A stretch of DNA of 32,000 bases from contig NZ_CP006873.1 in NCBI RefSeq assembly GCF_000709555.1, positions 90,001-122,000 of the forward strand, in the 5' to 3' direction. The position numbers were made by a program, and so were the translations under genes. The notes beneath the pieces were generated by a model, which worked only from the letters and a program-made list of their open reading frames with translations, was not told where the DNA came from and did no database searches. Positions 1-32,000 of this stretch are shown one piece after another. Positions within the stretch are counted from its first letter, which is position 1, and every line of letters starts with the position of its first letter. This DNA is from Candidatus Saccharimonadota bacterium (lineage in GTDB: Bacteria; Bacteroidota; Bacteroidia; Flavobacteriales; Blattabacteriaceae).

Positions 1-383
1 TATAATGTTTGTATTTTTTCGACGAAAATTTTGTTCTTTTTATTTTCAATATAAAAAGCATAGATTTTATGAGTCTTAATATCTTTATATAAAATCTTAT
101 ATATTGGAAATGGGTTTTTTCTTGTCATACTTCCTGAAAAGGAAATATTTCCATCTTTAAGCACTTTCTTTCTGATAAAAGAAATATCTGCATAAGTCTT
201 TAATTCATTAGGTAATGAAAGGGAACAGCTATTATTTATAATAATTTCTTTTCTACCTAGAAAGTTTAATATTCGTTTATTGGGTGCAAATAAGAGTACA
301 CGATTACCAAAAAATCCCGTAATAAGCAATATACCCAAAATTCCCCCTAAAAGAAAGAAAAATAAACGTCTTGTAAAATTCAT
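1..383 (-). CDS. Hypothetical membrane-anchored protein, N-terminal part only because the ORF runs off the window start. Possibly a DUF4258-like Bacteroidetes family, which is a guess.
   Basis: A reverse-strand ATG at 383-381 opens a stop-free frame down to position 1 (MNFTRRLFFFLLGGILGILLITGFFGNRVLLFAPNKRILNFLGRKEIIINN...). The N-terminus is a hydrophobic helix. It is absent from the supplied ORF track because no stop lies inside the window. Confidence 0.5.
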   Translation of the reverse strand, partial: MNFTRRLFFFLLGGILGILLITGFFGNRVLLFAPNKRILNFLGRKEIIINNSCSLSLPNELKTYADISFIRKKVLKDGNISFSGSMTRKNPFPIYKILYKDIKTHKIYAFYIENKKNKIFVEKIQTL

Positions 384-576
384 GGTTTAAAGCAACATCT
401 AAAAAGGGTCATACATTTTAATATTAATTCGTGTATTCTTCTCTTGCCTCAGCAAATCTTTTTTATTTAATACGTTGTCTTAAACTAGTTTTTCCAGATC
501 CTATATATACGTATTCGCTGCATGAGTAAATTCTTCCAATGAAATATACTTAAATGCTAGTTTAAGGTGAAAAATA

Positions 577-1139
577 ATGCAAGAGGATAATGATTCAAAT
601 CTTAAACACCGTAATTGTACTTAACACAGGAAAGAAAGTTAATCTAAGTTTTAAACCTGCACAATCCAGGTTTTATATTTGTTCGTATCGATATTCCAGA
701 AAAACCTAAAATACCTGCTTGTCTAAATCGAAGTCCTGAGCTTATTTAGATAATGTACTCATTGAAATAGATTATGGTCATCACTGCCTTTTCTGAAAGC
801 GATTGAACAAGCAGGAATTATTCATCAAAAGGCTGAGAGAAAAAAAGTGGGATATCACAAAAACTGTATACGACATCAATGGTGTCACATAAGCCTCCAT
901 TTCGGTTCATAGATAAATCTTACAAATAAGTATATTGTAGTAATTAAAAATCTTCCCGCCTTCCACTTTTTTTACAGGTGTACTTAAAGTAGAAGCTATG
1001 GCTCAAGCAGTAGGGAGTCCTAAGTAAGAAAGAAGATCCACAAAATGGAATTACTTCAAGAAGGCGGAGAGACATGGTAAATAACAAATTGGTAATAGAG
1101 GCTTAAGCCCAAGTCATAAGGGTTAAAATGAATCAATAA
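577..1139 (+). pseudogene. lpxC/fabZ: Decayed bifunctional UDP-3-O-acyl-GlcNAc deacetylase / 3-hydroxyacyl-ACP dehydratase (lpxC/fabZ fusion typical of Bacteroidetes)
   Basis: No ORF of 60 aa or more. Collinear motif islands occur in shifting frames. LpxC-like: NTGKKVNLSFKPAQ (623-664), NPGFIFVRIDIPEKPKIPA (663-719), DNVLIEIDYG (749-778), SLPFLKAIEQAGIIHQKAERKK (781-846). FabZ-like: GVLKVEAMAQAVG (977-1015; family motif PGVLxIEAMAQ) and DMVNNKLVIEA*AQVIRVK (1071-1139). About 0.56 kb remains of a gene that is normally about 1.4 kb. Confidence 0.7.
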
Positions 1140-1157
1140 CGGATAAAATATATTTTT

Positions 1158-1718
1158 ATGGCATCTACTTCAGATATTAGAAAAGGTCTGTGCATTCGTT
1201 TTAATAATAACGTGTGTAAGATCATAGATTTTCTTCATGTAAAACCAGGTAAAGGACCAGCTTTCGTCCGGACAAAACTTAGAAATTTGACTACCGGGAA
1301 AGTATTTGATCACACGTTTCCAGCAGGACATAAAATAGAAAAAGTATTCTTGGAATCACATAATTATCAGTTCCTTTACGAGGACAAAGATAGTTATCAT
1401 TTTATGAATACACAATGTTATAATCAAGTGCAACTTCCTAAAAATTTCATTAGTAAAAAACAATTTTTAAAAGAAGGGATGGAAGTAACTATTACTTTCC
1501 AAAAATATGATGAAACTCCCTTGAGTATTGAAATCCCTCACGAAAGTATTCTAAAAGTCATTTATACTGAACCAGGACTTAAAGGTGACACTGTTACCAA
1601 TGCGAGAAAACTGGCTACTTTGGAAACCGGAGCTGTTATACAAGTTCCATTGTTTATTAAAACAGGTGATAACGTCAAAATAAATATTGAAAATGGGGTC
1701 TATATAGAAAGAGTCTAA
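1158..1718 (+). CDS. efp: Elongation factor P
   Basis: 186-aa ORF. The N-terminus MASTSDIRKGLCIRFNN...VKPGKGPAFVRTKLRNLTTGKV carries the EF-P KPGKG loop, and the length is typical. Confidence 0.95.
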   Translation: MASTSDIRKGLCIRFNNNVCKIIDFLHVKPGKGPAFVRTKLRNLTTGKVFDHTFPAGHKIEKVFLESHNYQFLYEDKDSYHFMNTQCYNQVQLPKNFISKKQFLKEGMEVTITFQKYDETPLSIEIPHESILKVIYTEPGLKGDTVTNARKLATLETGAVIQVPLFIKTGDNVKINIENGVYIERV

Positions 1719-1754
1719 TATTTTATAGTTTTAAAATAGGTATGTTATTTCACT

Positions 1755-2645
1755 ATGAGTATACTCGTTAATAAAAATTCACGTGTTATTGTTCAGGGAT
1801 TCACTGGTAAAGAAGGAACTTTTCATTCCCAGCAAATGATAAATTATGGTACATTGTTGGTTGGTGGAATTACTCCTGGAAAAGGTGGTAATAAACACTT
1901 AAACCTCCCTATTTTTGATACTGTTGAACAAGCAATTAAGGCTACTCGAGCGAATGTCAGTATCCTTTTTGTCCCTCCTGCATTTGCCGCTGACGCAATA
2001 ATGGAAGCCGCATATGCTGAAATAGATCTTATCATCTGCATTACGGAGGGCATTCCTATCTCTGATATGCTTAAGGTTAAGCAATATCTTAAGCATAGAA
2101 ATTCCCGTCTGATTGGACCTAATTGTCCTGGCGTTATTACTTCAGAAGAATCTAAAGTCGGGATTATGCCTGGTTTTGTTTTTAAAAGGGGGGGAGTAGG
2201 TATTGTTTCTAAATCCGGAACTCTAACTTATGAAGCTGCATATCAAATAGTAAAATCTGGATATGGGATTTCGACGGCTATAGGTATTGGAGGAGATCCC
2301 ATTATTGGGACAAACATGCAAGAAGTGATTTCTCTTTTTATGGAAGATTCGGAAACCGATGCTATTGTAATGATAGGAGAAATTGGAGGACAAATTGAAA
2401 CCCAAGCCGCTCAATGGGTGAAGGAATCCTTGAATAAAAAACCCATAATTGGTTTCATTGCCGGAAAAACAGCTCCAAAAGGTAGGACTATGGGGCATGC
2501 TGGGGCTATTGTAGGAGATAAAAACGAAACCGCTGAAATTAAGATTGATATTCTTAGAGATTGCGGAATCAATGTAGTGGAATCTCCAGCTGAAATAGGA
2601 GTAACCGTAGCAAAAGTTTTATCTTATAGAAGAAATAAAATATAA
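1755..2645 (+). CDS. sucD: Succinate--CoA ligase (ADP-forming) subunit alpha
   Basis: 296-aa ORF with SucD hallmarks: VIVQGFTGKEGTFH, GPNCPGVI, SKSGTLTYEA and MGHAGAIV (phosphohistidine loop). Confidence 0.95.
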   Translation: MSILVNKNSRVIVQGFTGKEGTFHSQQMINYGTLLVGGITPGKGGNKHLNLPIFDTVEQAIKATRANVSILFVPPAFAADAIMEAAYAEIDLIICITEGIPISDMLKVKQYLKHRNSRLIGPNCPGVITSEESKVGIMPGFVFKRGGVGIVSKSGTLTYEAAYQIVKSGYGISTAIGIGGDPIIGTNMQEVISLFMEDSETDAIVMIGEIGGQIETQAAQWVKESLNKKPIIGFIAGKTAPKGRTMGHAGAIVGDKNETAEIKIDILRDCGINVVESPAEIGVTVAKVLSYRRNKI

Positions 2646-2665
2646 ATTTGTTAAAAACATTATTT

Positions 2666-3298
2666 ATGGCGTTATTAGTTGGAAAAAAGGCTCCTGATTT
2701 TAGAGTAAATGCCGTTGTTAACGGGAAAGAAATTGTTAGTGATTTCACACTAGAACAGTTCCAAGATAAAAAATATGTTCTTTTATTTTTTTATCCTAAA
2801 GATTTTACGTTTGTCTGTCCGACTGAATTACATGCTTTTCAGGAAAGATTAAAAGATTTCGAATCTAGAAATGTGCAACTCATCGCTATTTCTACAGATA
2901 CCGAGCAATCTCATTGGGTCTGGCTACAACTTACAAAAAGTAAGGGAGGGATACAGGGTATTACTTATCCAATTGTAGCCGATACAAATAAAGATATTTC
3001 TTACAACTATGGGGTATTAGCTGGAGAGTTGTATGTAAAAAATATACATAGTGTGTATACTAATGAAGAACTGATTGCCTATAGAGGTCTTTTTCTTATA
3101 GATAAAAAAGGAATTATCCGTCATCAGCTAGTGAATGATCTCTTTTTAGGTAGAAATGTAGAAGAATCTCTTCGTGTTGTTGATGCTTTGCAATACTTTG
3201 AAAGATACGGCGAAGTGTGTCCAGCTAATTGGAAAAAAGGAAAAAAAGGAATAAAGGCAAATCATAACAGCATAGCTGAATATTTTACTAATAATTAA
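2666..3298 (+). CDS. Typical 2-Cys peroxiredoxin (AhpC/Prx1 family)
   Basis: The ORF track starts at TTG 2648. ATG 2666 (MALLVGKKAPDF) fits the family N-terminus better. The peroxidatic Cys context is FFYPKDFTFVCPTEL and the resolving Cys context is GEVCPANW. Confidence 0.9.
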   Translation: MALLVGKKAPDFRVNAVVNGKEIVSDFTLEQFQDKKYVLLFFYPKDFTFVCPTELHAFQERLKDFESRNVQLIAISTDTEQSHWVWLQLTKSKGGIQGITYPIVADTNKDISYNYGVLAGELYVKNIHSVYTNEELIAYRGLFLIDKKGIIRHQLVNDLFLGRNVEESLRVVDALQYFERYGEVCPANWKKGKKGIKANHNSIAEYFTNN

Positions 3299-3313
3299 TA
3301 TGTGATCTCTGTG

Positions 3314-4615
3314 ATGAGAGTCGCTTTTTATACAATGGGATGCAAATTAAATTTTGCTGAAACTTCCACTATTTCTAGAACTTTTTTAATTCAAGGATAT
3401 TCTGTTGTAAAATTTGAAGAAAATGCTGATATCTATGTGATTAGTACTTGTTCGGTAACTAAAAAAGCGGAGAAAGAATTCAGACATATTGTTAGAATGG
3501 CTTTAAAAAGGAATCCAAAAGCCTTTATTATTGCCATAGGTTGCTCTGCTCAACTCAATCCTGAAGAACTCTCACGTATTGACGGTGTGGATTTAGTATT
3601 AGGAATAAATGAAAGATTCAAAATTACAGATTATCTGTCTGATATTTCTAAAAAAGAAAGAGGAGATATTCATTCCTGTTCAAACGGAACTCCGTATATG
3701 GGTTCCTATTCTATAGGAACTAGAACTCGAGCCTTTCTGAAGGTCCAAGATGGATGTGATTATAAATGTAGTTATTGCACTATTCCAATAGCACGAGGAA
3801 ACTCTCGCTCAGATAGTTTGGAAAATGTTGTAAACAATGCAAAGGAAATCTCTCGTCATGGAGTGAAAGAAATTGTATTAACTGGAGTAAATATTGGAGA
3901 TTATGGTAAGGGCGAATTTGGTAATCAAACGCACAAAAATACTTTTTTAGAACTCATTGAATCACTAGATGGAATAAAAGAGATTGATCGGTTTCGTGTT
4001 TCTTCTATAGAACCTAACTTACTTCGCAATGAAATTATAGAATTTATAGCTCAAAGTAGGAAATTCGTTCCACATTTTCATATTCCTTTACAATCAGGTA
4101 GTAATGATATTCTTCGAAAAATGCGAAGACGTTATCTTAGAGAGCTATATGCTGATAAGGTAGAAAAGATTAAGTTACTTCTCCCTCAAGCTTGTATAGG
4201 AACTGATGTAATCGTCGGATTTCCCAATGAAAGTGATAAACATTTCATAGAAAGTTTTCGCTTTTTAAGCGAAATAGATATATCATATCTTCATGTCTTT
4301 ACTTATTCTGAAAGGAAGCGGACGGAGGCTATCCAAATGGATGGCATAGTTCCTAAAAATATTAGATATAAACGAAATAAAGTTCTTAAAGGTTTATCAG
4401 TTAAAAAACGGATCCAATTTTACGAAAGTCAAATAGGTACCGTACACTCCGTGCTTTTCGAAGATAAAAAAAAAGAAGGTTGTCTCTTCGGTTATACAGA
4501 AAATTATGTCAGAGTGAAAGCTCCATTAGGAGAAGCAATCCCCAATACTTTACAAAAAGTTCGTTTAAAGTCTATAGATAGAGACGGGATAATGTTAATG
4601 GAAAAAATTAGATAA
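3314..4615 (+). CDS. mtaB: Radical-SAM methylthiotransferase, MtaB-like (tRNA t6A37 methylthiolation)
   Basis: MRVAFYTMGCKLNFAE is the UPF0004 N-terminal domain. CDYKCSYCTIP is the radical-SAM CxxxCxxC motif. A TRAM-like C-terminus is present. The track start GTG 3302 is an alternative start. Confidence 0.8.
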   Translation: MRVAFYTMGCKLNFAETSTISRTFLIQGYSVVKFEENADIYVISTCSVTKKAEKEFRHIVRMALKRNPKAFIIAIGCSAQLNPEELSRIDGVDLVLGINERFKITDYLSDISKKERGDIHSCSNGTPYMGSYSIGTRTRAFLKVQDGCDYKCSYCTIPIARGNSRSDSLENVVNNAKEISRHGVKEIVLTGVNIGDYGKGEFGNQTHKNTFLELIESLDGIKEIDRFRVSSIEPNLLRNEIIEFIAQSRKFVPHFHIPLQSGSNDILRKMRRRYLRELYADKVEKIKLLLPQACIGTDVIVGFPNESDKHFIESFRFLSEIDISYLHVFTYSERKRTEAIQMDGIVPKNIRYKRNKVLKGLSVKKRIQFYESQIGTVHSVLFEDKKKEGCLFGYTENYVRVKAPLGEAIPNTLQKVRLKSIDRDGIMLMEKIR

Positions 4616-4712
4616 AAATAAATATTCATCCTACCATTAAAATGATTAATTACTATATTAGTAGCAATGATGTAATTATACATTTTTATGGTAGAGTTAC
4701 CTTAAAATTATA

Positions 4713-5690
4713 ATGGGAGTAGAAAAGTTAGGGGTAATGACTTCAGGAGGTGATTCTCCTGGAATGAATGCTGCTATTCGCGCTGTGGTTCATACTGCTG
4801 CACAGTACGAAATACAATGTTTCGGTATTAGATTAGGATATAAAGGTCTCATTGAAGGAGATGTCCTAGAATTGGAAACTAAAGATGTTAGAAATATTCT
4901 CCACCGGGGAGGAACTTTTCTAAAGACAGCGAGATCTGATAAATTTAGAACTTTTGAGGGTAGGAAAAAAGCTTATGAAAACATTCAAAAATATAAAATG
5001 GAAGGTTTAATCATCATCGGTGGAGATGGGTCTTTTACTGGAGCTAAGGTATTCGGAAGCGAATATGATATTCCTATTATTGGGATACCTGGCACCATAG
5101 ATAATGATATTTATGGAACGGATTTTACTGTCGGTTATGATACAGCTTTAAACACTGTGGTAAATGTAATCGACAAAATTGTCGATACAGCGACATCTCA
5201 TAATCGTTTATTTTTTATAGAGGTTATGGGTCGTGATTCTGGGTTTATTGCCCTAAACAGCGGAATTGCTACTGGTGCACTTGATATTCTCATTCCTGAG
5301 AAAGATTATACTCTTGATAAGTTATTCTCCTCTGTAGAACGAGGAAGCAATCAAGGAAAATCATCTCGTATTATCGTAGTAGCAGAAGGGAAAAAGCTTG
5401 GAAGAGTATATGCTTTGGCCAAAGCTACACAAATAAAATTCCCCTATTACGATATTCGAGTTTCTATTCTTGGACACGTTCAACGTGGAGGAAATCCTAG
5501 TTGTTATGATCGTGTGTTAGCTAGTAGATTTGGCGTAGAAGCTGTGGAGGCTCTGTTACATGGTAAAAGAGAAGTTCTGATTGGGATTAGAAGCGGGAAA
5601 ATTATTTTTACTACTTTTGAAGAGGCAATACAGAAACAAAAAGAAATCAATAAAGATATCATTAAAATATTAGATGTTATATCGGTTTAG
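4713..5690 (+). CDS. pfkA: ATP-dependent 6-phosphofructokinase
   Basis: 325-aa ORF with LGVMTSGGDSPGMNAAIRAVV, IIGGDGSFTGA, GIPGTIDNDI, MGRDSGFIA and LGHVQRGG. Confidence 0.95.
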   Translation: MGVEKLGVMTSGGDSPGMNAAIRAVVHTAAQYEIQCFGIRLGYKGLIEGDVLELETKDVRNILHRGGTFLKTARSDKFRTFEGRKKAYENIQKYKMEGLIIIGGDGSFTGAKVFGSEYDIPIIGIPGTIDNDIYGTDFTVGYDTALNTVVNVIDKIVDTATSHNRLFFIEVMGRDSGFIALNSGIATGALDILIPEKDYTLDKLFSSVERGSNQGKSSRIIVVAEGKKLGRVYALAKATQIKFPYYDIRVSILGHVQRGGNPSCYDRVLASRFGVEAVEALLHGKREVLIGIRSGKIIFTTFEEAIQKQKEINKDIIKILDVISV

Positions 5691-5707
5691 TCTCATTCTA
5701 GATAAAG

Positions 5708-6085
5708 GAGATTAAACGTGTGACTTTGGTGGTTCTCTAAGGAATTGGTGTAAATCACAAAGAAATATTATTATTATCGGGGCTTATACATGAGAACTAC
5801 GGTAGAAGACCACAATAGCGACGATAGCGAGAAAGGACTATCGTGTACTGAACTTAGTTAACTGGCGTGCCTACAGCAAATGGAGAAGTCCTACGTAACA
5901 TATGATTGGAGATACCGCTTATTCCTACTATTAAGAAGGAGGTCTTAAAAAAAAGATGTTGTAGTCCGTTAGTAAGCATAGGTTAATCCATTCCCTGTTA
6001 GTAACGAGTATTTCTTCTCTCGAATAAGGGTCGTACCCACTCTTCTGGAGTATGTAGGGTTTATTTTAATGCTATCATACAGTAA
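5708..6085 (+). pseudogene. gapA: Heavily deleted glyceraldehyde-3-phosphate dehydrogenase remnant
   Basis: This stretch has no ORF and is noticeably GC-richer than true spacers. GAPDH motif islands appear in the correct order but in different frames. They are IK..DFGGSLR (5711-5742, cf. INGFGRIGR), NIIIIGAY (cf. KVIISAPS), SCT (5841-5849, cf. SNASCTTN) and KWR (5878-5886, cf. DWRGGR). They continue with IPT (5921-5929, cf. IIPSSTG), DVVV (5955-5966, cf. VSVVDL), PVSNEYF (5994-6014, cf. VVSxDF), THSS (6035-6046, cf. D.HSSxFD) and EYVGF (6048-6062, cf. NEYGYS). About 0.38 kb remains of about 1 kb. Confidence 0.55.
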
Positions 6086-6097
6086 AATTTATTCAAA

Positions 6098-7153
6098 ATG
6101 GAACCCCATGAAAAAATTATAGAAGATTTCATAAATAAACGATATAAACCTATTTATTTTTTGATGGGTGAGGAATCATACTACATTGATTTAATTAGTC
6201 GGTTTATAGAAAAAAACATACTATCTAAAGAGGAAAAGTTTTTTAATAAAATTGTTCTGTACGGGACCGAAACAGATATAATTAGTGTTATCGAAAAGGC
6301 CATCAAATATCCAATAACAAGTAAATATATAGTAATTCTTTTAAAAGAGGCTCAAATGATGGAAAAAAGTATAGACAAATTAGGTGTTTATGTAGAGGCT
6401 CCTATAAGGAGTACGATATTGGTAATATGTTATAAAAACAAAGTACTAGATCATAATAAAAAATTATATAAACTGATACACAATCATGGTGGGTTAGTGT
6501 TCAATAGTAAAAAATATCGAGAATCCCAAATTCCCGATTGGATTTCTCGTCAAGTAAAGAGTCTGAATAGAAGCATTACTTCAAAAGCACAACAGCTTTT
6601 ATATGAATCTGCTGGAACTTCTTTATCTACTATTGTTCAAGCACTGGAAAAAGTTGATTTAGCTGTACCGGAAGGTGCTGAAATTACTATATGGGATATT
6701 GAGCAGTATACTGGTATAAAAAAGAATTTCAATATTTTTTCGTGGCAAAGGGCAATAGCTGAGAAAAATTTTCATAAAACGCAAGAAATCTCTTTTTTTT
6801 TGGGGAAAAACTCCAAAGAATTCCCTCTCATATTTTTAATTAACGTGCTTTATCGATTTTTTGTAAATCTTGTAAAGTACCATCTAAGTATTCCTGAGAC
6901 TAGAGAGAATCTCTCAAAGAGATTAAATGTTTTTCCATCTCTTATAAAAGATTATGAAAAAGCCGCACATCATTATTCTTTACAAGAAAATATAAAGATC
7001 TTTTCCTATCTCAGAGAAGCCGATAAACAATCCAAGGGGATTGATTATCCTCCTCTGTCAGAAAATAATATTTTGCCAGAACTTATTTGGAATATTTGTT
7101 TTATCCTAGAGTGTAATAAAATATATATGAATGTTAAAAGAATCTGTTCATAA
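6098..7153 (+). CDS. holA: DNA polymerase III subunit delta
   Basis: 351-aa ORF. The N-terminus ...KPIYFLMGEESYYIDLISRFIEKNIL...FNKIVLYG matches the HolA pattern (Y.L.GEE...ID...FN...YG). The last 23 nt overlap the start of the trxB fossil. Confidence 0.8.
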   Translation: MEPHEKIIEDFINKRYKPIYFLMGEESYYIDLISRFIEKNILSKEEKFFNKIVLYGTETDIISVIEKAIKYPITSKYIVILLKEAQMMEKSIDKLGVYVEAPIRSTILVICYKNKVLDHNKKLYKLIHNHGGLVFNSKKYRESQIPDWISRQVKSLNRSITSKAQQLLYESAGTSLSTIVQALEKVDLAVPEGAEITIWDIEQYTGIKKNFNIFSWQRAIAEKNFHKTQEISFFLGKNSKEFPLIFLINVLYRFFVNLVKYHLSIPETRENLSKRLNVFPSLIKDYEKAAHHYSLQENIKIFSYLREADKQSKGIDYPPLSENNILPELIWNICFILECNKIYMNVKRICS

Positions 7154-7957
7154 TTGTGTTATAATAGGTTCTGCAGGTTATTCCGCTGCTATCTATACAG
7201 CACGAGCTGGTCTTAACCCTTTAGTCAGGAAAAAATCCTGGAGGACAGCTAACCTGAATTAATGGAAAAGATGAAAAAACAAGCTGATGGGGCCATTGTA
7301 AAAAGGCAGACGATTGTAAAAGTTTCCCTAGCAAAGGAAAAAAATTGTATCAATCAACTATATACTGACAATAATGAAAAAGTACAGGCCAAAGCTATCA
7401 TTATAGCCACAGGAGCTTTATCTAAAGATCTAGGTTTAGAAAGTGAAGAACGATTAAAAGGATACGGAGTTTCTTCGTGTGCTATTTGTGACGGTTTCTT
7501 GTATAAAGATAAAGTAGTAGCTGTCGTTGGAGGAGCCCTTGAAGAAACAATTTATCTTTCTAAGATATGTAAAATAGTATATTTATTGGTGCGAAGTGGT
7601 GCCTCAAAGGCTATGCAATGTCGTTTATGGAAAATATCGAATCTCAAAATTTATTTTTCTCATGAAATTAAGGAAATTTTAGGTGAGAGGTTTGTTGAAG
7701 GTGTGCGAATCATTAACAATCAAAAGGAATCTATTCTTTCCATAGATGGTATTTTTATAGCTATTGGTCAGATTCCTAATACAGCTATCTTTAGGGGGAA
7801 TTTGGATAAAATGGGTTAGACTAAAAAAGGAAGTACACACACCAATCTCCCTAGTGTTTTTGCTGCTGGAGATGTCCAAGATGCGGTTTCCCGTCAACTT
7901 CATCTGGGACGGGGTGCAGCACTTGATTTAGAACGTTATCTTATGGAAAATCATTAA
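7131..7957 (+). pseudogene. trxB: Thioredoxin-disulfide reductase pseudogene (multiple frameshifts, stops and deletions)
   Basis: ATG 7131 gives MLKESVHNCVIIGSAGYSAAIYTARAGLNPLV, in which the FAD GxGxxG motif is shortened to GSAGY, and the frame is then lost. GGQL appears in another frame. The central 185-aa ORF 7262-7819 keeps GVSSCAICDG and IATGA, but the NADPH motif is cut to VVGGALEE. After the stop at 7819 the C-terminus continues as [20 protein letters not shown]...[10 protein letters not shown] and ends with TAA 7955-7957. Confidence 0.85.
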
Positions 7958-7963
7958 TTAGTC

Positions 7964-8878
7964 ATGAATCGTTCTGTATTTATATTTTCTACAGTGGCTT
8001 TTCTTTTCTTTTCTTTTACCGATAATAGAAAATAACAGTGTTATAGATGATTATACTACTACAGTAGTAGACTATTTTAAGTTAAAAATGCAGCATGAAG
8101 AAACTTTTGTTTTTACTAAAAGTGAAGCTGTGACATTATATAATACTGGTAAAAAAAACAGTCTTTTCGATCATCAAATCTAAAAAACTAGAAGAATTTT
8201 TTTATTTTATAGTGGTAGAAGGTTTCCTGGAAATGGAAAAAATATTGATCTGATAGAGTATAAAAATATAGAAGGAAATATTATTATGGTGGTGATTAAT
8301 CAAACCTATATTTCTGCAGAAAAACTTGGTACGCTTGAAGAAAAAAAAATTATTAGTGAGGATGAACAACGTATTTCTTTTATTGATCCTTCTTCTTCCA
8401 TTTATCACGAAGATTTTTCAAAAACTTTATTTAATCTTAGAAAAAATAAGGGTTTGCAATATGCTCACAAAAACTTATGTTGGATTTTTCTTATTTCGGA
8501 ACTATGATGGTTTACAAAGGATTAGCTGACGGAATGGTCTCTGGAGCAGACTCTTCTCAAACTGGAGTAAACACAGTTTCTTCTATTTTTTTCATGCTTT
8601 TACATGATCGTGTCCCTGTAAAAACCCGAGCTCAGGATCTATTGATTGAAGGCCGACGCCTATTGTTGGAAAACAAAAGACCCAATTCTTCTGGAGCCGG
8701 AAAGGCTAATGTGCTTATTTTTCCTGATCTTAATACAGGAAATAATACTTATAAAGCAGTGCAAAGAGAAACTAAATCTTTAGCTACAAGGGAGCCTATA
8801 AATGAGGCGAAGACATTTATAATACTATTATTGTTACCTCTATACAAGCAACATATTTATGAAAATTCTGATTATTAA
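7964..8878 (+). pseudogene. pta: Phosphate acetyltransferase pseudogene (about 0.9 kb left of a gene that is about 2.1 kb in Bacteroidetes)
   Basis: ATG 7964 gives MNRSVFIFST... followed by a stop. Later fragments are ..RRFPGNGKNIDL..ISFIDPSSSIYHEDFSKTLFNLRKNKG, then a shift to DFSYFGTMMVYKGLADGMVSGA and AGKANVLIFPDLNTGNNTYKAVQRE (ORF 8477-8878). Large internal blocks are missing. The track ORFs 8286-8507, 8326-8529 and 8477-8878 are fragments of it. Confidence 0.8.
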
Positions 8879-9688
8879 TTCCTCTATATCAACTAATGGA
8901 GATGCCTGAAAATAAAGTCTTATCCAAAGGGCTCATAGAACGAATAGGTATAGAAGGAGGACATCTTCATCATAAATACTTTAAAAATGGTTCTTGGCTA
9001 GAATTAAAGAAAAATTTTAAAATAGACGATCACATTTCAGGTTTTGAACAAATAAATATTTTACTCTCTGATAGCCAAATAGGAGTTATTAAAATTCCTG
9101 ATGAGATCTTCGCTATTGGTCATAGAGTGGTACATGGTGGTAATGACCAAAACTATAGAAATTTCTAAAAAAGTAATTCGTTCTGTTTTTCCTCCCTTAC
9201 CGCCAATCTTCTGGGTTTCCCTCGAAAGAGTTTGCCTAAAAAATCCACGGGCAAAAATTATTACTCTTCATTTAGGAAATGGAGCGGTTATTAAGGAAGG
9301 CATTTCTACAGAAACCAGTATGGGTACCAATAGTGGACTTATTATGGGTACTCGTAGTGGAGATTTAGATACAACAATAATTTTTTACCTTTTAAGTAAG
9401 TCGTATAGCCCTGAATATCTATCCGATATATTGAATAAAAAAAGTGGAATGTTAGCCCTATCTGTAAACAGCGATCTGCGAGATAAAAAGGAGGATCCTA
9501 AAGCTAAATTAGCAGGAGAAAATGAGGCCTTTGTCCGAAGTATTATTTGTGATGAAATGGATTTTTTAGGTCTCATCCTAGATGAAAAGAAAAATACTAT
9601 TAAAGCCTCTGGTATTAGAGAAATACAATCCAATAAAAGTAGGGTGACCGAAGAAGAAATTGGTTTTCTTCTTTATAATATGTGGTAA
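8859..9688 (+). pseudogene. ackA: Acetate kinase pseudogene
   Basis: ATG 8859 gives MKILIINSSISTNGDA* (cf. MKILVINSGSSSIKYQL). ORF 8896-9168 carries ...GLIERIGIEGG...AIGHRVVHGG. ORF 9101-9688 carries KIITLHLGNGA, SMGT..GLIMGTRSGDLD and LNKKSGMLALS..SDLRD. The AFHQT...RRYGFHGTSH block is deleted and the C-terminus is truncated. About 0.83 kb remains of about 1.2 kb. Confidence 0.85.
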
Positions 9689-9689
9689 C

Positions 9690-12600
9690 ATGTATTTGAT
9701 TTTTGATACTGAAACCAATGGTTTACCGGAAAATTATGATACCGAGAAGTCGCCGCGTATGGTTCAACTCGCTTGGCAATTGTATGATGAGACCTTTGAA
9801 AGGATTGAGGTAAAAAACTTTATTGTCAAATCTGAAGGATTTGATATTCCTTTTAATTCGGTTAAAATTCATGGTATTACTGCTGAAAGATCTCTAAGAG
9901 AAGGATATCCTTTACAGGATGTTCTTATTTGTTTTAAAAAAGCTCTGGAGAAAAGTCAATTTCTAATTGGTCATAATATTGCTTTTGATATCAACGTTGT
10001 CAGTTGCGAATTCTTTAGAAAGAATTATCCGAATTTGTTTTTGCAAAAAACTGTTTTAGATACTAAAGATGAATCTATAAATTATTGTGCTTTTAAGGGA
10101 AGAGGAAGAGGTAAAAAATTTAAATGGCCCACTCTGACTGAACTATATTATAAACTTTTTGGTACCAATTTTCCGCAAGCGCATAATGCTGCAGCTGATG
10201 TTGAGGCTACAGTGCATTGCTTTGTTGAATTATTACGTTTAGGTGTCATCTCAGTTGATAAATTAGGGATCGATCAATTTAGAGTAAAAAAATTCATACA
10301 AAAAGTTAAATCTCTGAAGATAAGTCCTATCGGTCAAAACGTCTGTACAGAATTCCGTCAACGGAAAGTTCATCCTGTAGAAAAACCTGCACAGATAAAT
10401 AATTTGCGAGCCAAATTTGCGCAGATCCACAATCATACGACTTTTTCGATTTTATCAGCTACTACAGACGTATCATCTCTGGTCAAACGTGCATTTCAAT
10501 GGGGAATGCCTGCGGTAGGAATTACTGATTACGGTAATCTTATGGGATCTTTTTCCTTTTTGAAAGAAATAGAGAAAGCCAATGCTCAAATTGATCAAAA
10601 ATCGAAGACCCTTAAGGGAATTATAGGTTGTGAAATTTTTATGTCAGAAAATGATATTAAAAAAAAAATTACTAAAGATCATCCTGATATACGTTACAAA
10701 CAAGTTTTTTTAGCAAAGAATAAAAATGGTTATCAGAACCTATCTAAACTTTGTTCTGAAGGTTACATAAATGGACAATATGCACCCCGAGTAGGTAAAG
10801 AACTGATTCTGCAATATAAGGAAGGTCTAATAACTTTTACAGGATATCTTGATTCTGAAATTCCATCCACAATCCTTAATCAGGGAGAAATCCAGGGAGA
10901 AGAAATTTTTAAATGGTGGCATAACACTTTTAAAGATGATTTTTATGTAGAACTTTTCCGTCACGGATTAGAGGAAGAAGATTATGTTAACGAAGTATTA
11001 CTTAGATTTTCAGAAAAATATAATGTAAAATATATACCCCAAAATAATAGCTTTTATTTAGATAGGGAAGATGCTAATGCTCATGATATTCTGCTTTGTG
11101 TCCGAGATAGAGAAAAAAAGTCTACCCCAATAGGCTCAGGGAGAGGATATCGTTTTGGATTTAGGAACCAGGAGTTCTATTTTAAAAGTGCTTCTCAGAT
11201 GATTGAGAATTTTTCAGATTTCCCTAAATCCTTTGATTATTTAGAGGAGTTAATAAATAAAATCAGTCATTATTCTCTAGAAAGAGAAGTTATATTACCT
11301 CATTTTGAAATTACTAAAGTTGCATATGAGGGGCAACGTGGAGAAAATGCCTATCTGAGTTATTTAGCTTATCAAGGGGCAGAAAAACGTTATGGAAAAC
11401 TCAGTAAAAGATTGCGAGAACGCTTGGAATTTGAATTGAATACCATAGAGAGAACAAGATACCCTGGTTATTTTCTTATTGTTCAAGATATTGTGGCACA
11501 GGCTAAAAAAATGGGAATATCTGTTGGTCCAGGGAGAGGATCGGGAGCTGGGTCTTTGGTAGCTTACTGTATAGGTCTTACACAGATAGATCCTATCCGA
11601 TACAATCTCCTTTTTGAGCGTTTTTTAAATCCTGATAGAATATCTATGCCAGATATAGATATAGATTTTGATGACCGTGGTCGTGACAGAATAATAGCAT
11701 GGATAGTAAAAAAATATGGGCGAAAACAAGTTGCTAAAATTATTACCTATAGTAGGATGGGAGCTAAATCTGCTATACGAGATTCCGCCCGTGTTCTTGA
11801 TCTTCCATTAGCAGAGGCAGATCGTTTAGCTAAAATGATGCCTAATCTTTCGTTGAAAGAACTTTTTTCGTCCACACAGATCCAAGAAAAAATTCATGTA
11901 TTTGACCTCGAAAACGCATTAAAAATTAAACAAATTTCCCAAGAACAGAATCTTGAAGGAAAAGTTTTACGACAAGCAAGTGTTATTGAAGGATCTCTGA
12001 GAAATATCGGAGTCCATGCTTGCGGAATTATCATCACCCCATCCGACATTACTAATTATATCCCAGTAGCTATTTCCAAGGATTCAGATTTGCTTATTAC
12101 ACAATTTGATAATAATTGGGTCGAAAATGCTGGACTCCTAAAAATAGATATTTTAGGTCTCAAAACACTAACTATTATTAAAGATAGCATCAAATTAATC
12201 GAAACCCGTCATGGATTAATCCTCAATCCTAATCAATTCCCTTTAGATGATCCCAAAACTTCTAAACTTTTCCAACGAGGAGATACCGTAGCAGTATTCC
12301 AGTACGAGTCATATGGGATGAAAAGTTATATACGTAAACTCAACCCTGACAATTTCGATGACCTCATTGCAATTAATGCACTTTATCGACCAGGTCCATT
12401 ACAATATATACCAAATTTTATTGCCCGGAAACATGGGAAGGAATCTATAACATATAGTTTCCCTGAAATGGAAGAATTCCTTAGCAGTACTTATGGGATT
12501 ACTATTTATCAAGAACAAGTAATGTTGTTGGCTCAAAAGCTTGCAGGATTTGGTAAGGGAGAGGCTGATGTCTTACGTAAGGCTATGGGAAAAAAGCAAA

Positions 12601-13943
12601 AACCCGTACTTGATCAAATGAAAAGTAAGTTTATAGAAGGAGCTGTCCAGAAAGGATATACAAAAAAAATCTTAGAAAAAATTTGGACTGATTGGGAATC
12701 CTTTGCTTCCTATGCTTTTAATAAATCACATTCTACTTGTTATGCGAATCTTGCTTTTCAAACCGCTTATCTAAAAGCTCATTACCCGTCTGAATATATG
12801 GCAGCAGTATTGAGTAATAATATGCACAACCTCAAGGAAATTATTTTCCTGATGGAAGAATGTCGTCGTCTAGGAGTATTAGTACTTTGTCCCGATATTA
12901 ATGAAAGCTATTATACTTTTTCGGTCAATGAAAAAGGAGCTATACGTTTTGGCATGGGAGCTATAAAAGGTATAAGGGAAGCTTCGATAGAAGCTATTCT
13001 ACAGGAACGTGAAAAAAAAGGGATTTATCGTTCCATTTTTGATTTAGTAAAGAGAGTTGATTTCCGGATAGTGAATAAAAAGACTTTAGAGTCTTTAGTA
13101 CTTTCAGGAGCTTTTGATAGCTTTAGCAATGTTCATCGTGCACAATATTTTGACAAAAAAAAAAATTGTTTCACTGCTCTTGAAAAAATTATCCGTTTTG
13201 GAGAAAAATATCAGAATAGCAAACAAAAAAACCAGTGTTCTCTTTTTCAAGAGGAACCCGTATTACCATATTGTACTCCCTGGCCAAATCTTATTAAACT
13301 CCTGAAGGAAAAAGAAGTCATTGGGATCTACATTAGTTCTCATCCATTATATGATTATCGTCAGGAAATTCTAGCTATAGAAGGTATTCCTCTTCAAGAA
13401 TTCAATAGAAATGAATATAAATGGAGAGGTAAAGAAGTAAATCTCTATGGAATCATTCTTCGGTTCGAAAAAAAAATATCTGTAAAAAACAATAGTCGAT
13501 ATGGAGTATTTACTCTAGAAGATTATCAAGGAACGCGGGAGTTCAGAATATTTGGCGCATATTATACAAAGTATGCTTATTTACTTGTGCCAAATACTTT
13601 GATCCATCTTAAGATAATACTTAGTAACTTTAAAATACTTAGTAACTTTCAAAAGTTCCGTGTCAGCTTCTTGAACATTCAACTGCTTGACAATGTATTG
13701 AATTCGACAGATAAAGATCTTTATTTGAAGATCGATTTAGAAAGGTTAGATAATGAAATGATTAATAATATTGAACAGACGATTTCAAAGTATAAGGGTT
13801 CTAGAAAATTAAAGGTCATCCTGTTATATCATCAAGGTAAAAGATATATGGGTATGTTATCTAGGAGTTATGGAGTTAGTATAGAACGTGGATTAGTATC
13901 AGATTTAGAACAAATTCCCAACATTTCCTTAAATCTTTCTTAA
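9690..13943 (+). CDS. dnaE: DNA polymerase III alpha subunit with fused N-terminal DnaQ-like DEDDh 3'-5' exonuclease domain
   Basis: The likely start is ATG 9690 (MYLIFDTETNGLP); the track start 9660 lies inside the ackA fossil. The Exo motifs are DTETNG, GHNIAFDINVV and HNAAADVEAT. These are followed by the PHP motif (IHNHTTFSILSATTD), the polymerase core (GPGRGSGAGSLVAYC, PDIDIDF, GVHACGIIIT, ALYRPGP) and a C-terminal OB region. Confidence 0.95.
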   Translation: MYLIFDTETNGLPENYDTEKSPRMVQLAWQLYDETFERIEVKNFIVKSEGFDIPFNSVKIHGITAERSLREGYPLQDVLICFKKALEKSQFLIGHNIAFDINVVSCEFFRKNYPNLFLQKTVLDTKDESINYCAFKGRGRGKKFKWPTLTELYYKLFGTNFPQAHNAAADVEATVHCFVELLRLGVISVDKLGIDQFRVKKFIQKVKSLKISPIGQNVCTEFRQRKVHPVEKPAQINNLRAKFAQIHNHTTFSILSATTDVSSLVKRAFQWGMPAVGITDYGNLMGSFSFLKEIEKANAQIDQKSKTLKGIIGCEIFMSENDIKKKITKDHPDIRYKQVFLAKNKNGYQNLSKLCSEGYINGQYAPRVGKELILQYKEGLITFTGYLDSEIPSTILNQGEIQGEEIFKWWHNTFKDDFYVELFRHGLEEEDYVNEVLLRFSEKYNVKYIPQNNSFYLDREDANAHDILLCVRDREKKSTPIGSGRGYRFGFRNQEFYFKSASQMIENFSDFPKSFDYLEELINKISHYSLEREVILPHFEITKVAYEGQRGENAYLSYLAYQGAEKRYGKLSKRLRERLEFELNTIERTRYPGYFLIVQDIVAQAKKMGISVGPGRGSGAGSLVAYCIGLTQIDPIRYNLLFERFLNPDRISMPDIDIDFDDRGRDRIIAWIVKKYGRKQVAKIITYSRMGAKSAIRDSARVLDLPLAEADRLAKMMPNLSLKELFSSTQIQEKIHVFDLENALKIKQISQEQNLEGKVLRQASVIEGSLRNIGVHACGIIITPSDITNYIPVAISKDSDLLITQFDNNWVENAGLLKIDILGLKTLTIIKDSIKLIETRHGLILNPNQFPLDDPKTSKLFQRGDTVAVFQYESYGMKSYIRKLNPDNFDDLIAINALYRPGPLQYIPNFIARKHGKESITYSFPEMEEFLSSTYGITIYQEQVMLLAQKLAGFGKGEADVLRKAMGKKQKPVLDQMKSKFIEGAVQKGYTKKILEKIWTDWESFASYAFNKSHSTCYANLAFQTAYLKAHYPSEYMAAVLSNNMHNLKEIIFLMEECRRLGVLVLCPDINESYYTFSVNEKGAIRFGMGAIKGIREASIEAILQEREKKGIYRSIFDLVKRVDFRIVNKKTLESLVLSGAFDSFSNVHRAQYFDKKKNCFTALEKIIRFGEKYQNSKQKNQCSLFQEEPVLPYCTPWPNLIKLLKEKEVIGIYISSHPLYDYRQEILAIEGIPLQEFNRNEYKWRGKEVNLYGIILRFEKKISVKNNSRYGVFTLEDYQGTREFRIFGAYYTKYAYLLVPNTLIHLKIILSNFKILSNFQKFRVSFLNIQLLDNVLNSTDKDLYLKIDLERLDNEMINNIEQTISKYKGSRKLKVILLYHQGKRYMGMLSRSYGVSIERGLVSDLEQIPNISLNLS
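13617..13652 (+). repeat. In-frame 18-bp tandem duplication inside the dnaE C-terminal region
   Basis: atacttagtaactttaaa (13617-13634) is immediately followed by atacttagtaactttcaa (13635-13652), with 17/18 identity. It encodes ILSNFK|ILSNFQ. Confidence 0.9.
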
Positions 13944-13958
13944 GAAGATCCTCTCTCG

Positions 13959-15734
13959 ATGAAAATAAAAGTCAGAACTACTAATGCTGATGACACGAAA
14001 TATGTTGTAGTTATTTGTCAACAAATCGAGGAATCTGCCAAGATACGTAGAACCGGCATTGCTAAAAGGGATCCAGAATATGTAAAAAAAAAAATTACTG
14101 AAGGTCATGCTGTAATAGCTTTTTGTGACGGAATACTTGCTGGATTTAGTTATATAGAAACTTTTCAGGACAGACAATTCGTTGCTAATTCTGGTCTTAT
14201 TGTATTTCCAGAATTTCGGAATAAAGGAGTGGCCAAGCTAATTAAATCAGAAATCTTTCAACTATCTAGAAACAAATTTACGAAGTCAAAGATATTCAGT
14301 ATTACGACTAACATTTCAGTGTTAAAAATGAATATGGACTTGGGTTTCAAACCTGTACCTATAACAGTACTTCCCAAATCGGAAGACTTTTGGAAAGGAT
14401 GTAGAAGTTGTACAAACTATGATATTCTCACTAGACATAACCGAAAAATGTGTTTATGTAGCGGGATTTTATATGATCCTAGTGAAAAAAAATCTAATAA
14501 AAAATTACTTTTTGGGTATAAAAAATTATTTTTTGGTGATAAAAAATTACTTTTTGGGGATAAAATTTTACTTGCTTACAGTGGTGGTCTAGATACCTCT
14601 TATTGTTTAAAATTCCTAACCCAACAGGGTTTTCATGTGTATACAGCTATCGTAAATACTGGAGGTAGTAGTGAAAAAGAATTAATTGATATCGAAAAAA
14701 AGGCTTATGCTATAGGAGCCAAATTTCATCGAAATATAGAAGCAAAAGATGATTTTTATCAGCATTGTATAAAATATCTGATATTCGGAAATATTCTACG
14801 TAATCATACTTATCCCTTATCAGTAAGTGCCGAAAGAATTTTTCAAGCTATTAAAATAGCAGAATATGCTAATGAAATCAATGCTAAAGCCATAGCTCAC
14901 GGTAGTACCGGTGCTGGTAATGACCAGATCCGTTTTGATTTAGCCTTTCAAATATTGTGTCCTAATAAAATTATTATAAGCCCAATCCGGGATCTGAAAC
15001 TTTCACGAAAGGAGGAAATGGATTATTTACGTGAGCATGGAGTGGACATATTATGGGAAAAAGCGCAATATTCCCTGAATAAGGGTCTTTGGGGAACTAG
15101 TGTTGGAGGTAAAGAAACGCTGACTTCGAACCAAAATTTCCCAGAAGGAACCTATCCCAACTCTTTACAAGAGTTTAAGCCTCAAAAAATCCAACTAACT
15201 TTCTCAAAAGGGGAATTGATCGCTATCAATGGAGAAGTTACCGATCCAGTGGAAAATATAGTTCGTTTAGAGAGGATTGCTTCTCGTTTTGCTATAGGTC
15301 GTGATATTCATGTAGGTGATACACTTATTGGAATTAAAGGACGTGTAGGATTCGAAGCATCTTCAGCTCTGATAATTCTCAAGGCTCATCACCTTCTTGA
15401 AAAACATGTTCTTAGTAAATGGCAGATTTATTGGAAAGAACAATTGGGGAATTGGTATGGGATGCTTTTGCACGAAGCGCAATACTTCGATCCGGTTATG
15501 CGTGATATTGAAGCTTTTTTTATGAATTCTCAAGAAAGAGTTAGCGGAATTGTAAGCGTACAGTTGCATCCTTATCGTTTTGAACTTATAGGCATTGAGT
15601 CACCTTTTGATCTTATGCAGACTCAAAAAACAAAATATGGGGAAGAAAATGAGTCCTGTAGTTCTGAAGAAGCTAAAGGATTTATTAAAATATTTGGAAC
15701 CCCGATGAAAATTTATCACAGTATTAATCCCTAA
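13959..15734 (+). CDS. argG: Single ORF fusing a GNAT-family acyltransferase domain (arginine-cluster ArgA-like) to argininosuccinate synthase
   Basis: 591-aa ORF. Residues 1 to about 180 form a GNAT fold (GLIVFPEFRNKGVAKLI) with a Cys-rich tail (GCRSCTNY...KMCLCSG). From LLAYSGGLDTS onward it is canonical ArgG (AHGSTGAGNDQIRF, ...GRVGFEAS). No stop and no ATG/GTG/TTG lie between the two domains. Confidence 0.85.
   Translation: MKIKVRTTNADDTKYVVVICQQIEESAKIRRTGIAKRDPEYVKKKITEGHAVIAFCDGILAGFSYIETFQDRQFVANSGLIVFPEFRNKGVAKLIKSEIFQLSRNKFTKSKIFSITTNISVLKMNMDLGFKPVPITVLPKSEDFWKGCRSCTNYDILTRHNRKMCLCSGILYDPSEKKSNKKLLFGYKKLFFGDKKLLFGDKILLAYSGGLDTSYCLKFLTQQGFHVYTAIVNTGGSSEKELIDIEKKAYAIGAKFHRNIEAKDDFYQHCIKYLIFGNILRNHTYPLSVSAERIFQAIKIAEYANEINAKAIAHGSTGAGNDQIRFDLAFQILCPNKIIISPIRDLKLSRKEEMDYLREHGVDILWEKAQYSLNKGLWGTSVGGKETLTSNQNFPEGTYPNSLQEFKPQKIQLTFSKGELIAINGEVTDPVENIVRLERIASRFAIGRDIHVGDTLIGIKGRVGFEASSALIILKAHHLLEKHVLSKWQIYWKEQLGNWYGMLLHEAQYFDPVMRDIEAFFMNSQERVSGIVSVQLHPYRFELIGIESPFDLMQTQKTKYGEENESCSSEEAKGFIKIFGTPMKIYHSINP
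14499..14582 (+). repeat. 21-bp tandem repeat array (3 clear copies plus 1 degenerate copy) forming the GNAT-ArgG linker
   Basis: The copies are aaaaaattactttttgggtat (14499-14519), aaaaaattattttttggtgat (14520-14540) and aaaaaattactttttggggat (14541-14561). A fourth, aaaattttacttgcttacagt (14562-14582), is the start of the ArgG core. The translation is KKLLFGY|KKLFFGD|KKLLFGD|KILLAYS, in frame with ORF 13959. Confidence 0.9.
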
Positions 15735-16702
15735 TGATTCAAATAGGAATATTAGGGAGTTCAGGATATACCGCTGGGGAACTATTACGTCTTTTGTTAC
15801 ATCATCCTAAAGTACAGATAAAAAGTGTGGTAAGCAGTACTCAATCTGGGATTGAGGTTTCCAAAATTCATCAGGATTTACTAGGTGATACTGAATTATG
15901 CTTTACTGATCATTTGGAGGATGTCGAGGTAGTATTTTTATGTCTTGGTCATGGGCATTCTAGAAATGCTGTTAAAAAAATTTCAACAAATAGTTGCATT
16001 ATTGATTTAAGTCATGATTTTAGGCTTTCAAAAAATGCCCATTTTTCAGGCAGAAACTTTGTATATGGTTTACCAGAATTGCAACGTCAAGCCATTAAAA
16101 AAGCAAAAAACATTGCTAATCCAGGTTGTTTTGCTACAGCTATAGAACTTCCTTTGTTACCACTAGCTAAAGAAAGATGGCTTGATAACGATATTCATAT
16201 AAGTGCTATTACAGGTTCTAGCGGATCAGGACGTCTATTGAGAGAAAGTAATCATTTCAGTTGGAGAGTAAATAATGTTACTACTTATAAAGTGTTTACC
16301 CATCAGCATTTAAAAGAAATTAGAGAGGTATTGTTCCGATTGTGTCCTAGCTTTAATAAAAAACTCTTTTTTGTACCCTACAGAGGTAATTTTTCCCGGG
16401 GAATATTTGCTACGTTATACACATATTGCAAGGCTCCTCTTCAGGAAGTTGAGTTCCTTTATCAAGAATTTTATAAAAATCATCCTTTTACACATCTTTC
16501 TAAAGATCCATTATGTCTCAAACAAGTGGTGAATACCAATAAATGTTTATTGCACTTAATGAAAGAGAAAGAACAGTTGATTATCAGTAGTGTTATAGAT
16601 AATCTGGTTAAAGGAGCCGCAGGCCAAGCAGTTCAGAATATGAATCTGATGTCCAACTTGGAAGAAGTTATGGGTTTACAGATAAAATCTATCGCATTTT
16701 GA
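15734..16702 (+). CDS. argC: N-acetyl-gamma-glutamyl-phosphate reductase
   Basis: 322-aa ORF with IGILGSSGYTAGELLRLLLHHP and the active-site context NPGCFATA. Its start overlaps the argG stop by 1 nt (TAATG). Confidence 0.95.
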   Translation: MIQIGILGSSGYTAGELLRLLLHHPKVQIKSVVSSTQSGIEVSKIHQDLLGDTELCFTDHLEDVEVVFLCLGHGHSRNAVKKISTNSCIIDLSHDFRLSKNAHFSGRNFVYGLPELQRQAIKKAKNIANPGCFATAIELPLLPLAKERWLDNDIHISAITGSSGSGRLLRESNHFSWRVNNVTTYKVFTHQHLKEIREVLFRLCPSFNKKLFFVPYRGNFSRGIFATLYTYCKAPLQEVEFLYQEFYKNHPFTHLSKDPLCLKQVVNTNKCLLHLMKEKEQLIISSVIDNLVKGAAGQAVQNMNLMSNLEEVMGLQIKSIAF

Positions 16703-17381
16703 AAATTCATTTGATGTGTATTCTACAATTCCTACTAGAATTAGTAAAAGGTTCCTTTTCGATAAGGAAGGAAACAAATATCTAGATTTTTATGGAGGAA
16801 TCTCTATTGGACATCCGTGAAATCTTTAATCGATTCCCCAACGCAATTTAAAAATTGCATCTTTTCATAACAGAAAAAACAAGATAATTTCATTCAAAAA
16901 AGCTTTTCATGGTCTGACTATAGGAGCGTTATCCATTACAGATAATCCGAAAATAGTTACTTCTTTTAATGACAAATTTGATAGAATAATTCTGGATCAG
17001 GAAGGGAGTGTACTGAAGGTAATCAGAGAGTAGCTGGCATTATAGATCCTGGGGTAGATTTTTTTCGAGGAATATTGTCGTAAGTACAATGTTCCTCTTA
17101 TTCGAGATGAAATTCAAAGTGGTATGGATTTCCTTTAGGAGGTGTGCTCCTTATTTCAAAGCTTTTCATGGGTTTTAAAAGTTATTAAAAATGAATGTAT
17201 GATTGAAAATGTCCTCAAATAAAGAGGATTAGTGGCTTGATGTTGTTATTTTCCTGTCTACAACTTAAGAGAGAGAAAAAGTGGGTACAACCTAATATTT
17301 TACGTGTTTTGCCTCCTCTCAGTATATCTAATTCTCAGGCTATGTGTTTTGTACGAAAGTTGAAGAGTGCTTTAGCTTATC
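16699..17381 (+). pseudogene. argD: Acetyl/succinyl-ornithine aminotransferase pseudogene
   Basis: No ORF of 60 aa or more. Fragments in shifting frames are FDVYSTIPTRISKRFLFDKEGNKYLDFYGGISIGHP*, ..KKAFHGLTIGALSITDNPK...FNDKF, LIRDEIQSG (cf. LIxDEVQxG) and NILRVLPPLSISNSQAM..LKSAL (cf. LRxxPPLxI). About 0.68 kb remains of about 1.15 kb. The PLP-lysine region is not recognisable. Confidence 0.8.
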
Positions 17382-17396
17382 TTGAATATCTTGAAA

Positions 17397-18482
17397 ATGA
17401 ATGATCCTATCGCTCGTTTAATCCTTCAAAAGGATGATAAAGAATATATTGGACATCTTTTTGGAGCACCTGTTTCTTCTTCTGGAGAAGTTGTTTTTAA
17501 TACTTCCATGACAGGTTATACAGAAAGCCTTACTGATCCATCTTATAAAGGACAGTTATTGGTCTATACCTATCCTATTATTGGTAACTACGGAATCCCC
17601 AATATAGGTAAAAATATATCAGATTTTTCTGAATCAGAAAACATACATATTAACGGTTTAATCATTTCTGATTATTCACATCATCCTTACCATTGGAACA
17701 TGAGATATAGTCTTTCGTATTGGTTGAAAAAGAATGGGGTTCCTGGAATCTATGGAATAGATACTCGTGCATTGACCAAAAAAATTCGTGAAGAAGGGAC
17801 GATGTTAGGAAAAATTATCATCAATCATGATATCCCATTTTATGATCCTAATCAGGAAAATCTAGCATCTAAGGTGTGTATTAATGAAAAAACTATATAC
17901 GGACATGGAAAATACAAGGTGTTGCTGGTTGATTTAGGAGTAAAGAACAATATCTTGCGCTGTTTGCTTAACCGAAATTGCCAGATAATACGTGTGCCAT
18001 GGTCTTCTGATTTTTCCAAAGAAGACGACTATGATGGTATTTTGCTTTCTAATGGACCAGGTAATCCTAAGACTTATCATAAGGTTATAAAACACGTGGA
18101 GTATGCCCTTAAAGATAATCGTCCTATCTTTGGAATTTGTCTTGGAAATCAATTAATTGGTCTCGCTGCAGGAGTGAATACCTTTAAACTAAAATATGGG
18201 CATCGCGGCTATAACCAACCAGTTTTGCTCGAAGGGACCTCTAAGGCATACATAACTTCACAAAATCATGGATACGTCCTTGACGTACAAATTTTGCCTC
18301 CAAACTGGAAAATTTTATTTCAAAATATCAACGACGGATCTTGTGAGGGATTAATACATGAAAATAAACCTTTCTTTTCAGTTCAATTTCATCCAGAAGC
18401 CTCTGGTGGACCTATAGATACCGAATTTTTATTTGATTGGTTTATAGAATGCATGCATTCATCCAATAAATTATATAGATGA
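17397..18482 (+). CDS. carA: Carbamoyl-phosphate synthase small (glutamine amidotransferase) subunit
   Basis: The likely start is ATG 17397 ([14 protein letters not shown]); the track start is TTG 17382. Motifs are [23 protein letters not shown] (catalytic Cys) and FHPEASGGP. There is an ATGA overlap with carB. Confidence 0.95.
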
Positions 18483-21400
18483 AAAAAATTCTGGTTATTG
18501 GTTCTGGGGCTTTGAAAATTGGAGAGGCAGGAGAATTTGATTATTCAGGAACACAAGCCTTAAAAGCAATTAAAGAAGAGGGAATAGAGACTATTTTAGT
18601 GAATCCTAATATCGCTACAGTGCAAACCTCTGAAGGTATAGCCGATAAAATTTATTTTCTTCCTATTTACCCAAAATTTATTAAAAAAGTCATCGAAAAA
18701 GAAAAACCTAGTGGACTTTTGTTATCCTTCGGAGGACAAACAGCATTAAATTGTGGCGTGAAACTGTTTGAAAAAGGTGTATTGAAAAAACATGTTCTAA
18801 AAGTTTTAGGTACTCCTATAGAGTCTATTATTGCTAGTGAAGATAGAGATATTTTTCGAGATAAACTCAATACTATGAATATCAAAACGGCTCGTGGTAT
18901 AGTGGTACATTCTCTGGAAGAAGCCTTTTCGGCCTCTGAAGAAATAGGCTTCCCTATAATTATAAGAACTTCTTATGCCTTAGGAGGACTGAGTAGTGGA
19001 TTTGCTCACGATAAAAAGGAATTGGCAACATTGATAGACATAGCTTTATCACATTCTTCACAAATCCTTATAGAAGAATCCCTGAAAGGTTGGAAGGAAA
19101 TAGAATATGAAGTCATGTGCGACCGATACGGAAATTGTATTACGGTATGCAATCTGGAAAATTTCGACCCCATTGGTATACATACAGGAGACAGCATAGT
19201 AGTAGCTCCTTCACAAACTCTTCCTAATTCTGAATATCAGAAACTTCGCACATTTTCTCTGTCTATTGCCCGTGCTTTTGGAATAATAGGAGAATGTAAT
19301 GTGCAGTTCGCTTTATCCCCAAATTCTGAGGATTATCGTCTTATTGAAATAAATGCAAGACTTTCTCGTTCAAGTGCTTTAGCTTCTAAAGCTACGGGAT
19401 ATCCAATAGCCTTTATAGCAGCAAAACTAGCCTTAGGCTATGGTTTACATGAATTAAAGAATTATGTTACCCAAACTACTTCTGCTTTTTTTGAACCGTC
19501 TCTTGATTATGTAGTGTGCAAATTTCCTCGTTGGGATTTAAAAAAATTCTCCCGATCATCTACCCAAATTGACAGTAGTATGAAAAGTGTGGGTGAAGTT
19601 ATGTCTATAGGAGGATCCTTTGAAGAAGCGTTCCAGAAAGGATTACGGATGCTTGATATAGGATTAGAAGGATTCATCAATCCTAAAAAAAAAAGATGAC
19701 ACTCTTGAAAAACGTCTTATAATTCCTACCGATCAGCGAGTAAAAGCGCTGGAAGCTGCTTTTGATGAAGGCTACACAGCAGAAAAACTTTATGATCTTA
19801 CACGTATTGATCTTTGGTTTCTTTACAAGCTTCGCAATATTCATCACACAAAAAAAATACTATCACGGTACAAAAAGTATGAAGATTTACCTAAAAATAT
19901 TTTTTATTTAGCCAAAAAGCAAGGATATTCAGATCGACAAATAGGAGCTATTCTTAGCCCTGACGAACATATGTCTATATCTTCTTCTATGGTTCGTAAT
20001 ATACGAAAAACTCTCAAAATTTTTCCTCACGTACGTCGTATAGACACTTTATCAGCTGAATATCCAGCATATACCAACTACTTGTATATGAGTTATCATG
20101 CTTATCGTCATGATATTGATTACGAAGGGGATGGACGGTCAGTAGTAGTTTTAGGATCTGGTGTGTATCGTATAGGTAGTAGTGTAGAATTTGATTGGTG
20201 TTGTGTGAACACATTAAAGGTTCTTCATTCTGAAGGTTATCGATCGATAATGATCAACTGTAATCCTGAAACTGTCAGTACAGATTTTGACGAATGTGAA
20301 AGATTATATTTTGAAGAACTCACTCTAGAACGTGTGCTAGATATTCTAGAACTAGAAACCCCGAAAGGGACGATTGTATCTATGGGAGGACAAATTTCCA
20401 ACAATCTTGCATTCCCACTCCATCAAAATAAGCAAAGAATTTTAGGAAGCTTAGCCACTTCTGTAGATGAAGTAGAAGACCGTTATAAGTTTTCCAAAGC
20501 TTTGGATATCCTAGGCATAGAACAACCTATGTGGAAAGAATTTTCTAAGATGAACGATATTCAGACCTTTATTAGAGAGGTCGGATATCCGATATTAATC
20601 CGACCATCGTATGTCCTATCAGGTTCAGGAATGAACGTAATTTTTAATGTAGAAGAACTTAGATACTTTTTTGATAAATTGGAGACGTCTGAACATTCAG
20701 TAGTGATAAGTAAATTTATAGAAAATGCTAAAGAAATAGAACTAGATGCTGTGGCTCATAAAGGTGATCTTATTTATCATGCCGTCTCCGAGCATATAGA
20801 ATTTGCTGGATTACATTCAGGAGATGCTACTTTAGTATATCCTCCGCAAAATATTTACTTATCTACGTTCCAAGAAATCGAACGTATTTCTAAACAAATT
20901 GCACAATATTTTCATATTTCAGGACCTTTTAATATACAGTTTATTTCTAAAAATAACCGAATTCAAGTAATAGAGTGCAATTTACGAGCTTCCAGAAGTT
21001 TTCCTTTTATTTCTAAAGTCTCTGGATTTAATATGATCCGATTAGCTACTGAAGTAATGTTAGGAAAACTCACGAATCCTTGTGGAATTTTTTTTTCTTT
21101 TAATTATATAGGTGTAAAAGTTTCGTACTTCTCCTTTTCACGTCTTCCAGGGACAGATCCTGTCCTAGGTGTAGATATGGTTTCTACAGGTGAAGTAGGT
21201 TGTTTGGGAAACAATTTTTATGAGTGCCTCATAAAAGCTATGTTGTCTGCTGGCTTTAGCGTCCCTGTCAAGCATCTTTTAATTTCAGGAGAAATTTCTT
21301 CTTTAAAAGAAGATTTTATTAATACTATTAAACTATTGGTGTATAAGGGATATAAACTGTTTTCGACAGAGGAGATATATCCATTTCTTATGGATTATGG

Positions 21401-21665
21401 TTTAACTTCAAAGCTATTGTCCTGGCCAGGTGTGCATCATTTCCCCAATGTCTTTGACTATCTTCGAAAGAAAAAAATTTATTTCATTATCAATATTCCT
21501 CATAACAAATATTCCGAAATAGATAATAACTATACTCTAAGACGCTCAGCAGTAGATTTCAATATTCCGCTTTTAACTAATACTAGTTTAGCTAAAGCCT
21601 TTATAAGAGCTTTCTGTAAAGAAGAACTAACTATAGCAGAATGGAAAAGTTATCTAACAGTATGA
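18479..21665 (+). CDS. carB: Carbamoyl-phosphate synthase large subunit, one gene split into two ORFs by a +1 frameshift inside an A10 tract
   Basis: ORF 18479-19699 holds ATP-grasp 1 ([22 protein letters not shown]...). Read one nucleotide forward from the A-run, the frame continues without stops. It reads [46 protein letters not shown]...[12 protein letters not shown]...[21 protein letters not shown], which is the oligomerisation domain. That frame joins ORF 19971-21665 (ATP-grasp 2 plus the MGS-like tail). After the correction the gene is about 1061 codons, the normal CarB size. Confidence 0.9.
19685..19694 (+). repeat. A10 homopolymer at the carB frameshift site
   Basis: The sequence is cct-aaaaaaaaaa-gatgac. 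With 10 A the frame hits TGA at 19697-19699. With 9 A the frame reads [10 protein letters not shown]... and stays open to 21665. Confidence 0.95.
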
Positions 21666-22625
21666 ACCGATTTTTTAGTGTTCAAGATATTCCTAATGTC
21701 CCTGTTTTGGTAAAGGAGGCATTATCTCTTAAAAAAGCTCCTTATATAGAACTTGTCAAAAAAAAATAAGATTATAGGATTAGTATTTTTTAATCCAAGC
21801 TTGAGAACACGGTTGAGCAGTCAAAAAGCTGCTTTTCACCTAGGTTGCGATACTTGGACACTAAATATAGATCATGATTCTTGGAAAATAGAGATGAATG
21901 ATGGTGACGTTATGGACCGTCACTCCCAAGAACATATAAAAGAAGCCGTTGGAGTGATGAGTTTATATTGCGATATATTAGGTGTTCGAACCTTTCCTGG
22001 ACTAAAAAATAGAGATTCTGATTATAAAGAAATTCTTTTTAAGAATATAGAAAATTATTCTCACGTTCCGATAGTTAATTTAGAAAGTGCTACACGTCAT
22101 CCCTTGCAATCTTTAGCTGATGCTATGACCATTGAAGAGTGTCGTGTTCCTGGAAACCCGATAAAAGTAGTACTTAGTTGGGCCCCTCATCCTAAAGCTT
22201 TACCACATTCTGTGCCTAATTCTTTTATAGAATGGATTTCCAAATTACCTAATACTGATCTAATAATTACTCATCCTATTGGATATGAGCTTGATAAAGA
22301 AATTACTAAAAATACAAATATTCTTTATAATCAAGAAGAAGCCTTAAAGTATGCAGATTTTATTTATGCCAAAAATTGGAGCAGTTATACCTATTACGGG
22401 AAGATTCTATGTGATGACACTAGATGGATGATTACTTGTGAGAAGATGGACCTTACTAATAAGGCAAAATTTATGCATTGCCTCCCCATCAGACGTAATG
22501 TAGTAGCTGAAGACGCTGTTCTAGATTCCTATATTTCTTTGATTTTTCAAGAGGCTGAAAATAGGATCTTCGCTTCTAAGGCTATTTTCAAAAGGATATT
22601 GAACGCATCATCATGTTGCATATAG
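21662..22625 (+). CDS. argF': N-acyl (acetyl/succinyl)-L-ornithine carbamoyltransferase, interrupted by a +1 frameshift inside an A9 tract
   Basis: ATG 21662 (ATGA overlap with the carB stop) gives [35 protein letters not shown], the family N-terminus. ORF 21753-22625 continues as KIIGLVFFNPSLRTRLS..., HPLQSLAD and HCLP in the frame one nucleotide forward. Removing one A joins them with no other lesion. Confidence 0.85.
21758..21766 (+). repeat. A9 homopolymer at the argF' frameshift site
   Basis: The sequence is gtc-aaaaaaaaa-taag. With 9 A the first frame ends at TAA 21767-21769. With 8 A it reads ELVKKNKIIGLVFFNPSLRTR. Confidence 0.95.
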
Positions 22626-23386
22626 TTAAAATAGGAGGAAAAATTATTGATGATAAAGCTTTATTAAATCCCTCTCTTGAAAATTTTCATGCATTGAATG
22701 GTCCTAAAATTTTGGTCCATGGAGGAGGAAAATCTGCTAATTTCCTTTCTCATAAGATGGGACTACGGACACAAATAATAGAAGGCCGAAGAATTACAAA
22801 TCGTACCACTATAAATGTGGTAGTGATGAGTTATGCTGGTCTTACAAACAAGACTTTGGTAGCACGTTTACAAGCAATAGGCTGTAATACTATAGGACTT
22901 TCTGGGGCTGATGGAAATCTCATTCGTTCTAATCGAAGACCTGTAAAAAGTATAGATTATGGATATGTAGGTGATTTATATGAAAAAAGTATTAATATCT
23001 ATAATCTTTCGACTCTTATGAAAGTTGGTTTTGTCCCTGTATTTTGTGCTATTACTCATGATGGTAAAGGAAATTTGTTAAATACTAATGCCGATGCTAT
23101 AGCTTCATTTTTAGCTATTTCTTTGTCTAAGACCCATAAAACAGTTTTACATTTTTGCTTAGAAAAAAAAGGTGTCCTCCGTAAGTCTAATGAGGAAGAT
23201 TCTTTTTTAGAAAAAATGAATGTTGATGACTTTAGAAAATTTAAACAAGAAAATCTCATTACAGGAGGAATGATTACGAAATTAGAAAATGCCTTTGAAG
23301 CCTTGCAAAAAGGAGTGAATCAAGTAAACATAGGTCATCCTTACTATTTGAATAAATCTAAGGAGAAAACAATTCTTTGTTTATAA
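22613..23386 (+). CDS. argB: Acetylglutamate kinase
   Basis: 257-aa ORF with MLHIVKIGGKIIDD, ILVHGGG and LLNTNADAIAS. It overlaps the argF' 3' end by 13 nt. Confidence 0.9.
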   Translation: MLHIVKIGGKIIDDKALLNPSLENFHALNGPKILVHGGGKSANFLSHKMGLRTQIIEGRRITNRTTINVVVMSYAGLTNKTLVARLQAIGCNTIGLSGADGNLIRSNRRPVKSIDYGYVGDLYEKSINIYNLSTLMKVGFVPVFCAITHDGKGNLLNTNADAIASFLAISLSKTHKTVLHFCLEKKGVLRKSNEEDSFLEKMNVDDFRKFKQENLITGGMITKLENAFEALQKGVNQVNIGHPYYLNKSKEKTILCL

Positions 23387-23402
23387 ATTTATTGAAACCT
23401 AA

Positions 23403-23718
23403 ATGTATGATACAAGAAATAAAAGATAACAGGCATCCCTTCTGATTGCTTCTAAAAAACTATCTCTAGTATATTTCTGGGCTCCTTGGTGTAACTCATG
23501 TAAATCTTTAGCTCCTTTCATAGAAGAGATCTCAGAAAAGTATGATGGAAAAGTTTTAATAATAAAAATAAATGTAAATGATAATACAAAAACTGTTTAT
23601 GAACATGGAATAAAAAGTATTCCTACATTAATATGTTTTAAAAATGGAAAAGAAATATGCAGGAGTGAATTCTCAAAATCCTTTAACTAAGGAATTAGAT
23701 AAATTAATTTGTAAGTAG
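23403..23718 (+). pseudogene. trx: Thioredoxin pseudogene (in-frame TAA at codon 9 plus a C-terminal frameshift)
   Basis: The translation is MYDTRNKR*QASLLIASKKLSLVYFWAPWCNSCKSLAPFIEEISEKYDGKVLIIKINVNDNTKTVYEHGIKSIPTLICFKNGKEICRSEF. The expected C-terminus, NSQNPLTKELDKLICK*, is found only in the frame one nucleotide forward. No ATG/GTG/TTG lies between the TAA and the WCxxC motif. The motif is WCNSC rather than the canonical WCGPC. Confidence 0.8.
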
Positions 23719-23792
23719 GGTCTGGTAGTTCAGCTGGTTAGAATACGTGCCTGTCACGCATGTGGTCACGGGTTCAAGTCCCGTCCAGATCG
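23719..23792 (+). tRNA. tRNA-Asp (anticodon GUC)
   Basis: The sequence folds by hand as GGTCTGG-TA-GTTC-AGCTGGTTA-GAAT-A-CGTGC-CTGTCAC-GCATG-TGGTC-ACGGG-TTCAAGT-CCCGT-CCAGATC-G. It forms a cloverleaf with a 7-bp acceptor stem (one G-U pair), a GTC anticodon and a TTCAAGT T-loop. It closely resembles E. coli tRNA-Asp. CCA is not encoded. Confidence 0.95.
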
Positions 23793-23868
23793 CTAATCGT
23801 CATTGTGAAATAAAGACGACTGTTTTTATTTTTTATTAGACTGCAAGCTATTATAGAGAGTTCTCTGC

Positions 23869-24777
23869 TTAAACTTTCCTCCAGTCCGTAAAGGAAGGTC
23901 TTTTGAAACTGTTGTCGAAATGCGTGGTGGTTTCGTGTAAATGCAGCTTCTCTGTTACTTTCCCAGGCTCTCGCCCTTTAAAAGTATGGGAAATTCTGTA
24001 AAATTCGGAGGTCTGCTTCAAAAAGCTCAAAACAATCTTCACAATCAAATTATGGTAAGAAGAACTCGTGCTAACGTAGAAAGTTTCTTTATGATTACCA
24101 TTCTACTGATCATTGTGGAGACAACAATAAGCGGGGTATTCATTCTATCTCGGTGCAGTAATATTCATTGATAGATCGTTCACAACAAATAGATGCAGGG
24201 TCGTGAGGCAGAATATTAAAAATCCTAGAAGTAATCGTTTATGAATTACAAGTGCTTAATTCCTCAGTCCTTTAAACATAGGACAAATATTTTAAGATTT
24301 CGTTAAGATCGCCAACCTTAATTTACCTGTGAAATGTCTTTCGGAGTCCGGGAAGATATTTTCTTTTCTTTTCTTTTTGAAGAACTCATATCATATCTTT
24401 TCGATATTCAATTGAATACTCCTTTCCTTCGTATTCCCTATCGGACACCGCTTTGTAATGAGGATTCTCTGCAATTCCAGGTCGTACACAGGGTAAGACG
24501 TCCACGACTTTCTGGAAAAACTAAACAACTAGGAGAATTGCGCCTTGAAATGGTGACGGGAAATAATGGATACAGCTCCTTTGTTAAACCTTAAAAAGTC
24601 CGTAAAAGAGGTGCTATAAGAATTCATAAAAGAGAGGAAAAGTTTTAAATATGGTGCTCTTGTATTATTCGGGTAGGAAAATCTCATCGCTTTTCCAATA
24701 TTATGATAGATAGCCCATCAAAATTGAATAAGACACAATTATCTGAACTCGGATTTATATAGACCTAGTTTAAACAT
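23869..24777 (-). pseudogene. icd: Decayed isocitrate dehydrogenase-like gene (beta-decarboxylating dehydrogenase family; icd favoured over leuB)
   Basis: Minus-strand translation gives collinear islands in shifting frames matching remembered E. coli Icd blocks. They are VLFNFDGLSII (cf. PYIEGDGIG), TSFTDFLRFNKGAVSII (cf. [20 protein letters not shown]) and QGAILLVV*FFQKVVDVLPCVRPGIAENPHYK (cf. [24 protein letters not shown]...SPVK). They continue with SDREYEGKEYSIEY (24386-24520 block, cf. FRENSEDIYAGIEW), KENIFPDSE (cf. KKIRFPEH), ALVIHK (cf. TLVHKG) and ILPHDP...INEYY (cf. ILLRPAEYDV...NLNGDY). The two plus-strand track ORFs here are antisense to this fossil. Confidence 0.45.
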
Positions 24778-24825
24778 CAGATCCGGTCTCTTTTTCTTGA
24801 AGCTCTTGTAAAAGAATTATCAGTT

Positions 24826-27249
24826 ATGAAAGTTCTCAAGTTTGGTGGAACTTCTGTTGGAAATCCTCATGCTATAGAACAAGTATGTGATATCATAAAA
24901 AATAATAATTTACAAGATCGTTGTGCTATAATAGTTTCTGCTGTCGGAAACACCACTGATATGCTAGTAAAATGTGGTCAACTTGCCTATCATAAAAATG
25001 AAAAATATAGGTATTTTATTGAAGAAATAGAAATCCAACATTTGAACATTATACGAGCATTGTTTCCTTCCCAAAGTAATTTTATTAGTAGTATAAAAAA
25101 ACGTCTTAATTTTTTAGAAATTTTTTGTGACAGTATTTTTCATGTCATGGAACTTTCAAAACGTTCCCTTGATAGGATTATGAGTTTGGGAGAGCTCATT
25201 TCTTCTTATCTTTTTTATGAAAAAATAAAGGAATACGGGTTTAAAACCATTTGGAAAGATAGTCAAGAACTCATAGTTACTGATGAACGATATGGTTGTG
25301 CGCAGGTAGATATTATAAAGAGTTATAAAAAGATTCAATATTTTTTTTCTATCGAATCTGCTCCATATGCCATATTACCAGGATTTATTGCATCTTCTCC
25401 TCGTAAAGAAGTTACAACGCTAGGACGTGGAGGATCAGATTATAGCGCTGCTATTATTGCAGCAGCTTTAAAAGCAGAAGTATTGGAAATATGGACTGAT
25501 GTTAGCGGTATCATGACAGCTGATCCACGGATAGTTTTGCAAGCTTTTCCTATTGAAAATCTGTTTTATGAAGAAGCTATAGAGCTTTCTAATTTAGGGG
25601 CTAAGGTTATTTATCCACCTACGTTACACCCAGTCATAGAAAAACAAATTCCGATTTTGGTTAAAAATACTTTTTCTCCATCAGAAAAAGGCACCAGAAT
25701 AAATAACGCCCCATGTTTTAAACATTCAGTTACAGGAATTTCAGTAAAGAAAAATATGACAATGATCACCCTTAAAGGCATAGGGATGATAAATATATTG
25801 AATTATTTAAAACGTCTATTTACAGTTTTGTCTCGTGAAAAAATTCAGGTACTCTTTTTTAGTACTTCAGAGCATTCCATTCTCCTGGGGATAGAAGAAT
25901 CTGAGGTAATGCAAATAAAAAATAGTATAAACAATGAATTTTCTCAAGAGATTGATAAGAAGTATTTATTTCCAGTATTAGTAGAGCAAGATTTATCTAT
26001 TATAACTGTTATTGGAGATAAGACAAAAAATATGCATAGGACTTCTGCTAGAATGTTTATCACATTATCCAAAAACAATATTTACATACGGGATTTAGCA
26101 TATAATGTTTCTAAAAAAAATATGTCAGCAGTCATAAAGAACAGTGATTTTAAAAAGGCATTAAATGTCCTTCATGAAACTTTTTTTGAAATCCCTCCTA
26201 AGCCAATCAATCTGTTTGTTGCCGGGATCGGAAAAGTAGGCAGAAAACTTTTAGAACATATTTCCATCCAAAAAACTTACCTTATAAAAGAACTTCAGAT
26301 TCAAGTTATGGGTCTTTGCAATAGTAAAACTATGTATTTTGAAGAGCAAGGTATCGATGTGAAAAACTGGAAAAAAAATCTAGAATCTGGTAATAGGATG
26401 AGACTTCACAGATTTATTGAAAAAATTCATCTAATGAATATGCATAATAGTATTTTTATAGATGCTACCGATAGTCAAGATGTAGCGAGAACTTATGATA
26501 AGTTATTTGTAAAAGGAATTGGGGTCATCACTTGTAATAAAATCGCGTGTTCTTCTTCTTACAAAGATTATAAAAATCTTAAAAAGATAGCACGATATTT
26601 TAAAGTCCCTTTTTTTTTAGAAACAAATGTAGGGGCAGGATTACCTATCATTAGTACTCTGAATGATTTATTGAATAGTGGAGATAAAATTCATTTAATA
26701 GAGGCGGTATTGTCAGGTAGTATTAATTTTATTTTTAATCACTTCAAGTCAGGTCGTACTTTTTCAGAAACGGTTAGAGAAGCACAGAAAAGAGGATATA
26801 CTGAACCTGACCCTCGCATTGATTTAAGTGGCATAGATGTAATGAGAAAAATACTCATTTTAGTTAGAGAATGTGGAGACTCAATGGAGTTGTCCCAAAT
26901 TAGACAAAAACCTTTCCTACCTGAGGAATGTGTAAAAGCTAATAACGTTGAATCCTTTTATGAAAAACTATCCCAATATGAAAACTATTTCGGAAGACTT
27001 CGTGAAGAAGCTAAAAATAAAGGGAAAAAATTACGATTTATGGCAAAATATGAAAAAGGCAACGCTAATGTTGAACTTAAATCCATAGGACCTGAACATC
27101 CTTTTTATCAATTGGAAGGGGATGATAATATTATTCTTTACAAGACACAGCGTTACTACGAACAACCCCTTATTATTAAGGGTGCCGGTGCTGGGGCTGA
27201 AGTGACTGCTTCAGGGATTTTATCAGATATCATAAAGGCGTCTAGATAA
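24826..27249 (+). CDS. thrA: Bifunctional aspartokinase / homoserine dehydrogenase
   Basis: 807-aa ORF. The N-terminus is MKVLKFGGTSVGN, followed by TLGRGGSDYSAA and WTDVSGIMTADPR (aspartokinase) and ACT-like middle domains. The C-terminal homoserine dehydrogenase part has VAGIGKVGRKL, GAGLPII and GYTEPDPRIDLSG. Confidence 0.95.
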   Translation: MKVLKFGGTSVGNPHAIEQVCDIIKNNNLQDRCAIIVSAVGNTTDMLVKCGQLAYHKNEKYRYFIEEIEIQHLNIIRALFPSQSNFISSIKKRLNFLEIFCDSIFHVMELSKRSLDRIMSLGELISSYLFYEKIKEYGFKTIWKDSQELIVTDERYGCAQVDIIKSYKKIQYFFSIESAPYAILPGFIASSPRKEVTTLGRGGSDYSAAIIAAALKAEVLEIWTDVSGIMTADPRIVLQAFPIENLFYEEAIELSNLGAKVIYPPTLHPVIEKQIPILVKNTFSPSEKGTRINNAPCFKHSVTGISVKKNMTMITLKGIGMINILNYLKRLFTVLSREKIQVLFFSTSEHSILLGIEESEVMQIKNSINNEFSQEIDKKYLFPVLVEQDLSIITVIGDKTKNMHRTSARMFITLSKNNIYIRDLAYNVSKKNMSAVIKNSDFKKALNVLHETFFEIPPKPINLFVAGIGKVGRKLLEHISIQKTYLIKELQIQVMGLCNSKTMYFEEQGIDVKNWKKNLESGNRMRLHRFIEKIHLMNMHNSIFIDATDSQDVARTYDKLFVKGIGVITCNKIACSSSYKDYKNLKKIARYFKVPFFLETNVGAGLPIISTLNDLLNSGDKIHLIEAVLSGSINFIFNHFKSGRTFSETVREAQKRGYTEPDPRIDLSGIDVMRKILILVRECGDSMELSQIRQKPFLPEECVKANNVESFYEKLSQYENYFGRLREEAKNKGKKLRFMAKYEKGNANVELKSIGPEHPFYQLEGDDNIILYKTQRYYEQPLIIKGAGAGAEVTASGILSDIIKASR

Positions 27250-27253
27250 AATC

Positions 27254-28195
27254 ATGCAAAAAAATGCCATAAAAATATTTTCTCCAGCTACTATTGCTAA
27301 TGTTTCTTGCGGATTCGATGTTATTGGTATGGCATTAGAAAGACCCGTTGATGAAATTATCTTAAGAAAATCATCCCATTCTGGGATCCGTATTCTTAAT
27401 ATACATGGAGCCAGACTTTCGACCCGACCGGATAAAAATGTAGTTGGGGTAGTTCTCTATACCATGTTAAATCAGCTTCCTAACATCAAATATGGGTTAG
27501 AAGTAGAAATCTTTAAGAATATCCAGCCTGGAAGTGGCATTGGTTCTAGTGCTGCTAGTGCTGCCGGAGCAGCCGTGGGGGCTAACCTTTTGCTAGGAGA
27601 TCGTTTTACCACAACTGAACTTGTCAAGATTGCCATGGAAGGAGAAAGATTCGCCAGTGGAATTGCACATGCAGATAATGTAGCCCCAGCAATCATGGGC
27701 GGATTTACTCTTGTAAGAAGTTATCATCCTCTAGATCTAGTTGAACTGCACGTACCAAAAAATTTGTGGGCAACCGTACTTCATCCTAAGATAGAAATTA
27801 AAACTTCTGAAGCAAGAGAAATACTTAAAAAAAAAGTCCTAATGAGTGATGCTATTAAGCAATGGGGTAATGTAGGAGCACTTATAGCAGGGCTTTATCA
27901 GGAAAATTATGAACTTATTAGCCGATCTCTGGAAGATGTCATTGTTGAACCAGTACGGTCTATACTTATTCCGTCTTTTTACAAGCTGAAAATGGAATGT
28001 AAAAAAGCAGGGGCCCTTGGAGGAAGTATTTCTGGTTCAGGTCCATCAGTATTTATGCTAAGTTGTGGTAAAGCAAAAGCCCAATACGTAGCTAAGTGCA
28101 TGGATGAGATATATGCAAAATTAGGAATAGATTATACCATCTATGTTTCTCCCATTAATTCTCAAGGAATACAATGGGAATGGATCACAGAATAA
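27254..28195 (+). CDS. thrB: Homoserine kinase
   Basis: 313-aa ORF with FSPATIANVSCGFD and the GHMP kinase motif PGSGIGSSAASAAGA. Confidence 0.95.
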   Translation: MQKNAIKIFSPATIANVSCGFDVIGMALERPVDEIILRKSSHSGIRILNIHGARLSTRPDKNVVGVVLYTMLNQLPNIKYGLEVEIFKNIQPGSGIGSSAASAAGAAVGANLLLGDRFTTTELVKIAMEGERFASGIAHADNVAPAIMGGFTLVRSYHPLDLVELHVPKNLWATVLHPKIEIKTSEAREILKKKVLMSDAIKQWGNVGALIAGLYQENYELISRSLEDVIVEPVRSILIPSFYKLKMECKKAGALGGSISGSGPSVFMLSCGKAKAQYVAKCMDEIYAKLGIDYTIYVSPINSQGIQWEWITE

Positions 28196-28210
28196 AAATT
28201 TAAGAAAATA

Positions 28211-29524
28211 ATGTGGTTTTTTAGCCTAAAAAATTCTCAATATCGCGTAGAATTTAAAGAGGCTCTTAGTACAGGGTTAGCTCCGGATAAAGGATTATTT
28301 TTCCCGGAAAAAATTCCCCAAATATCAAAAAACTTCATTAATCAGATTTCAGAGCATAATTTATATGATCTCACTTTTGAAGTGATATATCCGTACGTTA
28401 CGAACACGATTACAAAAGAATATCTTAAAAAAATAATTCGGGAAACACTTAGTTTTCCATTTCCTATTCAAGCTATAAAAAAAGATATATACGCACTTGA
28501 ACTTTTTCATGGACCAACACTCTCTTTTAAAGATATAGGAGCTCAATTCATGGCTCGTTGTATAAATTATTTTCAGATAGACCACCCTTCAAAGATTACT
28601 GTTCTAGTAGCTACTTCCGGAGATACTGGAGGAGCTGTTGCAAACGGATTCTATAAAGTTCCTAATGTCAAAGTACTTATTCTTTATCCTTCTAAAAAAG
28701 TAAGTCCATTGCAAGAATTGCAATTAACTACTTTAGGAGAAAATGTTAGTGCTATAGAAGTAGAAGGAGATTTTGACGATTGTCAAAGTCTTGTTAAAAG
28801 CGCTTTCCTGGATGAACAATTGCAAAAAAAAATAACGCTTACTTCAGCTAACTCTATAAATATAGCAAGATGGCTACCACAGATGATTTATTATTTCATA
28901 GCCTATCGGTCATTGATAGGGGGTAAATCCAATAAAAAAATTGTTTTTTCTGTTCCAAGTGGGAATTTTGGAAATTTATGTGCTGGAATGATGACTTCTA
29001 AAATGGGACTACCTATAGAACATTTTATTGCCTCTACCAATATAAATGACACAGTCCCAAGATTTATGCAAAATGGCATATATTCTCCAATAGAATCAAA
29101 AGCTACTATTTCAAATGCTATGGACGTAGCTGATCCTAGCAACTTAGGACGACTATTGCATTTACACCCTTATTATAAGGATTTACAAAAGTATATGACC
29201 GCTTATAGTTTTTCAGACTATCAAACAATTGATAGTATACAGAAAATATGGAAAAATACAGGGTATATGCTAGACCCACATGGTGCCATTGCTTATCTAG
29301 GACTAGAACAATACTTCAATAAAAAAGGTAGAGATTCTTCTACTATTGGTGTTTTTTTAGCAACAGCTCATCCCGTAAAATTTGTAAACAAGTTTCCCCA
29401 AAAATTCCGTTCTCAGATTTGTATTCCTGATACGTTAAAACCGATGATGAAAAAAAATAAAAAAAGATCTAGGATATCAAAAGATTATAGTACCTTTAAA
29501 AGGTATCTTCTTGATAAAATATAA
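28211..29524 (+). CDS. thrC: Threonine synthase
   Basis: 437-aa ORF with LFHGPTLSFKDIGAQF (PLP lysine context), ATSGDTGGA and PSGNFGN. Confidence 0.95.
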   Translation: MWFFSLKNSQYRVEFKEALSTGLAPDKGLFFPEKIPQISKNFINQISEHNLYDLTFEVIYPYVTNTITKEYLKKIIRETLSFPFPIQAIKKDIYALELFHGPTLSFKDIGAQFMARCINYFQIDHPSKITVLVATSGDTGGAVANGFYKVPNVKVLILYPSKKVSPLQELQLTTLGENVSAIEVEGDFDDCQSLVKSAFLDEQLQKKITLTSANSINIARWLPQMIYYFIAYRSLIGGKSNKKIVFSVPSGNFGNLCAGMMTSKMGLPIEHFIASTNINDTVPRFMQNGIYSPIESKATISNAMDVADPSNLGRLLHLHPYYKDLQKYMTAYSFSDYQTIDSIQKIWKNTGYMLDPHGAIAYLGLEQYFNKKGRDSSTIGVFLATAHPVKFVNKFPQKFRSQICIPDTLKPMMKKNKKRSRISKDYSTFKRYLLDKI

Positions 29525-29526
29525 AT

Positions 29527-32000
29527 TTAGGAATCTTTTCTAAAGACTATCCCTTTTTCTGGAAAAAAATCGAGTCGTAATGTACTTCCTTCAGGGATAT
29601 TACCAGCGAGTATTTCCTTTGAAAGCTCATTCAATACTTCATGTTGAATGAGACGTTTTAATGGACGTGCTCCAAAATAAGGATCATATCCTTTTTCACT
29701 TAGATATTTTATGGCTTCAGGGCTCGCATTTAGTATAATATTGTTCCGATACAAAATTTGCGTAAGTTTTTTTAGCTGTATACTTGTAATAGCATAAATT
29801 TCTTCCTTAGTTAATGGCTTAAAAAGCACAATTTCATCAATTCGGTTAATAAATTCAGGTCTTACTACTTTTTGAAGTAGACTTAATAGTTCTTCTTTCA
29901 CCGGTTTTATACTATCATATTGGGAGCCTATACGCTCAAAATGTTTATGAATGAGTTCAGAACCTATGTTAGAGGTCATTATTATAATAGAATTTTTTAA
30001 ATTTACTGTCCGTCCCTTATTGTCAGTGAGCCTACCATCATCTAGCACCTGCAATAGTATGTTGAAAACATCTATATGAGCTTTTTCTATCTCATCTAGC
30101 AGAATAACAGAATAAGGACGGTGTCGTATTGCCTCAGTGAGTTGCCCTCCTTCTTCATAACCTATATATCCAGGAGGAGTACCGATAAGTCTACTTACAG
30201 AATGTCGTTCTTGATATTCACTCATGTCAATACGAACCATATTGGTTTCATCATTAAAAAGATATTCGGCTAGTGCTTTGGCGAGCTCGGTCTTACCTAT
30301 CCCGGTAGTACCTAAAAACAGAAAGGAACCGATGGGACGTTTTTCATCCTGAAGTCCTGCACGTGAACGACGTACAGCATTAGAAACGGATGCTATAGCA
30401 GCATGTTGCCCAATTACCCTTTTATGTAATTCTTTTTCCATATTTAAAAGTTTTTCTTTTTCACTCTGCAACATCCTTGTAACGGGTATTCCTGTCCATA
30501 GAGAAACTACTTCAGCTATTTCTTCACGGGTTACCTCTTCTTGAATTATTTTTTTCTCTGGACTTTTCTCCAGAAGTTCTTTTTCTAGATTTTTAACTCT
30601 TTCTTCCTCTTCCTTAATTTTCCCGTATCTTAATTCCGCCACTTTTCCATAGTCTCCGTAACGTTCTGCTTGTTCTGCGGCTATTTTATATAATTCTATA
30701 CTTTCCTTAGATTTCTGAATTCCTTCTACTAGTTCTTTTTCAGATTGCCATTGTGCGTTGAGTTCCTTACGTTCGTCATTAAGCTTATTTAATTCTTTCT
30801 TCAGAAGAGCAACTTGTTTATCATCGTTTTCTCGTTTAATGGCCTCTATCTGGATCTCAAGATGCGTAATTTTCCTATCTAGAACATCAAGAGATTCAGG
30901 TTTTGAATTAATCTCCATCCTAAGTTTAGCAGCGGATTCATCCATCAAATCTATGGCTTTGTCTGGAAGAAAACGATTACTTATATAACGTTGTGAAAGT
31001 TCAACTGCTGCGATGATTGCCTCATCTTTTATACGGACCTTATGATGAGACTCATATCTTTCTCGAATTCCACGAAGAATAGAAATAGCTGACTGAGTAT
31101 TCGGTTCATCTACATAAACATGCTGAAATCGACGTTCTAGTGCCTTATCTTTTTCAAAATATTTCTGATACTCATTTAAGGTCGTAGCTCCTATAGCACG
31201 TAAATCCCCACGAGCTAAGGCTGGTTTTAGAATATTAGCAGCATCCATAGCACCTTCCCCACCTCCACCAGCTCCAACAAGAGTATGAATTTCATCTATG
31301 AAAAGCACGATATGACCTGCAGATTGCGTTACCTCCCTAATCACAGATTTTAGACGTTCTTCAAATTCTCCTTTATATTTTGCTCCGGCAATTAATGCAC
31401 CCAGATCTAAGGATGATATTTGTTTATCTTTCAAATTATCTGGTATATCTCCATTAATAATCCGATGCACTAGCCCCTCGGCAATAGCCGTTTTTCCTAC
31501 TCCTGGTTCTCCAATAAGTATGGGGTTATTTTTTGTACGTCGTGAAAGGATTTGTAGCACACGACGAATTTCCTCGTCACGACCAATTACTGGATCTAGC
31601 TTTCCTTCACAAGCTAATTTATTAAGATTTTTAGAGTATTTTTCCAATGCGTTATAAGTTATATCCACTGTTTTAGAACTAATAGGACCGTTATTCTTAC
31701 GAATATCTGCTATAAGTTTTTCAATATCTATTTCCTTAACTCCTTGATTTTTAAATAGTTGTGAAACCGAATCATTTGCTTGAAAAATCGCCCATAAAAG
31801 ATGTTCGATAGAAACAAAACTATCTTTAGTTTTATCAGCAAGGATTTCAGCCTTATTAAGTGTTTGCAATATTTTTGGACTAAGATGTTGCGCAATATTT
31901 CCGGTTATTCTTGGCAACTTGTCAAGTAGTCGATAGATTTCTTGCTCTAGGGATTTCCGATTTACTTGAAGCTTTTTTAAAAAAAAGTGAGTCAAATTTT
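29527..32000 (-). CDS. clpB: ATP-dependent chaperone ClpB (C-terminal roughly 820 codons; the true start lies beyond the window end)
   Basis: The 822-aa minus ORF has Walker A in both domains (GEPGVGKTAIAEG and GTTGIGKTELAKA), a long coiled-coil M-domain and GARPLKR. The frame remains open past 31995 to the window edge, and about 40-50 N-terminal residues of the N-domain are missing. Confidence 0.95.
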   Translation of the reverse strand, partial: NLTHFFLKKLQVNRKSLEQEIYRLLDKLPRITGNIAQHLSPKILQTLNKAEILADKTKDSFVSIEHLLWAIFQANDSVSQLFKNQGVKEIDIEKLIADIRKNNGPISSKTVDITYNALEKYSKNLNKLACEGKLDPVIGRDEEIRRVLQILSRRTKNNPILIGEPGVGKTAIAEGLVHRIINGDIPDNLKDKQISSLDLGALIAGAKYKGEFEERLKSVIREVTQSAGHIVLFIDEIHTLVGAGGGGEGAMDAANILKPALARGDLRAIGATTLNEYQKYFEKDKALERRFQHVYVDEPNTQSAISILRGIRERYESHHKVRIKDEAIIAAVELSQRYISNRFLPDKAIDLMDESAAKLRMEINSKPESLDVLDRKITHLEIQIEAIKRENDDKQVALLKKELNKLNDERKELNAQWQSEKELVEGIQKSKESIELYKIAAEQAERYGDYGKVAELRYGKIKEEEERVKNLEKELLEKSPEKKIIQEEVTREEIAEVVSLWTGIPVTRMLQSEKEKLLNMEKELHKRVIGQHAAIASVSNAVRRSRAGLQDEKRPIGSFLFLGTTGIGKTELAKALAEYLFNDETNMVRIDMSEYQERHSVSRLIGTPPGYIGYEEGGQLTEAIRHRPYSVILLDEIEKAHIDVFNILLQVLDDGRLTDNKGRTVNLKNSIIIMTSNIGSELIHKHFERIGSQYDSIKPVKEELLSLLQKVVRPEFINRIDEIVLFKPLTKEEIYAITSIQLKKLTQILYRNNIILNASPEAIKYLSEKGYDPYFGARPLKRLIQHEVLNELSKEILAGNIPEGSTLRLDFFPEKGIVFRKDS

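What the first reader, a model, noticed from the sequence alone, without database searches (positions are those of the whole stretch)
13959..15734. GNAT acyltransferase and argininosuccinate synthase are fused into one ORF through a 21-bp tandem repeat array
In Bacteroidetes arginine clusters, as I recall them, a small ArgA-like GNAT gene sits immediately upstream of a separate argG. Here a 180-residue GNAT domain runs without a stop into ArgG. The junction (14499-14582) is three near-identical 21-bp units, KKLLFGY/KKLFFGD/KKLLFGD, followed by KILLAYSGGLDTS. This looks like repeated slippage-duplication of the first codons of argG. No start codon exists between the domains, so ArgG can only be made as a fusion, joining the first and a late enzyme of the pathway in one polypeptide. 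Repeat-mediated gene fusion in a genome that is otherwise only shrinking is unusual.
Basis: partly seen in the sequence, partly recalled or inferred. Interest (0 to 1): 0.65.

Follow-up and report, generated by a model that had tools for sequence, protein, structure and literature searches.

The report
Linker repeat in old GNAT–ArgG fusion
A scale-insect symbiont carries a strain-specific triplication of seven codons in the flexible linker of a two-enzyme arginine-synthesis protein, but the two enzymes were joined long before the repeat arose, so the repeat is a small slippage event and did not cause the fusion.

Summary
ORF 13959-15734 (+) encodes 591 aa: a GNAT domain, then three 21-bp units (14499-14561; KKLLFGY/KKLFFGD/KKLLFGD), then argininosuccinate synthase. 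No ATG/GTG/TTG lies between the domains. The array is the strongest tandem repeat in the window.

The window is Candidatus Walczuchella monophlebidarum. Eight other Walczuchella proteins (95-97% identical) are fused with only one unit. The proteins found from Blattabacterium, Karelsulcia and other insect Flavobacteriales symbionts are also fused, and most share an L-x-x-G-D-K junction. Free-living Bacteroidota are mostly split: 73 of 80 loci have argG just downstream of a separate GNAT gene.

So the fusion is ancestral. The repeat is a later 42-bp in-frame expansion of the last seven linker codons, most likely by replication slippage in a genome reported to lack mutL. It lies in a low-confidence, length-variable linker, and the expanded length stays within the family range. 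One Blattabacterium strain has an independent, perfect 33-bp duplication at the same junction.

The GNAT belongs to the ArgA2/BT3761-type N-acylglutamate synthases. Nearby argD is a shredded pseudogene. Interest is low to moderate.

The parts
13959..15734 (+). Fused ArgA2-type GNAT / argininosuccinate synthase ORF, 591 aa plus stop. The TAA stop overlaps the ATG of argC by one base.
   Evidence: identical to protein P0121 from the 309,299-bp Walczuchella contig
13959..14498 (+). GNAT acyltransferase domain (residues 1-180). It carries the R87-x-x-G90-x-A92 acyl-CoA motif and invariant Cys148/151/165/167.
14499..14519 (+). Repeat unit 1, AAAAAATTACTTTTTGGGTAT (KKLLFGY)
14520..14540 (+). Repeat unit 2, AAAAAATTATTTTTTGGTGAT (KKLFFGD)
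14541..14561 (+). Repeat unit 3, AAAAAATTACTTTTTGGGGAT (KKLLFGD). This corresponds to the single ancestral linker unit of the relatives.
14562..14573 (+). AAAATTTTACTT at the ArgG start. It is an imperfect direct repeat (10 of 12) of the unit's first 12 nt, exactly 21 bp downstream, and is the likely seed for the first slippage.
   Evidence: inference
14562..15731 (+). Argininosuccinate synthase domain (residues 202-591) with intact AYSGGLDTS and HGSTGAGNDQIRFD motifs
15734..16702 (+). argC, the next gene of the arginine cluster (context)
16703..17381 (+). argD pseudogene remnant: 15 internal deletions relative to the intact 385-aa gene of a sister strain (context for pathway status)

Best explanation
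The gene is the ancestral bifunctional ArgA2-ArgG gene of the insect-associated Flavobacteriales symbionts. An N-acyl(succinyl or acetyl)-glutamate synthase GNAT domain is joined by a short flexible linker to argininosuccinate synthase. In the Llaveia axin strain of Walczuchella, the last seven linker codons (KKLLFGD) were duplicated twice in tandem. This adds 42 bp, or 14 residues.

The most likely mechanism is slipped-strand mispairing during replication. It was probably seeded by the imperfect direct repeat AAAAAATTACTT / AAAATTTTACTT, whose copies lie exactly 21 bp apart in the single-unit allele. The units have since picked up three substitutions.

The change is in frame and lies in a linker that already varies from 18 to 48 residues in the family. 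It is therefore most likely neutral or nearly neutral, fixed by drift, and does not create, split or switch the enzyme.

Shown: the fusion predates the repeat; the insertion is specific to this strain; it lies in the linker. Inferred: the slippage mechanism, its neutrality, and the enzymatic role of the GNAT domain.
For: The window ORF is identical to the protein from the 309,299-bp Walczuchella contig. All eight other cluster members are fused with one unit.

The DNA alignment shows a clean 42-bp insertion relative to two sister contigs and the Geopemphigus symbiont.

All 119 near-full-length hits are fused. The Blattabacterium, Karelsulcia and Walczuchella-group junctions share L-x-x-G-D-K-I/V. 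These symbiont ArgG parts form one clade in a neighbour-joining tree.

Linker length ranges from 18 to 48 residues (median 26) in 75 fused proteins, and the window's is 39.

In the AlphaFold2 model, pLDDT is below 50 for residues 177-189, and averages 40 for 181-190 and 71 for 191-200.

A Blattabacterium cuenoti genome (CP142631) has an independent, perfect 33-bp x 2.1 duplication that ends at the same GAT|AAA ATT junction.

dN/dS against the sister strain is 0.26, similar to argC (0.23) and argB (0.27).

Walczuchella is reported to lack mutL, dnaB and recombination genes (PMC3971599, PMC12188211).

In about 17 kb compared with the sister strain, the 42-bp array is by far the largest insertion, against about 70 deletions.
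Against: The array is known from only one assembly, a 2014 Velvet/Phrap hybrid of 100-nt and roughly 190-nt reads, and I could not inspect reads.

The units differ at 5-14% of sites, against 2.1% gene-wide divergence from the sister strain. So the array is not very young, or the linker evolves fast. The numbers are too small to tell.

Neutrality is inferred, not measured.

The pairwise dN/dS averages over both lineages and cannot show whether constraint was relaxed on the window's own branch.
Confidence: 0.8

Rival explanations
1. The expansion is a slightly deleterious lesion tolerated because the arginine pathway of this strain is already collapsing. On this reading, the fused gene is at an early stage of pseudogenisation.
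For: argD, two genes downstream, is shredded by 15 deletions. carB is in two pieces, with about 270 bp of non-coding sequence between them. The thioredoxin gene after argB carries 4-bp and 8-bp deletions. The literature reports arginine genes among those being lost in Walczuchella (PMC12188211).
Against: The ORF is intact and all invariant family residues are kept. dN/dS of 0.26 matches the neighbouring intact genes. The expanded linker is within the natural length range.
Confidence: 0.12
2. Linker lengthening is adaptive. It would tune the spacing or oligomer geometry of the two catalytic domains, which would explain why tandem duplications recur at this junction.
For: There are two independent in-frame duplications at the same codon boundary in different genera. 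Blattabacterium linkers are generally long, up to 48 residues.
Against: Only 2 of 124 fused proteins carry a duplication, and eight sister Walczuchella do well with one unit. The A/T-rich, lysine-codon-rich sequence at the junction explains recurrence by mutation bias alone. The region has low model confidence.
Confidence: 0.05
3. The three-unit array is an assembly artefact of the 2014 genome.
For: It rests on a single assembly with no independent contig carrying this protein. A later paper raised assembly quality of this genome as a question (PMC12188211 abstract).
Against: Each unit carries its own substitutions, so the array is not a stutter of identical k-mers. At 63 bp it is shorter than the 100-nt and ~190-nt reads. 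It is in frame.
Confidence: 0.03
4. One reading: repeated duplication of the argG start created the fusion of two formerly separate genes in this lineage.
For: Free-living Bacteroidota do have separate genes. The array abuts the ArgG N-terminus.
Against: The fusion exists without repeats in the relatives recovered, from 97% down to about 50% identity. The true units mismatch the argG start at 9-10 of 21 positions.
Confidence: 0.005

Closest known systems
Fused GNAT-ArgG proteins of Blattabacterium, Karelsulcia and other Flavobacteriales insect symbionts. Databases name them 'argininosuccinate synthase domain-containing protein', and in one case 'bifunctional argininosuccinate synthase, acetyltransferase activity of N-acetylglutamate synthase'.
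   Same: Same two domains in the same order, 59-75% identity over the full length. The named symbiont groups share the L-x-x-G-D-K-I/V-L-A-Y-SGG junction. The neighbourhood is the same dnaE - fusion - argC - argD (- carA) wherever it was examined, namely Walczuchella, the Geopemphigus symbiont and one Blattabacterium.
   Different: They carry one copy of the junction segment. The window carries three.
ArgA2 / BT3761 / Cabys_1732: stand-alone GNAT-type N-acylglutamate synthase of Bacteroidota and Caldithrix (PMC7311316, PMC9026213, PMC5317091)
   Same: The window's GNAT domain is 49-59% identical to the stand-alone GNAT gene that lies upstream of argG (directly upstream in most cases) in 73 free-living species. 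It shares the CxxC...CxC motif.
   Different: Those proteins are separate polypeptides with a 30-45-residue C-terminal tail and their own stop codon, and their argG has its own ATG. I did not compare directly with the BT3761 sequence.
argH(A) fusion of marine Gammaproteobacteria (Moritella, Alteromonas/Vibrio group; PMC1382215)
   Same: A short glutamate N-acyltransferase domain is fused to a late arginine-pathway enzyme. This joins the first committed step and a terminal step in one polypeptide.
   Different: The partner enzyme is ArgH rather than ArgG. The order is reversed, with the acetyltransferase C-terminal. The acetyltransferase is the C-terminal domain of classical NAGS, and the phylum is different.
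In-frame tandem duplications by replication slippage in reduced symbiont genomes
   Same: A short A/T-rich unit, a multiple of 3 bp, sits in a tolerant protein segment of a genome reported to lack mutL. Parallel cases are the 33-bp duplication in Blattabacterium CP142631 and the 18-bp duplication in Walczuchella dnaE.
   Different: There are three copies rather than two, and the copies have already diverged.

Membership tests
Argininosuccinate synthase (ArgG, TIGR00032 / PF00764 + PF20979) | Whole-protein score at or above the curated equivalog cutoff, with both Pfam domains present | tested here: met
   TIGR00032 scores 272.8 bits against a cutoff of 268.2. PF00764 E=4e-39 (residues 202-362) and PF20979 E=1e-32 (371-586).
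Argininosuccinate synthase (ArgG) | PP-loop ATP-binding motif A-Y-S-G-G-L-D-T-S and the H-G-S-T-G-A-G-N-D-Q-x-R-F motif | tested here: met
   Both motifs are present, and most of their residues are invariant or >=90% conserved across 85 fused proteins.
GNAT acyltransferase superfamily (PF00583) | Profile match to GNAT models and to solved GNAT structures, plus the R/Q-x-x-G-x-G/A acyl-CoA motif | tested here: met
   The domain alone scores 20.9 bits against a cutoff of 20.7, which is marginal. All 14 family members match PF00583 (best E=2e-7). The family profile hits the PDB GNAT PA4794 at 1e-7. R87-N-K-G90-V-A92 is present.
ArgA2 / BT3761 / Cabys_1732 N-acylglutamate synthase | Orthology to the GNAT gene encoded upstream of argG in Bacteroidota arginine clusters | tested here: met
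   49-59% identity over about 175 residues to 80 species loci. In 73 of them argG lies downstream on the same strand, within a few to about 240 nt in all but two. The literature places BT3761 next to BT3760 and Cabys_1732 in argAGCBEH.
ArgA2 / BT3761 / Cabys_1732 N-acylglutamate synthase | Direct sequence comparison with the genetically characterised BT3761 or with Cabys_1732 | not tested
ArgA2 / BT3761 / Cabys_1732 N-acylglutamate synthase | Glutamate N-acylation activity and choice of acyl donor (succinyl-CoA or acetyl-CoA) | tested here: inconclusive
   Activity cannot be tested here. As a proxy, the cluster's carbamoyltransferase is closest to B. fragilis succinylornithine transcarbamylase (294 bits against 175 for the acetylornithine enzyme). 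However, it has Gln at specificity position 90, which is neither the P/S/A/V residues nor Glu.
   Eight Walczuchella and the other symbiont orthologues recovered are fused without the repeat.
Phase-variable (contingency) repeat locus | Copy-number change shifts the reading frame or switches expression, and the units are identical and unstable | tested here: not met
   The unit is 21 bp, so every copy number stays in frame. The units have diverged by 1-3 nt, and no start codon or alternative long ORF is created.

The most novel reading that the evidence does not exclude
The GNAT-ArgG fusion with its shared L-x-x-G-D-K junction is a single rare genomic change that unites the insect Flavobacteriales symbionts (Blattabacterium, Karelsulcia, Walczuchella, Skilesia-like and relatives). 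Its linker is a recurrent site of in-frame tandem duplication whose length is under selection, so the three-unit allele of the Llaveia strain is a functional tuning of a bifunctional first-step/late-step arginine enzyme and not neutral slippage.
Probability: 0.1. Interest if true: 0.45.

Novelty: new member of a known kind. Interest (0 to 1): 0.22.

Why it matters
It matters little for the claim as first written. The fusion is old and widespread, and one database source already names it bifunctional. The repeat is a strain-specific slippage product in a tolerant linker.

Three smaller points have some value. First, the ArgA2-ArgG fusion and its conserved junction could serve as a rare-genomic-change marker for the origin of the insect Flavobacteriales symbionts. 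I found no discussion of it in the searchable literature. Second, the same junction duplicated independently in Walczuchella and in a Blattabacterium, which gives a natural one-unit versus multi-unit series for testing linker tolerance in a bifunctional enzyme. Third, this small gain of DNA sits next to a freshly shredded argD, which illustrates both directions of slippage-type mutation in a repair-poor genome.

Tried and rejected
1. I first took the 584-aa Walczuchella cluster member to be a two-unit intermediate. The alignment showed it has one unit and a 7-residue C-terminal extension instead, so the only copy-number states seen are 1 and 3.

2. The first attempt to scan genomes with a 14-sequence GNAT alignment failed because no stretch was conserved enough. 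A 6-sequence alignment worked.

3. The search of the 50%-identity representative library with the GNAT domain returned mostly 130-280-aa proteins. Many look like stand-alone forms, including full-length ~180-aa examples, but the library gives no taxonomy or context. It only showed that both architectures exist.

4. Folding the repeat region as single-stranded DNA showed no structure (z = 0.26), so a hairpin-driven mechanism is not indicated.

5. Microhomology at the argD deletion edges was mostly 0-2 bp, with a few cases of 4-5 bp. It neither proves nor excludes slippage for those deletions.

6. The supplementary tables of the 2025 Walczuchella paper were not available.

7. Literature searches for a described argA-argG fusion found nothing specific.

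8. The ungapped carA dN/dS is invalid because of a 3-bp indel and was discarded.

9. I did not use the metagenome scan to look for independent copies of the array, because JGI metagenomes are unlikely to include this insect.

Full report
WHAT IS THERE

The + strand carries one ORF from ATG 13959 to the stop at 15732-15734, encoding 591 aa. Residues 202-586 match both argininosuccinate synthase Pfam domains. The protein passes the NCBIfam argG equivalog cutoff (272.8 bits against 268.2).

Residues 1-180 form a GNAT domain. The Pfam match is marginal for this sequence alone (20.9 bits against a 20.7 cutoff). However, all 14 aligned family members match PF00583, and the family profile hits solved GNAT structures at 1e-7.

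Three 21-bp units lie between the domains:
- 14499-14519, AAAAAATTACTTTTTGGGTAT (KKLLFGY)
- 14520-14540, AAAAAATTATTTTTTGGTGAT (KKLFFGD)
- 14541-14561, AAAAAATTACTTTTTGGGGAT (KKLLFGD)

KILLAYSGGLDTS follows directly. Tandem Repeats Finder scores the array at 119. This is the highest score in the window, and the maximum in 100 Markov-1 simulations was 68. The unit occurs nowhere else in the window. No ATG, GTG or TTG lies in frame between M164 and the ArgG core.

WHERE THE WINDOW COMES FROM

The ORF is identical to a protein on a 309,299-bp contig. Its 90%-identity cluster consists of Candidatus Walczuchella proteins. [quoted passage not shown]

THE FUSION PREDATES THE REPEAT

All eight other Walczuchella proteins in the cluster are 95-97% identical and are fused. 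Each carries exactly one KKLLFG[DE] unit (one reads NKLLFGD). The single 584-aa member is longer at its C-terminus, not in the linker.

At the DNA level the window has a clean 42-bp insertion relative to two sister-strain contigs and to the Geopemphigus aphid symbiont.

A search of 5.8 billion proteins returned fused proteins of 532-608 aa as the best 119 hits, covering 92-100% of the query. Named sources include dozens of Blattabacterium genomes, Karelsulcia, other Flavobacteriales symbionts or MAGs, and some Calditrichia and Ignavibacteria. One source already names a Blattabacterium protein 'bifunctional argininosuccinate synthase, acetyltransferase activity of N-acetylglutamate synthase'.

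Most insect-symbiont proteins share the junction L-x-x-G-D-K-I/V-L-A-Y-S-G-G. Fused proteins from other lineages have different junctions, and some still keep the old ArgG Met. In a neighbour-joining tree of the ArgG part, the symbiont proteins form one clade. The other fused forms are scattered among split forms, which points to several independent fusions in the wider group. That tree has no support values and long-branch effects are possible.

THE SPLIT STATE IS REAL IN FREE-LIVING RELATIVES

I examined 80 species loci from free-living Bacteroidota and allies, including Flavobacterium, Hymenobacter, Chitinophaga, Bacteroidales and Balneolaceae.
- In 73, a separate GNAT ORF ends with a stop and argG lies downstream on the same strand, within a few to about 240 nt in all but two.
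- One locus (a Muribaculaceae MAG) is fused.
- Six have no argG within the fetched flank.

The stand-alone Flavobacteriia GNATs end in a tail such as ...KQALFLKK*, followed by M-[EK]-K-V-V-[VL]-A-Y-SGG. So the symbiont linker end KLLFGD may be a remnant of that tail. That is inference only.

WHAT THE REPEAT IS

The duplicated unit is the last seven codons of the pre-existing linker, not the start of argG. The ArgG start (AAAATTTTACTTGCTTACAGT) mismatches the units at 9-10 of 21 positions.

In the single-unit allele, the 12-mer AAAAAATTACTT and its near copy AAAATTTTACTT lie exactly 21 bp apart. This is the classic substrate for slipped-strand mispairing that yields a 21-bp tandem duplication, and a second slip would give three copies.

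Walczuchella is reported to lack mutL, dnaB and recombination genes (PMC3971599 and PMC12188211), which fits a raised slippage rate.

The units now differ by 1-3 nt. Gene-wide divergence from the sister strain is 2.1%. So the array is not brand new, or the linker evolves quickly.

LIKELY CONSEQUENCE

Among 75 fused proteins, the distance from the CxC motif to the ArgG core ranges from 18 to 48 residues, with a median of 26. The window's 39 is long but within range.

The AlphaFold2 model was built with 85 sequences (mean pLDDT 83.7, pTM 0.63). Confidence is below 50 for residues 177-189, and the 10-residue block means are 40 for 181-190 and 71 for 191-200. The array therefore lies in a poorly ordered connector, and both catalytic domains are modelled well.

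Pairwise dN/dS against the sister strain is 0.26 for the fused gene, against 0.23 for argC and 0.27 for argB. All family-invariant residues are kept. The simplest reading is a neutral or nearly neutral in-frame expansion.

A PARALLEL CASE

I scanned 124 fused proteins for linker repeats and found one other. Blattabacterium cuenoti CP142631 has KKDKNYLSIGD twice. This is a perfect 33-bp x 2.1 tandem duplication ending at the same GAT|AAA ATT boundary. The junction is therefore a recurrent site for this kind of event. Its A-rich lysine codons can explain that without invoking selection.

FUNCTION OF THE DOMAINS

The GNAT belongs to the family called ArgA2, exemplified by BT3761 and Cabys_1732. 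It is genetically required for arginine synthesis in Bacteroides thetaiotaomicron and is proposed to be N-succinylglutamate synthase (PMC7311316, PMC9026213, PMC5317091). Membership here rests on 49-59% identity plus conserved position upstream of argG. I did not compare directly with BT3761.

The acyl donor is unclear. The cluster's carbamoyltransferase (21753-22625) is closest to B. fragilis succinylornithine transcarbamylase, but it has Gln at specificity position 90.

The closest functional analogue in another phylum is the argH(A) fusion of marine Gammaproteobacteria (PMC1382215).

PATHWAY CONTEXT

The cluster reads dnaE, GNAT-argG, argC, argD remnant, carA, carB in two pieces, argF', argB.

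argD (16703-17381) aligns to the intact 385-aa gene of the sister strain with 15 deletions totalling about 450 bp, and 95% identity in what remains.

Over about 17 kb compared with the sister contig, the window shows about 70 deletions. Apart from the 42-bp array, its insertions are only 1-3 bp.

A broken pathway could mean relaxed selection on the fused gene. The present data neither show nor exclude that.

CAVEATS

The three-unit array is known from one 2014 short-read assembly. I could not check reads. The unit-specific substitutions, and an array length shorter than the reads, argue against an artefact.

VERDICT

What remains is an ordinary strain-specific slippage expansion in the linker of an ancient, already annotated bifunctional arginine enzyme. 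It comes with a modestly interesting parallel in Blattabacterium and a possible clade-marker value for the fusion itself.

Noticed in passing
window 16703-17381: argD (acyl-ornithine aminotransferase) is a shredded pseudogene. It has 15 separate deletions of 4-90 bp (about 450 bp in all) and one 1-bp insertion relative to the intact 385-aa gene of a sister Walczuchella contig (L001 5699-6856). The remaining sequence is 95% identical.
   Followed up: yes
L085 2038-2107 (Blattabacterium cuenoti CP142631.1): An independent, perfect 33-bp x 2.1 in-frame tandem duplication (KKDKNYLSIGD twice) lies at exactly the same GNAT-ArgG junction, ending at GAT|AAA ATT. It is the only other linker duplication among 124 fused proteins scanned.
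   Followed up: yes
window 13616-13653: An 18-bp x 2.1 in-frame tandem duplication lies in the C-terminal part of dnaE (ILSNFK/ILSNFQ). It is shared with the sister strain L001 and absent in the Geopemphigus symbiont, so it is older than the argG-linker array.
   Followed up: partly
window 14400-14461 (residues C148, C151, C165, C167): A CxxC...CxC motif at the C-terminal end of the GNAT domain is invariant in all 85 fused and all stand-alone family members examined. It looks like a four-cysteine metal site, which I do not recall as a usual feature of GNAT enzymes. The model confidence there is only 58-68.
   Followed up: partly
window 21753-22625: The carbamoyltransferase is closest to B. fragilis N-succinylornithine transcarbamylase (1js1). 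It has Gln at the position (P90 in 1js1) that switches succinyl versus acetyl specificity. The ORF starts about 34 residues later than the B. fragilis protein, but the sister strain has the same 290-aa length.
   Followed up: partly
window 18479-19699 and 19971-21665: carB is in two ORFs (406 and 564 aa, matching CarB model positions 7-410 and 503-1051) with about 270 bp of non-coding sequence between them. The sister strain also has a split carB, but with 414 + 646 aa and only an 18-bp gap, so the window copy has lost more.
   Followed up: partly
window 23387-23720 and 23794-24825: The thioredoxin gene that follows argB in the sister strain (L086 19872-20195) carries 4-bp and 8-bp deletions here and has no long ORF. 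tRNA-Asp is at 23719-23793. The roughly 1 kb that follows, up to thrA, has no ORF of 90 aa or more and no Rfam hit.
   Followed up: partly
window about 7150-9700: Relative to the sister contig, which has intact trxB-like, pta and ackA genes, this stretch carries dozens of deletions, the largest 672 bp, and only short ORFs. It is a block of decaying genes just upstream of dnaE.
   Followed up: no
window 9660-13943 (dnaE): Relative to the sister strain, dnaE differs by several in-frame gaps (6-15 bp) and a 3-bp insertion. This matches the published remark that Walczuchella polymerase genes accumulate deletions.
   Followed up: no
window 14910-14912 (residue G318): In the ArgG motif HGST-G-AGNDQ the window keeps Gly, as do nearly all the more distant family members aligned. 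All eight other Walczuchella proteins have Cys at this position.
   Followed up: no

Follow-up and report, generated by a model that had tools for sequence, protein, structure and literature searches.

A poly(A) frameshift in carB of the scale-insect symbiont Candidatus Walczuchella monophlebidarum appears to be tolerated, possibly through RNA-polymerase slippage

Is a carB gene that is interrupted at a run of ten A residues a dead gene, or is it still read? The window, i.e. the whole stretch of 32,000 nucleotides that was analysed, belongs to Candidatus Walczuchella monophlebidarum LLAX, the flavobacterial symbiont of the scale insect Llaveia axin axin. An earlier sequence-only reading had guessed a flavobacterial symbiont, and this was right: both pieces of the gene, a 406-aa ORF (WP_233485143.1) and a 564-aa ORF (WP_233485144.1), are exact RefSeq matches to Ca. 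Walczuchella monophlebidarum. Previously, slippage was raised in general terms for the LLAX genome by Rosas-Perez 2014 (PMC3971599, GBE), and carB is explicitly named for this idea in an MBE paper of 2025 (PMC12188211). As the proposal has been printed for the same genus and the same gene, a tolerated poly(A) frameshift with slippage rescue in carB is an already known hypothesis and not a new proposal. The main text of PMC12188211 describes a tract screen only, with pseudogenes left out of its selection analysis, and it contains no A10/A11 contrast, downstream dN/dS, argD calibration or argF' frameshift. New in the present analysis are the A11 allele in sister assemblies, the intact Icerya/Crypticerya gene, the downstream dN/dS and the argD calibration. 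The discovery is a modest one, the phenomenon being known since 2008 and carB having been flagged in 2025.

Anatomy of the interrupted gene

The features around the lesion are the following.

16703-17381, plus strand: argD remnant, a true pseudogene, used as internal control for neutral decay in the LLAX lineage
17382-18482, plus strand: carA (glutamine amidotransferase small subunit), intact, its stop overlapping the carB start
18479-19699, plus strand: carB 5' ORF of 406 aa, which covers the carboxyphosphate ATP-grasp half as far as the linker and closes with GFINPKKKR and a stop
19685-19694, plus strand: poly(A) tract A10, the carB frameshift site, with A9 or A12 as in-frame lengths
19697-19699, plus strand: TGA that ends the zero frame early, two codons past the A10 tract
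19695-21665, plus strand: carB 3' part in the +1 frame, with the oligomerisation domain, the second ATP-grasp half and the allosteric MGS domain
19971-21665, plus strand: second annotated carB ORF, 564 aa from the first ATG

The two ORFs and the A10 tract that the sequence-only reading had described were found in the ORF list and in the letters, respectively (19680-19699 reads atcct-A10-gatga). The 3' part is open from the GAT at 19695 to the TGA at 21663-21665, and translation in the +1 frame from 19686 gives 660 codons with the first stop at 21665. It had also been claimed that the gap between the ORFs translates into the oligomerisation domain and that removal of a single A restores about 1061 codons, and both claims held. 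Deletion of one A in silico gave a 1061-aa product with a single terminal stop, in which Pfam identified CPSase_L_D1 and CPSase_L_D2 twice each, the MGS domain and, at residues 412-491, the oligomerisation domain CPSase_L_D3 (E 5e-21). The domain series of CarB is thus complete: a pre-ATP-grasp and ATP-grasp half, the oligomerisation domain, a second such half and the MGS-like allosteric domain. The repaired product aligns end to end (100% of its length) to the full-length CarB of relatives (identity up to 93%), and the same coverage was found against 120 CarB homologues. The ORF at 19971-21665 results from gene calling on a frameshifted sequence; it is an artefact and no separate gene. Upstream of carB, the carA product carries the Pfam domains CPSase_sm_chain and GATase and has intact 360-aa orthologues in all relatives.

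At near-invariant positions, defined as columns at least 98% conserved in 119 homologues, the repaired CarB keeps 168/175 residues upstream of the lesion and 173/180 downstream, and the intact CarB of one relative (L011) keeps 168/175 and 176/180. The changes private to LLAX at such positions are four downstream (I662V, S736 deleted, D1001Y and K1008H) and one upstream. The A10 junction itself falls in a variable, indel-tolerant linker that separates the first ATP-grasp domain from the oligomerisation domain, and there the tract encodes lysines.

CarB arose by internal duplication, and some thermophiles have a naturally split form of it. The two ORFs might thus be translated separately and then assemble, and in the Drosicha alleles a GTG does allow a second ORF of 646 aa that starts 18 nt past the first stop. 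However, the break lies at residue 403 and not between the homologous halves (about residue 550), and in the window there is no ATG, GTG or TTG for about 92-96 codons between the tract and the ATG at 19971. These startless codons encode the oligomerisation domain and are still conserved, with an omega of 0.18 (p=1e-3) from 9 synonymous and 6 non-synonymous changes. The GTG is likewise missing from one sister assembly (L006), where the second ORF is called at 569 aa. With the break at this residue and a startless segment under constraint, a naturally split CarB was rejected, and we regard a split enzyme as extremely improbable.

In a promoter and terminator scan of 17000-22500, sigma-70-like sites numbered 15, fewer than the 20.6 expected by chance. 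An 11/12 promoter match at 19696-19723 was dismissed, as it lies inside conserved coding sequence and Bacteroidota are not known to use this promoter consensus.

Tract length and selection across relatives

Eight sister assemblies (L001-L008), comprising two closed genomes of Drosicha symbionts, five independent SRA assemblies and one ENA assembly, carry A11 at the tract site, which is the other wrong frame, and their downstream frame is fully open. One repair gives an ORF of 1061-1066 aa in the window and in these eight assemblies. The carB tract was out of frame (A10 or A11) in 9/9 assemblies from at least three diverged lineages and in frame in none of them; the three frameshifted lineages differ by 2.6-4.8% of their DNA. 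In six relatives, symbionts of Icerya and Crypticerya, carB is intact with A9 followed by TCTTTATAT. The window (A10 GAT GAC) differs from this arrangement (A9 TCTTTATAT GAC) by a net -5 nt, and therefore the description of the lesion as one A too many holds only against a hypothetical A9-GAT allele, which was not found in any assembly compared. As compared to the outgroups ('KKSLEKE'), SLY was lost beside the tract in a shared derived change.

The A10 allele is private to LLAX, both other frameshifted lineages (D and E) share A11 whatever the resolution of the clade, and at least one change of tract length has occurred inside the frameshifted clade. The branching order of the lineages is effectively a polytomy (51/46/33 informative sites). 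With tract lengths that are mutable as well, an ancestral frameshift is therefore a statement of parsimony only, and we claim no specific ancestral tract length. An exact-pattern scan for further alleles gave, in genome contigs, only the Icerya purchasi symbiont, which was already part of the comparison, and no match in metagenome contigs. A phase-variable contingency locus was rejected, as 9/9 alleles of the clade are out of frame and the near-identical Drosicha-type assemblies all have A11.

The LLAX assembly is a single Velvet/Phrap hybrid from 2014, made from Illumina and 454 reads (PMC3971599). Reads of the 454 type miscall homopolymers, and a look-up of the exact 406-aa and 564-aa products found no independent LLAX assembly. 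The true tract could thus be A9 (or A12) and the gene intact. However, other long homopolymers have the same length in all 13-15 assemblies (argG A11, dnaE A9 and a T9 inside carB), the LLAX assembly included, and homopolymer calls are therefore reproducible in these assemblies. The Illumina depth for LLAX was also very high (61.6 M read pairs; PMC3971599). As the nearest relatives have A11, an error of one nucleotide is as likely to hide A11, itself out of frame, as A9. An assembly or sequencing artefact is very unlikely in our judgement.

The comparison of dN/dS in the downstream half, proposed in the sequence-only reading, was run. On terminal branches, carB downstream of the tract showed 42.5 synonymous versus 37.5 non-synonymous changes (omega 0.25; p=2e-9, or p=1e-3 with a conservative null), a value that did not differ (Fisher p=0.34) from the omega of 0.31 in five intact arg genes nearby. 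The D and E lineages alone gave an omega of 0.29 (p=2e-5), and the branch leading to the window (W) alone gave 0.17 (16 synonymous, 10 non-synonymous, p=1e-5). No nonsense mutations were seen in downstream carB, versus about 10 expected under neutrality (P=4e-5).

As a calibration of neutral decay we used argD, which among the lineages compared is destroyed in LLAX only. Against the intact argD of a Drosicha symbiont (L001) it has 15 internal deletions of 4-90 nt, of which 2/15 are multiples of three, and one 1-nt insertion, i.e. 16 indels in 1.15 kb, in agreement with its earlier description as shredded. An indel rate of this type predicts about 27 indels in the carB 3' part, whereas only two were found on the window branch, of 6 and 9 nt and both in frame (P(<=2)=5e-10).

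A plain young pseudogene, inactive in LLAX for too short a time to decay and with a constraint signal that predates its inactivation, would be consistent with the loss of argD in this lineage, which makes some relaxation in LLAX possible. It would also fit the private A10 and the four private downstream changes at near-invariant residues, one of them a residue deletion, and in Llaveia the pathways for all essential amino acids are encoded by the Sodalis co-symbiont (PMC12188211). Against this reading stand the omega of the W branch and its in-frame indels, and argG, argC, carA, argF' and argB are still intact in LLAX. The tract of the sister lineages is out of frame too, so that the loss of frame probably predates the W branch. 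We consider a young pseudogene unlikely. Of the three options that the sequence-only reading had left (a recent lesion, a tolerated one or an artefact), the comparative data favour the second and speak against recent decay and a generic assembly artefact. The A10 and A11 alleles in nine assemblies, the open downstream frame, the purifying selection and the decay of argD together support a carB lesion that is tolerated.

A second poly(A) frameshift in argF'

The next gene of the operon carries a poly(A) tract as well.

21662-21769, plus strand: argF' N-terminal 35 codons, aligning with the N-termini of 116 full-length orthologues
21758-21766, plus strand: second poly(A) tract A9, inside argF', with A8 or A11 as in-frame lengths
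21768-22625, plus strand: argF' body (KIIGLVFFNPSLRTR...) in the +1 frame, annotated as a 290-aa ORF from the TTG at 21753

The argF' start ATG overlaps the carB stop, and its 5' ORF ends just past the second tract. Removal of one A gives a 320-aa product, of which residues 1-314 align to 1-315 of 1JS1, the N-succinylornithine carbamoyltransferase of B. fragilis (E 5e-91). The frame offset at the A9 is identical in all 15 assemblies, and the argF' body shows no indels among them and an omega of 0.23-0.49. The argF' poly(A) frameshift is retained genus-wide under purifying selection.

Correction of the frame and its meaning

We favour the reading that carB of LLAX is a genuine tolerated frameshift that would still be functional at reduced output, most likely via RNA-polymerase slippage, and we give this reading about an even chance. 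RNA polymerase would slip on the A10 template run (A11 in the sister strains), resulting in a mixed mRNA pool, and the minority of transcripts with A9 or A12 would be translated into full-length CarB (...INPKKK(K)DDTLEK...). A broken carB that is kept intact by selection is most likely still read by slippage. The tract with its single lesion, the out-of-frame lengths across lineages and the downstream constraint are observed, whereas the production of full-length CarB and the transcriptional nature of the correction are inferred. The argF' frameshift and the indel-tolerant position of the junction count in favour of this reading as well.

In Buchnera and Blochmannia, slippage is reported to rescue poly(A) frameshifts (work of Tamas et al. 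2008 and Wernegreen et al. 2010, as summarised by Williams & Wernegreen 2010, PMC3017870), and A/T runs of 9 nt are slippage-prone in bacteria (PMC1088944). The carB of Walczuchella shares with these cases, as they are summarised there, a single indel in an A run of at least 9 nt, a gene that is otherwise intact and in frame, an AT-rich obligate insect symbiont as host, many long in-frame A tracts elsewhere in the genome, and a frameshift common to diverged lineages (here with homology of state by parsimony), downstream of which the sequence is not eroded but under purifying selection. In contrast to the gammaproteobacteria Buchnera and Blochmannia, Walczuchella is a flavobacterium (Bacteroidota) whose case is known from genome sequence alone, and its sister lineages have two out-of-frame lengths (A10 and A11) that need opposite corrections. 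The A10 of the window comes back into frame by losing one nucleotide or gaining two. In Buchnera CirSeq data insertions dominate at homopolymers and no restored reading frame was seen (PMC5574713); by this analogy, the correction of A10 would run in the less favoured direction, which argues against slippage. Also against slippage, an A-tract frameshift in chloroplast atpB is corrected by the ribosome and not detectably by the polymerase (PMC8254509).

The ribosome instead of the polymerase might shift or slide on the AAA-lysine run of carB. In Escherichia coli, sliding of ribosomes on homopolymeric A is robust at A11 but slight at A9-A10 (PMC4363877). In the chloroplast, oligo(A) frameshifts were corrected better at +2A than at +1A, matching A11 as the commoner state here, and the atpB case (Oenothera I-iota, tobacco) resembles carB in that an A11-type insertion hits a run of lysine codons in an essential gene, and in that the genome is reduced, AT-rich and polyploid; there, partial correction restores function (PMC8254509). 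That correction was demonstrated by experiment and is attributed to the ribosome. The atpB site also has a downstream stem-loop, which is absent at carB. Folds of 83-121 nt around or after the tract in the window (A10), one A11 allele and one intact allele were no stabler than shuffles (z -0.32 to +1.25), and the z-scores 3' of the tract were +1.25 for the window, +0.11 for L001 and -0.13 for L009.

In Thermus thermophilus, dnaX uses transcriptional slippage at an A9, and in E. coli, dnaX uses a -1 ribosomal frameshift at A_AAA_AAG. In both, a homopolymeric A run leads to products of more than one frame, as would hold for carB. The A11 alleles of carB (zero frame CCT AAA AAA AAA AAG) contain exactly the E. 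coli heptamer, and a -1 shift on it lands exactly in the CarB frame. However, dnaX makes a programmed second product, whereas in carB the shift is needed for the only useful one. The A10 of the window, below the A11 sliding threshold, has no -1 heptamer solution and needs a +1 shift on AAA_A, and the argF' A9 likewise needs a +1-type correction. We regard ribosomal recoding as a rather unlikely alternative.

Heterogeneity of the DNA itself would be another source of in-frame copies, with replication slippage in a highly polyploid symbiont giving minority A9 or A12 copies that supply carB, and assemblies reporting the majority length. The tract length did change within the clade, in Karelsulcia, a related flavobacterial symbiont, the chief hotspots of intrahost indels are homopolymers (PMC13345377), and most Walczuchella genomes lack mismatch repair, mutS being present in three genomes only (PMC12188211). 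However, the majority was out of frame in every assembly of the clade, contigs cross the carB tract unbroken in five de Bruijn-graph assemblies, the other A9-A11 tracts are length-invariant, and a beneficial in-frame allele, if available, would be expected to sweep. This makes such heterogeneity quite improbable.

Returning to slippage, two neighbouring genes of the arginine operon, argF' (A9, genus-wide) and carB (A11/A10, Drosicha/Llaveia clade), may each have kept a poly(A) frameshift over a long time, both rescued by frequent bidirectional slippage, the corrections needed being +1 for A11 and -1 for A10 and A9. We put this forward as a tentative possibility. If true, a symbiont of the Bacteroidota would routinely express genes through bidirectional slippage, for the first time outside Gammaproteobacteria, and the slippage might be a built-in attenuator that sets a low dosage of CarB and ArgF'. 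Should carB and argF' still work, reconstructions of metabolism that count both as pseudogenes would underestimate the supply from Walczuchella to its host and overestimate its arginine dependence on co-symbionts. The natural series of intact A9 (Icerya, Crypticerya), A10 (Llaveia), A11 (Drosicha) and the genus-wide argF' A9 offers a ready test of whether polymerase or ribosome makes the correction, and in which direction, in a phylum for which no earlier measurement of this kind is known.

carB and its A tract across Walczuchella

The sequence and the ORF listing agreed in all parts with the earlier description of carB as two ORFs separated by an apparent gap, with an A10 tract at 19685-19694.

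18479-19699, plus strand, carB 5' ORF, 406 aa, ending ...GFINPKKKR*
19680-19699, plus strand, atcct-A10-gatga
19971-21665, plus strand, next listed ORF

Each ORF is identical to a RefSeq protein of Candidatus Walczuchella monophlebidarum. Translation in the +1 frame from 19686 gave 660 stop-free codons, and removal of one A yielded a 1061-aa CarB with the complete series of CarB domains, the oligomerisation domain being encoded in the apparent gap. The sequence-only reading had claimed that the gap encodes this domain when read one nucleotide forward, that an A9 allele would give a full-length gene of about 1061 codons, and that no other stop or shift is present; the domain search and the single repair bore this out. 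The repaired product was covered at 100% in comparison with 120 CarB homologues, and its closest full-length relative, from another Walczuchella genome, was 93% identical. As the junction lies within a linker that is gapped on both sides in an alignment with human CPS1, either three or four lysines should be tolerable there.

We compared the locus in the window (CCT-A10-GATGAC) with 14 other assemblies. CCT-A11-GATGAC was found in eight of them: two closed genomes of Drosicha symbionts (D. pinicola, CP170567; D. corpulenta, CP170568), five assemblies from independent SRA runs, and L006, an ENA assembly that is more divergent. The six assemblies from Icerya/Crypticerya symbionts (Iceryini) carry CCT-A9-TCTTTATATGAC and an intact carB of 1100-1102 aa. 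The GAT-type sequence is in frame at A9 or A12, and A10 needs a change of -1 or +2 and A11 one of +1 or -2; neither in-frame length occurred among the nine frameshifted alleles. A single repair restored an ORF of 1061-1066 aa in all nine. Predicted junction peptides across the repaired carB and argF' tracts include ...YIELVKKNKIIGL... and ...YIELVKKKNKIIGL....

Random homopolymer miscalling is argued against by the other long homopolymers of the shared region, including argG A11 at 14084, dnaE A9 at 13468, T9 in the carB 3' part at 21088 and several A8 runs, which had identical length in every covering assembly, the 2014 reference among them. The A11 state was reproduced independently many times. 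The A10 state comes from a single assembly of the Llaveia symbiont (LLAX), made with Illumina and 454 reads; a second LLAX assembly was searched for and not found. A one-base error in the A10 call is possible and would hide A11 as likely as A9.

Outgroup CarB proteins read ...KKSLEKE... at the tract, and therefore the Iceryini KKKSLYD is ancestral and the loss of SLY a derived state common to Llaveia, Drosicha and L006. This distribution agrees with the published split of Drosicha+Llaveia from Icerya+Crypticerya (PMC12188211). The three frameshifted lineages differ by 2.6-4.8%, and informative sites (51/46/33) favoured no branching order among them. With an out-of-frame ancestor one change of tract length suffices under all three resolutions, against two or more with an in-frame one; the ancestor of the clade was thus likely already out of frame, judged by parsimony on a mutable character.

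Selection downstream of the tract

A comparison of dN/dS in the downstream half with orthologues had been proposed. On the three terminal branches (window, Drosicha symbionts and L006), the carB 3' part had 42.5 synonymous and 37.5 non-synonymous changes, with an omega of about 0.25 (p=2e-9 against neutrality; p=1e-3 against a deliberately conservative null). This matched the 0.31 obtained on these branches for five neighbouring genes that are intact (Fisher p=0.34). The Drosicha and L006 branches alone gave an omega of 0.29 (p=2e-5) and the window branch alone 0.17 (16 synonymous to 10 non-synonymous, p=1e-5). The carB 5' part was more tightly constrained than the 3' part (omega 0.07, Fisher p=0.02); the intact Iceryini genes differ in the same sense, though less, in most but not all comparisons. 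No nonsense mutation was found in the 3' part, where about 10 were expected under neutrality (P=4e-5), and the window branch had just two indels, of 6 and 9 nt. Of 180 near-invariant CarB residues downstream, 173 were kept in the window versus 176 in an intact relative.

The argD remnant (16703-17381) served as an internal control, and the earlier observation that it is shredded, unlike carB, held. It has 15 deletions of 4-90 nt, of which only two are multiples of three, and one 1-nt insertion, which left about 680 of some 1150 nt. At the argD indel rate, about 27 indels would be expected in the carB 3' part versus the two observed, both in frame (P=5e-10). As argD was intact in 14/14 relatives, its loss is specific to the LLAX lineage. 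The other arginine-pathway genes are intact in LLAX, which prompts the question of how the aminotransferase step is covered.

The sequence-only reading had left the lesion as recent, tolerated or an artefact. Downstream constraint, in-frame indels and the sister A11 alleles speak for tolerance, and recent decay did not stand; by these comparisons the lesion is real, tolerated and not decaying.

Possible routes of frame restoration and other A tracts of the window

In the window no in-frame ATG, GTG or TTG follows the tract for 92 codons. These start-free codons of the oligomerisation domain had nine synonymous and six non-synonymous changes (omega 0.18, p=1e-3), a constraint for which a split enzyme starting at 19971 does not account.

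Among three routes that could restore the frame we rank RNA-polymerase slippage first: a polymerase slipping on the poly(A) run would restore the frame of carB. Such slippage on A/T runs of at least 9 is well established in bacteria (PMC1088944), and PMC3017870 summarises it as the reported mechanism for poly(A) frameshifts in symbionts. Against this ranking stands genome-wide CirSeq in Buchnera, in which homopolymer changes were mostly insertions and no frame was restored (PMC5574713); such a bias would help the A11 alleles more than the A10 of the window. Ribosomal recoding is a real alternative, since the A11 alleles contain A_AAA_AAG, where a -1 shift enters the correct frame; sliding of E. 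coli ribosomes occurs on A11 and is slight on A9-A10 (PMC4363877), and oligo(A) frameshifts in chloroplast atpB are corrected at translation (PMC8254509). However, a stimulatory RNA structure was looked for near the carB tract and none was found. As a third route, heterogeneity of tract length among the genome copies of a polyploid symbiont could restore carB (PMC13345377).

Slippage rescue of carB is well supported by the comparative evidence and mechanistically unproven. Within the frameshifted set the case is least secure for the LLAX allele, which comes from a single assembly, would have to be corrected in the less favoured direction, has some private changes at conserved residues and belongs to a lineage that lost argD. 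Slippage rescue has already been published as a hypothesis for this gene (PMC12188211), in a study whose selection analysis left out pseudogenes; its main text does not contain the two wrong-frame lengths, the downstream constraint equal to that of intact genes or the argD calibration. The present evidence is an increment on that idea and not a new kind of phenomenon.

Gene order in the window is efp, sucD, peroxiredoxin, radical-SAM enzyme, pfkA, holA, trxB/pta/ackA fragments, dnaE, argG, argC, argD remnant, carA, carB, argF', argB, thrA, thrB, thrC and clpB (minus strand). Long in-frame poly(A) tracts also occur in intact essential genes, namely dnaE (A10 at 10659-10668, A11 at 13155-13165, A9 at 13468-13476) and argG (A11 at 14084-14094); the argG A11 and dnaE A9 had the same length in 13/13 assemblies covering them. 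Should the polymerase slip at carB, the dnaE and argG tracts would be expected to show slippage too, at a cost to the output of these genes. A runs outnumber T runs on the plus strand (21 to 4 at 8 or longer, 10 to 3 at 9 or longer, 4 to 0 at 10 or longer), with nearly equal whole-window contents of A (0.339) and T (0.322); the excess reflects sense-strand lysine codons, because almost all genes lie on the plus strand. The argG ORF (13959-15734) encodes 591 aa, with arginosuccinate synthase domains beginning only at residue 202; the N-terminal extension of about 200 aa, which holds the A11 tract, is kept in all relatives (577-584 aa).

Other remnants lie at 7262-9688: a 185-aa fragment of a pyridine-nucleotide disulphide oxidoreductase (trxB-like), a 133-aa phosphate acetyltransferase fragment and two overlapping acetate kinase fragments (8896-9168, 9101-9688). 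In the argB-thrA spacer there is a decayed remnant of an aminoacyl-tRNA synthetase, and the lineages differ there by extremely many indels. A thioredoxin gene (107 aa) follows argB in all relatives covering this stretch (10953-13000 in L001, an A11 assembly) except L006; in the window (23387-24825) no ORF of at least 80 aa represents it.

A second poly(A) frameshift in argF'

21753-22625, plus strand, annotated argF' ORF, 290 aa, whose match to the carbamoyltransferase N-domain starts no earlier than profile position 38
21662-22625, plus strand, whole argF', N-succinyl/acetyl-ornithine carbamoyltransferase, 35 N-terminal codons in one frame and the rest in the +1 frame

The missing N-terminus lies in another frame, from an ATG at 21662 that overlaps the carB stop, and ends just after an A9 at 21758-21766. 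Removal of one A gave a 320-aa ArgF' that aligned end to end, from residue 1, with the Bacteroides fragilis N-succinylornithine carbamoyltransferase 1JS1 (E 5e-91). All 116 non-Walczuchella homologues have 310-341 aa with the N-terminus covered, and among the homologues compared truncated products were found in Walczuchella only. The nearest outgroup reads ...VKKNK... at the tract, which suggests an ancestral A8. The frame offset was identical in 15/15 Walczuchella assemblies; the Iceryini run is A10 owing to a GTC-to-GTA change that leaves the frame as it is. No indels were found in the argF' body across the genus, and omega was 0.23-0.49. The Iceryini have lost the carB stop through an 8-nt deletion (about 9200-9303 in L009-L014, window 21650-21769), and their CarB (1100-1102 aa) reads past the start codon of argF' and its leader, to end in ...YIELVKKK* at the argF' tract. 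The 2014 paper did not find argF (PMC3971599), and argF' is absent from the genes named in the main text of the 2025 paper (PMC12188211). The argF' frameshift is older than that of carB, and it strengthens the view that Walczuchella routinely expresses genes across A tracts of the wrong length.

Follow-up and report, generated by a model that had tools for sequence, protein, structure and literature searches.

A poly(A) frameshift in argF' shared across the endosymbiont genus Walczuchella, probably tolerated through RNA-polymerase slippage

Slippage-rescued frameshifts have been described in the insect endosymbionts Buchnera and Blochmannia (Tamas et al. 2008, Wernegreen et al. 2010, Williams & Wernegreen 2010, PMC3017870), where 12-50% of the transcripts of genes with poly(A) frameshifts are corrected (Tamas 2008, as summarised in PMC5009743) and where such frameshifts are conserved between species (PMC3017870). 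Closer to the present locus, the main text of a recent comparison of Walczuchella genomes flags carB, trpC and mnmE as poly(A/T) pseudogenes "potentially rescuable by transcriptional slippage" (Choi et al. 2025, PMC12188211), and the possibility of slippage rescue had been raised before in the genome paper of strain LLAX (PMC3971599). Here, we describe argF', the gene adjoining carB, which the LLAX genome paper lists, as argF, among the genes not found (PMC3971599) and which does not figure on the list of rescuable pseudogenes in the main text of Choi et al. (2025, PMC12188211; supplementary per-gene lists apart). We consider it probable that argF' carries a tolerated ancestral frameshift whose rescue would most likely occur through slippage of RNA polymerase on an A run. 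The gene thus most likely represents a further case of the poly(A)-frameshift rescue already known from other insect symbionts, to judge from the likeness between the systems: in each, an AT-rich, drift-dominated insect endosymbiont harbours a biosynthetic gene whose only defect is one indel within an A run of at least 9 nt, and the lesion is conserved between species without further decay. On the other hand, Buchnera and Blochmannia are gammaproteobacteria in which slippage has been measured, whereas Walczuchella belongs to the Bacteroidota and is known here from sequence alone; besides, the frameshifts of the former are common to two or three species, while that of argF' is found in the whole sampled Walczuchella genus. 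The same genomes and the same proposed mechanism are involved in the case of carB, trpC and mnmE, yet the lesion in carB is restricted to certain lineages and differs in kind, as set out below.

The window, i.e. the whole stretch of DNA that was analysed, spans 32,000 nt of the genome of Candidatus Walczuchella monophlebidarum strain LLAX, a flavobacterial endosymbiont of a scale insect. The arginine genes within it are arranged as follows.

13959..18482, + strand: upstream arginine operon (argG, argC, argD remnant, carA)
13959-15734, + strand: argG with an N-terminal GNAT-like extension
15734-16702, + strand: argC
16703..17381, + strand: eroded remnant of argD (class-III aminotransferase), the local contrast for a dead gene
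17382-18482, + strand: carA
18479..19699, + strand: 5' part of carB, ending at a TGA that results from a frame break at the A10 tract 19685-19694; pN/pS = 0.155
19695..21665, + strand: 3' part of carB in the +1 frame, its listed ORF beginning only at 19971; pN/pS = 0.34
21662..21769, + strand: 5' segment of argF', 35 codons with a conserved ATG, ending at the frameshift-induced TAA 21767-21769; N-terminus kept in orthologues
21758..21766, + strand: A9 tract of argF', one A more than the in-frame A8; proposed slippage or recoding site
21768..22625, + strand: 3' segment of argF', codons 36-320 plus stop in the +1 frame, within the listed ORF 21753-22625; SLRTR, HPLQ and HCLP motifs
22613..23386, + strand: intact argB (acetylglutamate kinase family), overlapping the 3' end of argF'; pN/pS = 0.33

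An earlier note on this DNA had placed the start of argF' at ATG 21662, in an ATGA overlap with carB, and had described an A9 run (21758-21766) that leads in this frame into TAA 21767-21769; direct reading of the sequence confirms each of these points, ATG 21662-21664 overlapping the carB stop codon TGA 21663-21665. As also claimed there, removal of one A joins the upstream frame of argF' to ORF 21753-22625, giving a predicted product of 320 aa (...ELVKKNKIIGLVFFNPSLRTR...) with the junction-spanning peptide ELVKKNKIIGLVFFNPSLR and, across the tract, the predicted restored-frame peptide APYIELVK/KNKIIGLVFFNPSLR. Homology identifies this predicted product as ArgF', an N-acetyl/N-succinyl-ornithine carbamoyltransferase. 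It carries the OTCace_N and OTCace domains together with the SxRTR, HPxQ and HCLP motifs, its closest known counterparts including the N-acetylornithine transcarbamylase of Xanthomonas (3kzc), and NCBIfam NF003384 (N-acetylornithine carbamoyltransferase) is by far its best family, with a match of 281.7 bits that stays under the equivalog cutoff of 288. The best match in the PDB is the N-succinyl-L-ornithine transcarbamylase of Bacteroides fragilis (1js1, 2fg6), the 1js1 structure aligning end to end with the restored protein (residues 1-314, E = 5e-91). One difference between the two concerns Pro90 of the B. fragilis enzyme, a position that presumably decides between succinyl and acetyl specificity, with Pro90 standing for succinyl and Glu92 for acetyl. 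LLAX ArgF' and all of the best 120 flavobacterial relatives have Gln at this position, so that the acyl group (acetyl vs succinyl) is left unassigned for the Walczuchella enzyme; in PDB 2g7m, Pro90 of B. fragilis is mutated to Glu.

The alignment with Bacteroidetes transcarbamylases, which the earlier note had named as the check on the restored N-terminus, begins at Met1 of the B. fragilis enzyme. Orthologues lacking the 35-residue N-terminal segment were sought among the best 120 database relatives, where 116 of 116 non-Walczuchella proteins cover at least 95% of restored ArgF'; the relatives inspected start with MKxFxS...KNKT(I/L)G. By these comparisons, the N-terminal segment of argF' is genuine. 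Could the functional protein nevertheless be an N-terminally truncated one that starts past the break, for example at TTG 21753, the 35-codon upstream piece being irrelevant? All database annotations give such a shortened protein, only N-truncated ArgF' of 270-293 aa being annotated in the seven published genomes and in a further chromosome assembly from Icerya purchasi (OZ034981, 288,648 bp), and the 32 N-terminal codons, when taken alone, are without significant constraint in an underpowered test (3 synonymous and 5 nonsynonymous changes, p = 0.25). However, in the Icerya/Crypticerya-type lineages (L001, L060, L067) an in-frame TAA comes directly after TTG 21753, and the next canonical start, inside SLRTR, would cost the protein strand beta-1 and the Ser of this motif. 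ATG 21662 and the 32 codons, by contrast, are free of indels and stops in all seven lineages compared. Hence, the aligned sequences offer no usable internal start common to the lineages, and a truncated product is very improbable. ATG 21641, the start chosen by the ORF lister, was rejected for argF', as orthologues and 1js1 align from ATG 21662; in L001 and L060 it is out of frame because of an 8-nt deletion there.

We compared the tract in seven Walczuchella lineages (LLAX, L058/L059, L061/L062, L065, L060, L001 and L067) that cover both subclades and derive from independent assemblies. All seven share the +1 lesion, as GTC-A9-TAA in LLAX, the Drosicha-type lineages and L065 or as GTA-A9-TAA in the Icerya/Crypticerya-type lineages, where a substitution (GTC>GTA) made the run an A10 and left the total length the same. 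The nearest outgroup, L063, reads GTT-A8-T, is in frame and encodes VKKNK. The frameshift is therefore older than the sampled Walczuchella radiation: the sequences place it before the split of the two known subclades, with every sampled descendant retaining an out-of-frame run. Upon removal of one A, all seven sequences give proteins of 320-323 aa without internal gaps or stops, in which SLRTR, HPLQS and HCLP are invariant. The earlier claim that one extra A in a homopolymer is the only disabling change in argF' thus holds for all seven lineages.

The earlier note had also considered a homopolymer sequencing bias. That the true tract is A8 and the extra base an artefact of sequencing or assembly might be suspected, as 454 reads, which tend to err at homopolymers, went into the LLAX assembly; this assembly (HiSeq + 454), though, reached 1571x with its HiSeq coverage, and the same extra base is present in six PCR-free Illumina genomes, in the OZ034981 chromosome and in reference-free Logan and ENA contigs, together representing the seven lineages. 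The A10 of the Icerya/Crypticerya-type lineages, moreover, arose by substitution at unchanged length. Because independent assemblies all agree on the extra base, an artefact is ruled out, and this explanation is effectively refuted. A related proposal, phase-like heterogeneity, finds no support at the consensus level. On this view, the enzyme would come from a minority of genome copies with A8 that replication slippage generates in a polyploid symbiont, in the manner of phase variation. In its favour, long A runs tend to slip during replication, the length of the carB tract is not the same in all lineages (A10 vs A11), and mismatch repair is largely lost from these symbionts, mutS being present in only three genomes (PMC12188211). 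Nevertheless, the run is out of frame in every consensus assembly; two lineages are represented by pairs of independent samples (L058/L059 and L061/L062), and the members of each pair are identical in tract and flanks at the consensus level; tracts of A9-A11 that are in frame do not vary in length between lineages; and neither an on/off polymorphism of tract length among the assemblies, replicate samples included, nor an in-frame allele in the databases was detected. Likewise, no in-frame Walczuchella ArgF' was found among 5.8 billion protein clusters. We therefore hold heterogeneity at the DNA level to be improbable.

If the gene is out of frame throughout the sampled genus, does it still matter to the symbiont? 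Downstream of the tract, the argF' frame is under purifying selection: the seven lineages differ by 28 synonymous and 43 nonsynonymous changes (pN/pS = 0.40, binomial p = 2e-4), the variable sites being distributed 23/9/37 over the three codon positions, and the LLAX branch by itself has 7 changes of each kind (p = 0.014). For this part of the genome the ratio is on the relaxed side, close to thrA (0.37), argB (0.33) and the 3' part of carB (0.34) and above argC, carA and thrB (0.15-0.18). Of the 7 changes on the Drosicha branch, 6 are nonsynonymous and 1 is synonymous, and the power of all these tests is limited by the low overall divergence (dS about 0.1 between the subclades).

Dead DNA, by contrast, erodes fast in LLAX. 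Relative to the intact argD of L058 (1488-2639), its argD has suffered about 20 deletions of 4-82 nt each in 1150 nt; trx has 2 deletions in 324 nt on the LLAX branch, and the noncoding stretch 23395-24800 differs from L001 by more than 25 indels. At the argD and trx rates, 960 nt should have gained 6-17 indels on the LLAX branch alone, while argF' has 0 (P = 3e-3 to 6e-8), which argues that argF' is not dead. The opposing view is that argF' lost its function in the common ancestor and is a genuine pseudogene throughout Walczuchella that has yet to gain further lesions, the step being supplied by host or co-symbionts. It draws on the accelerated pseudogenisation and the arginine-pathway losses reported for the genus (Choi et al., PMC12188211), on the dead argD of LLAX, on a pN/pS of argF' that is not low, on the small dS between subclades and on P>T changes in the conserved FFNPSLRTR motif in two separate lineages (DRCO and ICSE). 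Against this stand the significant synonymous excess, the invariant catalytic motifs, and the start codon and N-terminal frame that are kept everywhere; in addition, the signs of a pseudogene that were looked for in the seven lineages (omega of about 1, extra indels or stops) did not appear, even though pseudogenes of the same genome gain many deletions within a single terminal branch. We thus regard a wholly inactive argF' as unlikely, and the earlier view that the lesion does not reflect random decay is borne out by one and the same frameshift being fixed in 7/7 lineages of a gene under purifying selection.

How might the frame be restored? We propose that argF' gained one A in an ancestral in-frame A8 run (encoding VKKNK) before the two subclades diverged. 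RNA polymerase would slip on the resulting A9 or A10 run, such that some mRNAs would be one A shorter or two A longer and regain the frame, and a fraction of argF' expression would most likely yield the full-length 320-aa enzyme in this way. The gene shows what one would look for in a slippage-rescued frameshift: one indel, located in a coding-region A/T run of about 9 nt or longer, a reading frame that in seven lineages is otherwise without frameshift or stop, and conservation of the frameshift across lineages along with continued purifying selection. We infer the transcriptional route; +1 slippage of the ribosome on AAA-AAA-AAA-UAA may be an additional or alternative one.

In the latter case the ribosome, not the polymerase, would restore the frame, through a +1 shift of tRNA-Lys on AAA-AAA-AAA while the 0-frame UAA occupies the A site. 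The same VKKNK protein would result from unedited A9 mRNA, a shift anywhere in the run giving the orthologue-like sequence, and the evidence from conservation and selection fits this route equally well; a review covers the "correction" of frameshifts in endosymbionts and organelles as well as effects at poly(A) runs (PMC5009743). A known likeness would be the programmed +1 frameshift of prfB (RF2): there too, a shift-prone codon directly precedes a 0-frame stop, full-length protein arises by the +1 shift, and relatives share the site. A slippery codon followed by the stop (AAA-UAA) is indeed present at argF' in all lineages, but it follows automatically from the addition of one A to AAA-AAA-AAT-AAG and is thus not an evolved feature, and the tRNA would re-pair imperfectly at the last codon (AAA to AAU). 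Unlike prfB, argF' has AAA within a homopolymer as its shift codon rather than CUU, shows no apparent autoregulatory logic, and has no Shine-Dalgarno-like stimulator in the 20 nt upstream of the tract (TATATAGAACTTGTC), the nearest AGGAGG being about 50 nt away. Folding of 21700-21800 revealed no stimulatory RNA structure above shuffled sequences (z = -0.83). Given, besides, that the measured precedent from insect endosymbionts is transcriptional, we consider the ribosome a rather unlikely sole agent and favour slippage of the polymerase.

The neighbouring carB invites comparison, as the earlier note had regarded the two lesions as of the same kind. This applies insofar as removal of one A repairs either frame. 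Seen against its relatives, however, carB has lost a net 5 nt next to the tract, a derived small deletion, and the lesion varies in length (A10 in LLAX; A11 in the Drosicha-type lineages L058, L059, L061 and L062 and in L065) and does not extend to all lineages, given that carB is in frame (A9 + TCTTTAT) in the Icerya/Crypticerya symbionts (L001, L060, L067), with the same form in the outgroup. The argF' lesion, on the other hand, is a clean +1 A in all lineages sampled. The companion claim, that two genes of the pathway are each disabled by a homopolymer and by nothing else, stands for argF', which is otherwise intact, whereas in the same pathway argD is shredded in LLAX. The gene order of the upstream part of the arginine operon is the same in L058, L060 and L064, and argA and argE are reported to be absent from all Walczuchella genomes (PMC12188211). 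With the LLAX pathway broken at argD and lacking argA and argE, the selective value of ArgF' in this strain hinges on intermediates being exchanged between the symbiont and its host or a co-symbiont.

In the Icerya/Crypticerya-type lineages, the boundary between the two genes has itself changed. The 8-nt deletion there removed the carB stop, such that carB runs in frame into Met1 of argF' and terminates only at the TAA made by the extra A. Conceivably, the tract acts as a switch in these lineages, its out-of-frame state being selected, with unslipped mRNA giving CarB with a 35-residue tail and slipped mRNA giving a CarB-ArgF' fusion. Such a fusion would combine carbamoyl-phosphate synthetase and transcarbamylase in a CAD-like manner and could channel carbamoyl phosphate, and selection would then maintain the out-of-frame state of argF' beyond mere tolerance. 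We find this doubtful. The frameshift is instead best seen as a mildly deleterious change that was fixed by drift and is tolerated through leakiness, and not as an evolved regulatory device. In-frame A9 tracts are uninterrupted in all lineages in 3/6 cases, and the argF' tract is no better conserved than these.

The finding corrects the metabolic reconstruction of Walczuchella, in which argF' should count neither as absent, as in the LLAX genome paper, nor as an intact protein of about 290 aa, as in the annotations, but as a full-length gene with one conserved homopolymer frameshift. It also constitutes a clean case from a Bacteroidota symbiont of a poly(A) frameshift that persists across a sampled genus under purifying selection, and supports the view that infidelity of expression buffers gene loss in tiny genomes. 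Within this part of the genome, the genes proposed to be rescued, argF' and carB, carry one homopolymer lesion each, while the dead argD and trx are riddled with deletions; the contrast between a single lesion and many deletions could serve as a practical criterion for classifying "pseudogenes" of endosymbionts. As to the tracts themselves, A/T runs of at least 9 nt are over-represented in the window (19 matches vs 7.9 +/- 3.5 in shuffles), and of the 13 distinct runs of this length only 2 break a frame.

The frameshift in argF', which the earlier note had described as a surplus A in an A9 tract of the gene downstream of carB, is borne out by direct reading of the window sequence (GC ~33%):

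21662-21664, + strand: start codon ATG of argF', overlapping the carB stop codon TGA (21663-21665)
from 21662, + strand: 5' frame of argF', 35 codons running through A9 (21758-21766) into TAA (21767-21769)

Past the tract, the +1 frame is open as far as 22625, and removal of one A gives a 320-aa protein with OTCace_N and OTCace domains. Its top NCBIfam match is NF003384, N-acetylornithine carbamoyltransferase (281.7 bits, below the cutoff of 288), and the Bacteroides fragilis N-succinylornithine transcarbamylase (SOTCase) structure 1js1 aligns with it over residues 1-314 (E = 5e-91). The protein annotated for LLAX, the genome of the window (Candidatus Walczuchella monophlebidarum, 309,299-bp chromosome), is the 290-aa ORF, differing only at its TTG-encoded first residue.

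The restored N-terminus proved genuine: among the best 120 relatives, all 116 non-Walczuchella members cover at least 95% of restored ArgF', 1js1 aligns with it from residue 1, and the only N-truncated members are the four Walczuchella clusters. The relatives inspected begin with MKxFxS...KNKT(I/L)GLVFFNPSLRT. The nearest non-Walczuchella relative (outgroup locus L063; same gene order, 77% amino-acid identity) reads TAC GTT AAA AAA AAT AAA (YVKKNK) at the exact tract site, i.e. an in-frame A8. With this N-terminus in the relatives and the A8 in L063, the earlier reconstruction of the tract as A8 plus one A is correct. Within L063 (3809-7004; ENA ERZ22864839, 3x coverage), argF' is intact, carB lies in four ORFs and argD in two, so that L063 may be a further symbiont in decay or may carry errors from its low coverage. 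The equivalent of B. fragilis SOTCase Pro90, the residue that PDB 2g7m replaces by Glu, is Q89 in ArgF' (window 21926-21928); because Gln also stands there in all of the best 120 flavobacterial relatives, acetyl versus succinyl specificity of the clade is unreadable from this position.

Giant scale insects harbour Walczuchella as an obligate flavobacterial symbiont, for which seven syntenic genomes of 282-309 kb have been published, forming two subclades, Drosicha plus Llaveia versus Icerya plus Crypticerya (PMC3971599, PMC12188211). The window shares 93-97% DNA identity with other Walczuchella genomes, and the argF' locus was compared in seven distinct lineages.

Walczuchella loci compared at argF'
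window: LLAX
L058 / L059: Drosicha corpulenta type (DRCO), chromosome and independent Logan contig
L061 / L062: second Drosicha-type lineage, two runs
L065: ENA/Logan lineage, 95% identical to the window
L060: Crypticerya type
L001: Icerya purchasi chromosome OZ034981
L067: Icerya seychellarum (ICSE)

The out-of-frame length is the same in all seven: LLAX, L065 and the Drosicha-type lineages read GTC-A9-TAA, and the Icerya/Crypticerya-type lineages read GTA-A9-TAA (A10), where a synonymous C>A change leaves the total length unaltered. ArgF' is annotated as 270-293 aa only in all seven published genomes and in the separate I. purchasi chromosome assembly, and a protein collection of 5.8 billion clusters held no in-frame Walczuchella ArgF'. 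Homopolymer sequencing bias, one of the causes the earlier note had put forward, is excluded because independent assemblies of the seven lineages agree on this length (LLAX from HiSeq at 1571x plus 454, the genomes of Choi et al. from PCR-free Illumina data, and the Logan and ENA contigs reference-free). The insertion arose before the two subclades separated and after the divergence from L063.

The frameshift notwithstanding, argF' evolves as a selected gene would, as argued by its synonymous excess and its intact frames when set against the rapid erosion of dead DNA. With one A removed, the seven lineages encode proteins of 320-323 aa that align with zero internal gaps or stops and in which the SLRTR, HPLQS and HCLP motifs are invariant. 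Across the seven lineages, the portion 3' of the tract shows 28 synonymous differences on 176 sites and 43 nonsynonymous ones on 679 sites (pN/pS = 0.40; synonymous excess p = 2e-4), with 23/9/37 variable sites at codon positions 1/2/3; pairwise dN/dS values for argF' (NG86) are 0.26-0.45. Neighbouring genes have pN/pS of 0.33 (argB), 0.37 (thrA) and 0.34 (3' part of carB), or 0.15-0.18 (argC, carA, thrB). On the LLAX branch alone, argF' acquired seven synonymous and seven nonsynonymous changes (p = 0.014). The dead genes used for comparison are:

16703-17381: argD remnant (class-III aminotransferase), reduced from ~1150 to ~680 nt via ~20 deletions of 4-82 nt
23407-23717: trx (thioredoxin), with 4-nt and 8-nt deletions outside any homopolymer

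The decay of argD is strikingly deletion-dominated, its retained blocks being ~97% identical to intact Drosicha-type argD. Thioredoxin is intact (107 aa) in all other lineages, and trx is a recent, LLAX-specific pseudogene; the noncoding stretch 23395-24800 has more than 25 indels relative to L001. Applied to 960 nt and the LLAX branch alone, the trx or argD rate predicts 6-17 indels, and argF' has none there (P = 3e-3 to 6e-8). This lack of indels amid fast local erosion, the synonymous excess and the absence of gaps or stops in seven lineages make it a disfavoured reading that argF' is a slowly decaying pseudogene, although its pN/pS lies toward the relaxed side and the pathway in LLAX is already interrupted at argD, with argA and argE absent (PMC12188211). 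Also on the side of decay, codon 45 shows P>T within the otherwise invariant carbamoyl-phosphate motif FFNPSLRTR in two separate lineages (DRCO, L058/L059; ICSE, L067). Together with the Drosicha branch (one synonymous, six nonsynonymous changes), this may reflect lineage-specific relaxation of argF'.

Full-length protein requires mRNA with one base fewer or two more, or a ribosomal +1 shift. By sequence reasoning, VKK(K)NKIIG results from A8 and A11 transcripts alike, and also from a +1 shift at any point in AAA-AAA-AAA; after a -1 shift, translation would reach a stop in no more than seven codons. RNA-polymerase slippage on the A run would be the favoured route, since the measured precedent is polymerase slippage and signs of a ribosomal device are lacking (no SD-like element or RNA structure indicating a dedicated one was found around the tract); we regard transcriptional rescue of argF' as fairly likely. 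For poly(A)-frameshifted genes of Buchnera and Blochmannia, corrected transcripts make up 12-50% (Tamas 2008, as relayed in PMC5009743); such frameshifts are kept between species without degradation (PMC3017870), and A/T runs of 9 suffice for slippage in bacteria (PMC5009743). Ribosomal +1 slippage on the tract, the main mechanistic rival, seems unlikely, and DNA heteroplasmy at the tract improbable. It is also unlikely that a truncated ArgF' is made from an internal start: in Icerya/Crypticerya-type lineages TTG 21753 runs straight into TAA, the next canonical start falls inside SLRTR, and all members of the family have the N-terminal helix region.

The claim that carB bears the same kind of lesion holds in that deleting one A of A10 at 19685-19694 restores its frame, but the lesion itself is a clade-restricted small deletion beside a tract of unstable length, because tract forms differ among lineages and outgroup. 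Icerya/Crypticerya-type carB is intact, with an in-frame A9 followed by TCTTTAT (KKKSLYD) that matches outgroup L064 (RKSLEKE); the tract reads A10-G in LLAX (net loss 5 nt) and A11-G in the Drosicha-type lineages and L065 (net loss 4 nt), so that two different out-of-frame lengths coexist within one clade. Purifying selection still acts on either half of carB (pN/pS 0.155 and 0.34), and the gene was already named as slippage-rescuable by Choi et al. (PMC12188211). Among the 13 A/T runs of at least 9 in the window, two break a gene (argF', carB), ten leave the frame of intact genes undisturbed (dnaE, argG, thrA, thrB and thrC among these genes), and the last falls within a pseudogene region.

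The Icerya/Crypticerya-type symbionts have lost 8 nt (CTAACAGT) at the equivalent of window 21653-21660, and with this deletion both the stop codon of carB and its ATGA overlap are gone. There, carB enters argF' Met1 in frame and ends at the frameshift-made TAA after the A10 tract, giving read-through ORFs of 1100-1102 aa:

L001, 2806-6108
L060, 3661-6969
L067, 155-3457

A slipped transcript in these lineages would encode CarB fused to ArgF'; that such a protein is made and matters is conceivable, if very doubtful.

The argF' case falls within a class already known, the poly(A) frameshifts of endosymbionts. The LLAX paper raised slippage in general terms and tabulated argF as not found (PMC3971599), and the available portion of the 2025 comparative paper names only carB, trpC and mnmE as slippage candidates (PMC12188211). 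Probably argF' was overlooked because its 5' piece of 35 codons is too short for gene-fragment calling. What is new here is that its lesion is genus-wide, together with the quantitative evidence of selection.

Elsewhere in the window, a tRNA-like sequence adjoins the trx remnant at ~23718. Fragments of trxB (185 aa, partial Pyr_redox_2), pta (133 aa) and ackA (two overlapping ORFs) within 7262-9688 look like eroded pseudogenes, and an A9 run at 8341 falls in this stretch. ArgG (591 aa) has a ~200-aa N-terminal extension (window 13959-14570) with weak GNAT acetyltransferase matches (PF00583, E = 6e-4), which might account for the 'missing' argA-type acyltransferase step; ArgG is similarly long in relatives L063 and L064 (581-590 aa). 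The polymerase gene region is:

9660-13943: dnaE, 1427 aa, with an N-terminal RNase_T-type exonuclease domain (DnaQ-like fusion)

Its in-frame tracts (A10 at 10659, A11 at 13155, A9 at 13468) should be slippage-prone themselves. Lastly, the end of thrB in LLAX (28190-28195) is displaced downstream by one codon, with GAA in place of the other lineages' TAA stop; close upstream of this end there is also a 7-nt difference.
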